Notes under the pieces: generated by a model | Databases searched by the model: none | What the model was told of the DNA's origin: nothing | Seen by the model: the letters and a program-made list of their open reading frames with translations, nothing else | Assembly (NCBI GenBank): GCA_010093605.1 | Contig: MU004184.1 | Coordinates: 444,801 to 508,800, forward strand | Direction of reading: 5' to 3' | DNA: 64,000 nucleotides | Origin: Lophium mytilinum | Lineage: Eukaryota | Made by a program: the position numbers and the translations under genes | Part shown: positions 1 to 64,000 of the stretch, in pieces | Position numbering within the stretch: the stretch's first letter is position 1 | How the letters are laid out: every line of letters begins with the position of its first letter

Positions 1-1751
1 CCGCCAGCCATGATCCTTCCGTTAATTCCTGGCATTTAAACAGTGGCTGATTCCTAGCTAGGGCTTTCGGGCATGGAAGCGCTTGTAGGGGAGGCGACGA
101 GTCGTTTGGAACCATGTATCTGCTTGATACGCGATTGCTAGGAACGAAGGCCCTTGGTTTATTATTAGCAATGCGGTCACCATGATCAGGCATTGATATC
201 GTACCTTCGTCTTCCATCTTCTCGAACTGCCCATGCAAGACGTTTCATCTTTACTCTTGGTACATGAGGCACCCTCTAGCCTATGGGCGGTGTAGGTTAT
301 GACAAACAGGGAGAAAAACCCTGACATGGCTTCGCGGAAAACTGTGCCTGGAACCGCGTCCAGACATGATCAAGCGTAGGGAGGCGATGCGAGTTACTAG
401 AAGCGGACGCAGGTGGAATATTCTAGGTCGGTTTGATCTTGGAAACGAGGAAGGTTGACGCATCCTGCAGTTCATCAACGTCGCTCAGCTGTGAGCTGCT
501 AGCAGCGTCCATTTCCTCGAGGATCTCGTGTGTAGTGACCAATTTGCTGATGCTGATCTTGTTTTCGCTTGCTCAAATTGTGCCAGGCGGGACGTTATGC
601 CTTCCGGTCTGCTTCGCAGTAGCCTTGTTCGTCTTCTTCATGTTCCCGACAGGCGAAGCGGCGGTGATGTCCCTGCCTCCACAGCGACCACCACGGCTCG
701 GTCGGCAATCACGGCGACTCTTGAGGATACCATGGAATGACTCCTTGCGTTTGCCGGTCGTTGTGGATGTAGGCGACGTGTTGTCTCCGCGGTCTGCACC
801 CCCATGTGGGCCAATCCTCTTTCTGGAAGCTATGCTCCACAAAATCGGAGGCGCCTATGTCGGCAGCTCGAATTCCAAAGCGCTCGGCGTATCTGCGTGC
901 TTTGTTTTTCTGATCGGATGGGATCCATGTATGAGACTGTTGCGGGACGGTCTGTTTTCGGAGGTGGCGTCGAGAGGATGCGGACGGCGATTCAGGGGGT
1001 TGAAGGGTCTTGTCGAGTACTCTAAGCTGCCAGTGCATCCATAAAGATGCATGGGATTTGTTCATTTCCAGCTCAACTTTTTTCTGCCCTGGCCCAGAGC
1101 CTAAGAGCGTTTCTTCCTCCGCGGTCGCAACAGGTTCTTCTTCCTTAAAAGTCAACAAAAGCAGTGGCCACCGCCCCCATTATCTCGCATTTTGTGAGGA
1201 CAAGACTATGCTTAGACGGCTCGGGTAGCTCCAAGCTTTCTTTGGTATCTTACAATGCTATGATGTTCTTGAAGTATTTTTACGTGATTCCCTGAAACAA
1301 ATTTAGCGAAAAGTCGCAGAAGCGTCGAATCAGCGGAAGTGAAGTCGACGGCGCCTGATGGCATTCCTCATGTAGCTTACCGGGAAGCTCTCATATTCTC
1401 CTGATCTCCGGACGTAGTGTGGAATCGAATGGACCATTCGTTCCCATTCGAGCCAGTTGTCAGATGGTTCTGAGCGGCGCTGACGGGAGAGCGATGAAGG
1501 GGGAGGCGTAGTTGCAGAAGAGAGGCGGGGAGAAGGGAGCCGAGGGCGGCACAGTAGCTCTGTAGTTGATATGGGCAATTCCCGGGCGGTGATGGATGTT
1601 GAGGTCTGGTGGCGTAAAATTCGTGGTGTTGCAACCGGTGGCTGAACCACGCAGTGGCTGATCAGGATTCAGCGCCAATGACGTCAACGCCCCCGAAGAC
1701 ATAGCTTTGCCAATGTAGAAGACCTATGCACAGCTGGATTGGGGTTCTATG

Positions 1752-1802
1752 TATGATATCGAAATGCCGGTCGCAGGTATGATATCGAAATGCCGGTCGC
1801 AG
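1752..1802. repeat. Short tandem duplication (~26 bp x2)
   Basis: GTATGATATCGAAATGCCGGTCGCAG occurs twice head to tail. Confidence 0.9.
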
Positions 1803-3515
1803 TAACAGGCGTCAATTTTTGTAGCGCCGGACGGCAGCTGGCCCTTGTAGAGCATGATTGGCCCCCGGAGGTTCCTCAACGCCTCGGAGGGGCCTGTGCG
1901 TGGCGGAAAGCGCAGGCTTCTCGCATCGTGATGCTCTCTATGGTCTGATTCTGGAAGCGCCAGTTTTGGGGAGGTATGCCCTTGCAGTGGCGAGTTTAGG
2001 GAGACCCCAAACAAAAGTCACGATGCTGAAGCAGCGCGGAGCTCCTTTCTCCAGCATTTGGAGCTTCACGAGAGACTCTCTTCATGTCTGTACTTATCTT
2101 CCTGCTCGTGAATGCAGTGACAGCCAGAGGTTTTGCGCGGCGGAGAAGCGCTCCGGACACGATGCGCAGCTCCCAGACAGGGCTCAAAGCTCCAACTTGG
2201 GCATAGGTGATGCCTCTACAGCTATAGATAAATTGACGATCAATGCGGCGGCCTCTCGTGAGTGCTGCTTGTTCAATGACTTACTGACGGACGAGAAATG
2301 ATGCCGTTTTCTAGTACTGGCGTCCCCGGCTCCTCTCAGGGCAAGGTCACGGCATCAAGGCTTTCTCTGAGAGCGAGGAGGATCGGAATGAGATGAAAAA
2401 TAGATGACCTGCAATTTGTACGATCCTCGCAACAAAGCACATACTTCGTAACGCAGTGACAGACATAATTTCGGGCATTTTCCCAGCTCCGACAAGAGCG
2501 GCATATATCGAGGCGTGCACAGCAGCAACACTATGTGCCTAGGTGCCACCACCTACTGCAATATACACTCATCATGTCCTGCGACAGCTCTGCCGCTCCT
2601 GAATTGAGAAGCCTGTGATGCTGCGAGACAATGCCGCCCTCGCGCGAGGTGCCTGGACCGGGTTGACGCCGCCAACCTCAACACTACCGGCGATGAAGAT
2701 CTGTCCCCGACTACAGAGAGCTATCTAGCAGTCCTTACTGAGTGAAGGATGCCCCGCGGAATTCATGATGCAGTGACAGAGACTATGTGGCGAGTTCAAA
2801 TTCATGCGATGGCCTGCCTGTCTCCGGGTTTTGCGCGCAACCAAACCATTCCCGACCCTCACAATGCATCGCAGATATACCCGTAAAGCTTCAAGGACGG
2901 CTTTTACTCGCCAGCTGGCCGAGTGTGTCTGTCAAGCCCTTCGCTGGCTGCGGCGCCGCCCGCGCACGAGAATGGTGGTTGCGCAGGTCCAACTCGTCAC
3001 TGCCCTCAACACCATGGCTTCGCCGTCAGTCGCTGTGGCAGACGTAGCTCTGAGAGAGCTTCGAAGAGCTCACTCCTCTGCCTGTCGGCAGCATTGACGG
3101 CTTGTCTCGCCGTGGTGCCACCCGCGCGCGCTCCACCGCCCTCAACACCACGCAAAGTTCCAGGACGATCACCACTTGTATCCTGCAGATACATGACTGC
3201 CATGTGGCTTCGCCATGCGGCACATCCAGAGAGCACGAAAAGCTTAGCACGCGTTGCCGCTTGCTCATGAGAGTCAAAGACATGATGGTCACCATCGGCA
3301 TCACCATTGGAAACGGGCGTCGCTCAGCATGGAGGGAAAGCGATAGTCAGCATCACGTAGCGATTAGACGAATCGTGGGTGCAAAGCATTGATGCTGCGC
3401 ATCAACAACTCCGGGCAGCAACACCAAGGCGGGGCGGCGACGCGTCCCTTCATCAAGTGAAACACCAAAGCGAACATCACGATCCAGCAATAGAAGTGAA
3501 GTACCAAAGATAGAG

Positions 3516-3564
3516 AAGCTTCTTCTTTGAAGACCCAGACAAGCTGAGCAGATCAATGAAAAAG
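3516..3564 (-). terminator. Conserved hairpin downstream of U4 (candidate 3'-processing/termination signal)
   Basis: 45/49 identical to 17929-17977 (downstream of U2); folds on the minus strand with compensatory changes between copies. Confidence 0.65.
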
Positions 3565-3585
3565 GTTGAGGAAAGATCCTCGAGT

Positions 3586-3773
3586 TGGGGGTTCCAAAAA
3601 TTCCCTGCCGATCCGAAGACCAGCAGGAGCGGTCAGGTTGGGTAGTTTTCAACCAGCAAAAGACACGGGCTCGGACGACTCCTCACTGCCACGCGTAATG
3701 CCCTGTGATGATTGTTAGTGAGAAGCCAGGAGAGGAAAGGATGGGGGAGGGGAGACTTGCCTTGCACTAGGAT
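3586..3773 (-). ncRNA. U4: U4 spliceosomal snRNA containing one 58-nt GC-AG intron (exon 1 3773-3761, intron 3760-3703, exon 2 3702-~3586)
   Basis: Spliced read AUCCUAGUGCAAG|GGCAUUACGCGUGGCAGUGAGGAGUCGUCCGAGCCCGUGUCUUUUGCUGGUUGAAAACU... matches the fungal U4 layout: k-turn 5' stem-loop (CAGUGAGG...CCGAG), stem I UUUGCUGGUU, 3' hairpin with C(UUCG)G, Sm site AAUUUUUGG (3602-3594). Intron reads GCAAGT...CACTAAC...CACAG. Spliced length ~130 nt; ends approximate. Confidence 0.9.
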
Positions 3774-3806
3774 GAAGAACATAACTTGGTCCGGCGGCCG
3801 AGAAGG

Positions 3807-3865
3807 TTTTATAGCTGCCAGCCAGGCGCTAATCGAGTGATGACTCATCAGCGCTAGGCAGTTTA
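3807..3865 (-). promoter_or_regulatory. snRNA promoter: TATA box plus 29-bp upstream element with TGACTCA palindrome
   Basis: GTGATGACTCATCAGCGCTAGGCAGTTTA at 3837-3865 is identical to 18344-18372; minus-strand CTATAAAA near 3807-3814, ~35-40 nt upstream of the U4 5' end. Confidence 0.75.
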
Positions 3866-3884
3866 ACAGCAGGCAGTCTAATCG

Positions 3885-3993
3885 TGCCATGGTGCCTGGG
3901 GCCGTGCGGTCTTCAACGCACGGCCCCAGGCACCATGGCAGGGTACCTACACTACAGAGGGGTGGTGCCTGGGGCCGTGCGTTGGAGACCGCA
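3885..3993. repeat. Perfect 24-bp inverted repeat plus a third inverted copy
   Basis: 3885-3908 and 3917-3940 are exact reverse complements (8-nt loop); 3964-3993 is the reverse complement of 3905-3934 with one mismatch. Confidence 0.9.
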
Positions 3994-6900
3994 GACTTCC
4001 GCCACATTCCACGACATTCTACACCAAGCACGAGCTCCCCACCAGGTTTCCATAGGCCGGCTGCGCGGAGAGTGCCGGCATCGGTGGAAGTATCACGTGA
4101 GCATCCAGCCTTTGTACCAATGCATAGGCCCTCAACCAGTACGTAAAGTAGGTGCACACATTTCTATGTTTTGTACTCCTCGACTCCATGAGCTACTGCA
4201 GCGGCTGTCTCACCTCTCTATCCATGCTTTCTTACGAAGTGAAGTGTTCTGCCTTGAGAGATTAGTTATCTAGTAAGAAAAGATGAGATATTGCTTTCAA
4301 GTCTGCTTCTGCGACCATCCTGCGCGTATCAAAGAGTGAAAAGGTGTCCGATTAGTAAAAGAGCCTCTAGATACACAGTGAAATGATGTGGTGAACTCTC
4401 TCTGCAAAGGGCTGGCGCTCCAGCAAGCAAAAACCGGTCAAGCCTGGGCACGGAAGAGCAAGCAGGAACCATGAGAGTCTAGAGGAGGCGACAGAAGATA
4501 CAAAACGCCCTCATCTTCAAGTCCACCACATATTCTAAGAGCAGCAGCGAACAATCCATCCACGGAGTAGTCTCGCTGATCTCTTGGAGACGGACCAAGG
4601 CGCATTTTTTCAATCGTGTTCTAGCAATAGCGGCTGAGTAAGGGATGAGACTTTCTCGACTATGTCTATCGCTGACATGTGTTTCGGGAAAAGATTGTGG
4701 ACTGTGTAGCGTGCTGATGAGCTAGGCAAGGCTTCGAAATACGAAAGGCAATGTTTGAGGCGGTCGGGAAAGCAAGAGATTGAGCTGTATCGCGATGCTC
4801 GACTTTATGACCTAACTGTCTTATTTCTGACAGCACTGCGATGGTGAGCTGGACTCGTGAGGCAACTTAGAACGGTAGGATATCCAACGGGTTGAGAGAT
4901 AATTGAAGGAATCAAAGCCATGATTATAGGCGTGCACACTACTAGGGAGGCCTACCTAAAGTCCGGGGGCCGTATACTAGGTCGTCAGACGCAGTTCCCG
5001 CCCGGCGTAATCCCTGCGGTCCGCGCCGAGAACTTAGCATTCTAGATCATGTTCAGCTGTTGATATATATACCGCATATCGTAATCCGGGTGCCAGGTTA
5101 GGAGCCCCCCAGCATTTGGTGTTCACGGTTTCTCGTGCATCTCGAGAGGTTCGAGAAGATACATTCAGTATCCTGGCAAACAATCGGGCAATGGAAGTCG
5201 AGAACGCGGATGACACAATCGAAGAATGATGCTATCTGAGGTCCCCAACACTCACAGTAAATATGTTTAAGATGTCGACAGCTGAACTAAAATGGTCCAA
5301 ACCTAATTCATTGTAGCTCCTACCCTCTACAAAATGTAGATTGGGTATTCACGCCTAGCGCAATGGCAGATGCTCCTTGAAACCGCAAGCGCTCCCAACC
5401 TTGCACCATCGTCCTTTCCATGATCCGGTCTTCTTCCCATGAACTACTGATTCGGGCAGAGAAAGGTCGCAACACTTCAGAAGAATCGGCCCAAATTGTC
5501 TGTCATCTTCCTCCCATTGCATCTCCGACAGCGTAACCTAAGACACCGACTCCTCCTGAAGTCATCTCTCCGGGCTTTGGGCACAGGATTGTCGTCCCTA
5601 AGAGCTGCGATTCTTCTTCAGTCTTGTCTGTGTGTAGTTGAAGTAATCAGTCGTTGAGCGTCACATCCTATTTGACCCCAAATCCACCAGGCCGAGTCTC
5701 TCCCGCGCCGTAGTAGCCCAGATGTGGTAGCCTGACGAATATTTTCAAGTCTCGCCTTCGAGCTTGAGTGTCTCCAACAGTTCGGAGCTGAGAGGGTCGT
5801 GTACCAAATCTTCGTCGATCTCGTCAACCAGGAATACAATGTCTTCCAGGGTGGCTCACTTGCGGACATCGTCGAATGGGAAAGCGGGCAAGACAAACAG
5901 GTTGTGTCAGACCACCGAAGGATGTCTTGCAGCGTGGCACTGCTGCGGAGGTCGTCGAAAGAGAAGCGAGGAAGACACGCCGTTTGTGGCAGGCCATGTC
6001 AGCACTGCCAGACTCGCGCAGAAGAGGGAGAAGTCGGCCCATGATAGTATTTGCTTTGTCGTCTCCCTCCCATTTCATCTCCGGCGGGGTTGGCCAAGGT
6101 TTGAGTTCTTCCTCGAACTACCACTTAGGGCATCATATCGTCTTCTCAGAGAGAAACACACCACGGTTCGCGAGAAGAAGGGCGCAGAGTCGGCCCTCGA
6201 TTGTCTTTACCTTGTCATCTCTCTCTAGCTTCTTTCCCGGCAGCATGGACGAGGGCGCTACATCCTCCTCGCGCAAATGCTAGGTCGTCGTTCTCGACGA
6301 AGTCTTTCTTGAAATTTGAGGCAGCTCATCATCGAGCGACCAGGCGAGCAAGACACCAAGGTTGTGCCAGGTCACAGTGGAACTCTCCGGCTCGCGCGGG
6401 AGAGCTTTGGAGGCTACGGATTGAGCTCAGCCGCCTCATTTGCCCTCCACACGTCCCGTTAGGCATCATTTGCCCTCAACTGGCGCTCATGCTATGTCCC
6501 CTGGCGTTCGGGGCCTTCGTTATTGAAACCGATTGTCGCGTATACCGGAGCCGAGCGGAGGATTGAGATTGAAGGGGGCCGAGAGGAAGGATTCGGCCTA
6601 CAGAAGCGCTGTGATGATGTCAATCGTTAGCGGAGATAACGTGAATAATATTGAAAGGGTTTCGCTTACCGAAAGCTAAAACTAAGCATTACAATGGCCA
6701 GAAAGTGTTCTCGGTGCCGGAGTAGTCGGGACCATGCTTGCCATCCAACGGTGCTGTCCCCAGTGATCTTGACTACGAAAACGACAAATCTCGTGACGTC
6801 TGCCGCGAACCACGTTCATTCACGGAGAAAGATCGTCATCAACTTGAACGATCAACTTGAATACGCGGCGTCACTTTCTCAATGAAGACGCAAAGATCGA

Positions 6901-7214
6901 GAATGTTGGCAGCACCAATTTGCGCACGGTATAGGGAGAGCGAGTAATAGAAGCTATGAGAGCGACAATTCGTGAGGATTAGACAAGCCCTACTAACTGT
7001 CTCGTCCGTCTCCCCGATCATCCTCCCTGAATTTTTGCTGTCGCTCGCAGTCTGTCGTTTCCGTGGGCCTCCTCGGTCTTTCCTTTCCGCATTGATGAAA
7101 GCCTCAACGAAGCAGTTCACGTCTCCATCGGAATGCAGGAGACACTGCATAGGCCTTCTCCGTGTCAATCAATCGGAATCAAACTTGGTCTTGAAAAATG
7201 TAAAAGAGCTACAT

Positions 7215-8000
7215 TAATTAGCGCAATGTGATCAGAAGAGATGCATTTGTGGCTCACCTTCGGCGGGCAGCTCTTCAGCTTCCTCATAGGTGAGGAGTTG
7301 CGCAGCATCCTTGCAAGTGAGGACTTGCGCAGCTTCCTTGTAGGTGAAGATTTCCGAACCTTCTGGATCAGTGGCTCGAGGCCCCGTGAGGTAGCGTAAG
7401 ATATCTCTGCCAATCTGGTAGTCGGACCGGCTCTCATGCTCGGCTAGAGACGACCTTCAAAGCATTCCAGGAATCGAATGATGTGGATTGGTGAGGTCAG
7501 GTTGAAGAAGGCATAGCCGACGTCGCAGTCTGATTTGCAGTCCATGCGCAAATACATGAAGTCAATCAGTCCTCGACAGCCGGTATCCCATAGCAAACGG
7601 AGAAGTTGTTCCTGAGGAGTGTTAGTTGATGCTACACAAGCAAGGAAGAAGGTGCTTACATCAGTCATCTTGTTTGGGATATTGCGTAACATGATGGTAG
7701 TTGGCACCCGATTTGGAATCCATCCGAAGATACATGAAGTCAAGCAGTCCTCATCCCACAGCAACCGAAGAAGTTGTTCCTGAGATTGTTAGTCGATGCT
7801 ACACAAGCAAAGAAGAAGGCGCTTACATCAGTCACTTTGTTTGGAATATCCCGCAGCATGATGGTCTTTCGCACATCGGACCCATCCAGGATGTGAGCAT
7901 AGGAGACGGTGTTATCATGAGCATTCCAGGTGCGTCCGTTTCGGTAGAACGCAATGAATCGGACGAACGAATCCTTTGCATACGACTTAGTTGTCCGGCC
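7215..8000 (-). pseudogene. Mei2-like RRM (RRM_2) pseudogene with internal duplication and premature stop
   Basis: Motifs DVRKTIMLRDIPNK / TTIMLRNIPNK, IDFMYLRMD..DVGYAFFN and AEISYA...LIQKVRKSS; introns 7826-7780 and 7659-7612; in-frame TAG at 7446-7444; no clean start found. Boundaries approximate. Confidence 0.75.
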
Positions 8001-8504
8001 GGGTCGTGCGCGTAGTCATGGTTGGGGCTTGTTGGGTGGTGAAGTGGTGCGAGCAGCCCAACGAATTTAAGGTTGTAGGTGAGGAAGCGAGCTAGGCCTG
8101 CACGTGACCGCTGTCACTGAGCAGTCCCGCCCGTGACCCGCACGCTATTGCCTTTAATGTCTACTGAGTATGGCTCTAGTAGTCGCTGCATCTTCCTCCA
8201 TATGTTTCGATACACTGGATGATTTTAAGAAGATTAAAAGAATCAAATTCACGAAGTCACACTCCTTCAAGATTCACGCAGGTAGGCATCGAAGCCTACT
8301 TCAAGACTTTTAGAGCGAACATATGAAATATTCACCAGGACAGATGCTTCTAAGAACTAATCTTTACCACTCTCTCCTTCAAATTGTCTGGCCCCTTTAC
8401 CCTACGTGGCACGAACGCTTCTCATTTCAACTATATCTTCATTTTTCCTTTCTCAGCTATTATTGTCCGCACCATCCCGACAGCATCTCTAACATCCCGG
8501 CGAA

Positions 8505-9031
8505 ATGGCGTCCTGCCACGATCCATCGAGCTCCCATACCAGCCCCGATCGCCGCGCCCGCGCCATGTTGGCACCACGCCGGCAAACCCTGGGAGAGCTC
8601 GCTAAATCAATGAGCGTAGCCAAGACCATCCCTCTTCCACCCTTCGACGACGTAAGCCCCCAAAGCCCCTACTCTTGTCTAGCAATTGTTAATAGCACCA
8701 ATAGGCGGGCATCGTTGTCGCCCCACCGGTTCCCATCATCTCTACGGTTACCGTCAATGCGGCCTCTCCCACCGACCTCATCGCGCCCGTTGTTGCGCCG
8801 GCCGTGCGAACTCCGGCCATCACTCGGGAGGAGATCAACCTCGTAGCTGGTACGTTATGTTCCTCTCTTCTCTCTTTTGGGACGATAGCTGACTTGTGTG
8901 CTTTGTATGTAGCCCCTACCCTTGCCACGGTCTCGGCGCCGTCGCCTCGCCGTCGTGAGAGAGCTGGCTCATTGCGCCGCCTGCGTGACTGGTTGGCGCG
9001 GGTTTTCCGTGGGAAGAGTAGAGAGGAGTAA
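8505..9031 (+). CDS. Small hypothetical protein, 3 exons (introns ~8652-8704 and 8850-8912)
   Basis: GTAAGC...TAG and GTACGT...GCTGAC...TAG introns join an open frame of ~135 aa; no recognisable domain. Confidence 0.4.
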
Positions 9032-9256
9032 CACCGGGGGTGCTCTGCTGCGTGTTGTGTCTGTAGGCGTAATGTGAAAGAGACCGTGGGCGGCCTTGGG
9101 GTTTTAGGTAGTAATGAGAATGAATCCTGTCTTATCGAGCATTTGATCTGCTTCTGACTGTGAAGTCTGACTGCTTGTGGCTGGTGCGCTGGATTGGAAG
9201 GTAGATCTATACGCTTTGACAATGCTGGAGTTTCTTTGGGTGGACAGAAGTGTTTG

Positions 9257-9339
9257 GAGGAAGATACAATGCCTAACCAGGTTGAGGAAGATCCAATGCC
9301 TAACCAGGTTGAGGAAGATCCAATGCCTAACCAGGTTGA
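9257..9339. repeat. 27-bp tandem repeat x3
   Basis: GAGGAAGAT(A/C)CAATGCCTAACCAGGTT three times. Confidence 0.9.
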
Positions 9340-11019
9340 AAAACTATGGTTTGATTATTGGATTTCTTTCTCGATATATGCATTGGATCCTCCCATGTTG
9401 AAGCGATGAGTTTAGGCCCGTACTGGCAAGGCGCTAGCAGTATCTGAAACTCATTAATGTGCCAATTGTGATGAACCGAAACGTGTTTGTCCAATGCTGA
9501 TAGCTCTTACGGATGCCTCGTGACATACTGAATATGATTCAGCGACATATCCGGATGGTTGACGTATACTAGGGCTTCGAAGTCAGAGCTTAGAATGAAA
9601 TCTTTAAGACTCCTACAACTTCCCGCAATTGAAAGGGCGGGAATCTGCTTAATCAACATGAGTGCGAGGTTCTCGATTCCCGGGTAGATGTTCTTGGATT
9701 CTCGCTTCCATGTTTGAACCCACATAGGTTTGTACAGGACGGCCCTCAAGCCCAGTACATGAAGCGTGCCCAGAGAAAAGGGCAATTGCATGACTAAACA
9801 GTGGATGGAGAGTTGTTCCGGGAGCTGAATTGCCGAAAGTTCGATGTGTGTTGCCACCATAACGGGGACTACTTGGACCGTCGCAGCCTTGCTCGACTCT
9901 GCAGCCACGATGAACCACATCCAGCGGAAGCTGGGGGAGCATTTTGAGGAGCAGTCAAGTTCCCTGACCGTTCATAGCGGAATGGCCCCGCACTTCCATT
10001 GACAACAATACTCTTTCAGGTCATTGTCGATTGCTTGTCCGATTTCGATAGCGCTCTCTTTCATGCCTTTGGTCTGCCATTCTTCATCCCCCTCCTCCTT
10101 CAACATCAGCTTAGTCGTGTCCTCTTTATCGGTCGCGGCTCGGTAAAGACTTTGACGGTGTGATCTTATACTTAACCTTTGTCAGGTTCCAGAGAAACAT
10201 TGGGATTGTGAAGAGTCCGCTAGAGAACTGGGAACACCCACGACGACGGATCCCATTGCACTCAACCTCTTCATCTTCCCCATCCTCGTACGGATGTTTT
10301 CCGTTCCAAATCGTTCTCGCCACGTCAGAACGGTCGAAGCGGGGGGTGACAGAGACCGCAGAGAAAAGCATGCGGCGAAGAGGCAACCCAAAGTATCTTC
10401 CGAGAGGCTTCTATGTTTGAGCAGCATCAGCTGATCGAGGATGGAATCGGTTCGGTTGGGAGGAGAAGGAGAAGGGGGCGTGTTTTTCTGCGGTTTCTGG
10501 AGGAGGAACTTTCCAAGCGATCGGAAAGTAGACTTGCGAATTTTTGCTATGCATGCCTGTATTGTAGAGACGCGTCAGAGATGGAAAGGAGATGAGGAGG
10601 GGACATGAAACGGTGCTGATGACCTCTTGTTTATCCTGGAGCTCATGTTATCGAGATTTCGCACTCGGCTGGACTAGGAGGGAATCTTGCCGATGAGGAC
10701 GTTCTGCTGTCTCGGTCAAGACGCGTCGCCCCAATGCCGTACTCTGAAAACGCGTCGGCTCGGCCGGCTGGTGGATGCCCACTTGAGGCCAACCTGGATT
10801 GCTTCATCATGAGGCTGATGTTGTTTGTTCATTGTGTCCCACCCGGGCAGCAACACTGCAAGTCATGTCCCAAGGACTTGTCGCAGCTGCGCTGGGCCAG
10901 CACTTCCAGCATAGCGGCGTAGTATAATTGTAGGATAGCAGCGTCATATGGTCGCAGAATAGCAGCGCCTTCGTCGTATCCTAACAGCATGCCACTACAG
11001 CTGCATCTCAGAGAGATTT

Positions 11020-11066
11020 CTTCTTCTTCGACGACCCAGACAAGCTGAGTGGATCGATGAAAAAGG
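11020..11066 (-). terminator. Third copy of the snRNA downstream hairpin
   Basis: 42/47 identical to the U4 copy; substitutions largely keep pairing. Confidence 0.6.
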
Positions 11067-11067
11067 T

Positions 11068-11151
11068 GTGTGTCACCCGAGGTAGTGCAATATGGGCAAC
11101 GCAGTGTGGTTTTAACGATTGGGTGCCCGCTCACTAGGCATCACAGGTTAT
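11068..11151 (-). ncRNA. Candidate ~85-nt U2-related small RNA, or truncated U2 relic, retaining stem-loop IV
   Basis: CUGCGUUGCCCAUAUUGCACUACCUCGGGUGACAC aligns to SL IV of the U2 at 18 kb and still folds. It is followed by the third copy of the snRNA downstream hairpin (11020-11066), with TGACGTCA ~75 nt upstream. Confidence 0.4.
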
Positions 11152-12149
11152 GAAGGGGGAGAAATGGTTCGAGGCGTGGGCTGCTTGAGTATTTCAAGAG
11201 TTCTTCAGCGAGCCATGGCATTGGATGACGTCACCACAGCAACGCCAGGGCAGGTTCGTGTTCACTCAAAGGTGAACCAAGATGCGGCGCCAGGATGGAG
11301 GAGTTCCGGCCGAGTTATCGGTCATGGAAGCTCCTCAATGGGAGGTCATGTCCAGGCATTGATATACGGAAACATGAGCCTTTGAGCGGCAATTCAAGTA
11401 TTTAGATTACGAACAACTCTGTAGCATAGCTTCTTACTCTGGAACATCATCCTAGCGCATCGAAGTAGGTAACAATAGCTCTATCTGTAGAGACTTAGCT
11501 AAATGTCATCTCTCAGTTGGCGAAACGTGCGAAGCATAGCGGAGCCTAGATGAAAGAAAGGTTCGCAACCTCAATTTGAAGCACGAACCCTCAGCTTTCT
11601 TGAACGGATGCCCCAAGATGCAAATATATCACTTGCCAAGTCCTGGGACACAGTGAGGCGTTGGGAGAGTGATCAATCCACTATTGGCTTTGCACTAAGA
11701 ACTTGGAAAGAATGGCTCTTTTTCCCTGGAGACCTTATGATGAAAACTCCCAGTCCGGATCCCAACTCCTAGCTTGTTTGGATAAAACTTGAACAAGACG
11801 AGAAATATTCGAAATATATAGGAAACAACGCTCCCTTCCGTTTACTTCGAACCCCTAAATCTCTCTGTCTCCTACCTCTTCGAACATATATCCCTGAAAT
11901 GTACACACAGCGTAGCCATGTTGCCGCCTAGCATGACGCGGAGTGAGGATTGGATGGGAAAGATATTTTTCCCGCCATAATTGTTGCCCGGTGGGGATCC
12001 CGAAGCTTCGTTGGCGGGGCGTGCAGACAGTGCCTTGGATGCTGGGATTGAGGTCAGCCAGGGCCTGAGATGCTTTAGCGAAGGGGGTGCAGAGCTGTAT
12101 ACCGTCGTCTGGGTGACCCTTATGCGTTCATGGTTTGTTCCAATGTTGT

Positions 12150-13340
12150 TCGTGCGTGCTTTCCGAGGAGGTGTAGAGGCGCTTCAGGCGGTGTCCTGAA
12201 GTTGTCCACAAGTCGCTTGTGGGAACGGAATAATGGGTACTGGATTAGTACTTTGAGAAGAGGCTTAGGTGCTGTCGATATGGGGTATCGTCTGGAGCCT
12301 CCCGACGAGCTTTCAGACCAAGAAAAGTGAATGATAGAATCTTTTGCGAACATACCAGGGCACTCCAAACGGTGCCTTATAAGTTACAAGACTGAACGGA
12401 GCCCCTCTTTAGATCTACATGCCACCCAACATGTTGCCGATCACGAAAATCGTTACGCCATGTTTGGGGTAGCGGTGGTCGTAAAACGTCGTCTCGAATG
12501 CTTCGTATACATCATTGTTGCTTCAAAGCCGTTGATTATATTTCATTGTGAATGTGCCAATGACCTTCAAACGGTGGCATAAAAGTCCGCATAAGGTTCT
12601 ATTAGACTCTTCATACTAGGTGATAAGTTAGCAAGAGCGAGATAATCTAGAGCGGGATTGCTATAGTGTTAGTGAGCACCGTCTGAGTTGGCTCCGCGAG
12701 TTCACCTTTTCTCCAAAACGGACCATGCAGACATGTTGCCAATATTCCGAGGTGTCTCAGACGGTGCTATAAAAGTGTACACAAGCATCTTGTAGACCGT
12801 GAGATGTCCTCACTTCGGGAACTAGGATTGAATAGAGAGGTTGTCGGTGTAGAGCTGTAGAGCATTGTCTTCTGAAGCCTGTCACATTTAAGAATCTGTC
12901 AAAGCAAATGCTACGCGCTATTTGAGGACCAATAGGATCTCCTCAAACGGTGGCATTAAGTGTGCAGAAACGTCCCCTAGAACGTCAGTATTCGGTACTC
13001 GCGAGAGCGATCTGGTTTGGGAGCTGTTAGTGTAGAGCCATATACCATCGTCTGAAGCAGCCTGACGTATCTTCGGGTCTGGTCAAAGCGATTGCTACAC
13101 TATCTTTGAGAGCATATAGTGGCACCTCAGACGGTATCATAGAGGTGTGCGTGGGTCCTTCCTAGGCCCGAATATCTAATGCTCACGAGAGCCAGTCGTC
13201 TTACGACGCGTTAGTGTAGAGCAGTAGACCACTGTCTGAAGTAGCTCAACGCGCTTCCAGGTCGGTCAAAGCCACTGTTACATTTCTTCAAGAATTCATA
13301 GCGGCGCTTCAGACGGCGGCATAGATGTGTGCACAAGCTT
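12150..13340. repeat. Degenerate tandem array, ~185-bp period, ~7 units
   Basis: Core C(C/T)TCA(G/A)ACGG recurs at ~12182, 12363, 12565, 12756, 12941, 13126, 13307 with similar flanks. Confidence 0.7.
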
Positions 13341-13535
13341 GTGAGGAGAGACAGATCTTGATTCTTATAAAATTACAAAAGAAAACAGGCCGTATATCCA
13401 AGCCCGAAGCCAATTATGAGAGGAGGGAGGTGGGAATTGCGCCGTGCGCGTTGATGGTGCCGCTACATAGTTTAGATTAGCAAGAGCTGTCAGTTCCATT
13501 GGATTGTGCCTCATACATGATGCCGAAGTCAGCGC

Positions 13536-13703
13536 TTAGTCCTCGAAGTCCTCCTCGTCCTCCGACAGTGGTGGTATCATGGTGTAGGGGTGGCGAGCCC
13601 CCTCCGGCGCCGTGAGCGCCCGGTACAGCTGCTTCAGGATTGGAATCCCGGTGACGACGACGAAGATGATGAGGAGGATCATTGATGGGGTGTCGAGGGC
13701 CAT
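13536..13703 (-). CDS. Small single-TM protein (55 aa) with acidic tail
   Basis: MALDTPSMILLIIFVVVTGIPILKQLYR...EDEEDFED; GC3-rich codons; 9-bp AACCTACAA-type repeats immediately upstream. Confidence 0.5.
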   Translation of the reverse strand: MALDTPSMILLIIFVVVTGIPILKQLYRALTAPEGARHPYTMIPPLSEDEEDFED

Positions 13704-14548
13704 GACGCGTAGTGTGGTGTTGATTCGCGCGTTGTAGGTTTTGTAGGTTTTGTGGGCTTTGCAGGCTTTGTTTGATTTGTAGGTGTTGTAGGTTTTGTAG
13801 GCTTTGCTGGATGTCTTCGGTGGGGTGAGAGGGAAAGGTTTGTGGTTGCAGCGCACGGTCTGTTGAGGTGACGGAAGGTGAACACGTGATGGAGACACGA
13901 TAAGTTCCCCGGCGATGACAGGTATGCATGAAAGACCTCTTGAAAACTTGTGCGTGTTATTCTACCGCGGTCTGAAGCCCCTCGATATACTTTTGCGATT
14001 CTACAATAGCGGAAAGACGCCACTCTGCACACACAGGAAGCTTGCCAGGCCACCTCAGACACCATAATTTAGGTCTACCGAAATCAAAGATTGCCGTATC
14101 TACGTCAAAACCTTCATCTGAGTCTGCCCCTATTACCCAAGCTCATCTCTCCTTCAGCGTCATACATATCTTCGACTTCAACGCCAATCCCTTCTCTTCC
14201 GCCCGTAGGCTGCAACGAGGAAGACGTTCTACTCTCCTCAGATGTACAAGATTAGACTATCCCCAAAGCAAACTTTCCAACTTTTCAGAATCTTTTCGCT
14301 CAATCAAACTCTCTTTTGAGCAATTTTCTACTCTCTCAATTTGATAAGCTCTGACTATCCACAGAGCACCATCAAATGCCGCAAAACGATGACTATATGT
14401 TCACAATATCAACGCGTTCACATTCGAGAACATTCTTCGAAGCAGCAGAAACACCGTTCCCAATTTCAACTCCCCAGTTCAAGCTCCAGAGGGTCAACTA
14501 TCTTCATACCGTCTGAGCGTCCACAAGCTACTAACCAAACCCCCAAAT

Positions 14549-14885
14549 CTACTCCTCCTCCTCTCCCATCTCCACCCCCTCCAACCACTTCTCCACCTTC
14601 TCAATCACCGCCTGCTTCCAGGCCGGCAGCTCCAGCAGCGGCGCCGCCGCCAGCAGCGGCGCCACCGCATGCAACACGTCCAGCCTCTCATACCACGTCA
14701 GCTCCATTGCCTCTCTGCGGAGCGTGTCGGGGGTCGAGGGGGTCTTCCAGGCGGCCTCGTGGGCGGCAAGGGGGAGAGGTTCTACAGGAGGTTATCAGCG
14801 CCATTCTTTTACATGAAGGTTCGAGGGCGATTTTACGTTTAGTTTGCTTGCGTGCGAACAGATGGCGCAAGATTGGGAGCTTCAT
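14549..14885 (-). CDS. Small hypothetical protein (~93 aa), intron ~14836-14782
   Basis: Splicing GTAAAA...GCTGAT...TAG gives MKLPILRHLFARKQTKQPLPL...WKQAVIEKVEKWLEGVEMGEEEE; strong coding-like GC3 bias. Confidence 0.45.
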
Positions 14886-17800
14886 GATCGCGTTTTGGGA
14901 GGCGGGTGGTGGCGTTCAGGTGGCTTTGACGTTGGTTTGATGATGGAAGTTTGAAGCTGATGTAGCGCTAGTTTTGTTTCTTGAGGATGTTTAAGGACGG
15001 ACGCTGACCTGAAATTGGACGCGAAAGGTGTTTATGTAGTGGAAAGTGTTACGCTACGAGAGGTGAAGGTGGTAGGCGAGACGGGCGCAAAAGTGAAGCC
15101 AATGGCAGTTCTTCTTCTATTTTGCGGCAAGGGTGGGACGCGGTGAAGGTACGAAGGGCCTAGAAAGGACGAACAAAATGTTTTCAATTGTCTGCTATTG
15201 TCGAAAAACCTCGCAATACTATAGAGATCTAAATGACAGGAAACTTCGGCGTTTTGTACGCATTAGTCTGCCACTGCTGGGAGGACCATAAGTTGTTTTG
15301 AAGATAGAGAAAGTACGGTACTTAAGTATTTGTACCTAGCAGTAATTTTGCTTTATGGCCTCCTCTCTCTAGAAACTACATCTACAAGAACATGCCCGCT
15401 AACAAGCTCAAGTCTCCTGCTACTCTCGCTGAAGTGCGAGCGTCTTCGGACCTCGTGTAACTAGGCTTGAGACTCAGTAAATAAGCTCTCGGAGCCTAAG
15501 GTTGGAGCTGCTAGGTGACTGTCGTTGGTCGGCTTGCTATGGTGGTCGGTCACTTCGCGTGGACAGGCTCGAGGCGACCCGTAGGAGGTAGAAGGCTGTT
15601 ACGGCGGCTAGCTCATCCATCGTCTTGGGCTCACCACGGTCACCCAACGGAAATCTTGTCTCATTCATGAGACTTGTTATCCAGCTCGTGGTTTGAGAAT
15701 GCTCCTTCTGTCATCACTGGGTTGTTCGTGGGCCTAGCGGCTTATTTAGATTAGTGTTCGTGAAATAAATTTGCGGGACTTTGTGGACTTTGAGGATACT
15801 TGACAGAGCACATAGCAGGGGGTTTCTACCCGGCATAGCGTTTAGCAAGCTAGATGTTCTGAGATAACCGCTTGCTGTAGATACTTCGTTGTCTTCTGAC
15901 TGCCGTAGGTCTCAATTATTTCCTTCTGCTCCAAGAAAATGGGTAGCGTGTGCCTCTGAACAAATTAGCTAGGCGATGAGCAATTTCGGTGCCGTCGTTA
16001 ACTGGATAAGTTCGTCATACTCTTTCGTTTATAGGCAGCATAGGAGTTGACCGTGTCTCTTTTTAAATGCGATTTGACGTTCTCGGAAATGTACCACTTG
16101 AGCTACATCCGTATATACCCCGGATGTCTTTTTCCGTTGATTTCATCCAACATGGAATGCCGTCTTACTTTAGGCTCAAACGAGATCAACTCCCGTGGCC
16201 CCAGCAACGACATTCCAGACTTGCTAGGACGCGTGAGTGCGACCAATATGAAAGGACAGCTGCGGATGCTACGGCATTATTCCCTCTCCGACACCAATCT
16301 CAAGTACCGCAAGACTCCCATTTAATCTTGGGTAGCTTGCAGACCGCGCGATCTTTGTAAGAGCTTGGAGAAAGGAATATGAAGCCTTGACAGGAAGAAT
16401 GGTCTCCGCGGAATCTCTAACCATCATGCCATTTCGAAACATCTAATTCCTGTCTTCAAGCTGTTCGTGCACCTGGCGCCCTCAATTGCCAGACCCATGA
16501 GCGAGCACTCAACCCGCGAGGGCTGGGCGTGGTCCTTCTCCTGGTGTGGCTCCAAAGACTCCATTCCCTGCCCATTGATCAGTGGGTCTTCCACTTCTTC
16601 TGGGATATGCCTAAAGTCTACCTCCCACGTCTTCGGGCAACAGAAGTTCTCTCTTGTGTCCGCCGCATCGATCTTGGAACACCTTCTTGAGCCGGTATTA
16701 TGATGCGATGAGACGGGGTCGACGCTAGTGGCTACGAGACCAACGAGAGGTATCCAGGCAGGCCCGACTTGGGGTTTGACTCCGACGAGAGATAGCTTGT
16801 GTGAAGGAGCCGGATATGAAGGCACGGTTGGAGTTCTGGCGGGAAAGGCGTCTCTTGAAGATGGAGCGGTGGGGCATGCCGATTGCAGTATGGCGTCGTG
16901 CTTCGACACCGCAACAGAGTCCGCAAATATGAGTCCAAACGTTCCCGTTCTATAGATATGACCCGGGCAAGCGATATGCGGTGGTGGTCTACGAAACCTC
17001 GACGGTGAGGCCTAAGGACGTGGCAATAAAGTCCTGGGGCCGTCAGCTCACAAATTCCTCCTTTCGCTTCTCCCACAGTCGCCCTGGTCCACTAGATATT
17101 ATCGAGAAGCTCGATGGGGGTATCGAAAGTGTACAGGTATAATGGTACAGCTTCGGGACGTGGCGAAGGATTCGAAAGAGGTGTAAAATGACTTCGAGGC
17201 TAGGACGACGCGCTTCCTGAATTCGGCGAAAAGTCTCGATATGCGAAGCTGGGCAGCGAAAATTCATCGTGATCTTTCTGCGACACTCTGGATGCGCGCG
17301 AAGATGGAGAGGTGACGGTGCTTGTTGGCTTCTAGAGGGTCGATTGGATGGGAGGATTAGGCCAATGAGACCGACGCCAGTAACGACTTGAAGACTTTGG
17401 TATTCTGATTGAGAACAAACACAAAGAATGGAAGGCTCTTACCTAGCCGCTGGGATGGATGCGCTGAAGCTGCTGATGCCAAAGAAGCTCTGGTAGCGAC
17501 GGACACCACATTCCTCAACACGGTGCCCCACGTGTCCATGACGGAGAGACAGAGATCTATCAAGGTTGTCTGCGAGAAGACAATGTCTGTTTGCTCGTTG
17601 GGGTATTCGTCATTCTCGTAGGTGTTGTGAGACCTTTCAGGCGACAAGCAGCGAGGATGGCATGTGAGATGCTTCAACTCCAAGCAGTCTCTGGAAGACC
17701 GCTTCAGCCTCCTTCTCCCACTCCTACGCGAGACAGGACACTTGTTGAAAAACAATGCAAGCAAGAAGATGGATGAAGGGAATAGAGATGACGCGACATG

Positions 17801-17928
17801 CCCAGCCTGTGCAGTGCGGACGCGTTCAGGGTTCTCGCTCAGGACGTGACGCGTCACAGCAACATCACAACACCACAACATTCACATCACGAAAGCAAGA
17901 GGCACGTCGTAGGATCGCCAAGAGAGAA

Positions 17929-17977
17929 AAGCTTCTTCTTCGAAGACCCGGACAAGCCGAGCAGTTCAATGAAAAAG
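17929..17977 (-). terminator. Conserved hairpin downstream of U2
   Basis: Homologous to 3516-3564, with a compensatory A-U to G-C pair. Confidence 0.65.
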
Positions 17978-17991
17978 AGGTGAACAAAATG

Positions 17992-18286
17992 TTCGCGTCG
18001 GCCCGAGGCAGTGCAATACGAGCGACACAGTGCCCCTGAACATAGGCAAGCCCAGCGGCTCAGGGGACAGTTTCCAAAGATTGAGAAATCGAGGGGAGGC
18101 CCCGTAGGACCATTTCCAGCGATTAAACTGAAAAACACCTGTAAGATTGTTAGTGATGGAAGCAAACAGGATAGGAACAGGGAACTTACCAATACTACAC
18201 TTGATCTAAGCCAAAAGGCACTGTGAAGATTGTTAGTCATGATGTGGAAAGGATGGGGGTGGAGTTGGAACTTACAAGAGAGCTGA
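17992..18286 (-). ncRNA. U2: U2 spliceosomal snRNA containing two GT-AG introns (18275-18221, 55 nt; 18189-18139, 51 nt)
   Basis: Spliced read AGCUCUCUU|UGCCUUUUGGCUUAGAUCAAGUGUAGUAUUG|GUGUUUUUCAGUUUAAUCGCUGGAAA... shows SL I, branch-recognition GUAGUA, SL IIa, IIb with UACG loop, IIc complement CGAUU, Sm-like AAUCUUUGG, SL III and SL IV loop GUAUUGCACU. ~190 nt spliced; ends approximate. Confidence 0.92.
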
Positions 18287-18310
18287 GGTCCACGAACTGT
18301 CGGCGGCGGA

Positions 18311-18372
18311 GTATTTATTGCTGGCGAACGACGCTAGCTTGGCGTGATGACTCATCAGCGCTAGGCAGTTTA
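18311..18372 (-). promoter_or_regulatory. snRNA promoter: TATA-like box plus 29-bp upstream element
   Basis: 18344-18372 identical to 3837-3865; minus-strand AATAAATA ~30 nt upstream of the U2 5' end. Confidence 0.75.
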
Positions 18373-19428
18373 CTCCGGGCCGTATAATGGCGACGGGGGG
18401 CCTACTGTGCTGCTGGCCAGTGACGGTGGATTGTTAGCCTCGTTACTGTGGCTCCGCTGTGGCTGGGATCCAACGGCGAGGGAGATCTGGTGCTCCGTAG
18501 CACTACGGGGAGCGCCTATGGTCAGTAATCCCGTGCAGCAGAGACTTCGCAAAGGCTTTGCACTGCCCCAATTGACTTTGTGGAAGATTGATTTGAACTG
18601 GAGGCCATTGGCACAGCGCCAACTGGGGGCTGGTCCCAATTCACCTCCGGCAGTGATCATCTACGGAAGTAGAGGCCTTACTATGGCTAGATGGCGAGCC
18701 GCAGGACACTCTGCCCACCTTTCAGACATTCTATGTGAAGTATGGTGTTGTTGTGAAGCTCATAGGATCTTTTGTGTCTTCCTGCACTGTCGCGTGCCCG
18801 AGGCCCCTTACCCACCAATCGCAATCGCAACTCACAGCCGTTTAAACTACAGAAAAAGACCATATCTCTAGTCGCAATGATGTGGTCATCAGCAGTATAC
18901 AGAACACAATAAACTCATATCTCGTAACCCTTTCGCTTGACAGAGCTCTGCCTTCAGTCTAATCGTTGCCTTCCCCTCATCTGGCGACGCATTCACACTC
19001 TGCTACTTTCTCTCTACCAAAGCCGGCTCTACCTCATCGTTTTTCGAGTCATCCATATATCAACCTATTCTCAACCACAGATCCCTCCTCGCCTTCTTGA
19101 TCCCCAAACGCGCGGCGCGGAACCCACTAGCCTATCTCGAAGCCACGGGTGCTAGAAACAGACGAGTATCAAAACAGAGGACAAAGACGCATTATTTACG
19201 TCCCCAGCAGCCAAAATGAGATCGACATCTGTCTTTGTGCTGTCTAGCCCTCCCAATCCCCGCGGAAACCAAGCAGAATATGGCGGAGCAAGATCATACC
19301 AAGCAATCGCAAGCACAACAAAAAGATAAGGAAATACAGCCGCTTCAGATTCCATCCCATCTCGACGCGGACGCCCATCTCCAGACCCCCAACCACCAAC
19401 CTCCAACACACCAGCTTCCATCTCACCT

Positions 19429-20028
19429 TCACACCCCTTCCAGCGGCGGATACACCTCCACATCCCCCGGCTCGACCCAATCCTCCGAAAACTCATACGT
19501 CTCAAAACACGTCGCCGCACTCCCCTCGGTATCGAAAAACCGAAACCGACACACCCCCCTCTCCCCCCTCCAATCCCCACTCATCACGCACGCAAACCCG
19601 CGCCGCTCAAACTCCGCCACCCGCTCCTCCACCGTCCTCTCCCTCCCCTCGGCACAGTCAAAGGCAACATGATGCACCCCCTCGCCCTTCGCGGCTACGA
19701 ACTCGGCCATCAGCGACGGGCCGGATACCGGCTCCATGATCTCCCAGGTCAGGGAGCCTTGGGTCGCGAAACACACGCGCAGGGCGAAGGGGGCTGGGGC
19801 GCCGTGGATGGTTTGGTTTGAGACGGAGGCGGGGGTGAAGTTGAAGACGCGGAAGGGGCCGATGCCGAGAGCGAGTAGGCCGTCCATGGTGCGGGTGGCG
19901 GAGGGGGTGACGATGCAGATCTCGATGAGGTTGCCGAGGAAGGGGGCTGCGAGGGGGGTGGGGGTGTGGGTTAGGGGATGTGGGTTGCTGTCGGGAGTCC
20001 CCTCGGGGTGAGGTCGGTGTTGCGACAT
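19429..20028 (-). CDS. VOC/glyoxalase family protein (methylmalonyl-CoA epimerase-like)
   Basis: Intronless 199-aa ORF with LGIGPF, WEIMEPVSGPS, GEGVHHVAF and FFDTE motifs. Confidence 0.85.
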   Translation of the reverse strand: MSQHRPHPEGTPDSNPHPLTHTPTPLAAPFLGNLIEICIVTPSATRTMDGLLALGIGPFRVFNFTPASVSNQTIHGAPAPFALRVCFATQGSLTWEIMEPVSGPSLMAEFVAAKGEGVHHVAFDCAEGRERTVEERVAEFERRGFACVMSGDWRGERGVCRFRFFDTEGSAATCFETYEFSEDWVEPGDVEVYPPLEGV

Positions 20029-20589
20029 GATGGAGTCTTGAGGGGTGGTCCGGATGTAGAGTACGACGGAGAAATAAGAAGTTGTTGGCGGCTTGGGACG
20101 AAGAGCGAGATTAAGTAGATGGGATGGGACCGTATGACGACGCGGAGTTTAGCGGCCGGCTTGGTAATGCGGGCTATGACGACGAGGTAATTGGAAAGCT
20201 GTATGTTGGAAATCTCGGATCGAGGTTTTTGAAAGAAAGTAGGATGTGAAAATTAGAGCTTGGAAGGCTGAGAGGAAGCGAATGAGGGCATCTGGGGATT
20301 GGGAGGTCATATCACGTGATCGATGTCAAGGTAAGTCTATTCGAATCAGAAGATGACTAATCTCTCGATGTTTTGATTGCAGTCAGTTTCTTACTTCTAT
20401 CTGAAAATATCCTTGTGCTGAAACCATGTATGTGCGTGCCTGTCTTCCACGTACAATATGCTCCCCTCATACACTGTCCGCAAGTCACGTTACTATCCTC
20501 TACATCGCGTATATAAACACACTCATTTGCCCCAATACCAACGTATGTCTAATCTACTATATCCTATGAACTCCTAACTATCCCATTCG

Positions 20590-22290
20590 ATGCAATGGGA
20601 ATCAGGCTGCTTTTTGACCCGCTACACACCCGCTGGCCGAGCTACTCTTCACATCGGTATCAAGCGATTAAGATCTGAAACTAGAGAATCCTATATCCGA
20701 GGGTGGGTTACCTTGAATTTCGTCCTGGTTGATCCCCGACACACAAGTTTAGGCACTTTTTACAACCGCTTAGGGTCCCTTAACTTGCTTTTGAATTTTA
20801 GAAATAATGTCAAGGCTAACGTAGTAAATGTTAGGCTGCGATTCACCCAGCTGCACACCTACTAGCTAAACCACCCTTCACGCCGGTATCAATTAATCAA
20901 GATTAGAAGCCGGTGCATCTTTTTCCGAGTCCTAAAACTGGCGTCCTCGTACACTCTTGAGACACACCTTTGGACACTCCTTACAATTGCTCGAGGTGCC
21001 TTAGTTGGCTTGTAAACTTCTAGATACGATCTAAAAGCTGACGTAGTAATATCAGACTGCTCTTCAACCAGCCGCACACCTACTAGCTAAACCACCCTTC
21101 AAGCTGGAAGTCTACGGAGATGTGTTCCATACTCTTGGGCTCCCCATGGAAGGTTTCGAATAGTTAAGCGCGATGTCAAGTTCTCGACGACGTAGACCAG
21201 ACTACTCTTTTCCTAAATACCTTCCAACTAGCTAGGCCACTCCTCTCGGTGTTATCCAGCAAGCAAGATTAAAACCGAAGGCGAATAGTAATAAAATAGG
21301 CTCGTGTGTCTAGTCTACGCACCTCCCTATTACACTCCTTAGGGTGCCCCCACAAGATTTAGAGCATCCCGGCGCGAAGTATAGTTCTAGATAGTAAAAA
21401 TTAGAGTACTCTTTTCCTCACTACCTCCCAACTAGCTAAGCAACACCTCGTGGTAGTGTTAATCGGGCAAGAATAAAAGTAAATATAAGTAAGTCTATAT
21501 ACTTAGATATATGCACCCCCCTTTTATACTCTCTAAGGTGCCCCCACATCATTCAAGACATCTAGGCGTAGTATTAAGTCCCAGGCCGCGAAAATTAGAC
21601 TCCTCTTTTTCTAAATACATTCTACCTAGCTAAGCTCCACTTTATAGTAGCGTTAGGGAGGCAAAAATGAAACTAAATAGTAGCAATTCCGTAAGTCTAG
21701 TCGCTATACCTCCCTTTTCTCATTCCCCGGGGGTCCCCACAAACTTCACATAACTAGGCACGATGTCAAGACCCACGGCATACATGTTAGACTACCCTTT
21801 TCCGCACTACCGCCTCTTTTATTAAGCTCCTCCAGCCATTGGCGTCAAGACAGTAAGATAGACGTTAAATAGTAGTAATTCCGTATATCTAATTCTATGC
21901 ACCCCCAATTCCAACTCTCCAGCGTACTTCTATACAGTTTAAAATATCCAGGCACCATGTTAAGTGCTAGACAGCTTAAACCAGACTACCCTTTTCCTTT
22001 CTACCTATAAAGTAGCTAAGTTACTCCTACTAGCGGTATTAAGTGCGCAAATTAAACGCCGAACAGTAGTAATCCGGTATGTTTATTCCACGCAACCCTA
22101 TTCCCTACTCCCCGGGGCCCCCCTACAAGGTCTGCCGCATCTAGGCACGACGTTAAACCCCACGGCTTACATATTAGACTACTCTTTAACCACCTGCCTA
22201 TTGACTGTCTGGGCCACTCCCTACTGCGGCATCAAGTGCGCAAGATCGAAACCAAACAGTGCCAAACTTGGACGTCTAGACACATAGCCT
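20590..22290. repeat. Degenerate tandem array, ~194-bp period (longer ~220-bp units at the left end)
   Basis: (T/C)(T/C)AGACTAC(T/C)CTTTT at ~21199, 21401, 21595, 21787, 21981, 22174; CACACCTACTAGCTAAACCACCCTTCA exact at ~20855 and ~21076; TpA-rich. Confidence 0.75.
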
Positions 22291-22653
22291 AGTACTGTCA
22301 TTTATTCCCACAAGCGCTCTACAGCACGCGCTGGTTGCTTATGTTACTATTGTCTACAAACTTGAATAAGAGGTTTGTGTACTAATGGTACCATTTTGGA
22401 CACAAGTAGGGGGTTTATGTACTAATGGCACCATTTTAAATGTAAGGGGCCAATGCGGGGTGGTTACATTAAGCAATACATGACAATGTAAAGGGCAAGT
22501 GTGAACATTTTCAGCAAAAGCAGAGAGGTCACGTCAGGAAATGCAAGAAGTAAGAGAGAATTGTGGATTAAAAGGCCGTTTCGTGCCGAAAAGGTGGAAG
22601 AAAACCCCTCCCCCTGACCACCCCCCAAGTCACCCACCCGCCCTCGCCTCCGC

Positions 22654-24754
22654 CTAATCCACACCCAACAAGTCCCCATTCTTCTCACTAAGAGAACCAC
22701 CAGACGCCCCATTCAGCGCCACCATCTCCTCATACTCCACCGCAATCCCCACACTCCGGTGATGTCCCGCCCCCAGCGCCTCCACATGGCTCTCCTTCGC
22801 CCTCAGAAACGCCTTCTCCGCCTCCTCATTCCGCTCCAAGTCCCGCAGAATGTACGCCTGCTGCTTGATACTCGCCACCATCGCCTGGTGCACATCCCGC
22901 TTATACATCTTCTTCCGCGCCTCCAGCGCAAACGAATTGTGCTTCAACGCCTCCTCGTTCTTGCCCTGCAGGTTCAGCGCCGTCGCGAGGCGATAGAGGC
23001 TGAGTAGGTTCCACGCATGGCTTGCGCCGAGCGTCGCCGTGAAGATCCTCGAGACTTCGCGCTGCACCTGCTCGGCCTCGGCGTACTTCCCGTGTGCCTG
23101 GTAGACGCGGCCGAGGTCTGATTTGGCGACCAGCGTCTCCGGATGCTCGGCGCCGAGGGTGCAGACCTTGGCTTCCACGACACGGAGCTGCAGCGCTTCG
23201 GCGGTGGGGTAGTTGCCGCGCGCGATGTGGTTGACGGCGAGGTTGCGGAGGCAGTTGAGGGTGCGGGCGTGGCTGGCGCCGACGGTGGCGTCGGAGTCGA
23301 CGCGGGCGCGCTCGAAGACGGCGTGGGCTTCGTCGTAGCGGGATTGCTGGTACAGCGACTCGCCTAGGCTGGTGAGTAGGGCGGGGAGGGCGTGGCGCTC
23401 GTCGCTGTTTACGTTGACGCTGTCTACGGCTTCGCGGAGAGTACGTTCGGCTTCGGCGAGCTTGCCGTCGGTTGGGTTGCGGTGGGCGTTTAGGACGTGG
23501 CCGTAGCGGGATTGGGTCCAGAGGGTTGAGCTGCGGTGCGGTGGGAAGAGTCGGGCGTTGATTTCTTTGGCTTCGGAGACGGCGCGCTCGGCGAGCTCGA
23601 GGAGACCGACTTCGGTGCATTCGGAGGCGAACTCGTTGAGAACGCCGACTCGCGTGAGAAGGTATTCACGATCTTCGCCCTCATCGCAGGTGCTGTAGAG
23701 AGCTTCCGGGACGGGATGATCAAGGATGATGGCGTGCACATGTGGAGTCAAGGCCGGGAAGTTGTCCAAGAGGCTAGCCCTATTGCTGTGGAAGACGTAG
23801 TGCAGTACTTCTACAGCCCGTCGGTGCCAATACTTCTTCTCGGAGCAAGCGTCAATCCAGACTGTGGCCGACAGTTGGACAATCCTATTCATGGAATACC
23901 TGTCGCCGCTGGCATCTTCGGTGATGAAACCATATTCAAGGAGCATATCGAGACTATCACCAGAGCTTCTCAGTTCATTGTTGGTGGCAGTCGCGCTGTT
24001 TCGATGCCCGGATCGTAAAAACCGGAGAGGGTTTGCACTCTTCGTCGGCTTTGGTGTCTGGACCTGGACAGGGACCGGCGTCGGCTCCTTCTCTAGGACA
24101 CTCTTGAATAGAACCTTCGGGATAGACTTGTTGTTGAAGACGCTCATAAAGCAGAGGAGACGGATCGCGGCCGGATTCAGCCGCGACACCTGGATGAACG
24201 AGATCTGCAGCAGAGATACGATGGCTTTGACGATTGAGCTCTGACAGGCCTTTTGGTCAGACTCGAGGTCGATGAGCATTTCGTCATCCCGGAGGTTCCT
24301 AAGGAAAGAGGCGAGGATCGGATCAGGCTGAGCTGGTCCGTCAGGCTGAGTCTCCGCAAGTTGAGCTGTTGGCAGAGGCAGATGCTCAAAGATGGCGACT
24401 AGTTCGTTCGCTTCGTCCTCTGGGAAGTCGAATTGAAGCCTCTTCTTGAGCCAGCGGATCTCTTCGGCCTGAGACAGCTCGGACGTGTCGTTGTCTGCTG
24501 GGTTCCGTCCAGGGCGGGAACATAACTTCGAGAGTGTTAGCGAAGCTCTGTCCACATTACAATGTAAAGGCTCCTACCTTGTCTTTGAAATCTCGCATCA
24601 AGTTTGAGATGGCACGATTCAAGGCCTGTTTGCTCTCGCGGCGTCGTGAAGCCAACTCGTCTGGACCCATCATGACCCCATGCATCGCAGGCGCCGGAAC
24701 CTCATGTTGAGACGAGGATGAAGATGAAGAACCGAAACACAGACGGCTGAGCAT
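22654..24754 (-). CDS. TPR (kinesin-light-chain-like) protein with NLR winged-helix region but no P-loop; intron 24577-24526; ~682 aa
   Basis: SF..V....AA.RLL.FMS.F....IP and YSMNRIVQL motifs, then LGAEHPETL-type TPRs; no Walker A in the frame. Confidence 0.85.
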
Positions 24755-26137
24755 TTTCGCAGAGAGAAGAGAAGAGACTTTGATGAGGAGGCTGAAGTCG
24801 AGAGAGGGACAGAAGAGGATGGGGTTGATAGCTCGGTCGCGGGGCTGATGTAGAGGGTGGTGCAGCTCGTATCAGGCTAGGAGCCCCGCTTTTTGTCTGC
24901 CTGACGCCCTCTAAGCTCACTCGACGGCCGCGCTAGTGAATAGTCACTTTCAACTATTTTGCCTACTTTCGATAACCAATAAGCCGTTTTGGAGGGCTAC
25001 ATCGCAGCAAGTCAAGCGTAATAAGCTTCCTGAGACAGCACTGCTGCATTTTGTGCCAGAGACGCGGGTCAACAATGCTTCTAGATTCCAAAACAGATTC
25101 TGAAGGCCCCGTAATATCTATTGGTACGGTGACGTGTGTACCTTTTGGTTCGGGGGACGCCACAGACGCCTGGATTGAAGATGGGAGGGACGTTTGCGAA
25201 CCGCTAGAATCAGCTCTGCCACCGCCACCATGCGCACTAACTCGCATCGTACCATTGGCAAGGCATTCTCCTTACGAGTGACTTGACGATAGCCAATCAA
25301 ATGCATTGGAATCCAAATTCCCATAAACATTAGTATCTAAACAGTATGGCCAAAACGCTTCTGTCCACTTCCGTACGCTGTTCGAGTGAAAATCCAGATA
25401 AAGCCGTCCACCATTTCCCCTTGGGACTAACTCTCATGCCATCATGATAGATGCAAGAGTCTTACCCCCTCCAGTGGTTATTGTATCTTGTAAATGCTGC
25501 GAACCAAAATGCTATTCTGGTCAATAAAATTTCTCTCGTCAACTTCCAGTACCATAATGTACCCTTGCAGCCACCTACACGCTGCCCACAGGATGCGAGA
25601 TGGGGCTGTGCAAGGTAGACGTGGGACGATGATCTGCTAGATGATATCTTATGTAAGAAAGACAGTCTATCTCGTCGTCTCGTCCTCTGAGCAATGCTTC
25701 ATCGATGACCATGGGGTGGAACACGTGCTGGCATCCACAAATGAAAAGCCGGGGATTTCCTCAAACCAATGTCACCCAGCTCTGCAGTCTTCTAGAGCGG
25801 TCATTTTGCTTCCCCATTTCTAATTCTCTTCAGATGATTGGAATCGAGCTCCTTTCGCGAAAACACGTGATTGTCACGTGACTGTGCCTCCTTAATTGGA
25901 AGCATTAAGGATGTTCCTATCGCATTGGATTAAGCTGTGATCCGGACTAGATAATTATACTGAGTTTAAAGAACTATGTTGTTTGACTTGGGTGATGAAA
26001 GATGGAGATATAGGACAAAGTGAAATGGTGGAAGTTTGGATAGGAAGGAGAAGATACTGCTATTCGGTTTTCGAAACTCTTCAATAAAAGAAGCATAGTA
26101 CCTATTTCCACTTACTTTCGATTCGAATTGACCAAAC

Positions 26138-26942
26138 TCAGAGATATCGATGCCCTCCTAACACATCCACACCTTCAGCGCGCACAGGATCTTTGAACAA
26201 AATCCACCCACTCCCCAAATCCGCCAACGGATTCCCCTCCCCTTCCGTACACATCCCCACCTCCTTCCCAAAGCCCATACGCTTGTAGAACCCACGCCCG
26301 GAGGCAGACGAGATGAGGCTCACGCAGACGTCCTGCTTCTGCGCCTGCTCGAGCCCCCACTGCAACAACTCCCTCCCAAACCCATGCCCCTGGTATTTCG
26401 GATGGACGCCTAGCACATCTAGGAAGTACGTATTGGCGCGTTCGCCCTGCCAGTGGTGCTGGAAGAACGGGAAGGAGTCGTAGAGGGGGCTCGCGAATTT
26501 GGGGTCGGGGTTTGCCGCGCGATTGGGGCTGATGAGGAGGGAGAGGTTGTTTAGGAGGGCCATCGCTGGTTTCATCGCTCTGCCTAGAGCCAATTTATTA
26601 GCCCGCATGTCATTGAGAGTTGCTGAAGGGTTCGTTGAACGTACGAGGATCCCACCACGCCATCGCGGGCTGCACGCTGCCTTGGAGCTCCCATTCTGCC
26701 ACGCCAGCCACGACCTCCTGCTTCCTTCCGTCTGTGAGTTCCGTCGTAGTTGCCACGTAAAAAACGCGTGTGTAGTCCCACCAGTTCTCACGAGTGCGTC
26801 GCAGCCAGAATTTGGCATAGTCGGCTGGAAACTTGGCCCGAAGAGGGTGCATCAGGTCGCCCCAGAGCTCGTCTTCCAAGGCGATCGAGCATAATGCTGC
26901 TATGGCTGGGAGGTCTGCGTATCGGGCAGGGCGGATTGGCAT
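26138..26942 (-). CDS. GNAT family N-acetyltransferase; intron 26644-26584
   Basis: MPIRPARYADL start; LGVHPKYQGHGFG acetyl-CoA motif; GRGFYKRMGF. Confidence 0.9.
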
Positions 26943-27687
26943 TTTGAGATCGAGAAAGGAGAGTACCTAAGATTCAGGTACGATGGCGTCCGCCATGGCT
27001 GCTTGCGGTCATCTCTGTTGTTAAATGCTACTGCATTGTGCTGTTAGTGAACTCATTGAAGCCAGAAATGGCGAACATTCCGATTAGTTGGTGAGTGAGG
27101 TGGAGTGCCTCTCACGTCAGCTGTCAGGTTACATCGCGGTGGTGTTGGTGCGATGGTTCTATAAAGGCGCTTCGTCCGGACAGGAAAGCATCGCGGAGCC
27201 GTGTGGGTAGATGCGTGCGAGAGCGCACTGCTTTTCTGTCCTTGGGGGTTATTTGTGTACGTTTGGAGATTTGGAGAAGGCCAGTACTGACACGACGCCT
27301 GAGAAGTCCACGCGATGTGCCCCGTCACGAGGCATTCTACAACAACGACATTAACGACCACCATCCATTCTCTCAATCCAATTCAAACCCGCGGTACCCA
27401 AACCATCTATGGCATCTTTGGTAGTATCCAGAATAGAGAAGCTAGTAGTATTAAATCACGTCCAGAAGCAGCATCGGTCTACGACAGGATGAAGATGCAA
27501 GTTTCAGCCTTGCAGGTGGCCCTCAGCCTCAATACCTGCAAGCCAATCATCGAAACTGCCTTGCGGTAGTAGGCCAGCAGGCGTAGGTAGATTGGAGCGC
27601 TCCGCTGCGCCCGTACGCTTCCTTTCAACACTCATCGCATCTTTCCCATTCATTTTCGTACCATTTTTGTTCATTTCAGCTCTCACG

Positions 27688-30600
27688 ATGGCAGATCCGC
27701 TCTCCATCGCAGCCAGCGTTCTCGCTGTTGTAGGTGCAGCCGGCAAGGTTCTGGCAGGCCTACATTACATCGCGGAGCAACGACAAGGTCCCCAGATTTT
27801 CAAGGACCTTTACTCTCGGGTATGAAACCAACCGACTTAGCTACGCAACGACACTAATATCGTTACCAAGGTCCGCGATATCGACAGGATCCTCACCACC
27901 ATTCAAGAGCCTCTCAAGCAAGCCCGAGACGAACCAGCGACCCGAACCGCCCTTGTCGAATTGCAGCGCAACATAGACCAAGTCGCAGGCATCCTGAAAG
28001 ACATCGATACCTTAATCTCTAAAGTCCAGAGCGGCGATGGAACGAGCGAGCCAAGCATATCTACCCGAAAATGGATGCTGAAGCAAACCACGTTCAAGAC
28101 GAGGATGGAGTCTCTCCGAAACGCGGAAATCAAACTCCAAACCTCCTTGTCGTCAGCTATGTTCTCGCAAATGTGAGTGATGACCGCCGCGAAAGGATGC
28201 AACCAGTTCATGCTAACAACACGCCCTTAGTTTCTCCGGGACAGCAACGCAACCAATCGTTCCCACCGTCCGATCTCCTGTCTGGACTGTGCCCTATCGA
28301 CAAGACCCCGATTTCATCGATCGACCCGATATTCTGTCCAAATTAGAGCAGCTCTTGGCCAACCCAGCGTCGAGAGCAGCTTTGGTGGGCTTTGGAGGTG
28401 TCGGAAAATCGCAACTGGCGATAGAATACGCATTTCGAGTGCAAGAAAAGTCGCCGCACACATCTGTATTCTGGGTGTATACCGCCACCGCTGAGAGATT
28501 CGAGGGCGCCTACCGGGAGATCGCCGATAAGTTAGACATCAAGGGACGCCATCAGGCCGGTACAGATATCAAGAGGCTTGTATCCATAGCATTGAGCGAC
28601 GATTCCTATGGCGAGTGGCTTATGGTTGTCGACAATGCGGATGACCTCACCTTGTTCGACAGAACAGATCCTTCCTCCGAGTCGCTAGCGGATTACATCC
28701 CCCAGAGTAGGCATGGACGCGTGTTAGTAACATCTCGGAACAAAGCCGCTGCAACTTCAATCGTGGGAAGACACCAAGATGTTATCAATGTTGATGAGAT
28801 GAGTCAAGATGAAGCGATGTCTCTTCTGAAAACAAAGCTAGCCATCACATTCGACGAAGACGACGCTTCAGAGCTTCTGACAGCCCTTGGTAACGTGCCG
28901 TTAGCTCTCTCTCACGCCGCAGGCTACATCAACGAACACACCCCTCACGTAAATATTCTGGAATATTTACGGATGTTCAAGGAAAGCGATGGTGGCGATT
29001 TGGGTCTGCTCGAAGGCGAGCGTAATGACAACCGAAGGGACAGGCATTCGTCCAACGCAATTGCCACGACACTACAGATGTCATTCCGACACGTCGAGAA
29101 AGCGTCTCCACTGGCCGCTGACATATTACGCTTGATGTGTTACTTCGATCGTCAGTACATACCGACCGAGCTGATCCTCGATCCTTTCATTTCTGGCCAT
29201 GACGATAATAACAACGATGATACCGCTGGCCAGGCACTGAAAGAAGGTACTGAAAGACTCCGAGAATGCAGCCCAAGTAGAATGTCAGGACCTAGGCGGA
29301 CTTTGAACCAAAGATGGCACAGCTTTGGTACCAAGCTCAAGAAACGGCGCGAAAAGCCTCGCATCAGCATCGCCAGAGCCCATGCTATCGGTACACCAAA
29401 CAAAACCTTAAACCCTACTTCCCAACAGACCTTCCAGGCCAGCGAAGTATACACTGGACTTTCGACTTTAGTCAGCTATTCACTCATTTCTCTCACTACA
29501 GACGGAGTAGCGTACAGTATGCACCGTCTCGTCCAACTAGCAGGACGGAAATGGTCAATGTCTCAGCCGGCAACTACGCTGTGGCCTCTCAAGGCAGGTG
29601 TATCTATCTCAAATGCGTTTCAACACGCTTATTTCGATATTGATTTCCCAAGAATTCGAACCATCCTTCCTCATACCCAAATGGTATTGCAAGATAGTCT
29701 CACGGTGCTAGGTCCCAAGCCAGCCCGCAATCAAGAGCGGAATGCCCAGAAGTATTGGAAAGTTCGCGCTCAAGTCTTATGTGGACTTACAGATTATCAC
29801 CTTTATCATAACCCAAACCGAGTTTCGGAGTCCGAAATCCGCGAATCCAATGAAATATTCAATACTATATACGGGTCTCACCACGTAGACACTCTATGGG
29901 CTCGGCATACCCTCGGAACCGCGATCGCCCGAGAAAATCCTCATTTGGCCTTGGAAACGTTTCGAGAGCTTTTGGAAACACTTCAGAAATACAAGATTGA
30001 TGACAAAGCGCTGGAAGCAGCGGTTTACAATTGCATCGGGAACTTCTTGTCCAAAACAGGCGAATTTGAAGAAGCTAAGCAAAGTTACCAGAAGGCGATC
30101 GACCGAGGGGCTAAGGAGTACAGTGACCAATTTCTGGCCGCGCGTAATTTTGCATTGTGTGATAGGGACCTTGGTAATTTCACCGAGGCGGAACATCGTC
30201 TTAAAAGCGTCATTGCGGAGCTAGAAACTACCTTTCCAGAGTCGATGTATGACTTGTTGTCATGTAAATCTGCTCTAGTGGGCGTTCTCGTGCAGCAAGG
30301 AGAGTATGCCCTCGCCGAGCAGCTAGGTCGCCCAACGCTTGAGAGTATGGAGAGCATTGTGGGACCTGACCATCCAGGAACCTTCCTGCTGAAGTACCAA
30401 CTTGGAATCTGCCTTTTTAAGCTACGCCGGTACGAAGAAGCTTTTGCCCTTAGTCAGCAATGTCTTCTAGCACGGGAGCTTTTGTATGGGCCTGTTGCCA
30501 AACGTACTTTGATGACAATTAGGTGGCAAGGAAGAATCTCCGAAGCGATGTGGAACTACGCAGATGCCGAACAAGCGTATCTTCGGGTAGCTGAGGGCTA

Positions 30601-31021
30601 CGAGCAAGTATATGGCGTGGAGCACAAAAGAACGGTTGCGGCTCGCAAATGGCTAGGAGTCTTCCAGCTGAAATTAGAGGCACGGGAACTGTGTACAGTA
30701 GGGAGTTACGCAGAAGCCGAGCGACTGTATGCTCGCACGGCTGAAGCCGAGAAGAAGAAATGGGACGCGGATGATCCTGTTTCGCTCGACACTATCAAAG
30801 ACCTCGAATCCGTGCGGGCGAAGATCAGAGAGCAGGCAGGCAATTCATCTCAGCTCACAATCGAAGCGTCGATGCACAACACCGAAGCCGCTCCCCAAAT
30901 CAAACCCGTCGGCGAACACACTGGACAAGCAGCCGCCGAAGTAGGTCAACCTCGGTCAGATGTCCCGACGGTGCCTCCACAAGATATACCCGACTCGTCT
31001 CAGGGACCTTCTTCTCCCTAG
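27688..31021 (+). CDS. Fungal NLR: N-terminal helical (HeLo-like/SesA-like) domain, NB-ARC, TPR; introns 27820-27870 and 28173-28230; ~1074 aa
   Basis: MADPLSIAASVLAVV start; Walker A GFGGVGKS, Walker B WLMVVDNADD, VLVTSR, GNVPLAL, MHRLVQ; GPDHP-type TPRs. Confidence 0.9.
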
Positions 31022-31862
31022 CCAGGCTCCGCGAATCCACCAACAGCTTCACACGAAATGCTTCAGTATCCCTTCAACCTCACTTCTTTCGGCACAGCTC
31101 TCGACACCTCATTTATACAGCTGGCAGGTACTTTTTGATCGTCTGAATACTCGATAGGAGATCGGATTTCTTTGACTTACACTTCTAATTGAGATCCTCA
31201 CGTGCGGCATTGCAGAATAAACGGACAGCGACTATACCCACTTTCATAATGCTTTCCCTACTTCCATTTCCCATAGGTTCATAGCAACATATTCCCACAA
31301 TTTCCTACCCTGCTTCGTGCTCCTCGTTTTAAGTGATTTGAGTCACGTGACTGTACTCATTCCCTTAGAACTTTCACGAACATCGTACTAACACGTACTT
31401 TGGCGGCTTTATGTAAAGGTATGTCATTGAGAACCAGATTACTGCTGCTCGAGACTCCTCCCCCAATCTTAACTTTTCCTAATACTCATCCGCTTCACGT
31501 GATCACGTGCCAGAAAGCTGCTTCCAGCAACCTGCGCTATGATTTCTTCTATTATGCCTCATGTACTTTCCTTGCGCTATTCTATTACAGAGCACTCTCG
31601 TATACGCTTTCGCGTAACCTCATAGCTCATTATCTTCGTCTATATCACATGACCTAAACCCGAGAGCTTTAAGATTTCCAACAACTGTCAGCACGCAACC
31701 TCATCCAACAATAACGCGCACTCTCTATTGCTCTCTTCAAACTCAGCATTCCTCTCCCACTACATTCTCATCACATAGCTCCCCTCATAACCTTCACACC
31801 AATCATAATTCATCAAATATTATACACATTATTTTTCCCCCATATACACTGCCCCCTCTTCC

Positions 31863-34800
31863 TCAACTCCGCCAAACCCTCCACCCCCTTCCCCTCTTCT
31901 TCTCACACTTTAAGTCCTGCTTCCCCTCATCCTGCTCCTCCTTCCCCACAATCCTGATAAACACCTGATCCAGCGTCGTCGGCGAGATGGAGTAGTACTC
32001 GAAGCCCAGCTTCTCCTTGTTGGCTTCCAGGAGCGCGAAGAGGGAAGCGATGCCGCCGCTCCCGGGCTGGGCTTCGCTATCGACTTCTTCGACGCTCTCA
32101 GTTATCCCGGGGGAGATCTCTTTCGTGCCTTGGTTTGGTGGAGGTGGTGGGGGGTGGTTATAGGCAGATTGCACGACTCTGAAACGTAGTTGCCCATGGC
32201 CGCCCCATTCTCTCCTCTCCAACCCCCCCTCTCCATCCTCCACCACCGCCCCCCTCACATTCCCCCTAACCCACTCCCTCACCCTCCCCATCTCCCCCTC
32301 CCCCGTCCCCGGCGCACTCCCCAAAACCAAATGCACCCCCCACTCCCCCCCCCACCTTCCCCTCAACCCCCCCGCCGTCCCAACCGCCAACAACCTCCCC
32401 CTCATAATCCCCACCCGCGTCGCCAACCGATCCGCCTCCTCCATACTATGCGTCGTCACCAACACCGCCCTCCCCGGCGCCGCCACCCCCAGCAACGTCC
32501 GCCACATCCCCCGCTTCGCCGCCGCATCCATGCCCGAACTCGGCTCATCCAGCAGCAGCGTGCTCGGATTCCCCATCAGCGCGATCGCGAGGGACAACTT
32601 TCGCTTATTGCCCCCGGAGAGCGTGGTAGCGGGGCGAGCGGCGAAGGCGGTGAGTCCGACGGCTGTTAATATAGTGGAGAGGTTTTGGGGGATGTCTGCG
32701 ACGCCGCGCGCGCGGGCGTAGAAGTGGAGGTGCTCGGCGACGGTCATGGGGTCCATGGCGTCGAATTGGGGGCAGACGCCGAGGCGGCCGCGCGCGGCGG
32801 CGCGGTGGGTGATGATGGACGTGTCTTCGATAAGCACGTCGCCGCCATGATGCGAAGGGCGGAGGTCGCCGCGGATGAGGGAGATGGTCGTTGATTTGCC
32901 GGCGCCGTTGGGGCCGAGGAGGGCGAAGACGGCGCCGTGGGGGATGGAGAAGGAGAGGTCGGTGACGGCGGGGACGCTGGCGAAGGATTTGGAGAGGTGG
33001 AGGACGCGGAGGCCGCTGGTTGGGGAGGTGGTGGTGTGGGCGGTTTCGGCGGCGACGTCGGGGGGGATGGGGTGGGTTTCTTCTGGGTGGGGGGTGCGGT
33101 GGCGGGAGGGCAGGGTGAGGAAGGGGGGTTTGTAGCCGGAGTCGTACCAGATTAGGAAGGTTAGGAGGAGGAGGGATTGGAGGAGGAGATAGAGGATTGG
33201 GCCGCCGTAGACGGTTATGGAGCCTGGGTAGGAGGCGACTTCTTTGCCGCGGCAGAGGAGGGAGAATTCGTTGAGCGCGAGGAGCATGCTGCGGAGGAGG
33301 TTGCCGGCGGGGGTGATGGTGGCGAAGATGAAGTGGGAGAGGGTGAGGTCATGGTCGATTCGGTTGGCAGGGGAGTACGTGAGGATGCTCATGTACCTGG
33401 AGCAAAGGTTAGTAAACATCTGGTAAGTTTCGAAGTCGTGCAGCTCACATTATGAAGTATATGAGGTAAAAGACCGCTTGGCCTCCAGCAACAAAAGCGA
33501 ACGCGGCCAATTGAGACGTGACGAAGAGCGAGACGACGTATGCTATCAGAATCGAGACGAGTCCGTAGAGGAAAAAGACCACGAAGAGGTAGCCTGGCGC
33601 ATACCACGCGCTTGATGCCTAGGAACTGTCAGTGAATAGTCTACGAGGAGAGTGGACTGAAAAGAAAGACAACCCGGTGATACGTACTCCGACAAATATT
33701 CCAGTCACAATCGCACTGATAAACAGCACGAACATGAAATCGAAGGCCAAATACGCCATCCAAAGAGGAGCAGCTCGGATGCCGTTGCTGTAATGCAGTG
33801 CCCTCACTTTCCTCAGTCTTTCCACAGTAGGATAGAGTGCGCAGAATCCCGGGTAAGCGGCCATCGCAAGCCCGAAATACAGTATTAGCTGAAGAGTCTG
33901 TCCAGCACCTGGAGCAAAAGGAACCGCGAAGCTTTGATATGCGGTATTGATTGGAATCTGGGTGAGAACATTCGACAAAACGTTCTGTGCTACTATAGCA
34001 TTGATGATGTCGCCATTCCCAACGTATGTGATGAGTGAATTCGTGCCAGCAGTATTAGAGAGGAAGAATCCGCCGGGCGTGACATTGTGGTAATGACTCG
34101 AGACGAAATCCTGGAATTCTCCGACGGTGTCTAACAGATGGAAAACAGAAGTGTTTTGGCCCGTCCTCTTGGCTATATCTTCAATTGAGACCAGAGACGG
34201 CGGTCCAACGGGGATGAAAGCCGTGCCATGCGTGGTGTTGAGAGAGAGAATCGTGGGTGATGTTGATTGTGCGCCCGGTTCGCAGCCGACGGCAGAGAAA
34301 TTGCTGATGAACAATGTCACAAGTCCAGCAGTAATTATGGGAATGAGGACCGCGACGACGTAAGGGAGGTAGTTGCGACGGAGGATAGTGACTCTCTTCA
34401 GGAACAGTATCCATGTCTGTTGGGGCATGGTAGTTCCTACCCCAGTCGACATTTGAAGTCCCTTCTCATCCTGCGACGACCCGTCTGAAAGAGGTACTCC
34501 ATCCAGATCCCTGCGCGAAGTGTCAGATCGAAGAGTATTAGGCGTGTCGGGCTCGTCCTCTTTGATCTCTTCCGCTAGATTGAGGAACACATCTTCGAGC
34601 GTAGGTCCGCTGATATCGTAGCCTTGAATGCCCTGTCTTTCAAAACTATTCACGAGCTGAGATGTCTCGCCAGAGTCTTTCGGCAGGAAAGTAGTCTGGT
34701 CATGGGACCTTTGTATGGGAATGTCCTCGAACTCTGCAGAGGCGTTGTACTTGAGATTTGCTGGTAGAGTCACTCGGTACCCGCCGCCATGATGATGCTT

Positions 34801-36963
34801 CAACTCGACCGCTGAACCTTCGGCTTTCAGGTGGCCCTTCGAGAGCATGACTATGTGATCAGACAAAACGTCAGCTTCGTCAAGGAAATGCGTCGTAAGA
34901 AGCAGTGTCCGGAAGCCTCGTTCCGCGAGCAATATATCCCAAATCTTCCTCCGAGATAGAGGGTCGAGTCCGGAGGAGACCTCATCAACGCAGCACACTT
35001 TGCTCCCGCCCGTGAACATCATTGCAAGCTGTAGTTTCCTTTTCTGTCCTCCGGAAAGAGTCTCCGATTTTGCCTTGAGCTTATGACCGAGATCGCAGGC
35101 TTTGACGAGTTCCTCAATCTGGACTTTCCCGTCGGTTCCGCTCATAGATTTCAACCGGTTGAATATCTGAACGTGTTCAAAGACAGTAAGCTCGTCCCAC
35201 AGTACATTCTTCTGCGGGCAAAGGCCGAGCCCTCCGGTCCCGTCAAGCTCGATGGAGCCGCTGGTGATGCTGTTGAGGCCGGAAATCGCATCAAGGGTCG
35301 TAGATTTCCCGCTGCCGTTTGCACCCAAGAGTACCATAATCTGGCCTCGGCGGGCGGACCAGCTCACATTGTTGACGGCGTAGACAGTTTCTTTTGTCTT
35401 GAATCCAAGCTTCGAGAGTACTGCGCGTCGGAACCAGCTCGGCTCGAAATGCTTGGAGAATTTGATTATTTCGATGGCATTCTGGCTATCGGGCGCGGAA
35501 ATGGCAGTCTTGCGGTCTTTGGATGCGGTTCCATATAGCCATCTCTCGACGAATGCGCCTAATACGGGATACAACAGGATCTGGATGATGAGAAACACCC
35601 AAAGGGCGATGCCAGGAAGTTGCCAAGGGTTATTTGGGGCGCCTTTGACGAGATTTGTAGCTCGAGAAACCTTTTCGAAATGCGCCATGTAGATGATGAA
35701 GAATGTGTAGTTCATCGGTGGGAAGAGTAGACTCATGATTGCAACTGCGCCAGTGCTGTAGGGTCCGGCTACCTGCGCAATGATCGCGAGGACGATGGAG
35801 GCGATCGTTATAGTGATTCCGGATAACTGGGCTTTATGAAAGAAGCTCGCGCCAAATATCGAGAAACTAGAGAGTGAGAATCCCGCCAAAACTTGGTAGA
35901 AAATGAGAATCGCGACCGATGTGGTTGGAAACGCCAACCGTTGCATTATAATAGACATTATGATCCATCCTGGAAGATAGATGATATCGAAAGCGAGATG
36001 ATTTGAAAGAAGGCGGGCTGCCTGCGTATGCCAACCCTTCGAAGCCGGAGTCATAGCTTCGATCAACTGAGATATACCTAACTCACGCTCCGATGCCATC
36101 TGGCCTGTAAGTTGATACGTAACTCCACAAATACCAATGAAAAATGCAACAGCAAGGATATTGATCAGGGCCTGCATGTATAAGTGGCGCACTTTTACGT
36201 CGCGCTCATGAGCAGTCTCGGATGTGAACGGGTACTCGTCAACCGCTTGAGGCAGCTTCGTCTGGTTCAAGGACGCAATCGCGGTATCGATTGCGTGCTG
36301 GAAAGGCAGGATATATAGCTCAGCGTCGTTATCATGACGATTGACGTATATCCGCTCCCCAAGATTACCATCTGATCTAAGGGTATAGTTCCACGTTCCA
36401 GCTGCGCCTTCGGTAGGGGATCCGTGGAAGCTGACGGCGCCATAGCAGGTGCTAACTCCGCGCAAAGAGCTTGGGCAGATCGTGAAGAGCTCTTCGTCTG
36501 TTTCCGCAATTTGTACTTTCTTTCCAGCACCGGTAACAAGCGACGACACAGAGCTGATCACATCCCCAATCTGCCCGCCAGTATGACCATTGTTTATGAA
36601 GACTACCGTGTTCCTTCCTCCCTGAGCAGCGGCCAGCGCATTGTCCAAACTTCTTACTGGTACCGGGGATCCAATTCCGAACTCTGATGGGGGGACGAAG
36701 AAATTCTTAGCGTAGGAAATGAAGAACATCTATATCAATGACAAGTCAGCAGGCGGCTAGCAATTTACTGTCCATCTCGCTCAACTTGAATTCAAATCGC
36801 GGGATTTGAGACGCTATCCCATGGGATAGACAGTATGGGATTCGGCACTGACAAACACAATGGGCAAGAGAAACGCCCGCAAAGTAGTCGCGAACCAGTG
36901 CCGGACAAACACGATCAGGAGGTTCTTGTACGTGAGTGTCCATGTCTGCCGGAGGAATGCCAT
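31863..36963 (-). CDS. ABCA-subfamily ABC transporter; introns ~36852-36730, 33687-33619, 33448-33397
   Basis: Two NBDs (GANGSGKS/LSGGQKRK and GPNGAGKS/LSGGNKRK), GLCPQKNVLW and GVCPQFD, TLEDVF; N-terminal QTWTLTYKNLL. Confidence 0.93.
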
Positions 36964-38361
36964 GTCGGTGTCGCGTGCCCAACCTGCTGTCGCGCCTGAG
37001 CCTCCCGGGATATTCACAAAGCTTCCGAGGACCTAGAAACTAGACTGAAGATGACGATTCCCTTAGTGGCCGCGTAAATGGCAGGTGGTATTATATCAGT
37101 CCTGGATTCCTGGAGCCAATAGCGTAGAAAAGGCACATGCTTGTCGACCCGAGCGAATAAAGGAATCGACAATCAACAAGGCTATGAGAAGAGTACGTAT
37201 ACAGCGTACGCATATATTTACACAAGGAAGCAAGAGAGGGACGACGCAATTGCTAAGGAGACGATGGGAAACGCGGGCTGCAGCAGTTTGAGGTCGCCGC
37301 CGAGACACACGCGGCACGCAAAACGGCGATCGATGATGGCTAGGATTTAATTCACGCATCCTCTCCCGGGACCCTACTGCCGAGCATGCCCATGCGCCAT
37401 GCCACCACCAAGCCATTCCCGCCGCTTCGGGCGCCGTCCCCGGCCTCCGCGGTGGCGTGGCAGTTGGCCCGAGATTGGCGAAAAAGGCGGCGGCATGCCG
37501 TGCGCCCATGAGTCTGAAAGCCGGCCCGATAGGCAGCTCTCGACGACAACACCATCTCCTCCATTTTGATATGAAGCCCATCAGATCTATCAGATCGTGG
37601 AGTTGACTGATAAGTGTCCTCGACCTTGTGACTCGAAGCTGGCGTATGGAGCCGCTCGTCATTGATCATCGCCCTCGGAGTATTTCGTGGGCACCGCGGC
37701 GGCAATGGACATCTATCAGGCTCGGTGTCCTCGCTTACATTCATCAAGACCAAAGAAGAAACCTCGTGAGTAGATCCGGAGGCCTGCAGTGTTTGCTCCG
37801 GTTCCCCAGACATCATAGCTGGGTCGTCGAGGTAAGGTTTTCTCCACTTGATTTTCGGGCCTCATCCATTGGGCTCCTCCAATCGACACACATATTGTCT
37901 TTCCATTGATCGCTACCATTATATCTTTGAATCGAGACTAGCCTTAGTCGGCAATAGTCATATCATGCTCAGTATATGAGATGTAGGCATCGAGTATGCC
38001 CATCCAGGGTCCGGGCGCGCGAGTCAACGGATTGGATGAGCCGTGAAAGTTGAAGTTCGCTCCAGAAGATGTGTCCAAGTACATTTTAGGACTCAAAAGC
38101 GCATCGTCCTTATGACGTGACCGAGTGACTTCAAAGTTGTCAGGTATCGACGTTACTACACCGTTCAGCTTAGAAAAGTCACTATAGAAACAAGGATGAA
38201 TTTGCTTTCGTTGCTACCTCTTCATGCGTATTTCCATTCAGAGATCCTTCTTCACTGCATCCTCTTGATCGCTGCAGTTTCAATAATATCCTCATAACTA
38301 CTAAGACATCACGACTCCGGAAGACTTTCTTCAACCATTCAACCTCGTGCAAGCTGTCGCG

Positions 38362-39010
38362 ATGCACTCCCTTCACGTACTATTGATAGCTTCGCTATTC
38401 GCCTGCTTCACAACATCCAACCCTATTGGCATAGTCCTCCCTCCGCCGACTCAACCTCACCCAACCAACCAACGCAAAGACAGCGAGTGTTACAATTCAG
38501 GGCTGGGGCAGTACGCCTGGAAAGAAGCCAGAGGATTTCTGCCCACCGTATGCAACTATCTAGTGAATTTAAACGGCAATCCCGTCCTCGAAAATTCAGG
38601 CAGTCGAATGGCATGTCGAACATTCGCCGAAACAAACGTCGACAAGCATGGAAACCTCGTGCACGATAGCAACAGCATGAAGGCATACTGGTTCAAAGTT
38701 GGACTAGTGAAAGAACACAGCCTCGAGACTCTCAGGAAAGACGACTGTGTCAACATGATGGGGAAGATTTTCGAGAAGTGTAGTCCTGGTGACAAAGGTG
38801 GGCACGGTGGGAATGTGTATGATGATGGTAAAGTTTTCCAATACGAGTATGTTACAGCTACTCTGAACTTTTATATTGATACCTAATATACATTCCAGTA
38901 TCACTACAAAACGTATCAGGATGGACTCGCCAACTACTCATTGCAACATGGACTGGGAGTCTGATGGATCCATGGTTATGGAGCCGGACCCTTACGTATC
39001 TAACGGGTAA
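38362..39010 (+). CDS. Small secreted Cys-rich protein (paralog 1); intron 38847-38898
   Basis: Signal-peptide-like N-terminus; CYNSG, VCNYL, ACRTF, CVNMM, C...GG; final Cys in exon 2. Confidence 0.75.
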
Positions 39011-39496
39011 CGCGAGCCTCCTAATCTTGGTTGGGATTTCAGTCTCCGGCTCTGCATCACGATTCACTTTCCCTACACCTTTATTCTTCAGCAATGAATT
39101 CAGATAGAATCGGTTCTTGTAGATTTGTTGCGTATTCAATCCATGACATTACTTATCTCAGGTTCTCTATTCCGGGCCACATGTCAATCCTATGGGCTCT
39201 TTCGGCAACCCCAGCATTTTCCACGGGAACCACTAATGGATCGTGCTCTTGAGTCAAGCGCTGCTTGATCAGGCATAGTCATACTGCGCTGACCTCGTGC
39301 GGTCCAAGCACGGACGCTGGGAGTGTGATTCACATTAGAAAGGCAGTCACACTAGTCACCCAGTCATCCAGAATCCTATCCATATACAAAACTCCGGTTC
39401 CCCTTGCGTTTGCCTCTCTATCTAAATCTATGTCCCGATCAATAACTCAGTCTTCATACCATCATTTCTACCACAATCTGCCATCAATAATCCATT

Positions 39497-40030
39497 ATGA
39501 ATCACTACATTAATCTCCTTATCTTCACTCCTCTCTTCGCATCCCTCGCCCTAGCTAACGGCTGCTTCTCGGGCGGAGACGAGATATTCGCAGTAGCAGA
39601 AGCCAACACCAGCATCCCAAGCGTCTGCAAATACCTCCGCTCATACCATGGAGACACATGGGTCTACAACACCACTTTGGAAAACCGTACCGCATGCCGT
39701 ACCTACTCCGCCTTCAACGCGACCTCTCAAAAAATGGAGGATAACTTGGATAAAGCGTGGTACTACGAGATCCATCTCATAAGCAACCCCAAGAACGGTC
39801 GAGTACTGGGGCAAGACGAGTGTGTTAACGGGATGACGAAGTCGGTGGTGGCTATCTGCGACTGGGGCGCTGATTTTTCGTATACGAATTGGCGATACGT
39901 GTAAGTTGGCTTTTTGGTATCTGGTGTATGGGGTTTCGGAGCTAATGATTGGGATAGGGCGGACCCAAATAAGGTACCTTGCGGGCAGAAGTGGGATGAT
40001 CAGAGTCCAGTTGTCGACAGTCACGTTTGA
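39497..40030 (+). CDS. Small secreted Cys-rich protein (paralog 2); intron 39901-39957
   Basis: Signal peptide; CFSGG, VCKYL, ACRTY, CVNGM; spliced end WRYVADPNKVPC. Confidence 0.8.
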
Positions 40031-40772
40031 ATCAATGAGGACATTCAATGAGGAAACCTCGTACTGCTAATGGGGCTCGGATGTCCTTCGTATTCAGCTT
40101 GTTTTTGGTGTTTTTTTCAAGCTCATAAGTTTGCGTTGCTTTCCCGGGCTTTCTCTAGCGACCATTTTCACAGTTTTCGATGGTTGTGCCTTTTAGCATT
40201 CTGATTCAAGTCATTAGTCGTTCTAAATACTCTTTTTCGGCCTCTATTATCTTGGTAAATTTCTATTCGTATCCCTAGTGATGCCCGCGAGAAATTCTCA
40301 TTGAACCATGCTCTTGAGTTCGTTGACTCTGGTCCTAGCACCTACGGTCATAATTGTGCATCATAGTAGCCCAGAAGTGCGGACTTCGGGGGTGCGCTTT
40401 GCGATGAATATCTGTCGCCCGAGTCATCGAAACGGAACATCTATGATTCATCAATACCGCGAGATCATTCTCAGACATGTAGTGTTTGCGCGGCATCGAC
40501 TCATTGACTTACACACTCCTCGTTTCAAAAGCGCAGGATGACTGCGCTACATACAGAGAATGGCGATGCATGTTCTGCAATGTAGAAGAGTCAACGCAAC
40601 ACAGAGAAGTATAAATCATCTTCCTTGAGTCAAAGAATCTATTCTTGCAGAATATAAACCTTTCGCATCCGCTACACTACCTCTCCTACTCTATACCCTA
40701 TTCGCAATCTCGAAAGACCAAAGAAATCCACCAACCTATTCGAAACCAGTACCACCATCATCTACTACCACG

Positions 40773-41270
40773 ATGCGATACTTCAAATCAGTTCTCCTGG
40801 CTTTGGTCTTTACGCCGCTCCCTCTAGCAAATGCGGAGCAGTGCCATCGCGTTGGCCTGAAAAACTTTGTTAGCAAAGATAAAGTAATCGCAGCCTTGGG
40901 AAATGTCTGCGTTCAACTCCTCTACGGCACCAAAATTGCCCCGCTCAATGACAACAAGCCCGTCGATATCATGACAACACAGCAGGCATGCCGAACCTTC
41001 AAAGGACACAAAGACAAGCTCTACATGTTCACGATCGAGCCCGTCATTACCAAGGGAGTGGAGCACAAAAAGATTCTTCCTCAAGATTGCATCGACATGA
41101 TGACGAGTCTGTTGGACTGCCCTAAAGGAGCCTGGGAGAGACTGAATGGCGACTTCCAATTCAGGCACGTGCCATTTCTTGCGGAGCTTACTTCTATAGC
41201 TAACTGAAGATCCAGCGTGGACCCCAATGAGGCCAACGGCAATTTGGAGAACTGCCCCATGGCGGACTGA
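40773..41270 (+). CDS. Small secreted Cys-rich protein (paralog 3); GC-AG intron 41165-41215
   Basis: Signal peptide; CHRVG, VCVQL, ACRTF, CIDMM; splicing gives FQFSVDPN...NCP, matching paralog 2. Confidence 0.8.
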
Positions 41271-44029
41271 TCGGGAGCCGCAACAGTCGGCAAGAAGCGA
41301 CGTGGTACGATGGCTAATTTCGAGTCTTCGAAACTCTCAAGGTATCTCGCCGCTTCATGTGCCTGTTCTCCGGGATTTCTCTGTAGCACCTGGTCCTTCT
41401 TTCCCTTTGGTGTTGTTCTTTCGGGCTCTTGTTCTTCATAGACTTCCTACTTAGAGCTGTTTCTCATTTCTGTACTTCTATTAGCTTCTCCAATGCCCCC
41501 TTCAGACTAATTAGATTCATCTCATTCACCTGCTCTACCACACAAGTCTTCCGCCAGATTCTACCACATTCCACCGCCCGTGACTCAAGTGCTCCAGCAC
41601 CTGCACCTCTCCCACTCGAAATATATAACACCCCCCCCTTTCTCTCTTCCCCTCCTCGACAGAGTTGGCAACCAGGAGCTTCAAACACTCCATGCGACCC
41701 AGACATGGCCAGCGGTGGAAAAAACAGCTATTCGAACGAGTCATGGACCGAAACAAGGCGAAAAATGCTGCAATGAGAGCGTGGGACTAGCAAAAACTAG
41801 CACCCATCGCCCTGATGTGGCGAGCAGGGCCCAATCCGTGGTATCGTTGGCGATGGTAGTTCAAAACAGGCTGTAATCACCTCTGCTGGAGGAGGACCGT
41901 GGTGGATCGACATCGATCATCGCGCGAATCCATGGGCTGGAGTGGAGTAGGGTGGCGGTTGGATCAAGAGCGGTGATGATGGAGGTGAGTATCATGGAAT
42001 AGTGCACGTATGCGTGGGGAGCTCGCGAAGCTGGCCTTCGGGATGATTGGAAGCGCTTTTAGTCCTCTTTCAGAGAAGTGGGTGATGTTCATCACCACCG
42101 CCCGCTGGCGTACCACTACCGCTCCTCCACACCACGGCCATGTGGCGCGTAGTTCATATATGTTGATCCCACAGCCGACCATGGGATGTCGACGGCCTCG
42201 TTTTTACTCCTCCACCCCACTCCCACATAGTACTCTACTCTGAATACTGTTGTTCCCGCCGCCAAAAATGAGATATTTATGACTTCGTTTTTGATGTCCC
42301 AGTCCTTCTCCATGTGCTTTCCTAAGCGTACATTTTGCAATCTCTCGAATGCTCCACCGCCTCCTCTCCATTGTTATGAATTGAGGGACTTTTGCAACCC
42401 ACCCATTCTCCTCGTCCAAGCCTTGCAAGAAAGAACCAAGGGTCTGAGAGCGAGGGGTTTTATATTGCAGTTTCGAAGCGAATATCGAGGTCACATGGCA
42501 CCCGTGACTCGGTAAACGAGCACGGGATATCAGTGGAGGCTGCCAGATTCCATTTTCGTCCGCGAGCCACTGCCAAAGCCTCACTGCACGCCTTGAGTCT
42601 TCCCCAGCGACGTAATCCTTACGCTTCCACCTCCTTCGCCGGACGCCTTCTCTGCTTTTAGCCGCCCAGTCACGTGAACCCCCAGCGGCCCTGGCTCTCA
42701 AAACTTCCAGCCTCTGGTATAATAGCGCCCTCTTGCTTGCTTTGAAAATTTCCAGTGCAGAAGAAGGAGCCCAGTATGGAGTGAGGAAAAGCTGAAGCTC
42801 CATTCTAGGATGATCTAGGAAAGCGGGGGCAAAAGGAGTCTTCCTCTTCCGTCATGTGTGTAGCAACATCCCTTTAGGGGCATGATGAGGTGGACGATCA
42901 ACCAAACTGTTGAGGAGGTACCATGGGAGTTTCGTCAATCAACTTTGCCAGTCCATAAGCAGCATAGGATGGTGCGGGCAGCTATGGTGCGGATGTGCAC
43001 TACTGCATGAAAACGTGGTGAAGACCATGAAGGAAGTCTAGTTGTGCTCTACCTCATCCCCAGGAGGCAACGCATAGCTTTGGAATTTAGTATGAGAATC
43101 AACACGGTAGAAATTAAACTACCTTTTGATAGACTATCGACCTGCCAGTTAGAACAGCCCCAACGTTGTTCTCGACTATGCAAAAGCGTAGTTACACACG
43201 CCTATATTCCCGAGACTTGATATCACCGCCTTGAATTCCAATAATAAAGCCAATGCAGTAGAAACTAGACTGCTTTTTGATTACTTACCTTCCTGCTAGC
43301 TAAGCTACCCCTAGCATCGTTATCAACTACGAAAAAGTATAAACACACACTCCCATATCCCCCACACCCAGATTCTTCGCCTTGAAATTTAACACAAAAC
43401 CCAACACCATCGAAACTACGCTCCCTTATACCAACCTTCCCACCTCCCACCTAAACCATCCCCGACACCGCCATCATCCACCAGAAGTAGACCCAATACT
43501 GCACCTCACCACCCCCTCCCCCTTTCCACTCCCACCGCAAGATCTTAAACCCGACCACCACCACCACGCCCTTATATCACTCTCCCATCATTTTCTTGGT
43601 CTCTAGATGTTAACTCCACCACATCCCACCCCTCCCCGCCGCTCTCCCGCACAGCCATCGTATGGAAGGATGCTTTTTTTTGCTCTGCAAGACACCTGCC
43701 ATGATTTTGGCGTCTTGGACTGTTGTACACGCAGTCAACATAAGACACGTCAGCGATGGCTGTCAACTACCACCCTGCTGTAGCGCTGTTCCGCCCCCGA
43801 AATTCCTGTTTCGAGATGAGAGCGCGAAGGAAGAGGGGTTATATACCTGCCCGGGAATTTGAAATGGTAGGAGGTTGGTTGGTCACGGGGGAGGCACGTG
43901 GGTTTCTGGTGTGTTTCGGGGGGGGCGCGTGGGAGGTCTCCTGACGGTGGTGAAGAGCTGGGGAATAATATCTCGCACCTGGCTTCATCTACAACCTGGG
44001 ATATTCTGCATCATGTCTAAAGCTCTTAC

Positions 44030-45720
44030 GCCCTGCAGGAGGATTCCAGACGGCGCCGAAGGGGTACTAATACACCGTCTCTAGACCCAACCTCATTAAA
44101 GTCCTAGGGAGCACGACATTACATGCTAAATCTTTTTACAATATAGGAGGACCCCGAACGGTGCTAAAGAGATATGGAAATGACCTCTGAAAGCTAGCTT
44201 TGGTTACGGTGTAGAAAACTCAGCATTACAAGGGGATTTCTTTCGCTTCATAGGGGTACTCCAGACGGCGCTGAAGAGTCCTGGGCATGACCTCCTAAAT
44301 CTATCTTCAGTTACCATCTAACGAATATAGCATTGTACTTAGAGTTCTTCTACTGTATAGGAGGACCCCGAACCGCGCCGAAGAGCTATAAATTTGATAT
44401 CCTTCCTCTAGCTTCGTCTCCGCACCTATAACCGTTACATTGCAAATTACTCTACCAGAGTATATAGAAGTCCTCCAGACCTCGGTAGAACGCTTTGAAT
44501 ACTATAGTAGTATTACTAACTTAAATTAGAAAGTCCAGTTGTTTACTTTATGCCCGGATGAAGAGTGCAGTAAGAGAGGACTCCAAACGGCGCCGAAGAG
44601 CTGTAAACACCACATCTTTCCGCTAGCTTTCCTTTTACCCTCCTAGGAGTTTTATATCGTGTGGAACTCCAGCAAAGTACATTAGAGTACTCCAGACGCT
44701 GGCAGAAGGCTGTAAACTCCCGAGTTTCAACCTTAATATAATCTGAAGAGTCTCAGTCTTTACATTGCATCCAAAAATAAATCGCAGGGTAGGAGGACTC
44801 CAAACACCGGCGAAGAGCTATTGACACTGCATGTTTTCCCCTAGCTTTATAGACACTCCCAGGTTCTCCAAATTCGCATGCCAATCCGCTATAGTACACG
44901 GAAGTGCTCTAGACGCTGGTAGAAGAGTGTCAACGTCCCAGTTCCGATCCTAGCACAATCTAAAGCGTCGAAATCTCTACATCGTGTTTCATCTTAAGCT
45001 ACACTAGAGGGCCACCTCAGACGGTGTCGAAGCGCTACTCAGAAGCTAGAAAATACCGTGTAATACAAGAACCTGTAGTCGCTGTATAAGGTAGTCTGGT
45101 CTAAGATGTCAAGCTCTTAACATCCCATCTTATCTTTTCATGGCGAGCTAGAGGACATCAGCCAGTAGCGAACAACGGGCAGAAAGAGGGAGGTAAGGTC
45201 TTTTCTATAGGGTACTTGCTAGTACGATACGCGGTCTAATTTTAGAGGTTAAGTTCTTGACATCCTGTTCTAACTTCGTAGAGCAGGCCAGAGAACTTTA
45301 GACGGTAGAGTGAGGCGTGCAGAGCGTAAGATTATACGGTCTAGTCTGTGGAGTTAGTGGTAGTGTATTACGTGGTCTCATTCAAGATGTTAAGCTCTTG
45401 ACATCCCGTTTTAATTGTTTAGAGCGAGCTAGAGGACTTCAGACGGTGGGATAGGGCAGGTAAAACGTTAGTATGTCGCGTAGTCCAGTCTCTAATACCT
45501 AGTTCTTTACATCCTATTTTATCGTTTTATAGCGTGCTAGAGGACTTCAGACGGTAGCATAGGACGTGCAGAACGCGAATATATGCTATCTATTCTAAGG
45601 AGGTTGGTCCGTCACGTGGCTTGATATCCGATGTCTAATATATGACATCCTATCCTAACTTTCTATAGTATGTCAGGATACTTCAGACGGTATCAAGACG
45701 TACGCAAAACGCCATAACAC
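44030..45720. repeat. Degenerate tandem array: ~108-bp units alternating as ~216-bp dimers, then 110-140-bp units
   Basis: CCAGACGGCGCCGAAG-like core at ~44046, 44154, 44261, 44368, 44475, 44583, 44692, 44800, 44909, 45017; GACATCC...CTTCAGACGGT units from ~45110 to 45700. Confidence 0.8.
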
Positions 45721-45861
45721 CACATTCTCCAATACCAACTTCCCAATCCAATACATCTCATCCCAATCTCACACAGCCCACTAAGCCACCCCAAACACCA
45801 TCACCCTCATATCAACACTCCAATTCCACGCATCTACTATCTACACAACCCCAAGAGCCCC

Positions 45862-47964
45862 CTACTCCTCCCCCTCCCACCCCATCCTCTGCCCCACACA
45901 CCCAAAACTACACGCCCTCCTCAAAAACGGGAAAACCCCCGCCGTCACATCCTCAAACTCATCAATCCTATAATACTCCACCCACTCCGCCCTCGGCACC
46001 ACAAACCTGCCCCCACACACCGAACACGCCCGCCAAACCTCCCCACCCTCCTTCCTCGCCCGCGCCGCGCCGCCCACCGCACGCTCAATCCCCGGCGCCA
46101 AGCCCGCGACCTCCTCCTCCCCCACCACTTCCAGCGCCTTGCGCAGCGCGAGTTCCAGCAGCGACGGCACGCGGGAGCAGTCTGGCGCGCGGAACTCCGG
46201 CCAGAGCGGCTTTCCAACAGCGCCGACTTTGACGGTATGGACGGTAGCCGGCAGGAACGTGCAATCCAGCGGTAGTAGGCTCGGCGGTGGCGGCGAGGGC
46301 TTCAAATGGCGGCCGTCGGCGTGGAAGAGGGCGGGGGGCGTGGCGGCGATGAAGCGGAAGCGGATGTCCTTCCACGCGTCCAGGGCCTCCGCGGTCTCGG
46401 CGTGATACGAGTCCTGCTGGGCCTTGTGGATGGCGAGGGTCTGTTCTTGGTCTTTGAGCAGCCAGGCGAGGCTTTGAGCGCGATCTGGGTCGGTTTCTGT
46501 GGCCAGAGCGGCGAGGAGGGCTGGGTGAGGCTTCTTGAAGAATTCTTTTTCTAGGGTGTCGAGGAGGTCGAGGTGCGCGTTGTGGGAGAAGTAGGTGCCT
46601 TCGAGGAAGGGGTTGCCGGTGAGAATCAGCTTCATGCGGCTGCCGGTGACGCGGAGGAGGCGGGAGAGCTCCCAGGGGAGGTAACGGAGCTTGTTGTTGG
46701 CGATATTGAGTTCGCGGAGGTTGGCTAGTTTGGCGACTCCGGATGGCAGCTCTGTCAGGTTGTTGCTTCGGAGGCTTAGGACGGTGAGGTGCTCAAGGTC
46801 CCAGAGGCGTGGTGGCAGCACGCTGAGGGAGTTATGGGAGAGGAACAGCTTGATCTTTGGCGTGAAGGGCTCGAAGCAGTCGTCTGAGGGTGGCTTGTCG
46901 TCAAATTTGGGACTTCGAATGACTGTGAATAATGGCTGAAGGTCTTTATCAGACAGAGCTGTACGATCTTGGAACGACCAGTCGAACACGTTCTTGTTGT
47001 CATCGTGGTCGGCGTCGTCGCTGTTCGGCACGTTGCGGAGTGGAGGAGGGAAGTGACCAGGATTTACATAGAGAAACTCTGGTGCAATCGGACGCCCGCC
47101 ATGCCTAGGAGGGTACCCTTCGAAGCCCGGGAAGCCAGGTGGAGCACCGAGGGGAGGTCCGTAGTATGCAGGATCATACTCAGGAGAAGATTCGCGAGAC
47201 TCGGTCGAAGATCCAATTGACTGATCCATGGCGAGAGAAAAGCGCGACGTGAATGGTCTTGGACGAGTGACAGGCGACGTGTTCGGAAGGTTACGAGCGG
47301 TGACTTGACGTGGACGAGTGACAGGCAAAGAGTTCGAAAGTCGCCTCGAGGTGGATAGACCTGGTCGAGTAACGGGCTCTGTGTTCAGAGGTTGACGAGA
47401 AACAAACGAACGCGGCCGAGTAACAGGCGAGGCGTGCGAAACAGAACTCGGCGTGAATGGACGTGTCCCAACGACGGGTGAAGTAGGCGTCAGGTGAAGG
47501 GAGTGCGGCAGGTAACCATCGCGCTTCAAAAAAGCTGTAGACTCGCCGTCAACGACACCCTCAAAGTCTTGGCACTCGCCGTCCTGCAGTCCCCCAAACG
47601 ACACATCCGCAGAAGACGACGGCTCCGTATCATCACTACCCATCCACACTCCACTATCAAAGTTCCTCTCCAAGCCCTCCGCCCTCGCACTCCTACTAGC
47701 AGGTCTGCACGATTTCTCGCTCGCCGGCCGCCACCACGGCCCAGCATGCTTCTGTTTCTTGCGCTGGCCCTCATAGTTCTCCAGGCCCGCGGCTTCGGGC
47801 CCGTCGTCGCTGGAGAAAAGCGGAGGGTCGCTTGAGGTGTGCGGGGCCTCGCTGATGTTTGAGTAGCCGCGTTTCTTTATGTGAGGGCGTGAGAATTGGG
47901 GTTGCAGGGCGGTAGGGTATGCTGGGAGCTGCGGGAGCCCATCGTCCTCGAAGTCCTCTTCCAT
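45862..47964 (-). CDS. Leucine-rich repeat protein with disordered N-terminus and C-terminal Cys cluster
   Basis: LxLxxNxL repeats (LFLSHNSL, LSLRSNNL, LNIANNKL, LILTGNPF); VPSLLELALR, CSVC and CSFGC near the C-terminus. Confidence 0.85.
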   Translation of the reverse strand: MEEDFEDDGLPQLPAYPTALQPQFSRPHIKKRGYSNISEAPHTSSDPPLFSSDDGPEAAGLENYEGQRKKQKHAGPWWRPASEKSCRPASRSARAEGLERNFDSGVWMGSDDTEPSSSADVSFGGLQDGECQDFEGVVDGESTAFLKRDGYLPHSLHLTPTSPVVGTRPFTPSSVSHASPVTRPRSFVSRQPLNTEPVTRPGLSTSRRLSNSLPVTRPRQVTARNLPNTSPVTRPRPFTSRFSLAMDQSIGSSTESRESSPEYDPAYYGPPLGAPPGFPGFEGYPPRHGGRPIAPEFLYVNPGHFPPPLRNVPNSDDADHDDNKNVFDWSFQDRTALSDKDLQPLFTVIRSPKFDDKPPSDDCFEPFTPKIKLFLSHNSLSVLPPRLWDLEHLTVLSLRSNNLTELPSGVAKLANLRELNIANNKLRYLPWELSRLLRVTGSRMKLILTGNPFLEGTYFSHNAHLDLLDTLEKEFFKKPHPALLAALATETDPDRAQSLAWLLKDQEQTLAIHKAQQDSYHAETAEALDAWKDIRFRFIAATPPALFHADGRHLKPSPPPPSLLPLDCTFLPATVHTVKVGAVGKPLWPEFRAPDCSRVPSLLELALRKALEVVGEEEVAGLAPGIERAVGGAARARKEGGEVWRACSVCGGRFVVPRAEWVEYYRIDEFEDVTAGVFPFLRRACSFGCVGQRMGWEGEE

Positions 47965-48511
47965 TGAGGCGGTGGGGGGAGTGGCAAGGGCTGGGGGATG
48001 ATGGTGTTTGGAGGTCGTCGAGGACGCGTCGATGCGCGCAGCGATACGAGGCTGGGGACTCGAAAACGGTGTACTGTCGAAAGGAATACTCCGACTGGTC
48101 GAGATCGCGGGCGCGTTTCAGGGGTATTGCGAGCTACCCCTCAACCACAACACCAGCATCGACACTTTGGTATCAAGACGGGCTGTTTGAAGAACCCCAG
48201 GATTATTATAGCATGTTTTAATTACATACCTTATTCAGAAATTCCATTCCTTTACATCCAGGGTTTCCAAGGTCTGATAGTCTAAACGTGATGCAATATC
48301 CCCCGGCACAATCACTATGGTATATGCGATATAGTTTATGTCTCAAAGGTACATATATTCTAGAACATGTTTCCAAAGAACCAAGATTAGTGCCTTAGAA
48401 GCAATTCATTTGCACTACTATATTCAGCTATATAGATTACCTCACAGCAGCAAGCTACCTCCAGTACTATCTACTTCTCTAGCCGATTCACACGCCCATG
48501 CCCCGACCACC

Positions 48512-51500
48512 CTACTCCGCGTCCGCCGTCTCCTCATCCGAATCACTACCCTCCGAATCATCATCATCATCCTCCTCGCTCTCTGGCTCCTCCTCCTCGC
48601 CCTCGAGGGGCTCCAGTCCGTACGCGTCCTGGAAAAAGGACAGCGGCTTGACCTGCGGTCTGAAGCCTGCCTCGGCGAAGTTCTTCTCAAGGCCCTGAAT
48701 CAGGCATTAGCACACATCTTCTAAACCACAACTGCAATCAGCCACTTACCTCCTCCATAATGCTCGCAGCAGTCACCACCACGTCCGCCTTCCCAGGCAG
48801 GAAGACGGGCAGCACAACCTCCGTCAACACCCTCTTGATCTCCGCCTCGCCCACCTCCCGCACTTTCCGCAACATTTCCTCGCTGTAGCCCTTTCCGACG
48901 CCCTTGATGACGTTGTTTACGAAAGACACGGTCGCAGCGCTGCTCATGGTCGGCTGCTCGTCGACAAACTCGACGACGATGGAGCTGATGGCGCCCTCCA
49001 GCGCATGCTTCTCGAACTCGCGCTTCCCGGAGATGAAATCTTCCACCACGCTGCGGGCCGTAGAGTACGCCTTCCATGCGTCTGGAGAACGGTAGACGCG
49101 GAAACGAAGCAAGCCGGTGTCTATGCCGCGGGAGAAGCCGGTGCCGTATGCGAGGCCAGTGCCGCGGACCGAAGTCCAGAGGGGACCTTCGACGGCGTCT
49201 AGGTAAGCAGTGGCGACCATGAGGGCGGGGAGGTCGGGGTGGGTGTAGCTGTTCGGGCCCTTGGTGGTGGCGAGAAGGAATGAGGAGTCAATGGTGGGCA
49301 TGGGGACGATGAAATTGAGCTGGCCAGGGTTGCGGCCGGCGATGCTGAGGACGTCGGCGCGAGAGTCGATGGGATTAAGCACTGGGATTTCCTGGATCGC
49401 AGAGACGAAGGGGTTGAAGGATGATGCAGGAGGATAGGGGAGCTTCCTGACATCAGCGACCACGAGTGCGCGCATGTTTGAAGAATTGAGGAGACTCTTG
49501 CGGAGCTCATGCATTTGTACGATGATTAACCTTGGATGGACTTTCAAACCGTATAAGATGCGCTTGAGATAGAGAGCTTTGACGAGAGTGTTTTGAGCAC
49601 GGTTGGAGGACTTGGGATCGTAATGGATCATGCTATCAACGGCATAGAGCATATCGTTTCCGCTTCGCTTCTCGTCCGGAATATCTGCCAACATCTTGGT
49701 TATAGTTGTTCTCAGTCTCTCTTCGTCGAAGTGGCCGTGGAGCAGCATCAGCTCGAGCCATTTGATCATCGTTTGATACTTCTGGGGTTCGACGACGAAC
49801 TTTATTCGAAGCAGCTCCGAATTGCCGATATTCGCTCCCGTTTCGATCTGGAAAGACACAGTGTCTTGCTCCAATTCCGTGACAACCTTTTCAAACTCAA
49901 CCGTCTCGCCATCGCGATTGATGGGAGTGCCGAAGAAATTCGCCAGGAACACCGACAGCAGTGGCTTCAATTTTAGTGGCACCTTCTGAGTATTCAGAAC
50001 CAGAGAGAAGTGCACAAAGTTGGTCGGAATGTGTTCGAAGTGGATGAAAAAGTTCTGGCTACCGGCATCCTTGTCGATGATACGCTGTATTTCGTTGACG
50101 GGGATATCCAGATTGCTTGCATACCCGGATCGTGCGGTGATAGTCTCGAAGAAGTGGATCGAGTCGGTGCCGGGTATTTCAAATTGCTCCAATACTTCTT
50201 TCGGCATAGGCTTGTCGTTCTCCTCCTTTGCGTGTTCCAGCTTCTTAGCCAGTTCTTTCAGTCCGTCTTCGCCAAGCTTCTCCTGCTGTGCTTTGACTCT
50301 AGCTTTCTCGTCTACTTTGAGTTTCTTCGAGAGGCTTGCCGATGGCTTGCCGAGGATCGAAATATGGTGAGCATGCGAAAGCCAATGTCCCATGAAGATG
50401 CGCCATTGCTCATCCGTCCATTCTTCAAGGTCTTCGTAGAGCTTCAAGTTCGCCAGCGACGCATAGAGGTCAGACCCGTCGCGATTCCCGAATAGGTGGT
50501 CCTCAATAATGGGATCGGCGAAGACCTCGTTGGAAGATTCTGTGTGAAACATGACTCGTCGCTTGAACCGGTGCAGACAGTCCTTTAAGTAAGGCATGTC
50601 CAGAGGCTGCGATGACGTGAGCTTCAGAATCTCGAAGAATCTTTTCTCAACCTCTTCAAGCTTCTCGGTGGCCACACTACTCAAAGAAAACCAAATGACT
50701 GTATCTGGCCGATTGTCGACTTGGGTATAAATACCGCTTGTGGCGTTCTCCTTCTCAACAAGAGTGTTGACCAGGACCGAGACTGTCGAATCGGACAAGT
50801 ATGAAAGCAAGACGTCCATCGCGGCCCCTACCCAGTGTCAGTATTTCCCAACGTCTCTGGAAGGTGAACAACATACCGGATATCATATCAAGGCAAGGGG
50901 GGCCAAAGAATGCTATCATGATCTCGCCCATCGACTCATCGTCCTCAGGAAATTCGACAGTATCGATGATCGTCTCCTGAAGCGCTTGCGGCTGTTTTGG
51001 TTCGACCCAGGGTCTCTTAAATGGGGCATCCGGCGGTGGTATCGCGTCCATGATACTTTCCTCGAAGTCATCGAGTATGTCAATAAGCTGAACGTGGTCG
51101 ACCTCGCCGATCAAGACAAGTCTGAGGTTCTTAGGCTGATACATCTCGCGGTGGAAATCGCGAATGCGCTGGGCGGTGAGGACTCGCAGTTGCTCCATCA
51201 TTCCGCCGGTTTCGTAGCGGAAGCCAACACCTTCTGGATATAGGAGGCGACGCGCTCGGAGATCCATGAGTTCGCCTTGGTTGTTCTGCACGCCTTGCAT
51301 CTCTGAATAGACAACGCTGTGATGGTATCAGCAACCTGAGATTTATAAAGGAAGTGAGGTCGACTTACCCAGCATCTTGTCCCTCTCCATCAATGTGATG
51401 GACCTCAGTATAGCAGCCCTCGTCAGTCAGTGTTGGGAGAATAACATGATCCAAGTAGACCGGCACTAGTGAACTTTGTCAGCAAATTCGCAACACTGGG

Positions 51501-51879
51501 GGAATTTCGGTGTCCTACGGATCTGGGCAAAGCCTTCCCAGCCAGCGGTATCCAAGGTGTATGCGGTATGATCAGTGGCTGTCCAAGCGTTGGTGTTTGA
51601 GTAGGACCGAGTTGCGAGTCTATCCAGAACGCCTTTGTAGGGATAGCTCCGAGAACCCATGAAGCAAAGATGCTCTAGGGTATGCGGGGCGCCAGAGTCA
51701 TCGTGAATCTCAGTTGCGAGGGCGAAGTAACCTTGGACCTTGGGTCCTTTGCGATCGCAAACAGTCACACGCATACCAGTGCGTTCGGATTCATACTGAG
51801 TGAACTCGGCGAGGGTGTAATCGGCCTTGAAGTTCTGGATTTTCTTGAAATGGGTCTTCTTCGCCGAAGCTGCAGGCAT
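48512..51879 (-). CDS. M16 (insulinase-family) zinc metallopeptidase; introns ~51518-51466, 51368-51317, 50876-50828, 48749-48695
   Basis: Inverted zinc motif HTLEH (DDSGAPHTLEHLCFMGS), TNAWTATDHTAY, RGTGLAYG; acidic tail. Confidence 0.92.
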
Positions 51880-52773
51880 GTTTGCTGGAGTGTCGACGAC
51901 TCGGGCGTCGATGAGAAAGCACAGGACCCAAAGGAGATTCTGGCGGCGAACGGACGATTAGTATGAAGAGCCCACAAGTTTAGAATCCAGGTGCGAAAAC
52001 ATAGACAGCAAGCATAGTTCCAGCTTGGATCCAAATAATATGCAAGAAGAATGAAGCTGACGCTGGAACACATATGATCTTGGAGGGGAAAGAGGCAAAA
52101 TTGAGGCAAGCTGGAAGATGAAGGCAGTAAAAGCGTAACGCAGGCCTTCTTCTTACCAGAGTGACTGCGAGGCGACCAGTAGAAGGAGCGGCTGAGATAT
52201 CTATGGAAGAGGGAGCAGCCGAGACGGGGGTCACTGGATAGGTTAGCCAGAGTCGGGTAAGGCTGGGTAGGTATCGCTGCGGGTGGATTATTCTCTCCCC
52301 AACAGCAGTGCACGATTTGAGAAAAGAAAGGCTAGACATACACTGTGTTCTGAAACCCTAGACTCGCCGCCGCTCTGATTCGTGAATTCGTGGTGCAGAG
52401 GAAGATTTGGCGGCCTGGTGCAGATGACGCCGCGGGGAAGTGCGTGGTGGAGCTGCCCTGTTCCGCCTATGCTGCAGGCAGAACTATCCCCCTTTCAGAA
52501 TTCTGTACAACACCACAATACTGCATATGCGCACCGTAACACGTGTGGCTTTCCAGTACACAATACTAGAGCCTTCATCGCGAGTCTGTTGATTCTGGTT
52601 CACCTCGACAGTACAGTATTTCTCTACTGTGACGTGTCGTGGGCCAATGATTGAATGTGTGGCAGAAGGTGCAGTCTAGCGTCACTGCCATACCCATGAC
52701 ACGGCAGCATCGCCAACTTTCCAACAACGCGTGAACTCACCTCTAATGACTATCTACACCACCAACAATCGTT

Positions 52774-55490
52774 ATGCCTTCTCAAATCTCCGACGAGGCC
52801 CTCGGGAGCGTCATCCTTCACTCTGTGACCTACAGCTCCTACCCCGAATCTGAAGATGTGGCCTCAGCAGAGCTCCCGCCCTCCGCGCTTCCCCATCTTC
52901 AAAAAGTGCTTGAGGAAGCCAGAGAGGATGTAAAGGTGCAGACATACCCTCATCCAGCCCCTAGTACTGAACAAAGACTCACTGATTGGATCAGAAAGAC
53001 ATCCGCGTCGTCAGTCGTGAAGCCGCCCCAGACATCGACGGATGGATTGCCCAAGCCAAGCTGCTGCAAGCCGACATACAGCGCTCCAAGGCAACCGCCC
53101 GCGCTATTGTACAAGCCGCTGAGGAGGGCAAGAAAGAGGCTGCAAAGGCTCATGATGCTGGAGCCAAAGTGGTGCTGCTGGAGAGCGAGCTGGTGTTCAA
53201 CGAGACGCTGGTCAATATCGTCGAGCAGATGAAGCACATTTCGGCCCAGTTAGAAGCTGCACAGGACGATGCTGTGCAAAGCCGGGTCTCACAGGCATTG
53301 GATAAACTTAGGGGGATAGAAGAGATCATGAAGGGGCTTGGAAGTTTTTCGGATACCAGAGTTGTTGGATTGCTGCAGAGCAAAGCGACTATTCTACGGA
53401 GAGCAATTACGGAGAACGCTACCGAGTGTTGGAACGCACTGCTGGTTGCTGATCCGAGTGCCAGGAAGATTACAATCAAGGACAAAATTCAGCGTGCGTG
53501 ATCTTCCTACCATTGTTCGATTTTAGCTAATTTCTGGGCAGGAGAGACTCTCATAAGCATCGACATGGTCGTCGAAGTACTCAAGAAACTCCGGCTCTTC
53601 GACACTGCTGTTGGCAGACTCGCCATGGCCTTTGAAAGCATCATCATATCTCCTCGCTTGTCCATTACCAGAGATCCGGGGGTTCTACAAATCGTGATCG
53701 ACGAGGATGACATCCAAGCCAAGGGACTGATCAAGTCAATGAGCGTGCACTCAGCACTGGAAGACATCCAACGTGTCGCCGAGTACCTCAGCACCCGATT
53801 ACCCGCCTCCATAGCAGTCCCTCTGTCCGCAAAGCTAGTACCAGTATTCGCGACTAAACTTATCAACAATTGGCTGGTACCTGCCATTCCTCTACACCTG
53901 AAGGACATACCAGCTTTCCAAGAAACCCTCTCCCTTGTACTCGGACTGGCAGAGTATCTTGATGAGTTGACATGGTCCGGCCAATCCCAGCTTGTAGAAT
54001 GGGTTGACCGTTCCGCCGAACTGTGGCTCACGAAACGTAAAGAGGCGACGATTGCCGGAATCCGGCGTGTCTGTTTCAAAGGCGTCCATACGACACACAC
54101 CGTGGAGCGGGTTGAGACTCAGGTAGTGTCGAAGTCTGACAGCATCATCAAGGGCAGCGAAGCGCAAGATGACGATTGGGGAGCAGAGTGGGGCGACGAG
54201 GACACCGCCACAGAAGAATCCAAGACGGCTGAACCTGTCGAGGAGGAAGATGTGAGTGCGTGGGGTGTTGACGATGATACCGAGGAGGAGCCTCCCAAGA
54301 CAGAACCCAAAGAAGCAGCTGAAGCTGGAGAAGACGAAGCCGACGCCTGGGGATGGGACGATGAAGTCACCCAAGCTGCACACACTGATTCCAGCCCAAA
54401 GCTGACGAAATCGACCAAGGTCAACGGCGCATCGCAACCGCAGCAACCTGTCTCACGAGAAATCACCCTTAAGGAGACCTATGTCGTGACCTCGATTCCG
54501 GATGCGATTCTCGAAATCATCAACCAGGTCTTGTCTGACGTAGATGCTCTTGCCAGACCACCGTAAGGTCCCCTTGTCTTCTCACAATACAATGCTAACA
54601 ATCCTAGCCTCTCCAGTACCGCCATTGCCCCTGCAGGGCCAGGCCTTTACGCCATGCCCTCCCTCGCGCTCGCCATGTACCGTGCGACCGCATCAACCCA
54701 CTACCAGTCCTTAGCAGCTGGCAACATGCTCATCTACAACGACTGCAGGCGTCTCTCCTCCCAACTCTCCAACCTCCTCACCTCCCTCCCCTCTTCCCCA
54801 AATCCAATAGGACCCAGCACTCCACCTCACCTCCATCCAACCTTACTCGCCCCGCTCCGCCTAAGTATCGAAAGCTCCATAAAGAAAACCGACTCCCTCG
54901 CCCACCGCGCCTACGGCCGCGAAATGGACGCACAACGCACCATCCTGCGCGACCTCCTCGACGGCGCACAAGGCTTCGGCAGCTGTACTATCGCCCCCTT
55001 CGCAAGTGAATGCGCCAACGCCATCACCATGACCGTCGACCGCATCCGAGAAGTCGCTGCTATCTGGAAAGTCGTGCTCAGCCGCAGCGTCCGCCTGCAA
55101 TCCCTCGGCAGCCTCCTCTCGACCGCCATCACGAAAGTCATCACCGAGATCGAGGAACTGCCCGATATACCGGAGGAAGAGTCGCGGAAGCTGCGCGGGT
55201 TCTGCGTGCAGCTGGGTGAGCTCTCGAGCTTGTTTATTGCGGATGACGAGGGGGCTGGTGGGCAGGGGGATGGTCAGCAGAGAGATTTGACGTCTATTTA
55301 CACGCCTAATTGGTTCAAGTTTCAGTATCTTGCTGAGATTTTGGATGCGTCGCTTGCGGATATTAAGTACTTTTGGCAGGAGGGCGAGTTGAGGTTGGAG
55401 ATGGAAAAGGAAGAGGTTGTGGATCTTATCAAGGCGCTTTTTGCGGACTCGGAGCATCGGAGGAGAGCGATTCAGGATATCAGGCGGTAG
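52774..55490 (+). CDS. ZW10/Dsl1 family tethering protein; introns 52936-52994, 53494-53541, 54563-54607
   Basis: Acidic Trp motifs (DDDWGAEWGDE, AWGVDDD, DAWGWDDE); C-terminal W.KFQYL.EILDASL.DI...LIKALFADS..R. Confidence 0.85.
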
Positions 55491-56830
55491 ATGGGAATGG
55501 CTGTGGTGGGCGGATGGCGCTGTAGAATCAGTGTATGAGGGTGACTAATGAGTAATGAACTTCGTTTTGGTTATGAGGTTTGTAATATCATGTCGAGCTC
55601 GTTGATAGCGAGTTGGTCTGCTATCTTTATTGGCATCTTGAGGGTAGTTTATACTCTTATTTTATTCCCACCTCTAATTCCTTCTTCTCCGAACTTTCCT
55701 CAACGCCACGATTTAAATGTCTAGTCTACCACAGTCATAAGTACCTCAAACTACCACAAGGTTCCGACCCGGGAGTCACCACAGTCGCGTGGTATGTACT
55801 TTACGTTTCCTCCATATTGTGTCTCTCAGACCTCCTACAGCGCCTCAAGCATCACGAGGGTGTCAGAGGATTCGCCCGGCCGATGTCGTTCAGAAATCGG
55901 AAGCAATCTCCACTGAATTTCTGAACAAGAGGAGAAGACCGCGTCCGCATCACGTATCAATAGAAATGGAATCCCACCCTTCATATACTTAATAAGCTAA
56001 GGGACCTCTTCTAGCGGTAGGAAGCTGGAAAGACGAATAGATGAGGGAGGCGTTCGAGTCACGTGATGTCGCGTTTAATAGATCCTGTTCCCAATCTTTT
56101 GGCTTGGAACTACGCGTTTCCGGTTCAGTAGAGCCTATCGAGAGACCTCAAGTAGTGCTGTTATGTTGCATGCACTTCTAGCGTACCACGTGGGGCTCGG
56201 GATCTAAATAGAGGTTAGAGAGCATTGCGCAGCGCCATCACAGGGTAACGGCGCTGTCCTGTCGTACATACTTAGCTAGAAGAACTACGCATTTCAAATT
56301 ATTGGGAATGCATGGAAGGACTTCAAAAAGCGGCATCGAGAAGTGTACACTCTTCGGCCTCAAAATTGGGAATAGTACATCGAGTGACCTCTCGTAGCGC
56401 TCTGAGAAGCTGAGAATTTTTGAGATGTACTACTTTTCAGGTTGTTTTGCGACGTAGAAGCTGCTATAGTGTATTAAAATTCAATTCAAATGCTATGTTC
56501 TTTTCCAAGTTCTTGGATATTTTGGATGAGACCTAACTCAAACAGAAACGTGCCTTATTGTGAATGTGAAGCGGAATGCGAATGTGAATATGTCTGACTT
56601 CAAGATGTACTCACGCTTCGAGATTTCTAAGTAGTTTGAAAACAGGAGCTTGATAGCCTGATGCAAGTATCAACGAGAGGAAAGAAAAACTTCCAAGCAC
56701 AAACCAAAACAGCGTAAATCTGGCGCATCACAAGTTTCTCACCGGCAAACCTGCGTCCAGCCACCCATTAACACACGTCCCAACCAACCCCTCAACGCCC
56801 CTTATCCACTCACATCACCCAGATTATCCC

Positions 56831-57647
56831 TCAAAGCCCAACCATCCGCCTCCACCCCACATTATTCACAATCCTCCCCTCCCCCTCCACCCCCCTCCCC
56901 TCCAACGCCTCCCCCTTCGACAACGCCAACTCCGTCAACACCTTCCCCAACTCCCTCGACGGCGCATGCAAACTCGGATACAGCGCCTTGACCCCCACCA
57001 ACACAGGCTTCTGCCACATCGGCTGCGGCGACGCGAACCCCTGAATCTCGGTATGCTCCCCGGGGTCCACGCCGCCGGGCCTGACGCTGTAGGGGCGGAG
57101 ATTCGGGTGCGTGGCGTTGAGCGCGAGGAGGGCGGACTCGGCTTGCCCCTTGATCTTGCCGAAGAAGGAGGTGAGCATGCCGGGGGATGTGGTGGCGCCC
57201 TCGCCGGAGACGTAGACGAAGGTGAAGGGGGTGGTGGGGTGCAGGGTGCAGAAGGCGGTGGCGGCGGCGAGGGGGTAGTCGATTGTGATTTTGATGTAAT
57301 CCCTGTATCCGGGGAATGAACAAGTTAGCTTGTTGTTTTCTTGGAAGGTTTGATTCTTGAGGGGAGGCCTAGAGGATGGAGGATGCGTACGGTTTCGAAA
57401 CTTTCATGGCTGAGATTCCCTGTGCCCAAACGCAGCCTTGGGCGTCTTTGAGCTGGCCGAGGAGCTCGGGAGGATAGGTTTCGAAGTCCTTGTGGATTAT
57501 GACTTGGGCTTTGTCTTCGTGGCCTTGGATCATGGGGACGGGACGGCGGCTGAGGATGGAGATCTTGGTGACGGATTCCATTGTGAGCATGTTCTGGAGG
57601 ACGGCGGAGCCGACGAGGCCGGTTGCGCCTGTGAGGATAAGATGCAT
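56831..57647 (-). CDS. NAD(P)-binding Rossmann-fold protein (atypical SDR/epimerase-like); intron 57390-57303
   Basis: MHLILTGATGLVGS, FVYVSGEGA, KIKGQAE, VRPGGV. Confidence 0.88.
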
Positions 57648-58351
57648 TGTGGAAGGGCTATATGAGTGAGTAGCTGATAGCTGGTACTTATTGTGAGGGT
57701 AGTTAGTTGAGGTAGCTGTCGTCTTATGGTGTTGCTATGGGCGAATAGCGGAGGAGACGTTCGAGATTAACTCCGGAGTCTGACACTTTTCATAAGCACG
57801 AGGAGATACGATGCTCTATGGATTTATAGCCGCCTCGAGTAACCGGCGGGCGTATGAGTTCGTCCGTAATGGAGGTCTTAGTAACCGCAAGGGTTGTACT
57901 TCTTACAGAGGTATGGAGTGCTGTCGTGCAGGAGTAACTCGCAGGGCTAAAACCTCCGGCGCTTTGACATCCCCACTCCTCTCCATCGTCCAGCATATAT
58001 GAGCTCGAATAAGAAGGCGATGATGGATGATGGCCGCCTCACATCAGACAATAGAACCTCGTCTTAACACTCGCAGCTATGGATGATCCTTCCCCCGGAG
58101 AGCCGGAGCCAGGGCCAGTCACCTGTTTCTGGCCTTGCCATGAACCCTGCGACGGCAGGACGGGACGACGTATACGCGTTTTGCATCGCCACGAAAAACT
58201 TTCCAATTCGGCTTTTACCCTTTCTCAGATAATTCTTGCTATGTTTTCTTCCTTCTTTTTTCTGTAGTGCTATTCAGTTACCTATCTCTTCAAGATACGA
58301 ACCTTCAACCCTAAATATTCATTTTGTACATCTTCCCATACTTGAACAACA

Positions 58352-60083
58352 ATGTCAGCAGCCGAGCGGGTACTAACGGATCCAATATTCGTTTTGAAGA
58401 TTCTCAAAACACTATCGTCAATGAAATATAAGGTTAAAAGACAATTCGCCCCAGAGACCCCGGTGGAATGGCTCGAATTTCGCCCCACACTCGTCCCAAG
58501 CATCCTCGTCTCTCGATTATGGGCTAACGAAGGCACATCTGTGCTCTGGGAGAACTATCCGCATCTTCTTGCCATGGCTGACATGCCGGTGAACCGAAAA
58601 CAACATTATGCCAACAAGGTCCATAAAATATTCATCATGAGCCCGCTGCCCGGAAGTCCTATCTCTTTGGAACATCTTAGGGATCTGCAGTGGCCATTAT
58701 TGGAGAGTCTGGAAATGGACATAGACTTTGCAAGACATGGGGAGCAGATCAGAAGTATGATGGGTCCGACTTTGAAGCATCTGGAACTCTCGGGATACCA
58801 GAGCGAGGGGGCCGAGTATTTCGGGCAATTTGTTCTACCCACAATATTTGTAAGTAGCAAGACAGGCACCTCCTGCCTCTTCAGAGGTTATGTGATATTG
58901 ATTTTATGGCTGAGCTCGAGAATAGGGCCTCTGTGCCTCCCTCGAAAGCATCCGCTTTGGTCCGGCCCCAATCAGCCCTGAAGACCGTCTCCCTTCAAGC
59001 TGGCTTGAAGAAAACATGTATTCAGTTCCAAGCATCACCTCTATCGCCCTACACACCACCCGCTTCACGTATACTACACCCCTTTTCATGCACTTATCCG
59101 CATACCCCAAGCTGGCATCTTTAGAGATAGAAGTTGAGCCTGGCACTGCCCTTCTCCCGTTCCTCTCGGAGCCTCCTGAGCCAATCTTCACCACTCTCAC
59201 TTCTTTGAACACAATGCTCTACCCTGAAGTGGCTTTGGCCCTCTTGCCACACCTCCACGCACTTGAGAACTTGCAATTGGATATCTGCCGTACTCTAAAT
59301 CACCCCGCTTTAGCTTCAGATATCGTCATCCTTGACGAAGTTCTCAACACGCTGTCCAGTACACCTCATCTTAAGATCCTCAAAATCGGCGTCGGGTCCC
59401 TTTCTCAGGGTTTCCCATCTCTCCCCTCCCCACTCACTCTCAGCGGAACCTCACTCAGACTCTTGCCCATGAGTTGCCCAGACCTAACAGATATCACCAT
59501 TTTCGCCGCCGAGCCAGGCACAATCGACGGGTCCTCGATATCTCCTTCCGACTTCTCCGCCTTTTGCGCTGGTCTGAACCTCCGGAGCCTCTCCCTACAA
59601 CTACACCCCTCAACCACAGGCCACCTTTCATCCACTTTATTGTCCAGTCTAGGCCAATGTCCCCGCCTCACTACTCTCAAAATCGGCGTCATCCTCGATC
59701 TCACCAAACTACCCCCCGAAACGCCCACCTTCCCCAACCTCCTCGAGCTCAGCTTCACACCACCAGAATTCCTCCCGCAGGACCAACCCACGGAAAGCGA
59801 AGAAGCCTATATCCGCCGATTCGGAGCGGGATTAGAGGACCATTTCCCAGAGCTCGAAGTTCTGGAGGCGTGGGGAGGGGAGGAGGAAGATTTGGCGTAT
59901 GTGGAGCCGTTTGAGAACACGCCGGCGAGCGTGTGGGAGTTCTTGACTGGTCAACCACAAGATTTGTGGGATGAAGATGATCTGGAGGAGGGGGAGGAAG
60001 GGTATGAAGAGGCTTTTGGAGAGGCGCTGCCGATGCGGATGGGGCATGGGGGTAGTCCTGATGTTTATAACGAATTCTTATAG
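58352..60083 (+). CDS. RNI-like/LRR hypothetical protein (F-box-like N-terminus possible); intron 58850-58925
   Basis: LVSRLWANEG..VLW motif followed by LxxLxL repeats; the splice joins the two ORFs in frame. Confidence 0.75.
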
Positions 60084-60399
60084 GCTGCAGGTTTGAAGTA
60101 GACGTTCTAGAAATGACATCCTGTTTTCAATTTCCTCGCCCAGTCAAACCACCTCTTACGCCTGCATTACTACAGCAGCGGCATTGCAATATAACAGCAG
60201 TATGCACACTACCCTCCCTCTATCTCCCAATCTATAGGCTCCAGGAATAACATACCTATTTCACGTATGACAGTTTTTGACATGCTATTATCGATTTCCC
60301 CGCCCAGCCAAGCCACTTCTTACGCCAGCATCGATATGGCAAGCGATATTACAGCAGAGCATAGTATGCACCCTACCCTCTTCCTACGCCCTAATATCC

Positions 60400-61650
60400 A
60401 GGCCCTAGAAATGACATACCCAACCTCCGCCCTGCGGTTTTTGACATCCTATCCTCCATTTCCCCACCCAGCTGAGCCACTTCAAACGCCGGTATCACGC
60501 TGGCAATCGGGAATGCGCTTGACTTCAATAGGCACACTATGCTCCCCTAATATCCTAATCTGTACGCTCCAGAAATGACATTCCCAGCCTCCGCCCTACG
60601 ATTTTCAACATTCTATCCTCTAATTTCTCACCACCCTGGGCCGCTTCAGACGCCGGCAGCACGCTAGCAAGAGAGAGTATGCCCTACTCCAATATACATA
60701 CCACCCTCACCCCACGTCTCAATTCCTAGGCCCTAGAAATGACATACCCAACCCCCGCCCTACGGCTTTTAACATCCTATCCTCTATTTTTTCACTCAGC
60801 CAGGGACACCTCTAACGCCGGCAGCACACTAGCAGGAGAGAAAGCAAGTAGTCCAATATACACGCTACACGTATCACGTGCTCTAATATAGGTGTTATAG
60901 AAATTACATCCCTAATCTAGCTATTACGGGTTTTGATATCCCATCCTCCATTTTCTTACCCAGCCGGGCCACCTCTAATACCGGCAGCACTCTAGCAAGA
61001 GAGAGATAAGTCTATACTAATATACACGCTACGCGTACTACGTACTCTAACTTACGTGCTTTAGAAACAACATACCCAATCCAAACACTACAGCTTTCAA
61101 CATCGCGTTTTGGACATCTAGGCCGTGTCGGGCCACCTCTAACAGCGGCAGCACGTTAGTAAAAGAGAGATGGGTATGCTCTAGTATGCATAGCACTGTA
61201 TCTTATGCTCTAAAACACGTGCTCCGGGAATTACATCCCTAATCTAGCTATTACGGCTTTTAACATTCTATTTTAGATTTTCAGACCGTGTTAGGCCACC
61301 TCTAACGGCGGCGGTACACGAGCAAGAGAGAGCTAGATATACTCTAATATACACGCTATACGTATTACATGCTCTAATATACGCGTTGTAGAAATGGCAT
61401 ACCTATTCTAAACACCGCGGTTCGTGACATCGTGTTTTTTGAATATGGAGTATATCAGGCCACCTCTAACAGCAGTATTACTACGCCAACAACACTACAA
61501 TACAGCAACAGTATACACCTATACACGTCTAGTACTCTAATATAGGCAGCGCGGAAATGACATACCCAATCTCCCTATCACAGTTTTTGACATCCCATTC
61601 TCAACTTCCTCGCCCCACCAAGCCCCCTCAAACGCCAGCATCACACCAGC
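60400..61650. repeat. Degenerate tandem array, 164-bp period, ~8 units
   Basis: AGAAATGACATACC-like motif at ~60405, 60569, 60733, 60897, 61061, 61225, 61388, 61551, each followed by CCACCTCTAACGCCGGCAGCAC-like sequence. Confidence 0.85.
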
Positions 61651-61880
61651 AACACACAGCACGAGCCATCACGATACGAAACACATATTCAAGAGAGAGA
61701 GAGAAACCGATTGATTCTCCGAAGGAACTACAGCTGAACCTTCATACCCGGGCCCGACGATTAGTCATTTGCCCACCCTAACACCAAACCCGAAGCCGAC
61801 CCAATGCACCAACCAATGCCGCCAAAACAGACCCAGAAAGCTCCCAGATCCCAGACAGTCAGAAGAAGTCTCAGAAGTCA

Positions 61881-62459
61881 CTAAGCAGCGTTCTCACGCG
61901 CAGCCCGCTCCGCCTCCCCCTCCCGTACGATCTTCTTCCCCAAGTACTCGGTCGTGAACGAACGAGCCAGCACGTCGAGGTCCTGGATGGCGCCTTGGCA
62001 GGCCTTGACGACGGCGTTCTTGGGCGTAATGCTGCCATCAGTGCTGACGCGGAGCTCGAACATCGCGAACAACGGGTGCGGGACCTTGTACGCGGCGAAC
62101 GTGACGCGGTCGTCCTTCAGCAGACGCGCGGTGATGAGGTTGCCCAGCGTGTGATCCTCCTTGTTGAAGGTGAAGGTCACGGTGTTCGGGATGCCTGGGG
62201 ATGGGTGTTAGTCAGGGCCATGCAGATCAGGTGACGCGCGAGAATGTTTTGATGACGTAGTGAGGAGGGTGAGGGCAGACGTGAGGATGCGGGGATGGAT
62301 GGGTGGATGGATGGGCGACTTACGGGTCTCTTCCTTCTGCTCGACCTTCTTCTCGCCCTCGGCGAGCAGGAACGTCTCGAACCTGTCCGGGATGTCAATG
62401 CTGCCCACCTCGTTCAAGGTGTTTTCGTTTGCGTGGACGCCGGGCTGGAACGGAGCCAT
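61881..62459 (-). CDS. RPB11: RNA polymerase II subunit RPB11; intron 62323-62195 (alternative start 62540)
   Basis: PDRFETFLL, FNKEDHTLGNL, FAAYKVPHPL, TDGSITPK. Confidence 0.93.
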
Positions 62460-63863
62460 GAGGTTGTAGTGCTCTCGGTTGCGGTGCTGGGTGTCGGGGC
62501 CGGTCAAGGCGGGGGTGCTGGTCTCGTTGTGTTCCGGCATGCTTGCTCTTGATGCGCGATCTGGTGATGAAGGAATGGGAAGTGGTGATGGAGTGATTGA
62601 GTGACACGCACGAAGCAGGAGTGAATTGATTGCTTTGACAGTGGTGAAGACACAGAAGGAAGGTGGTGTTGTTGTGAGGTGGAGGAGGAAAGGAAAGGTC
62701 TGGCGGGGGAAATTTATAGGCCAGCAGACGGGCGAGTGCGCGCTCCGGATCAACACGCCGCTCCGAAGCTGCGCACCTGCTCCGGATCACTGCACCACGC
62801 TGCCGCTGCCGCCTCGGGGAAATGTGTGATCGGGAGGGGTTGAGATCGCGCATCGGCATGCCGCACCGCACCGAGAGAGCTTCTTCGCCGAGTTCGCACC
62901 GGCCCGGGCGTCCACACGTGGTTGACGTACCTGTCAGGGGCGTTCATCTTGACGGCTGATGTCTGATGTGCTGTGGAGGGATGTCTAGAATAGACTGTCA
63001 GCGGGACAGTCCATGGGGGGGTCCGCGATTTGGGGTCGTACAGGTTGAAATTTGCTTGTCAGGTGACAGCGTTGGAGGTGTGCCTATCCATTATCATTAG
63101 CCACAGGTCTCTCATAATAGGCGTCCCATACAGGGTGACCAGGCATGTATGAGCTGGGGGAGGTACTGGGGGAGGTGGGCTTGGTGGGAGGTCGTAGATT
63201 CAAGGCCATTGGCCAGCGAGATGGGGGGATGGATGAGGACGTGTAAACAGTCCTAGGGGTGCAGAGACAGGAGGGAAAGAGACGACAGGAGAGTGCATAT
63301 GAGAGTGAGGAGGTTCGGGCAGATGAGGGAGCTCGTGAATCAGGACGCTGGCCCGTCGGATTGCGCCCGGCGACGCAGCGACGGGGAGAGGGAGAACAGG
63401 GTATCTTACAGGTCAAGGATGTCGTGGACGAGGTACAGACTGGAGTGTGTGGAGTGTGCAACGTGGACAGAGCGTGGTGTGGAGGGGGTGAAGCTGTCGC
63501 GGTGATGTTGGAGGATGAAGAAGTGAGGTTGGTCGCGAGTCAGAAGGCGCGGGACATTCTTTGTGGTTTGTATTACATACACACCGCTAACCCCCCTGCG
63601 CCAATCATTCGCGGGCTACACAGTCTTGGTAGGACCGAGGAAGCACCCTAGTAATACATTCTGCCGCCCCAAGACCCCTGCAGATGCCCTATGATACTCG
63701 ACAAGCCATGCACTGCCTCCAAGACGCTCAAGAAACCTCCAAGACCCTCCTAGCCTGCATGTAGGACTCAAATAGTCCTTCCAACAGCAGTCCACCGAGC
63801 TGCAAGCCTTGCAGCGTTGCGAGCGTGCCTGCAGCTTGCTTGCTCCGTCAAACCTGCCTCCTC

Positions 63864-64000
63864 TTAGCCTATGACCCTCCCAGCGACCGGCGGCCCGCTC
63901 TTGTCCTTCGTCTGCACCTTGCGAAGGCCCTTGCCCGACTGGATTTCGCCCAAGAGGCCTCCGATATTGGGTACAGCAGCCCTTGGGGCTGGCGGCATCC
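63864..64000 (-). CDS. PAN1: 3' end of a WH2-domain actin regulator, Pan1-like (partial, runs off the window)
   Basis: [49 protein letters not shown]: proline-rich stretch, then terminal WH2. Confidence 0.7.

Follow-up and report, generated by a model that had tools for sequence, protein, structure and literature searches.

A covarying hairpin downstream of U1, U2 and U4 snRNA genes in Lophium mytilinum and other fungi

Genes for the U1, U2 and U4 snRNAs of Lophium mytilinum are followed by a common hairpin, which is a genuine RNA structure with a fold backed by covariation. In our assessment the Pol II snRNA genes of this fungus probably use it as a Pac1-type cut-and-terminate signal, a role that it probably also has across filamentous ascomycetes. 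The principle is already known from yeasts, and the specific motif is new as far as Rfam and our literature search reach. No Rfam family covers any of the hairpins tested, the literature search returned no paper on how snRNA transcripts end in filamentous fungi (the models found were those of two yeasts), and the motif is absent from the 17 structures tabulated in the available part of PMC8216456 and from those shown in the available part of PMC5640933.

Three hairpins and their host loci

A first-pass annotation of the window (the whole 64-kb stretch of DNA analysed here) had reported hairpin copies downstream of three small-RNA loci. We found all three at the claimed places on the minus strand, with paired regions at 3564-3519, 11065-11020 and 17977-17932, and the stems and CUUGU loop described there coincide with the predicted fold (-14.2, -17.8 and -16.3 kcal/mol; z -1.7, -3.2 and -2.5). 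A search model trained on 47 genome copies, those of the window included, detects these three in the window and no others. The hairpin after U4 is composed of a 7-bp base, an A.A mismatch, a 4-bp middle stem, an internal loop and a 6-bp apical stem closed by the CUUGU loop. Two of the loci are recognisable in Rfam, as U4 and U2, and the middle one is a U2 3' remnant only. The features are as follows.

3519..3564, minus strand: 3'-flanking hairpin after U4 (position, fold, model match)
3578..3702, minus strand: U4 snRNA exon 2, Sm site at 3602-3594 (Rfam U4, 80.4 bits; boundaries from sequence)
3703..3760, minus strand: predicted GC-AG spliceosomal intron in U4 (sequence; GCAAGT donor, CTAAC branch site, CAG acceptor)
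3761..3773, minus strand: predicted U4 exon 1 (sequence; 5' end identical in other U4 copies)
3838..3861, minus strand: upstream promoter-like motif common to the U4 and U2 genes (motif search)
11020..11065, minus strand: hairpin after the U2 3' remnant (position, fold, model match)
11067..11107, minus strand: U2 stem-loop IV-like remnant with AUUGCAC loop (BLAST to U2 copies)
17932..17977, minus strand: 3'-flanking hairpin after U2 (position, fold, model match)
17986..18138, minus strand: U2 snRNA exon 3 (Rfam U2, 66 bits; sequence)
18139..18189, minus strand: predicted GT-AG intron 2 of U2 (sequence; 63-nt insert in the Rfam alignment)
18190..18220, minus strand: U2 exon 2, stem I and branch-point recognition sequence (sequence, Rfam)
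18221..18275, minus strand: predicted GT-AG intron 1 of U2 (sequence)
18276..18284, minus strand: predicted U2 exon 1 (sequence)
18345..18368, minus strand: upstream promoter-like motif of the U2 gene (motif search)

The window U4 gene appears to be split by one predicted intron, and other U4 copies in the genome have introns at the same or a nearby place. Two predicted introns would likewise divide the U2 gene, the first at a position where most other U2 copies of the genome also have one; its exon 3 carries a variant sequence adjoining the branch-point helix and an Sm-like AAUCUUUGG. The promoter-like motif, followed at U4 by a TATA-like box near 3813-3806, has two exact matches in the window as against none in 100 shuffles, and genome-wide it occurs 24 times at ≤3 mismatches compared with none in a reversed control. 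The predicted U2 exon 1 has support from other fungi, in whose U2 loci AGCTCTC is the commonest 7-mer upstream (61 of 78 loci). A 213-nt contig from one sequencing run, whose RNA status is a guess, matches 17933-18064, spanning the U2 3' half and the hairpin; it shows a related copy, not transcription.

At the middle locus, about 40 nt upstream of the hairpin resemble U2 stem-loop IV, with about 80% identity over 87-90 nt when the hairpin is included. No Rfam match, promoter motif, Sm site or upstream U2 body was found there, and miRNA-family matches were rejected, being below threshold and on a palindrome.

Covariation and distribution in the genome

The differences between the three copies had been described as mostly compensatory, a description that is borne out in part. 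Of the four variable pairs, 21:29 shows a clean double change (GC/AU), and 11:38 and 17:33 stay paired mostly through one-sided changes; in the U4 copy 14:35 is disrupted (U.U). Proof of covariation is absent from these three copies alone and present with 44 distinct genome copies. In the genome alignment (47 rows with 44 distinct sequences, several U2 copies having identical hairpins), 96.5% of cells pair and double changes occur at 8 of 18 pairs. None of 500 shuffles reached the covariation score, and controls slid along the alignment drop to 50-61%. The snRNA strand folds better than its complement in 44/44 sequences (-14.9 versus -6.2 kcal/mol). These copies, with a CUUGY pentaloop, were selected on that loop, and the unselected apical pair is evenly divided between CG (22) and GC (22).

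We determined which genes the hairpin accompanies and found it on the same strand after 31/31 Rfam-called genes (16 U1, 9 U2 and 6 U4), including seven outside the training alignment whose hairpins scored 42-62 bits. The model gave no match after U5 (0/3), U6 (0/21) or U3 (0/1), nor anywhere in the rDNA unit, whose 3' ETS has no greater folding stability than shuffled sequence (z -0.5). Matches had been expected after U1, U5 and snoRNAs; the expectation held for U1 (16/16) and failed for U5 and for U3, the sole snoRNA examined. The hairpin starts 3-19 nt past stem-loop IV of U2 and 24-39 nt past the Sm site of U1 and U4, and it is followed by 120 nt rich in U and G (33% T, 29% G). A downstream B-box-like GTTCGA shows a different distribution, occurring at 17/21 U6 and 2/3 U5 genes and at 0/31 U1, U2 and U4 genes. 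The Pol III reading of U5 is drawn wholly from sequence, since PMC5738166, a Neurospora transcriptome paper, contains no occurrence of snRNA or Pol III.

Genome-wide we collected 56 hairpin copies. A snRNA part or an Sm-like site precedes 45 of them, and 25 are preceded by a unit that Rfam does not call as U1, U2 or U4. As to specificity, a loose half pattern gave 174 matches versus 86 in a reversed control, with five of six checked candidates being hairpins (the one at locus L113 was not), and 3 of 47 matches in one genome pattern search were not full hairpins.

The conserved core in other fungi

Of 91 distinct U2 loci from metagenomes, 60 have the hairpin downstream at E≤0.01, and nine more have a weaker match. 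U2 bodies in these fungi have a median identity of 63%, and 13-14 of the 18 hairpin pairs show double changes. What remains constant across species is the length and the base (UUUUC-A-U / A-R-GAAGA, flanking an A.R mismatch), which is near-invariant and includes a conserved U.G pair; the sequences of the middle and apical stems vary freely, as does the loop. Loops span 3-8 nt, with 4-5 nt in 47/60 and CUUG or CUUGU in 22/69. The mismatch encloses 29-31 nt in 55/60 hairpins and lies 13-14 nt from the loop on the 5' side and 12-13 nt on the 3' side. All of this cross-species evidence comes from U2 loci, and the conservation of the core is inflated because the model both picked the hits and shaped the alignments.

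Together with the 31/31 genes above, these U2 loci strongly support the tie to small-RNA 3' ends. The first-pass annotation had proposed a shared 3'-processing or termination signal in this lineage, lacking the Rnt1-type tetraloop. The 3'-end link stands, the range extends beyond the lineage, and the part given to RNase III remains inferential. The absence of the tetraloop agrees with the pentaloop of the loop-selected genome copies and with the variable loops elsewhere; in two yeast-like U2 loci, the same position is taken by a hairpin with a UGGU (NGNN) tetraloop.

Candidate readers and relation to known systems

In the reading that we favor, Pol II would continue past the snRNA into the flank, where the nascent RNA would fold into a hairpin of about 46 nt. 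A nuclear class I RNase III, the Rnt1/Pac1 orthologue, would then cut twice, in a staggered manner and no more than about 1 nt from the conserved A.R mismatch, which by the geometry would free a stem-loop of about 32-34 nt. By analogy with S. pombe, the upstream piece would be trimmed to the boundary of the Sm core or stem-loop IV, and 5'-3' degradation of the downstream piece would end transcription. The genome has one Rnt1-like gene (G000:C7 locus L236) encoding an RNase III domain and a dsRBD; its signature motifs, with the putative catalytic residues, are intact, and its best matches are yeast RNase III structures (E 4e-24). The 29-31 enclosed nucleotides, the mismatch and a 2-nt overhang add up to about 34 nt, so the hairpin geometry fits the product reported for Rnt1 (34 nt in the available part of PMC5027489). 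The cuts of Rnt1 fall 14 and 16 nt from the loop, with which the 13-14 and 12-13 nt between mismatch and loop would be compatible; this 14/16 ruler belongs to a tetraloop enzyme and may not hold for this hairpin.

Three features speak against a Pac1-type reading. The stem is short, with 18 pairs (about 20 counting mismatches), one mismatch and a small internal loop, and is thus at the limit of the 20-bp minimum stated for Pac1, bulges tolerated. As Pac1 is said to tolerate different loop sequences and bulges, the near-invariance of the base exceeds its known needs. U3 and the rDNA 3' ETS, which are Pac1 substrates in S. pombe according to the part of PMC8421224 consulted, are without the motif here.

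The hairpin could instead have another reader, an alternative that we regard as unlikely: it would be a structured equivalent of the animal 3' box, with cleavage at its base or upstream of it by a different endonuclease, Dicer (two genes in this genome), the cleavage/polyadenylation machinery or a Seb1/Nrd1-like factor. The near-invariant base with its U.G pair and A.R mismatch suggests sequence-specific reading, only Sm-class genes are marked, to the exclusion of U3 and the 3' ETS, and the flank downstream is U/G-rich. However, the position, size and loop range are those of RNase III hairpins in both model yeasts, the NGNN hairpins of the two yeast-like loci occupy the same place, and no alternative factor emerged from a search that left Integrator subunits aside. 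It is very unlikely that the hairpin is retained on a stable 3'-extended snRNA, or that it is a small RNA product in its own right, such as a Dicer substrate. Its strongly conserved sequence and structure might point that way, as would the 196-nt cDNA cluster of T. rubrum U1, which exceeds the U1 body (PMC3890542, in part) and is relevant if the extra sequence is the hairpin; however, A. fumigatus U1 measures 130-132 nt by cDNA and northern blot (PMC2377427, in part), leaving no room for a 46-nt extension if that gene has the hairpin, and the middle and apical stem sequences are free to vary across species.

Highly improbable is a role for the T-run at the 5' foot as a Pol III terminator, or for the element as DNA, with the hairpin untranscribed. 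A run of at least five T does occur at the 3' end of 9/9 U2 and 5/6 U4 genes, but only at 1/16 U1 genes; U4 moreover has an internal T5 Sm site, the downstream B-box-like motif is missing from all 31 genes, compensatory changes extend beyond the T-run, and the conserved G.U pairs can form only on the RNA strand. Scarcely credible, and for the family as a whole largely refuted, is a functionless passenger that spread, as a repeat or duplicated 3' flank, when the snRNA genes expanded. The families are indeed expanded (16 U1, 9 U2, 6 U4 and 21 U6), several U2 copies have identical hairpins, and some copies are probably passengers, since fragments precede the middle window copy and one or more others. 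Yet the hairpin is common to non-homologous RNAs and covaries across the divergent U2 genes of other fungi, and the dispersed-repeat reading fails because this element of unrelated RNAs has neither target-site duplication nor poly(A) tail (no 12-nt flanking duplication or A8 tail in 56 copies).

A broader proposal is possible, and we offer it tentatively. A single sequence-defined RNA element may serve as a universal 3' box of Pol II Sm-class snRNAs in filamentous ascomycetes. Its reader, an RNase III with a new specificity or an unknown partner, would recognise the base and not the loop. It would mark a whole transcript class, here with about 25 further units that include U2 chimeras whose 5' halves are foreign, U1-like RNAs with altered 5' ends and RNAs outside any known family, and U5 would have left the class by moving to Pol III. 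For the Pac1-type reading, the motif supplies an exact, testable substrate with a predicted cut site, and it suggests a third way in which RNase III may read a substrate, at the base of the stem. The model is also a precise means of finding unannotated small Pol II RNA genes, and the hairpin could give laboratory fungi a short terminator without polyadenylation for expressing small RNAs.

In S. pombe, as the part of PMC8421224 consulted describes it, Pac1 acts at hairpins with 3-5-nt loops that lie downstream of snU1, 2, 4 and 5 and terminates these genes; U6 is not terminated in this way. The hairpins of both fungi lie directly after Pol II snRNAs and not after U6, have a small loop and obey no tetraloop rule, and a class I RNase III gene is present here as well. 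In contrast, the S. pombe stems measure 23-32 nt (same part of PMC8421224) as against 18 pairs here, U5 and U3 lack this hairpin model here (other hairpins are possible there), and one motif serves U1, U2 and U4 whereas that description, the basis of the comparison, names none. The NGNN (G2) substrates of S. cerevisiae Rnt1, as described in the partial sources, resemble our hairpin in position, in a predicted product of about 34 nt, in a mid-stem internal loop and in unpaired bases near the predicted cut, a preference of Rnt1 ncRNA substrates (PMC4334505, in part). They differ in the NGNN tetraloop, which is lacking here, where conservation lies at the base and not in the loop.

The metazoan snRNA 3' box is a linear sequence read by Integrator. 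Like the hairpin, it is one element for Pol II snRNA genes, placed shortly past the mature end and accompanied by a shared upstream promoter element; unlike that linear box, the element of L. mytilinum is a covarying hairpin.

Hairpins and snRNA genes in the window

The first-pass annotation described three copies of a foldable element on the minus strand of the window, and both their positions and their stems were reproduced. Hairpins and introns are called from the sequence and the gene matches from Rfam (window coordinates).

3564-3519, minus strand: hairpin after U4
11065-11020, minus strand: middle hairpin copy, after a U2 stem-loop IV-like remnant
17977-17932, minus strand: hairpin after U2
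3712-3578, minus strand: U4 Rfam match
18232-17986, minus strand: U2 Rfam match
3760-3703, minus strand: predicted GC-AG intron in U4
18275-18221, minus strand: predicted GT-AG intron of U2
18189-18139, minus strand: predicted second GT-AG intron of U2

Folding of the three copies yields a common build, consisting of a 7-bp base, an A.A mismatch, a 4-5-bp middle stem, a small internal loop, a 6-bp apical stem and a CUUGU loop, and the stability of the single hairpins is modest (z -1.7 to -3.2). Their differences had been called mostly compensatory, which holds for one clean double change; two variable pairs are kept mostly through one-sided changes and another is broken in the U4 copy. Two of the three proposed small-RNA loci are U4 and U2, which share an exact 24-base upstream motif (the promoter motif), but the middle copy is preceded only by the U2 remnant. 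This locus, with no Rfam match, promoter motif or Sm site, could be either a gene in decay or a variant that has diverged. The window U2 may itself be a variant, as its sequence (18138-18220) departs from the usual one right behind the region for branch-point recognition, and its Sm site contains a C.

A nested palindrome with arms of 24 and 31 nt (3870-3994) adjoins the upstream side of the U4 promoter motif. Positions 7350-8010 hold two duplicated exon-intron units resembling a broken RRM-protein gene, which we take to be Mei2-like; a related contig from X1, a sequencing run available as contigs, has one 178-nt unit fewer. Degenerate tandem-repeat families with periods of about 107, 140, 164 and 193 nt lie in AT-richer stretches (20598-22251, 43267-45573, 60114-61651 and 12174-13337).

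Gene classes carrying the hairpin in the genome

BLAST against the 43.4-Mb genome (G000), which resembles that of a filamentous ascomycete, returned 18 hairpin copies, a lower bound that misses two window copies. A half-pattern search found 47 places versus none in a reversed control, 44 of them full hairpins, and all fetched loci (L numbers) together hold 56 distinct copies. We trained a covariance model on 47 copies of equal length and listed snRNA genes independently of the hairpin with Rfam models, obtaining at least 16 U1 (all scoring under the Rfam cut-off), 9 U2, 6 U4, 3 U5, 21 U6 and 1 U3. The hairpin lies 3' of all 31 U1, U2 and U4 genes (24 are in the training set; the other seven score 42-62 bits), while the model has no match after U5 (0/3), U6 (0/21) or U3 (0/1). 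The earlier expectation of matches after U1, U5 and snoRNAs was thus borne out for U1 (16/16) and failed for U5 and U3. Seven loci with the promoter motif but no snRNA also had no hairpin (0/7; an eighth, L037, is outside this count).

Of the U6 genes, 17 of 21 have a B-box-like motif at their 3' end, as do two of three U5 genes but none of the 31 U1, U2 and U4 genes; the presence of the hairpin therefore tracks the probable polymerase, with U3 as the exception. An snRNA part or Sm-like site precedes 45 of the 56 copies and nothing recognizable the other 11, and a TAGCGY box with a TATA-like box is found upstream of 35/56 copies versus 0/48 downstream controls.

Across 44 distinct copies, 96.5% of cells are paired (50-61% with slid partners), both partners change in 8 of 18 pairs, and the covariation score was reached by none of 500 shuffles. 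Base and loop were fixed by the search pattern, so their invariance among these copies is partly selection; the unconstrained apical pairs alternate between CG (22) and GC (22) and between GC (27) and AU (16). The snRNA strand outfolds its complement in 44/44 copies, as expected from conserved G.U pairs.

The U5 genes (L073, L074, L075) have neither Pol II motif nor hairpin, and L075 lacks an Sm site; the U6-like B-box-like motif and T-run in two of them suggest transcription by Pol III. By the counts listed, snRNA families are expanded (U1, U2, U4 and U6; contigs C1, C4, C23, C16 and C19). Many U2, U4, U6 and variant copies are grouped close to where C1, C4 and C23 begin, and spliceosomal-type introns are predicted in many. 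The motif was not found in the rDNA 3' ETS. In the rDNA unit (L239) the LSU gene is followed, after some 1 kb, by a 5S rRNA gene (L239:9640-9759, G000:C21), and a group I intron-like match directly follows the SSU match.

Several unusual units were seen. L003 (G000:C1:421.5k), L012 (C15:390.2k) and L015 (C1:469.9k) are chimeric TATA-led units ending in the hairpin, with a foreign 5' half and a U2-type Sm site and/or stem-loops III-IV, and are candidate variant snRNAs. The 5' end of U1 pairs with the 5' splice site; six U1-like units (L005, L045, L108, L111, L255, L257) have altered 5' ends, an intact Sm site and the hairpin. Promoter-led small-RNA units with an Sm-like site directly 5' of the hairpin and no Rfam match occur at L017, L031, L046, L049 and L103, with intron-like segments in L031 and L049. 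A family of about 400-nt units (L028, L060, L063, L105, L023, L102) carries GGTACGT, which resembles a 5' splice site, and repeats of a CACGGC/GGCGAC motif; the hairpin ends four units, none was seen at L023, and L102 has three tandem repeats 5' of its hairpin. L027, L035, L038 and L039 have no hairpin; there the promoter motif leads an RNA that repeats branch-site-plus-AG units (ACTAACTAG) and contains a GATGATGAT tract. Second hairpins lie 190-420 nt downstream of the first at L109:681-723, L112:679-726 and L002:1240-1287 (the last after a decayed U1), possibly as back-up signals or remnants.

The hairpin after U2 in other fungi

A metagenome scan with the U2 5' stretch gave at least 118 loci, 99 with 290 nt downstream and 91 of these distinct. 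Among the matches listed, the hairpin model hit 60 of the 91 at E<=0.01 and nine more weakly, always in the orientation of U2 and at a distance of 173-240 nt from the U2 motif. The 22 listed loci with no match comprise 16 members of one clade, whose variant hairpin keeps the build (UUUC-A-U / A-R-GGAAA), three U2 5' fragments and three yeast-like U2 genes, two with a UGGU tetraloop hairpin at the corresponding place. The fragments (L131, L139, L169) are joined to a different GC-rich hairpin, and two of their contigs have a second, opposite-strand U2 match nearby. With the fragments dropped, the listed U2 bodies have a median identity of 63% and form 36 clusters at 85%; by hand tally 29 clusters have a strong match, four only a weak one and three none.

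Double changes occur in 14/18 and 13/18 pairs of two model-fitted alignments of the matches listed, both including a few low-scoring off-target rows. Of the 60 distinct strong matches listed, 59-60 preserve any given position of UUUUC and GAAGA, 56 have A as the 5' mismatch base, 55 enclose 29-31 nt and 47 have a loop of 4-5 nt; CUUG or CUUGU forms the loop in only 22 of all 69 listed. We infer the range to be filamentous ascomycetes. The hairpin is a real, conserved RNA element, and both its conservation and its gene-class specificity are shown.

RNase III and other readings

We consider the hairpin rather probably an RNase III processing signal. Two Dicers and an MRPL3-like protein are encoded in the genome, along with a single Rnt1-like enzyme whose signature motifs are intact; A. 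fumigatus is likewise said to have an intact rnt1 (PMC10275271). In S. pombe, Pac1 both binds snU1, 2, 4 and 5 and terminates them, which it does not do for U6, and hairpins are predicted directly downstream of the four (stems 23-32 nt, loops 3-5 nt; PMC8421224). The enzyme requires some 20 bp and accepts bulges and loops, and its substrates were most conserved near the cuts (PMC12508059). Rnt1 cleaves at 14 and 16 nt from an NGNN loop, releasing 34 nt (PMC5027489), and the ncRNAs among its substrates tend to lack pairing close to the cut (PMC4334505). From the hairpin dimensions, the product of a staggered cut at the predicted site immediately below the mismatch would measure 14+5+15 = 34 nt.

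Against RNase III processing, however, the motif is missing from U3 and the rDNA 3' ETS, the stem length lies at the lower limit, and conservation of the base exceeds any known requirement of Pac1. The main rival, that a different reader recognizes the same RNA signal, is given a minor share of our belief. A Pol III terminator and an extension retained on the RNA are both unlikely. A passenger repeat is also improbable: target-site duplications and poly(A) tails are absent from all 56 copies, and the linkage to every U1, U2 and U4 gene speaks against the dispersed repeat, unlinked to small-RNA 3' ends, that the first-pass annotation had named as the refuting outcome.

No Rfam family matches the hairpin that we favor as an RNase III signal. 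Its description was not found in open-access titles and abstract starts, nor in the accessible parts of two fungal structure screens (PMC8216456, PMC5640933), two filamentous-fungus small-RNA surveys (PMC2377427, PMC3890542) and a snoRNA survey (PMC5824354); an earlier description is possible. As already claimed, the Rnt1-type tetraloop is absent: the aligned genome copies, whose loop was fixed by the search pattern, do not have the NGNN loop of Rnt1 G2 substrates, and the element is thus not one of these. Compared with the Pac1 type, its position agrees and its stem length is borderline, whereas U5, U3 and the ETS differ in lacking the motif. The element would work like the RNase III hairpins of yeast snRNAs.

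Follow-up and report, generated by a model that had tools for sequence, protein, structure and literature searches.

Related mRNA-type introns of U2 and U4 snRNA genes: candidate conserved elements of a shared gene layout

The 64-kb stretch of DNA analysed here (the window) contains two snRNA genes, both on the minus strand (Table 1). One encodes the U4 snRNA (Rfam RF00015, 80.4 bits against a gathering score of 46, E 2.9e-16) and the other the U2 snRNA (RF00004, 66 bits, gathering score 46, E 8.6e-11); the full model is covered in each case. An Rfam search of the window at E<=1 returned nothing more except a weak mir-652 match on an inverted repeat, and no tRNA genes were found in the window. 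As genes for Sm-class RNAs, with an internal T5 run in the U4 Sm site, both are presumably transcribed by Pol II. The host genome has introns of filamentous-ascomycete style, a label based on intron style alone; a protein atlas search with an ABC-transporter ORF of the window returned mixed eukaryotic clusters and gave no placement.

Sequence signals confirm that U4 is interrupted by one and U2 by two introns of the mRNA (spliceosomal) type, and both RNAs would need splicing to mature. All three introns carry consensus signals, with GTAAGT or GCAAGT at the 5' splice site and ACTAAC 11-12 nt before CAG. They measure 58, 55 and 51 nt, and the sequences and coordinates quoted in the initial annotation of the window are correct. 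Splicing in vivo is predicted from these signals, and the transcription start sites are putative. A comparison of positions 3400-18500 with a sequencing run bearing the same species label gave two contigs only, with matches of 20-40 nt and no splice joints.

Excision of the introns, judged by eye from Rfam alignments of the unspliced forms, brings back the consensus 5' ends of U4 and U2 as well as stem IIa of U2. Read by eye, the spliced 5' end of U4 (exon 1 plus exon 2) gives a gap-free match to the Rfam consensus in which 16 of 22 positions agree, whereas Rfam's own alignment, which runs into the intron tail, matches at 13 of 22 and requires a 3-nt gap. The U4 intron is located in the U4/U6 stem II region. 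In U2, exon 1 provides the 5' strand of stem I (also read by eye). At the site of U2 intron 2 the Rfam alignment contains a 63-nt insertion against a 12-nt model loop, which corresponds to 51 plus 12 nt; excising the intron restores stem IIa (UUUUC/GGAAA, by eye) with the 12-nt loop of the consensus.

Table 1. Features of the U4 and U2 snRNA genes and of the additional hairpin copy, in window coordinates
Feature	Position	Strand	Basis and remarks
U4 3'-flank hairpin, 18 bp	3519..3564	-	Consensus fold of three copies; model R1 80.7 bits
U4 exon 2	3578..3702	-	5' stem-loop, U6-pairing region, Sm site AATTTTTGG, 3' stem; Rfam RF00015
U4 intron, 58 nt	3703..3760 (3760..3703)	-	GC-AG: GCAAGT 5' site, ACTAAC branch site, CAG 3' site (ends CACAG)
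U4 intron block, branch site to 3' splice site, CACTAACAATCATCACAG	3703..3720	-	16/18 identical to U2 intron 1
14-mer CCCCCATCCTTTCC of U4 intron	3734..3747	-	~+27 to +40 from the putative start
U4 exon 1, ATCCTAGTGCAAG, 13 nt	3761..3773	-	Putative 5' end, from Rfam U4 consensus
U4 TATA-like box and shared GCCGCCGGAC block	3788..3813	-	TATAAAA at 3807-3813; aligns with U2 AATAAATA and GCCGCCGAC
U4 upstream element (USE)	3837..3865	-	29 nt identical to U2 copy; palindrome TGATGAGTCATCA in core
Third hairpin copy	11020..11065 (region 11020..11106)	-	Local alignment; model R1 80.6 bits
U2 3'-flank hairpin	17932..17977	-	Consensus fold; model R1 82.7 bits
U2 exon 3	17986..18138	-	Stem IIa/IIb, Sm site, stem-loops III and IV; Rfam RF00004
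U2 intron 2, 51 nt, GT-AG	18139..18189 (18189..18139)	-	Begins 3 nt past GUAGUA
U2 exon 2	18190..18220	-	Stem-loop I and GUAGUA, the branch-site recognition sequence; Rfam alignment
U2 intron 1, 55 nt, GT-AG	18221..18275 (18275..18221)	-	14-mer at 18246-18259; block GACTAACAATCTTCACAG at 18221-18238
U2 exon 1, ~9-14 nt	18276..18289	-	Putative 5' end at 18284-18289, from Rfam U2 consensus
U2 TATA-like box and GCCGCCGAC block	18297..18318	-	Alignment with U4 promoter
U2 upstream element (USE)	18344..18372	-	29 nt identical to U4 copy

Likeness between the two genes extends well beyond their introns. The upstream element (USE) is represented by an exact 25-mer at both loci (shuffle mean 0), which alignment lengthens to a perfect match of 29 nt, and the window holds two copies when up to 3 mismatches are allowed. 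A TATA box lies ~52-54 nt past the start of the USE in both genes and is followed by a GCCGCCG block, the spacers between these promoter blocks being weakly alike. Each gene then has a first exon of ~9-14 nt and a short, unstructured, pyrimidine-rich intron near the cap. A mosaic of perfect blocks amid unalignable sequence spans the promoters, first introns and 3' flanks of both genes.

The snRNA genes of Schizosaccharomyces pombe have USE and TATA promoters, and yeast snRNAs have RNase III (Rnt1/Pac1) hairpins 3' of the gene. The genes described here resemble yeast snRNA genes in combining an upstream element and a TATA box at fixed spacing with a hairpin right after the mature 3' end, all common to different snRNAs. 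We know of no relation between the USE and hairpin sequences found here and the yeast elements, nor, to our knowledge, have such filamentous-fungal snRNA signals (a 29-nt upstream element and an 18-bp hairpin) been described before. The USE and TATA box recur in a contig from another sequencing run with the same species label. When metagenomes were scanned for the 19-nt core of the USE, five loci were returned; none of them (0/5) had an Rfam match at E<=0.01, and their flanks were unlike the two snRNA promoters described here. Prokaryote contigs scanned with a pattern of U2 exon 2 plus the 5' site of intron 2 yielded two bacterial loci, neither matching U2.

The block shared by the 3' flanks is 90% identical across 58 nt. 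The hairpin in it has 18 pairs and is present in three copies, in which 98.1% of cells are paired, as against 42-61% with slid partners. Three pairs are altered on both sides, though this count comes from three sequences only and 79 of 500 shuffles equal the observed covariation. Upstream of the third copy lies only a remnant resembling U2 stem-loop IV (11066-11106), for which Rfam gave no match at E<=10. A covariance model of the hairpin (R1), run over the whole window with filters off, recovered just the three known copies, the next hit scoring 14.7 bits (E 0.26). Since two-sided changes retain the pairing in all three copies, the hairpin block appears to be functional and not a relic of duplication. 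Adjoining the mature 3' end, it is probably an RNase III-type processing or termination signal. Substrates of Rnt1 feature an AGNN tetraloop; the loop here is CUUGU, not an AGNN tetraloop.

According to the initial annotation, an exact 14-mer and near-identical 3' ends link the U4 intron to U2 intron 1, and both observations are borne out. The 14-mer CCCCCATCCTTTCC occurs exactly in these two places across the window, both on the minus strand. No further copy exists in the window at up to 1 mismatch, at least two matches were obtained in 0 of 100 shuffles, and of the 25 matches at up to 3 mismatches the remaining 23 each have 3. The final 18 nt of the two introns are identical at 16 positions; elsewhere the maximum is 12 in 228 pairs with hand-picked ordinary introns and 13 in the 4004 other pairs of regex-defined segments. 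Mononucleotide shuffling of the two intron interiors produced a common word of at least 14 nt in 18 of 200,000 trials; a first-order Markov model fitted to the same two interiors did so in 200 of 200,000 draws. The 14-mer is beyond chance, with a significance of 9e-5 to 1e-3.

Ordinary introns of the window served as background. A first set of 19 (40-129 nt) was chosen by eye from 41 + 23 candidates, leaving out by hand apparent coding false positives, overlapping alternatives and two promoter artefacts. Such selection is subjective, so the test was rerun on all 90 non-overlapping regex candidates. The resulting 4005 pairs of intron-like segments include four with a common word of at least 14 nt: the two snRNA promoters (29), tandem-duplicated introns (16), the U4/U2 first introns (14) and one unrelated pair (14). 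A tail with at least 14 of 18 identical bases is found in the U4 intron/U2 intron 1 pair alone (runner-up 13), and the combination of 14-mer and tail block is unique to it.

Beyond the two blocks (14/14 and 16/18), the interior of the U4 intron cannot be aligned with that of U2 intron 1. The 14-mer begins 13 nt from the 5' splice site in U4 and 16 nt in U2, and ends 14 and 8 nt, respectively, before ACTAAC, so that its register differs between the introns by 3 and 6 nt. Its distance from the 5' end of the USE is 118 nt in U4 and 113 nt in U2, and from the TATA box 66 and 59 nt. The 14-mer is C/T-rich, resembling the segment between 5' site and branch site of some other introns in the window, and no match was found to testable promoter and RNA-binding consensuses. 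U2 intron 2 lacks the exact 14-mer and has a loose resemblance only (CCTATCCTGTTTGC). As originally noted, U2 introns 1 and 2 have GTAAGTTCC and ACTAACAATCTT in common, the former carrying little weight because an ordinary intron pair matches 9/9 at the 5' end. All three snRNA introns contain ACTAACAATC, which has 4 occurrences in the whole window; it is also present in an ordinary intron, at 7780-7826, within an RRM_2-domain gene, in keeping with an early caveat that it occurs in ordinary introns. A further word, GACTAACAATCT, is carried by an ordinary intron of the window.

Folding of the U4 intron, U2 intron 1 and U2 intron 2 gave minimum free energies of -1.7, 0 and -2.0 kcal/mol (z -0.26, 0.71 and -0.26). 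Because the introns are unstructured, the 14-mer would be accessible. RNA structure was considered as the cause of the shared 14-mer and rejected, the introns and the pre-snRNA 5' regions folding no better than shuffles.

Introns with canonical 5', branch and 3' sites inside a conserved snRNA are found in S. pombe U6 and in Rhodotorula hasegawae U6, U2, U1 and U5, and the introns described here are alike in this respect. They differ from those examples in that U4 is a host and that U2 is interrupted twice. U2 intron 2 closely follows the branch-site recognition sequence, and the U2 intron of R. hasegawae reportedly lies in that region too. Unlike those examples, the first introns of both genes are near the cap and not near catalytic sequences. 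In the literature on snRNA-gene introns we found neither a U4 intron nor related introns across snRNAs, which does not establish their absence from print. U4 is absent from the intron-bearing snRNAs named in the excerpted text of a 2018 review (PMC5855946). The same excerpt describes U6 introns as 'otherwise not conserved in sequence', whereas here an intron of U4 and one of U2 have a 14-mer and a 16/18 3' end in common, and it raises the proximity problem for reverse splicing over the U1 intron as well.

Two further systems offer partial parallels. Fungal U3 snoRNA genes are likewise independently transcribed, snRNA-like small-RNA genes with introns, albeit in a different host RNA; the portion of that study available to us records one GC-AG exception and does not report intron likeness between different RNA species, as seen here for U2 and U4 (Canzler et al. 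2017, PMC5832005). Introner-like elements of Dothideomycetes, as portrayed in extracts of PMC3609843, place near-identical intron sequence in unrelated fungal genes, which is a likeness. Those elements are, however, longer than regular introns and have stable secondary structure, whereas the U2 and U4 introns measure 51-58 nt against 40-129 nt in the 19 ordinary introns and have the near-zero folding energies given above. Introner-like elements also occur in many near-identical copies in unrelated genes; the 14-mer has 2 copies in 64 kb, both in snRNA genes.

We tentatively propose, at a rough probability of 0.45, that the 14-mer and the block from branch site to 3' splice site are conserved elements of a shared layout kept by selection, as judged from paralogous sequence in one gene pair of one genome. 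Two non-homologous RNAs, U2 and U4, would then be expressed from one common layout of USE, TATA, GCCGCCG, short exon 1, intron and hairpin. The branch block would be retained for efficient splicing, while the 14-mer may be a cis-element housed in the intron as one that the mature snRNA could not accommodate. Possible roles are a downstream promoter element at ~+26 to +44, or an RNA site for a factor joining splicing to snRNA biogenesis. Blocks separated by unalignable sequence and shifted in register make a recent copy unlikely, as neutral decay would not leave such a pattern, and gene conversion is disfavoured because neighbouring sequence would have been homogenised too. The initial annotation had envisaged one intron lineage that spread between snRNAs or was homogenised or co-selected. 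Its recognition of mRNA-type introns in U2 and U4, and of a likeness above chance and above the ordinary introns of the window, stands; the pattern speaks against a recent copy, so co-selection fits better than simple transposition. A common intron origin followed by selection would also be compatible with selection on the blocks, and the contrast with transposition is partial.

Spread of a single intron lineage would require an excised intron, whether one snRNA's own or one mRNA intron used twice, to enter the U2 and U4 RNAs by reverse splicing; DNA copies would then have recombined into the genes, the blocks being functionless leftover homology. The intron similarity is real, and the presence of ACTAACAATC in all three introns, given its rarity in the window, fits such a descent. 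Proximity to the catalytic centre would suit U2 intron 2, so close behind the branch-site recognition sequence, but U4 leaves the spliceosome before catalysis and its intron sits in the U4/U6 stem II region. Nor does random insertion predict two first introns each ~9-14 nt from the 5' end. The interiors are unalignable beyond two blocks, the offsets differ, and no donor copy of the 14-mer exists elsewhere in the 64 kb. Although the excerpt of PMC5855946 gives reverse splicing as the standard account for snRNA introns, we regard this origin of the blocks as doubtful. Chance combined with convergence is a distinctly poorer candidate. In that case optimal splice signals and C/T-rich tracts would have arisen in highly expressed snRNA genes and the 14-mer would be coincidental. 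The intron ends are indeed near consensus, GTAAGT and ACTAAC...CAG being typical, GACTAACAATCT and the 9/9 pair belong to ordinary introns, and one unrelated pair of the 4005 likewise has a common 14-mer. Against coincidence stand the rarity of the 14-mer under both null models, the uniqueness of its combination with the 16/18 tail, and its confinement to exactly the two genes with a common promoter and 3' hairpin.

Splicing-dependent control of snRNP supply, an idea raised in the initial annotation, seems similarly improbable; under it, maturation of U2 and U4 would hang on spliceosome activity, with the weak GC 5' site of U4 as the regulated step. Both RNAs would have to be spliced to mature, the U4 5' site is GC and not GT, and splicing is suggested as a possible regulator of U6 levels in the excerpt of PMC5855946. 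Such a circuit would nevertheless give positive feedback, not homeostasis, and it leaves the sharing of one specific 14-mer unexplained. Finally, the first 'introns' might not be introns at all. Filamentous-fungal promoters have C/T-rich tracts upstream of start sites; transcription could begin just past such a tract, making the blocks proximal promoter or initiator sequence and U2 intron 2 the only real intron. The full Rfam models do begin inside the intron tails, at AUCAUCAC..AGGGC in U4 and CAAUCUUCACAGUGCC in U2. Yet in both segments ACTAAC and CAG follow a perfect 5' site hexamer at the spacing of an intron. The consensus 5' ends are fitted better by the upstream exons, as the gap-free U4 match attests, and stem II with a fission-yeast-like U6 would be possible only for the spliced U4 5' end. 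We consider this explanation very improbable.

The reading that the blocks are kept by selection has a precedent of sorts in the S. pombe U6 intron, which holds a B block promoter element (Frendewey 1990, cited in the excerpt of PMC5855946). The B block is an intron-borne cis-element that the mature RNA cannot hold, and a parallel role is proposed for the 14-mer by analogy. S. pombe U6 is, however, transcribed by Pol III and its B block follows a known TFIIIC-binding consensus, whereas U2 and U4 here are Sm-class and the 14-mer matches no known consensus. Pol II snRNA genes of this fungal lineage might then have in common a dedicated intron module near the cap, built round the 14-nt core and retained for a cis-element that ties transcription or biogenesis to the spliceosome. 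Such a module would be the Pol II analogue of the B block and would reach U4, which the reviews consulted do not name as intron-bearing; we put this analogy forward as speculative and rather unlikely. If true, the module should recur in U1, U5 and further U2/U4 copies genome-wide.

Introns in snRNA genes are a classic argument for reverse splicing and for the closeness of the RNA to the catalytic centre. A U4 intron, if it holds, would, like the known U1 case, weaken proximity as the sole explanation. Related introns in two snRNA genes, equally far from the start and within a layout common to both from promoter to 3' hairpin, would, if they hold, be either direct evidence of an intron moving between RNAs or a case of an intron kept for a regulatory element. 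The 29-nt upstream element and the 18-bp hairpin offer a concrete handle on the promoter and 3'-end signals of filamentous-fungal snRNA genes.

The window contains two spliceosomal RNA genes recognised by Rfam, U4 and U2, both on the minus strand, and three predicted introns lie within them. Reading of the U4 locus places the start of that gene upstream of the Rfam match boundary. All three introns combine a consensus 5' site with a perfect ACTAAC 11-12 nt ahead of the CAG, and all are short, as is usual for the window. The sequences quoted for these loci in the initial annotation are all correct.

Predicted features of the U4 and U2 genes (window positions)
Feature	Position	Strand	Support or basis	Sequence and remarks
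U4 gene	3578-3712	-	Rfam match, 80.4 bits, E 2.9e-16	
U4 exon 1	3773-3761	-	locus reading	ATCCTAGTGCAAG
U4 intron	3760-3703	-		58 nt, GCAAGT...CACTAACAATCATCACAG, then exon 2 GGCATTACGCG...
U2 gene	17986-18232	-	Rfam match, 66 bits, E 8.6e-11	
U2 intron 1	18275-18221	-		55 nt, GTAAGT...GACTAACAATCTTCACAG, after short 5' exon
U2 intron 2	18189-18139	-		51 nt, GTAAGT...CACTAACAATCTTACAG, 3 nt past branch-site recognition sequence GUAGUA

Of the three, the evidence is clearest for U2 intron 2. Rfam opens a 63-nt insertion here against a 12-nt model loop, which equals the intron plus 12 nt, and removal of the intron lets stem IIa (UUUUC/GGAAA) close around a 12-nt loop. For U4, the joined exons 1 and 2 match 16 of 22 positions of the Rfam consensus 5' end without a gap, whereas the alignment chosen by Rfam, which extends into the tail of the intron, has 13 matches in 22 and requires a 3-nt gap (both counted by eye). 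The U4 intron belongs to the GC-AG class, members of which usually have a strong GCAAGT 5' site, as this one does. Stem II pairing with a fission-yeast-like U6, whose sequence we assume, is presumably possible only for spliced U4; no U6 gene was found in the window. After splicing, U4 would measure 138 nt and U2 about 193-198 nt, both of them ordinary sizes. Contigs of one run under the same species label gave only 20-40-nt matches to the U2/U4 stretch, and we infer splicing and transcription starts from one pair of paralogous loci.

The cap-proximal placement of the first U2 and U4 introns resembles that of fungal U3 introns, 133 of 138 of which lie in the 5' half of the first stem-loop according to the relevant sections of a U3 survey (PMC5832005). 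The same sections describe U3 introns as common in Pezizomycotina, one of them GC-AG, and the first and second introns of one gene as lacking homology. For snRNAs, the corresponding passages of a 2018 review (PMC5855946) record spliceosomal introns in U6, U2, U5 and U1 and do not list U4; here, by contrast, one intron lies in U4 and two lie in U2. No report of a U4 intron was found in the literature searched, the primary papers of Takahashi and Canzler 2016 lying outside that search. Introner-like elements, by the features described in part of PMC3609843, were considered and ruled out, the U2 and U4 introns being neither long nor structured.

The U4 intron and U2 intron 1 share an exact 14-mer, CCCCCATCCTTTCC, of which the 64 kb contains two occurrences, counting both strands and allowing up to one mismatch; none of 100 shuffles gave two occurrences. 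At up to three mismatches there are 25 matches in the window, the other 23 all with three. Because the interiors of both introns are C/T-rich, composition-aware null models were used. A shared word of at least 14 nt appeared in 18 of 200,000 mononucleotide shuffles; a first-order Markov chain fitted to the same interiors, a null biased toward chance, produced one in 200 of 200,000 draws. Among 19 ordinary introns chosen by eye out of heuristic lists, one of the 228 pairs not both snRNA reaches 14, namely the tandem-duplicated introns of an RRM_2 gene, and the next longest word is 12. Since the hand selection was subjective, the test was repeated on all 90 non-overlapping regex-defined intron-like segments. 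The initial annotation had asked how often random intron pairs in the genome share a comparable 14-mer; counted in the window, four of 4005 pairs share at least 14 nt, these being the snRNA promoters (29), the tandem duplicates (16), the U4 intron with U2 intron 1 (14) and one unrelated pair (14, GTGCAGCTGGGTGA).

The 3' ends of the U4 intron and U2 intron 1 agree at 16 of their last 18 bases, the runner-up among the 4005 pairs being 13. Among the other stretches cited, GTAAGTTCC, common to U2 introns 1 and 2, does not discriminate, as an ordinary pair matches at 9 of 9. The accompanying caveat that ACTAACAATC also sits in ordinary introns was well placed: three of its four occurrences in the window are in the snRNA introns, and the other is in the RRM_2 gene intron at 7780-7826. 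This Mei2-like gene (PF04059; Pfam E 1.9e-12, downstream exon) carries a tandem duplication of ~167 nt at 7612-7874 on the minus strand, which copies an exon end plus intron; a 16-mer is common to both introns, and GACTAACAATCT occurs in one of them, as in U2 intron 1.

The likeness of U2 and U4 extends well beyond the introns. A 29-nt upstream element (USE) is identical at 3837-3865 and 18344-18372, its 25-nt core having two matches at up to three mismatches in the window (shuffle mean 0). A TATA-like box follows 52 and 54 nt from the USE start, then a GCCGCCG(G)AC block, at both genes. At the heart of the USE lies a palindrome, TGATGAGTCATCA, containing ATGAGTCAT, which we take to be an optimal Gcn4/AP-1-type bZIP site; a bZIP-type activator site at snRNA genes would be unusual. 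One contig of the run with the same species label (3963 nt, very high depth of 1091) matches the window at 3838-3857 and 18345-18376, the rest of the 15-kb stretch being absent from that run. It holds two USE copies ~20 nt apart in opposite directions, with a TATA-like box after each. This arrangement resembles two divergent promoters of snRNA type, and the contig suggests conservation of the USE outside the present assembly. Immediately upstream of the U4 USE, at 3890-3983 (minus-strand reading), CAACGCACGGCCCCAGGCACCA and TGGTGCCTGGGGCCGTGCGTTG form a perfect inverted repeat of 22 nt, with one arm present a third time in direct orientation; the sole Rfam match here is a weak one to mir-652, at 31 bits where the gathering score is 73. 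Several degenerate tandem or dispersed repeat families (D1, D2, D6-D11, D13) occupy 20600-22300, 43200-45700 and 60100-61700; their periods are close to 107, 164 and 190-390 nt, and their copies are 60-85% identical.

Beyond the mature 3' end of each gene, the two loci share a 58-nt block at 90% identity (repeat family D14), and a weaker likeness extends over about 130 nt; a third copy of the block is found at 11008-11065. The block folds as an 18-bp hairpin in all three copies. Paired cells amount to 98.1%, against 42-61% with partners slid by 1-3 columns, and three pairs are changed on both sides. The shuffle control has little force for an alignment of three sequences: in 79 of 500 shuffles the observed value was reached. 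Within the window, a covariance model built on the hairpin recovers only these three copies, the next match scoring 14.7 bits. Yeast Rnt1 and Pac1 sites provide an analogy that makes an RNase III-type signal for processing or termination the most likely role of the hairpin. The hairpin of the third copy (11020-11106 on the minus strand, with the sequence preceding it) still folds via compensating changes. It is preceded only by a U2 stem-loop IV-like remnant, which gave no Rfam match, and a degenerate Sm-like word; no USE was found at this copy, and TGACGTCA at 11226-11233, a CRE-type bZIP site, lies ~160 nt upstream. Two readings fit this locus: a U2 pseudogene that has been truncated, or a gene for a small RNA that re-uses the terminator.

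U2 and U4 are non-homologous RNAs, and near-perfect blocks alternate with unalignable sequence throughout their common layout of USE, TATA, GC block, first exon of about 9-14 nt, intron and 3' hairpin. The two introns agree at 14 of 14 and then 16 of 18 positions, the remainder being unalignable. In U4 and U2, respectively, the 14-mer lies 13 and 16 nt past the 5' site, 14 and 8 nt before ACTAAC, and 118 and 113 nt from the USE; its position relative to the inferred starts is about +26 to +44. A copy made recently should show likeness over its whole length, a neutral old copy would lose the perfect 14-mer, and gene conversion would need and leave longer homology. From this pattern of sequence identity in one pair of paralogous loci, we propose that the shared blocks may be selected elements, with the 14-mer housed in the intron (probability about 0.45).

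That the two introns share an ancestor through reverse splicing or transfer and have no role of their own corresponds to the single spreading lineage of the initial annotation. The 14-mer and tail are consistent with it and the unalignable remainder speaks against it, and we consider it rather unlikely; such descent is compatible with later selection. Pure chance is improbable: one unrelated pair does share 14 nt, and the likeness exceeds chance under both null models, with a tail unmatched in the 4005 pairs. We are equally doubtful of the suggested feedback control of snRNP supply, which would not account for the sharing of a specific 14-mer. That the first introns are really promoter sequence is very improbable given their splice signals and the better fit of the joined U4 exons.

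If the shared blocks are indeed selected elements, the branch block would act as a splicing signal that has been optimised, and the 14-mer would be housed in the intron because the mature RNA has no room for such an element. The first introns are short, unstructured and C/T-rich (MFE 0 to -2 kcal/mol), and the 14-mer is a candidate downstream promoter element in DNA or a candidate protein-binding site in unstructured RNA. A precedent for an intron-housed element is found in S. pombe U6, whose intron holds the B block according to the passage on it in PMC5855946. To the known snRNA introns the U2/U4 case adds sequence likeness between introns of different RNAs.

Follow-up and report, generated by a model that had tools for sequence, protein, structure and literature searches.

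How does an organism make U4 snRNA if the U4 gene must itself be spliced, and where would an intron in such a gene have come from? Both questions are raised by a locus in Lophium mytilinum, which lies within the 64,000-nucleotide stretch of contig MU004184.1 analysed here as a whole (the window). A preliminary description had proposed that this U4 gene is split after 13 nt by an intron with a non-canonical GC donor. From the sequence comparisons presented below we conclude, with a probability of roughly 85%, that the locus, which by its sequence probably belongs to a filamentous ascomycete, is a functional, RNA polymerase II-type fungal U4 gene with a real 58-nt GC-AG intron.

Introns of mRNA type are already known in snRNA genes, and U4 is an added case. 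In Schizosaccharomyces pombe and many other fungi such introns interrupt U6 (Tani and Ohshima 1989, 1991; Canzler et al. 2016; all via PMC5855946). The latter, a 2018 review of U6, names spliceosomal introns in U6, U2, U5, U1 and rRNA and does not mention U4 in the text available, so that by this account U4 was the sole major snRNA lacking a reported intron; the accessible part of a 2017 paper (PMC5832005) singles out U3 and U6 alone as frequently interrupted. The absence of U4 from these two lists, as far as their available text extends, agrees with the scant precedent noted in the preliminary description. A 2008 survey of the small RNAs of Aspergillus fumigatus (PMC2377427), in which the alignment of U2 and U4 is partial, mentions introns in neither in its available sections. 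A search of the full-text literature, with most subscription journals outside its scope, found no report of a U4 intron.

Structure of the U4 locus

The U4 gene lies on the minus strand, with the following features.

3865-3837, minus: upstream promoter element, a 29-mer that includes CTAGCGC and TGAGTCA
3812-3806, minus: TATA box, TATAAAA, its first base 39-40 nt 5' of the proposed start at 3773
3773-3761, minus: proposed U4 exon 1, ATCCTAGTGCAAG, 13 nt, with which the U4 strand of U4/U6 stem II begins
3760-3703, minus: proposed spliceosomal-type U4 intron, 58 nt, with donor GCAAGT, CACTAAC at 3720-3714 and the end CACAG
3754-3729, minus: C-rich, pyrimidine-rich box in the U4 intron (intron bases 7-32)
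3702 to about 3578, minus: U4 exon 2 (Rfam RF00015), which starts GGCATT and holds the rest of the stem II strand, the 5' stem-loop with k-turn, the stem I strand, the 3' stem-loop, the Sm site and the terminal hairpin
3696-3663, minus: k-turn stem-loop of U4, AGTGAGG...CCGAG (Rfam alignment)
3659-3645, minus: stem I strand of U4 (Rfam alignment)
3602-3594, minus: Sm site, AATTTTTGG (Rfam alignment)
3564-3507, minus: 3' box common to U4 and U2, 90% identical to the U2 copy at 17920-17977

In an Rfam comparison of the unspliced DNA, 3712-3578 matches the U4 model RF00015 at E = 2.9e-16, with 80.4 bits against a gathering score of 46. This alignment takes in the Sm site and the 3' hairpin as well as the k-turn stem-loop and the strand for stem I, and the gene is thus as complete in these elements as had been proposed. 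Because the match runs to 3578, the gene should end at about this position and not at 3586; of the span originally given, 3586 to 3773, the start is upheld by the promoter geometry and profile scores described below, and the end is not. At its 5' end the alignment is less regular, placing the last 10 bases of the intron on model positions 1-11 with a 3-base gap and dropping the AGTGCA segment. The branch A of the intron is located 12 nt before its 3' end.

Several other features of the window were noted. A near-perfect palindrome of about 60 bases (3885-3945), with GC-rich arms of about 26 bases, lies about 20 bases 5' of the promoter element of U4; one 19-base arm recurs 73 bases away, at 3963-3981, and the palindrome gave only weak, sub-threshold microRNA-like matches in Rfam. 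A large neighbouring ORF matched only a eukaryotic ABC transporter on look-up. At 13723-13826 there is a tandem array of about 11 copies of a 9-base unit (TTGTAGGTT-like).

Evidence for the intron

Relatives of the gene were collected with a pattern for the conserved U4 core, which yielded 117 metagenomic loci (designated L) with 119 U4 instances, or 120 with the window. The contigs carry no taxonomy, and the term fungal-type is used here as a label for likeness to the window. In these relatives the uninterrupted 5' end comprises ATC, two variable bases, AGTGCA, one variable base and GGGC, followed by the stem-loop; exon 1 of the window, directly joined to exon 2, gives exactly this 5' end. 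A profile was built from 44 distinct intronless fungal-type U4 genes (47 usable) and, since positions 1-19 of RF00015 are unpaired, it answers the same question as RF00015 would on the spliced form. Exon 1 fits profile positions 1-13. The joined exons score 116.6 bits, aligned from position 1, compared with 101.7 bits, aligned only from position 12, for a start at 3712, and with 99.0 bits for exon 2 by itself. The 13-nt exon and the 58-nt GC-AG intron of the preliminary description are both supported by these scores.

Pairing with U6 was assessed with the U6 of locus L041 (RF00026, 90 bits), which comes from another organism. The first 20 nt of the spliced U4 pair with it at -24.6 kcal/mol, against -10.5 kcal/mol for the form that starts at 3712, and when the spliced U4 is co-folded with the same U6, stems II and I and the 5' stem-loop form the expected three-way junction. 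The ability to form both stem II and stem I with this U6 appears only once the intron is removed. The complete 5' strand for U6 stem II is present only in the spliced RNA, and the location of the intron within that strand, as first described, is borne out by the pairing energies.

The flanking sequences can be compared with the relatives in the same way. From the TATA box to the start there are 39-40 nt in the window, 39-44 nt in the other intron-bearing loci in which a TATA-like box is seen and 38-60 nt (median 46) in intronless loci. The TGAGTCA motif lies 74 nt before 3773, and in the 13 of 53 intronless relatives that have it the distance is 74-110 nt, with a median of 81. On the 3' side, TTTTCATTG in the 3' box begins 31 nt past the Sm site; of 45 intronless relatives, 24 have TTTTCAT[TC][GA] no more than 80 nt past that site (median offset 30). 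The length of the intron, 58 nt, falls among the 50-66 nt of the 17 tabulated U4 introns of relatives. Except for the C at the second donor position, its splice signals conform to the usual consensus. GC donors are rare, and those that work make up for the C with consensus bases elsewhere in the donor. The junction AAG/GCAAGT...CAG/G, read from the minus strand, is the one originally given, and the donor CAG/GCAAGT is found in L090.

Might the gene nevertheless be intronless, with a shortened 5' end starting at 3712 and the 13-mer upstream a coincidence? RF00015 does align 3712-3578 over the full length of the model with its 80.4 bits, and the sequence at 3712 opens with ATC, like U4, but this alignment leaves out the AGTGCA segment and depends on the 3-base gap, the profile score drops by 15 bits, with alignment from position 12 only, and the stem II pairing falls from -24.6 to -10.5 kcal/mol. 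There is, moreover, no TATA box 38-60 nt 5' of 3712, and measured from that position TGAGTCA lies at 135 nt, beyond the 74-110 nt of the relatives. A 13-mer with all conserved positions, the right distance from a TATA box and a donor directly after it is very unlikely to occur by chance, and we regard an intronless gene as highly improbable. The use of some other splice pair, with a canonical donor, is scarcely credible. GT dinucleotides are present after nt 6 and four bases into the intron, but with the sole nearby acceptor the first would delete the seven bases GTGCAAG and the other would add four bases, and both would disrupt the 5' end, which the intronless loci (59 by pattern and 6 by eye) have without a break. 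The GC donor alone reproduces the conserved U4 5' end.

It is also conceivable that this U4 copy is a silent or decaying paralogue, with the GC donor as a disabling change and an intronless U4 at work elsewhere in the genome. The rarity of GC donors would suit such a history. Families of U4 genes are possible in fungi, since several are named in Neurospora (U4-1, U4-2 and U4-5, in the available text of the paper concerned). Against a silent copy, the U2 gene in the same window has a promoter box identical at 29/29 bases and a 3' box of 90% identity, and all conserved elements of U4 are intact. The remaining donor positions fit the usual consensus, as expected of working GC donors, and the GCAAGT donor of L090 is identical. 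We therefore consider a silent copy unlikely, and favour a functional gene from which the intron would be spliced.

Four public sequencing runs compared with the locus gave no joints and no coverage of exon 1 or the intron, and they are uninformative on splicing, expression and habitat. In three of them (X1-X3) the only match is an identical 41-nt piece (3595-3635); its flanks differ, so that it represents the U4 of another organism. A fourth run (X4) holds a 44-nt piece that resembles the 3' box with four differences and continues into a U2-like 3' end.

The U2 gene and related introns in the window

A U2 gene is located 14.5 kb from the U4 gene, with two apparent introns of its own that the preliminary description does not mention.

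17986-18372, minus: U2 snRNA gene (RF00004 match 18232-17986, 66 bits)
18275-18221, minus: U2 intron 1, 55 nt, identified by eye, after an exon of about 9-14 nt
18189-18139, minus: U2 intron 2, 51 nt, identified by eye, directly after the branch-site-pairing sequence

The 29-mer promoter element is repeated without change 5' of U2 (18344-18372), these being its 2 matches in the window (0 of 100 shuffles). Both U2 introns have the form GTAAGT...ACTAACAATCTT(C)ACAG, similar to the U4 intron. In the Rfam alignment of U2 the tail of intron 1 is aligned as the 5' end of the RNA, and intron 2 is taken as a 63-base insertion.

The likeness among the three snRNA introns extends beyond their ends. Local alignment gives a score of 40 for the U4 intron with U2 intron 1, 38 for the U4 intron with U2 intron 2 and 30 for the U2 pair, as against a best score of 25 and a median of 12 for 143 other intron-like strings in the window; the observed score of each snRNA intron pair was reached by 0 of 5000 shuffles. 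Global alignments of the three have 40-45 identical bases over 56-63 columns, and the motif ACTAACAATC[AT]T[CT]ACAG is found, within the window, in the U4 intron and U2 intron 1 only. This likeness may reflect common descent or a shared constraint.

Introner-like elements, reportedly recognised by van der Burgt et al. in 2012 as near-identical introns multiplied through many genes, were considered as a category for these introns and set aside: only three related introns occur in the window, all of them in snRNA genes.

A third copy of the 3' box lies at 11008-11130 (minus strand). It is 71% identical to that of U4, has no promoter box, and the 60 or so bases before it look like the terminal stem-loop at the 3' end of U2. 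The region 10950-11500 gave no Rfam match at E values up to 1, and 11008-11130 is probably a truncated U2 pseudogene.

U4 introns in metagenomic relatives

How widespread are introns in U4? The 5' ends of the 119 metagenomic instances were assigned to classes by pattern and inspection: of the fungal-type instances, 65 have an uninterrupted 5' end and 19 contain one intron or two; among the rest, about 23 resemble other eukaryotes in their 5' end, a contig end truncates 9, and 3 are odd. Among fungal-type metagenomic loci whose U4 5' end can be read, introns are thus present in 19 of 84, and at least 16 of these 19 are distinct (L046/L103, L096/L104 and L018/L061 are near-duplicates). Their first introns are positioned as follows.

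After nt 5: L057
After nt 6: L007, L096, L104, L105, L099, L109
After nt 7: L005, L019, L018, L061, L059
After nt 9: L043, L073, L091, L107
After nt 24: L046, L103
After nt 29: L090

None of the 19 shares the position of the window's intron, after nt 13, and the GCAAGT donor recurs in only one of them, L090. Of the intron-bearing loci, 16 were submitted to Rfam, 14 of which are distinct, and all were recognised as U4, with 53-99 bits; four intronless loci submitted alongside scored 94-107 bits. Positions can differ even between similar genes, as in L019 and L107, whose exons are almost identical over the roughly 90 bases compared and whose introns follow nt 7 and nt 9, respectively. One U4 gene may hold two introns, since L043 and L073 carry a second one, absent from their close relative L091; it follows the strand for stem I, within the single-stranded central part of U4, and has the form GTATGT or GTACGT...TACTGAC...TGCAG. 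U4 introns appear to be common in nature, a point that the preliminary description does not make.

Locus L041, the source of the U6 used above, has an unusual arrangement of its own (L041:47-289). The T-run of its U6 ends exactly where a full-length U4 (106.6 bits) starts, with no spacer or U4 promoter between them, and the 3' flank of this U4 looks genomic. The junction may be a chimera produced in assembly, may stem from retro-insertion, or may belong to a genuine fused locus.

The C-rich box and the origin of the introns

Many of the cap-proximal introns share a C-rich box, defined here as four C, up to two pyrimidines, A/T, an optional second A/T, and C. Its occurrence, with that of a simple CCCC run, was compared in introns, in other sequences of the window and upstream of U4 genes.

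U4 introns after nt 5-13: CCCC run in 14/15, C-rich box in 11/15
U2 intron 1: CCCC run present, C-rich box present
U2 intron 2: CCCC run absent, C-rich box absent
Short intron-like strings elsewhere in the window: CCCC run in 4/72, C-rich box in 0/72
Intronless U4 genes, 40 bases 5' of the start: CCCC run in 25/53, C-rich box in 17/53
Intron-bearing U4 genes, present upstream spacer: CCCC run in 1/14, C-rich box in 0/14

In the introns the distance from the donor to the start of the box is 9-22 nt, and the pattern search found no box in the introns after nt 24 and nt 29. In the intronless genes the 40 bases 5' of the start are 80% pyrimidine. Many of the U4 introns, by our own count from the intron listing, end in ATC...AG and so resemble the 5' start of U4 itself.

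Direct comparison of introns with promoters, all of it between sequences of low complexity, gave a more limited result. Bases 7-32 of the window's intron are identical at 23 of 26 positions to the spacer that abuts the start of L008, an intronless gene and one of the closest relatives, and the score of this match was reached by 0 of 300 and 2 of 200 shuffles. When the 15 U4 5' introns and the two U2 introns were compared with 57 intronless promoters, only the window's intron stood out; L059 was equalled by 7 of 200 shuffles, L105 by 19 of 200 and the remaining 14 by at least 46 of 200. With 17 queries, the match of the window's intron is therefore only borderline. The same intron shows no likeness to its own upstream region and exon 1 (287 of 1000 shuffles scored as high), and 13 of 14 introns showed none to their own upstream regions. 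The exception is L007, in which a 12-mer occurs in the intron and, at a similar offset, 5' of the first exon (0 of 1000 shuffles).

It is possible, though we propose it only tentatively from these comparisons, that the cap-proximal U4 introns, and perhaps U2 intron 1, are former core-promoter spacers and not insertions. A new promoter would have arisen upstream together with a duplicate of the gene's first 5-13 nt, and the old spacer between TATA box and start, together with the old 5' end, would have become the intron. If true, this would provide a route of intron gain without reverse splicing. It would also explain why introns occur in U4 despite its exit before catalysis, why they cluster at nt 5-13, why they contain the C-rich box and why their ATC...AG ends mimic the 5' end of U4.

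When 64,644 flanking bases were searched for additional copies of the U4 5' end upstream of the genes, one turned up besides the three true first exons, in L058, against 0.4 expected. The orphan copy in L058 is 16 bases long, has a pyrimidine-rich leader and lies about 170 nt 5' of a complete intronless U4, or about 200 nt 5' of the k-turn.

A role for the C-rich box in RNA pairing was also considered. In most of 10 loci its best duplex is with the G-rich stretch before the Sm site, which is simply the most G-rich part of U4, and the idea was dropped.

Implications

If the locus works as its organisation suggests, transcription by RNA polymerase II would begin at about 3773, and the capped 13-nt exon 1 with its GC donor would be recognised by the major spliceosome, with branch formation at the A of CACTAAC. 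The GC donor might, as the preliminary description suggested, make maturation rate-limiting. The 3' end would be made near the 3' box that U4 shares with U2, and Sm assembly would be next. Loss of the 58-nt mRNA-type intron would leave a mature U4 of about 138 nt, and the spliced RNA would presumably be the working U4 of this organism.

The yeast Rhodotorula hasegawae is said, from work by Takahashi et al. in 1993 and 1996, to have mRNA-type introns in its U2, U1 and U5 genes. The present case is like that one in having spliceosomal-type introns in fungal Pol II snRNA genes, in conserved segments and in several genes per genome; it differs in that here U4 is interrupted, 13 nt from the cap and with a GC donor, and in that one intron family is common to U4 and the two U2 introns of the window.

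Fungal U6 introns, as far as they are covered by the available text of PMC5855946, likewise make a spliceosomal RNA dependent on splicing, and are likewise lineage-specific insertions at varying positions. In contrast to them, the U4 introns cluster, for the most part, in the first 5-13 nt. The U3 snoRNA genes of yeasts and Neurospora, in the accessible part of PMC5832005, are similar in being of Pol II type, with a TATA promoter and canonical introns near the 5' end; they encode a different RNA with a different function, and that part of the paper describes no link between the introns and promoter spacers.

Could reverse splicing have placed an intron in U4? In the available text of PMC5855946, the location of introns near the catalytic centre is used as evidence that they spread by reverse splicing, an argument that is strained by U1, which leaves before catalysis. 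U6 is part of the catalytic centre and is the basis of the idea; U4 differs in leaving before catalysis, as U1 does. The doubt expressed in the preliminary description about a reverse-splicing origin is reasonable, and the match to the spacer of L008 points to a possible alternative. A U4 intron is a direct test case for the reverse-splicing argument, and a stronger one because such introns are frequent (19 of 84 loci), are concentrated at the 5' end and have a box in common.

There is a practical consequence for annotation of the Rfam style, which silently misplaces the 5' ends of such genes, in that the tail of the intron is taken as the 5' end of both U4 and U2.

Finally, if the intron must be removed to make U4, the supply of U4 would depend on the very machinery to which U4 belongs, and the supply of U2 in this genome would likewise depend on splicing activity. 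Production of both RNAs would thus need a working spliceosome, forming a feedback loop.

Follow-up and report, generated by a model that had tools for sequence, protein, structure and literature searches.

The window (the whole stretch of DNA that was analysed, 64 kb long) carries on its minus strand what we read as a single U2 small nuclear RNA (snRNA) gene of an ascomycete fungus, with exons of 9, 31 and about 153 nt separated by two putative spliceosomal introns of 55 and 51 nt, and we put the probability of this reading at about 0.85. The Rfam U2 model RF00004 matched the unspliced DNA on the minus strand at 17986-18232 with 66.0 bits against a gathering score of 46 (E 8.6e-11), and the match spans model positions 1-192. 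An insertion of 63 nt, where the model expects 12, lies at the site of the second intron, so that even a model built without introns reveals the gene and this intron. In a laxer Rfam scan of 17900-18400, all competing families scored 16.2 bits or less. The proposed parts of the gene are as follows.

18276-18284, minus strand: U2 exon 1, AGCTCTCTT, 9 nt, ending ...CAGCTCTCTT at 18276; start placed by homology.
18221-18275, minus strand: proposed U2 intron 1, 55 nt, GTAAGTTCC...GACTAACAATCTTCACAG, with GTAAGT, ACTAAC and CAG and a C-rich box, CCACCCCCATCC.
18190-18220, minus strand: U2 exon 2, 31 nt, TGCCTTTTGGCTTAGATCAAGTGTAGTATTG, holding stem I, the helix I region and the branch-site recognition sequence GUAGUA.
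18139-18189, minus strand: proposed U2 intron 2, 51 nt, GTAAGTTCC...CACTAACAATCTTACAG, with GTAAGT, ACTAAC and CAG, beginning 3 nt after GUAGUA.
17986-18138, minus strand: U2 exon 3, about 153 nt, with stems IIa and IIb, the IIc complement, an Sm-like site AAUCUUUGG and stems III and IV; 3' end approximate.

Both introns have GT-AG ends and the same three signals (GTAAGT, ACTAAC, CAG), and in each the branch box lies 10-11 nt before the 3' end. As RNA, exon 2 reads UGCCUUUUGGCUUAGAUCAAGUGUAGUAUUG, with stem I and the helix I region ahead of GUAGUA, and the distance of 3 nt between GUAGUA and intron 2 is the one already read in the initial annotation. Exon 1, which we take to be the U2/U6 helix II region, gives the U2 5' end AGCUCUCUUUGCC when joined to exon 2; AGCTCTCTT followed by the TGCC... 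of exon 2 reproduces exactly the 13-nt 5' consensus AGCTCTCTTTGCC of uninterrupted class-A loci, a group of metagenome U2 loci defined by its 5' end below. Homology places the mature 5' end at the A at 18284 and the 3' limit at about 17986. The first intron does lie near the 5' end, as had been proposed, but the proposed start at 18286 and exon length of about 10 nt give way to 18284 and 9 nt, and the gene end put at 17992 has to be moved outwards, since U2 homology continues to about 17986.

The two introns were tested in two ways. Our own splice-aware aligner took as its query the initial 80 nt of L025, an uninterrupted locus, extracted by coordinates, and allowed GT..AG jumps of 35-220 nt; it found two introns in the window, after U2 positions 9 and 40 and with lengths of 55 and 51 nt; the coordinates, 18275-18221 and 18189-18139, are the same as those of the initial annotation. 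An nhmmer profile made from 26 uninterrupted loci was used to score several forms of the window gene built by coordinates. With both introns removed, the gene scored 142.3 bits and aligned end to end to profile positions 1-193, compared with 130.4 bits when intron 2 alone was removed (the alignment then begins at profile position 10), 125.4 bits when intron 1 alone was removed and 113.6 bits for the unspliced U2. The gain against this profile is 11.9 bits from the removal of intron 1 and 16.9 bits from that of intron 2, and only the doubly spliced form is colinear with the profile from base 1. A form in which exon 2 is skipped lacks stem I and GUAGUA and scored 87.5 bits. The earlier remark that such a product would be a U2 without its branch-pairing region is correct, but exon 2 skipping is only a possibility, and nothing suggests that the skipped form is made.

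Rfam places the 5' end of its model on the last 12 nt of intron 1 (CAAUCUUCACAG, then UGCC), and this possible rival start near 18232 is the reason for a closer test of intron 1. According to such an explanation, only intron 2 is real, the RNA starts inside the supposed intron 1, and the AGCTCTCTT further upstream is either a relic or matches by chance. It draws on the high posterior probability with which Rfam aligns model positions 1-16 to CAAUCUUCACAGUGCC at the 3' end of intron 1, and on the 130.4 bits that the gene still reaches against the profile when intron 2 alone is removed, though profile positions 1-9 are lost in that form. Loci with evident 5' introns show the same Rfam behaviour, and thus the 5' placement appears to be an artefact of the intron-less model. 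In addition, joining exon 1 across a perfect GTAAGT...ACTAAC...CAG intron yields the 13-nt consensus exactly, the spacing of the promoter element and TATA box described below fits a start at 18284 as it does for U4, and among the relatives in the matches listed the same 5' consensus is split at six different points. We consider a start inside intron 1 very improbable. The central claim of the initial annotation, a U2 gene with two mRNA-type introns around a 31-nt exon, has four independent lines of support, namely the Rfam match, the profile scores, the 5' consensus and the relatives L030 and L102, which carry introns at the corresponding positions. The doubly split U2 gene is supported on comparative and structural grounds, from which we infer the splicing itself.

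Local folds of the joined RNA gave stem I, IIa (8 pairs), IIb (GGUCC/GGGCC), III and IV, and a hairpin AUCAA/UUGGU over the branch-site region. RNAalifold predicted 34 pairs in an alignment of 25 exon 3 sequences that included uninterrupted relatives, with compensatory changes in 23 of the 34, and the row of the window fits the consensus stems. The complement of stem IIc is present (AAUCG/CGAUU); at its end a G and a C occur together in the window, L077 and L092, and most other loci have U with A or U. The folding of IIa, IIb, the IIc complement, III and IV had been claimed from the window sequence by itself, and these comparisons with relatives agree with it.

Several features of this U2 depart from its relatives. 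The Sm-like site between IIb and III is AAUCUUUGG, compared with the usual AUUUUUG (L092 has AUCUUUG), and stem IIa contains an additional G. The eight bases after GUAGUAU are UGGUGUUU in the window and CUGUUCUU in 115 of the 117 readable metagenome matches listed, the remaining two of these 117 being one base off CUGUUCUU. Of the 21 U2 genes given an Rfam score, the window gene comes last with 66 bits, the others ranging from 81.8 to 151.3. Some of these departures would also be expected if the gene were a variant or decaying extra copy, silent or minor, while the working U2 came from another gene; the unique UGGUGUUU is the main argument for such a copy, the low score and the atypical Sm-like site point the same way, and Aspergillus fumigatus, another ascomycete, is described in PMC2377427 as having two U2 loci. 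However, every stem is kept, several of them through changes on both sides relative to the relatives, the IIc complement co-varies (G with C), and the changed bases still permit a hairpin like the branch-site stem-loop (AUCAA/UUGGU). The promoter element is identical to that of U4, and both introns have perfect signals. The UGGUGUUU changes flank intron 2 and leave a G on each side of the junction (UUG/GUAAGU and CAG/GUG), which resembles an adjustment to splicing, and the changes beside intron 2 may accordingly represent tuning for splicing and not decay. An extra or decaying copy is in our view unlikely, and the product of the doubly split gene looks functional as judged from its predicted structure.

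Other genes in the neighbourhood encode NB-ARC/TPR proteins, ABC transporters, a glyoxalase-fold protein and an M16 peptidase, and the nearest protein cluster of the M16 peptidase is commonest in Ascomycota, which, together with the NB-ARC/TPR genes, fits the assignment to an ascomycete. A search for tRNA genes there found none.

A U4 gene lies 14.5 kb from the U2 gene, matched by RF00015 at 3578-3712 with 80.4 bits against a cut-off of 46, and it shares its upstream region with U2. Its proposed parts and the upstream elements of both genes are the following.

3761-3773, minus strand: proposed U4 exon 1, ATCCTAGTGCAAG; the start would be the A at 3773.
3703-3760, minus strand: proposed U4 intron, 58 nt, GC-AG, GCAAGT...CACTAACAATCATCACAG.
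3578-3702, minus strand: U4 body (exon 2), RF00015; the first 10 nt of the Rfam match are read as the 3' end of the intron.
18344-18372, minus strand: upstream element of U2, the 29-mer TAAACTGCCTAGCGCTGATGAGTCATCAC, its first base 88 nt before the proposed start.
3837-3865, minus strand: the same 29-mer upstream of U4, its first base 92 nt before the proposed U4 start.
18312-18318, minus strand: TATA-like box ATAAATA of U2, 34 nt before the proposed start, aligning with TATAAAA of U4.

Upstream of the Rfam U4 match, the sequence runs ATCCTAGTGCAAG, GCAAGTCTCCCCTCCCCCATCCTTTCCTCTCCTGGCTTCTCACTAACAATCATCACAG and GGCATTACG in succession. When joined, the U4 5' end AUCCUAGUGCAAGGGCAUUACG aligns without gaps to the Rfam consensus AUCuUUGcGCAgGGGcAaUacc, with 9 of 13 positions identical, and Rfam's own placement requires a deletion of 3 nt. 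An intron in U4 is suggested by this ungapped joined 5' end, by a spacing of 29-mer and TATA box close to that of U2, and by the strong GCAAGT; a GC-AG intron in the U4 gene is therefore probable on the sequence evidence. U4 patterns searched in genome contigs and viral contigs gave 0 matches.

The upstream elements of U2 and U4 are identical at 29 of 29 positions, and each is followed by a TATA-like box, which for U4 is TATAAAA at -40 from the proposed start. In the uninterrupted metagenome U2 loci among the matches listed, a TATA box lies about 40 nt before AGCTC. With the starts suggested by Rfam, the spacing of the 29-mer would grow to about 140 nt for U2 and about 153 nt for U4. The 29-mer is thus a candidate promoter element. 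Run X1, picked by its species label, gave five contig pieces against positions 3000-22999, one of them on 18345-18376 and none on the U2 gene. The contig that covers 18345-18376, and with it the 29-mer, has very high depth, which would fit a promoter element common to several small-RNA genes.

The introns of these two genes resemble each other in sequence. The 14-mer CCCCCATCCTTTCC occurs without a mismatch in both U2 intron 1 and the U4 intron; these are its only two exact copies in the 64-kb window, and a search of the window at up to two mismatches gave no further match; the two introns also have a common end, ACTAACAATC.TCACAG. Pairwise intron scores were compared with 5000 shuffles that kept splice signals and composition. 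U2 intron 1 and the U4 intron scored 27.5, a value reached in 0 of the 5000 shuffles (z 5.2), U2 intron 2 and the U4 intron 21.5 (6/5000), and U2 introns 1 and 2 21.0 (9/5000). The ordinary intron at 7780-7826 was scored as a control and reached 17.5 with U2 intron 2, at 73% identity (95/5000), and U2 intron 1 scored 11.5 with ordinary introns. We had also considered a clear recent copying between the two U2 introns, and this was downgraded to possible in view of the control.

The likeness of the three snRNA introns might come from a strong short-intron consensus of the host instead of from copying. The control belongs to a protein gene and reaches its 17.5 with U2 intron 2 against the 21.0 found between introns 1 and 2, and ACTAACAATCT also terminates this ordinary intron. 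Against such a consensus as the whole cause stand the 14-mer of U2 intron 1 and the U4 intron, which lies outside any splice signal, the score of this pair in relation to its shuffles, and the much lower 11.5 of intron 1 against ordinary introns. We regard a host consensus as a possible but doubtful cause for the three introns together. In our view U2 intron 1 and the U4 intron have a common descent, so far as their sequences tell, and, because of the control score, the membership of U2 intron 2 in this family is only possible. No more copies of the family were found in the 64-kb window.

To place the window among its relatives, metagenomes were scanned with 28 of the 31 nt of exon 2, which gave at least 116 U2 loci, identical over these 28 nt by construction. 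The search pattern needs U2 positions 11-38 uninterrupted, so that introns inside that stretch are not sampled. A locus was taken as complete with at least 100 nt upstream and at least 140 nt downstream, and an intron was counted if it was no longer than 130 nt, had a branch-like box and lay within the first 80 nt. Alignment jumps without such a box in L048, L063, L065, L068 and L092 were dropped as spurious. One large group among the matches listed begins with (Y)AGCTCTCTTT directly before GCCTTTTGGC. Among the 114 distinct matches listed, class A (5' end, after splicing, with at most two mismatches to AGCTCTCTTT) has 59 distinct loci, 51 complete and 22 with an intron; class B (5' end ...CCACTCTG) has 45 distinct and 32 complete loci, and a remainder with neither 5' end has 10 and 7, with 0 introns in both. 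Some loci are closely related (L063-L065 lie on one contig), and these figures therefore count loci, which are not independent events.

The class-A introns near the cap, in the matches listed, follow U2 position 5 (one locus), 6 (four), 7 (three), 9 (one), 10 (one) or 11 (six), and those further in follow position 40 (one), 41 (one), 51 (three), 54 (one) or 63 (one). Both introns of the window have counterparts, since L030 also has an intron at position 9 and L102 one at position 40, with L078 one nucleotide off. Two introns in one locus were found in L114, at positions 11 and 51, among the 51 complete class-A loci listed. The closest metagenome locus listed is L020, with 77% identity over exon 3, and no near relative was found among the matches listed. 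Loci with the class-A 5' end often carry introns near the cap (U2 positions 5-11), directly after the branch-site box or within stem IIa, and this is sequence-level evidence that interruption of U2 would be common in this fungal group. With introns in 22 of the 51 complete class-A loci listed, the window arrangement stands out less than the initial annotation took it to. What appears to be new is the double interruption of U2, the cluster of cap-proximal introns, usually with a C-rich box, and the probable GC-AG intron of U4.

The survey also bears on annotation. All 20 intron-bearing loci given to Rfam pass the U2 cut-off, with 81.8-151.3 bits, and in loci with 5' introns the Rfam match begins a few bases before GCC, inside the intron, as in the window. 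The warning that standard annotation could miss the gene is consequently too strong, as Rfam reports it above threshold, but part of it stands, because the 5' end falls wrongly in intron 1 and intron 2 is hidden as an insertion. Covariance-model annotation of such genes would find them with a false 5' end and make them over-long.

The cap-proximal introns of other fungi have a feature in common with the window. A run of at least four C in the first 32 nt occurs in 13 of the 16 distinct 5' introns in the matches listed, often as CCACCCCCA, and in 1 of the 8 inner introns (Fisher 0.002, with loci that are not phylogenetically independent). In the matches listed, the median start of the longest C run is +25 (range +16 to +27) though the intron position varies from 5 to 11, and for the shared 14-mer of the window the first base lies at +26 (U2) and +27 (U4) relative to the proposed starts. 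The mean score between 5' introns at different positions is 8.0 (111 pairs), compared with 4.8 (151 pairs) between 5' and inner introns, again among the matches listed. A C run also occurs within 60 nt before the start in 15 of the 27 uninterrupted loci listed, and L003 has CCCACCCCCATCC there. When the box was considered as a former promoter stretch, no duplication model fitted the 3' splice positions observed. The 5' introns may all go back to one old intron whose ends have slid, or the box may be retained because it acts close to the cap. A wider reading, that ascomycete cap-proximal snRNA introns form a related class, spread between snRNA genes by reverse splicing and carrying a selected C-rich box, is offered tentatively, and we think it rather less likely to be right than wrong. 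On that reading the box, about 25 nt from the transcription start, would help splicing where the 5' splice site follows the cap by only 5-13 nt, or else work as a downstream promoter element.

Considering all the above results, we propose a plausible course for the expression of this gene. Transcription would start at the A at 18284, driven by the 29-nt element and the TATA-like box; these elements are seen in the sequence, and their role is presumed. Spliceosomes that already hold mature U2 would cut out both introns, as the GTAAGT, ACTAAC and CAG signals suggest, and the joined RNA of about 193 nt would have, as sequence, profile and structure show, the standard 5' end, stem I, GUAGUA, IIa, IIb, III, IV and the Sm-like site. 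The initial annotation had concluded that pre-U2 must be spliced by U2-holding spliceosomes; this would follow from the gene structure, and new U2 would thus depend on existing U2, in the way known for new U6 of fission yeast.

For the origin of the introns, it is background to our proposal that reverse splicing of an intron into an snRNA, followed by copying into DNA, is the model of Tani and Ohshima and of Brow and Guthrie. On the wider, tentative reading given above, an intron excised from one snRNA precursor would in this way have been reverse-spliced into another snRNA within the spliceosome, with U2 intron 1 and the U4 intron as copies of one another and U2 intron 2 perhaps a copy as well. 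It seems most likely that the U2 introns came from reverse splicing into the snRNA and DNA copying, or from an old 5' intron that slid.

Introns in spliceosomal RNA genes were an early argument for backward splicing and intron spread, and few have been catalogued beyond U6 and U3. If the present reading is true, U2 joins U6 and U3 as an often interrupted small RNA of fungi, with one clear intron hot spot in the 11 nt nearest the cap and another directly after the branch-site box, and the related introns in two snRNA genes of one genome would be direct test material for intron movement. In the literature searched, which mostly leaves out subscription journals, we found no paper on a U2 gene with two introns or on an intron in U4, and none that surveys introns in U2. 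PMC2377427 says of the U2 and U4 of A. fumigatus that they "could only be partially aligned"; it gives U2 loci of 276-277 nt and a length of 505 nt for U4, and its northern-blot sizes differ from those predicted. Overlooked introns may explain these odd Aspergillus U2 and U4 sizes.

Sequence-related introns within one genome have a reported precedent in the introner-like elements of Dothideomycete fungi, which van der Burgt et al. in 2012 are said to have described as families of related introns. Introner-like elements have many near-identical copies in many protein genes, unlike the window, where the three apparently related introns seen all lie in snRNA genes within 64 kb.

The U2 gene of the yeast Rhodotorula hasegawae, the subject of work by Takahashi et al. 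in 1993, reportedly has its intron just downstream of the branch-site recognition sequence. The position of intron 2 in the window resembles this reported one. In PMC5855946, spliceosomal introns are listed as known in U6 (Schizosaccharomyces pombe and many fungi), U2 (Takahashi 1993) and U5 and U1 (Takahashi 1996), and snRNA introns are taken as hints of reverse splicing, with the remark that expression validation is often missing; PMC2396436 cites the Rhodotorula work. R. hasegawae U2 likewise has an mRNA-type intron, which PMC5855946 cites for reverse splicing near the active site. However, it is a basidiomycete gene with one intron, whereas the U2 of the window is of ascomycete type and has two, the first of which lies 9 nt from the cap.

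The sole U6 gene of S. pombe, the subject of work by Tani and Ohshima in 1989 and 1991, and the introns of fungal U6 genes, as treated in PMC5855946, present the same situation as the U2 of the window, in which the precursor of a spliceosomal RNA itself needs splicing; the fungal U6 introns are described there as having canonical signals, as otherwise unconserved and as gained several times. In contrast, U6 is a Pol III transcript with introns beside the catalytic triad, and the U2 of the window would be a capped RNA of Pol II type with a cap-proximal intron. The U1 and U5 introns of R. hasegawae extend the phenomenon to snRNAs beyond U2 and U6, including U1, which leaves before catalysis, and they are a parallel to the U4 of the window (PMC5855946). 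The proposed U4 intron differs from them in its GC-AG ends and in its sequence relation to a U2 intron. Finally, fungal U3 snoRNA (Myslinski et al., 1990; Canzler et al., 2017, PMC5832005) likewise has short spliceosomal introns near the 5' end, in a capped RNA with a TATA-type promoter. U3 is a different RNA, and the 22 of 51 complete class-A U2 loci listed with introns would add U2 to it.

The U4 snRNA gene of the window probably carries a 58-nt GC-AG intron behind nucleotide 13 (region 3703-3773, minus strand). The 5' end assigned to U4 by Rfam falls within this proposed intron, and an exact 14-mer as well as the 3' end are common to the proposed U4 intron and intron 1 of the U2 gene. The two genes are also preceded by identical copies of a 29-mer:

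18344-18372, minus strand, 29-mer upstream of U2
3837-3865, minus strand, 29-mer upstream of U4

The 29-mer contains the palindrome ATGAGTCAT, which we take to be an AP-1/Gcn4-type site, and is followed by a TATA-like box at both genes. In a contig of very high depth from X1, a sequencing run found by its species label, the 29-mer was present in two orientations, approximately 40 nt apart. Upstream of this putative promoter element of U4, nested inverted repeats were observed at 3885-3993, one with 24-nt arms that are 100% complementary and one with 31-nt arms that are 97% complementary, together with a 19-nt exact direct repeat.

Elsewhere in the window, a Mei2-like gene contains an exon-plus-intron module duplicated in tandem (7560-7900, minus strand), in which the introns at 7780-7826 and 7612-7659 show a similarity of about 90% (score 37). 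Two genes of a kind typical of filamentous fungi are located downstream of U2:

22654-24555, NB-ARC/TPR (NLR-like) gene
28289-31021, NB-ARC/TPR (NLR-like) gene

Among the matches listed for the metagenome U2 loci (L004-L114), a C-rich box was found in 13 of 16 distinct cap-proximal introns and in 1 of 8 inner introns. In the cap-proximal introns it often reads CCACCCCCA and begins roughly 25 nt into the gene, and some uninterrupted U2 loci, such as L003, have a similar box between TATA and start. One metagenome contig holds three tandem U2 genes (L063, L064 and L065), all of them interrupted by an intron at position 11, and two further contigs (those of loci L033 and L057) each hold a full U2 gene that faces a truncated U2 5' fragment.

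The bases altered in the U2 of the window lie on either side of intron 2, and a hairpin over the branch-site region is predicted to be still possible with them. Behind GUAGUAU, this U2 reads UGGUGUUU (18138-18145 and 18190-18192, minus strand); at the same place, 115 of 117 other fungal U2 sequences among the matches listed have CUGUUCUU.
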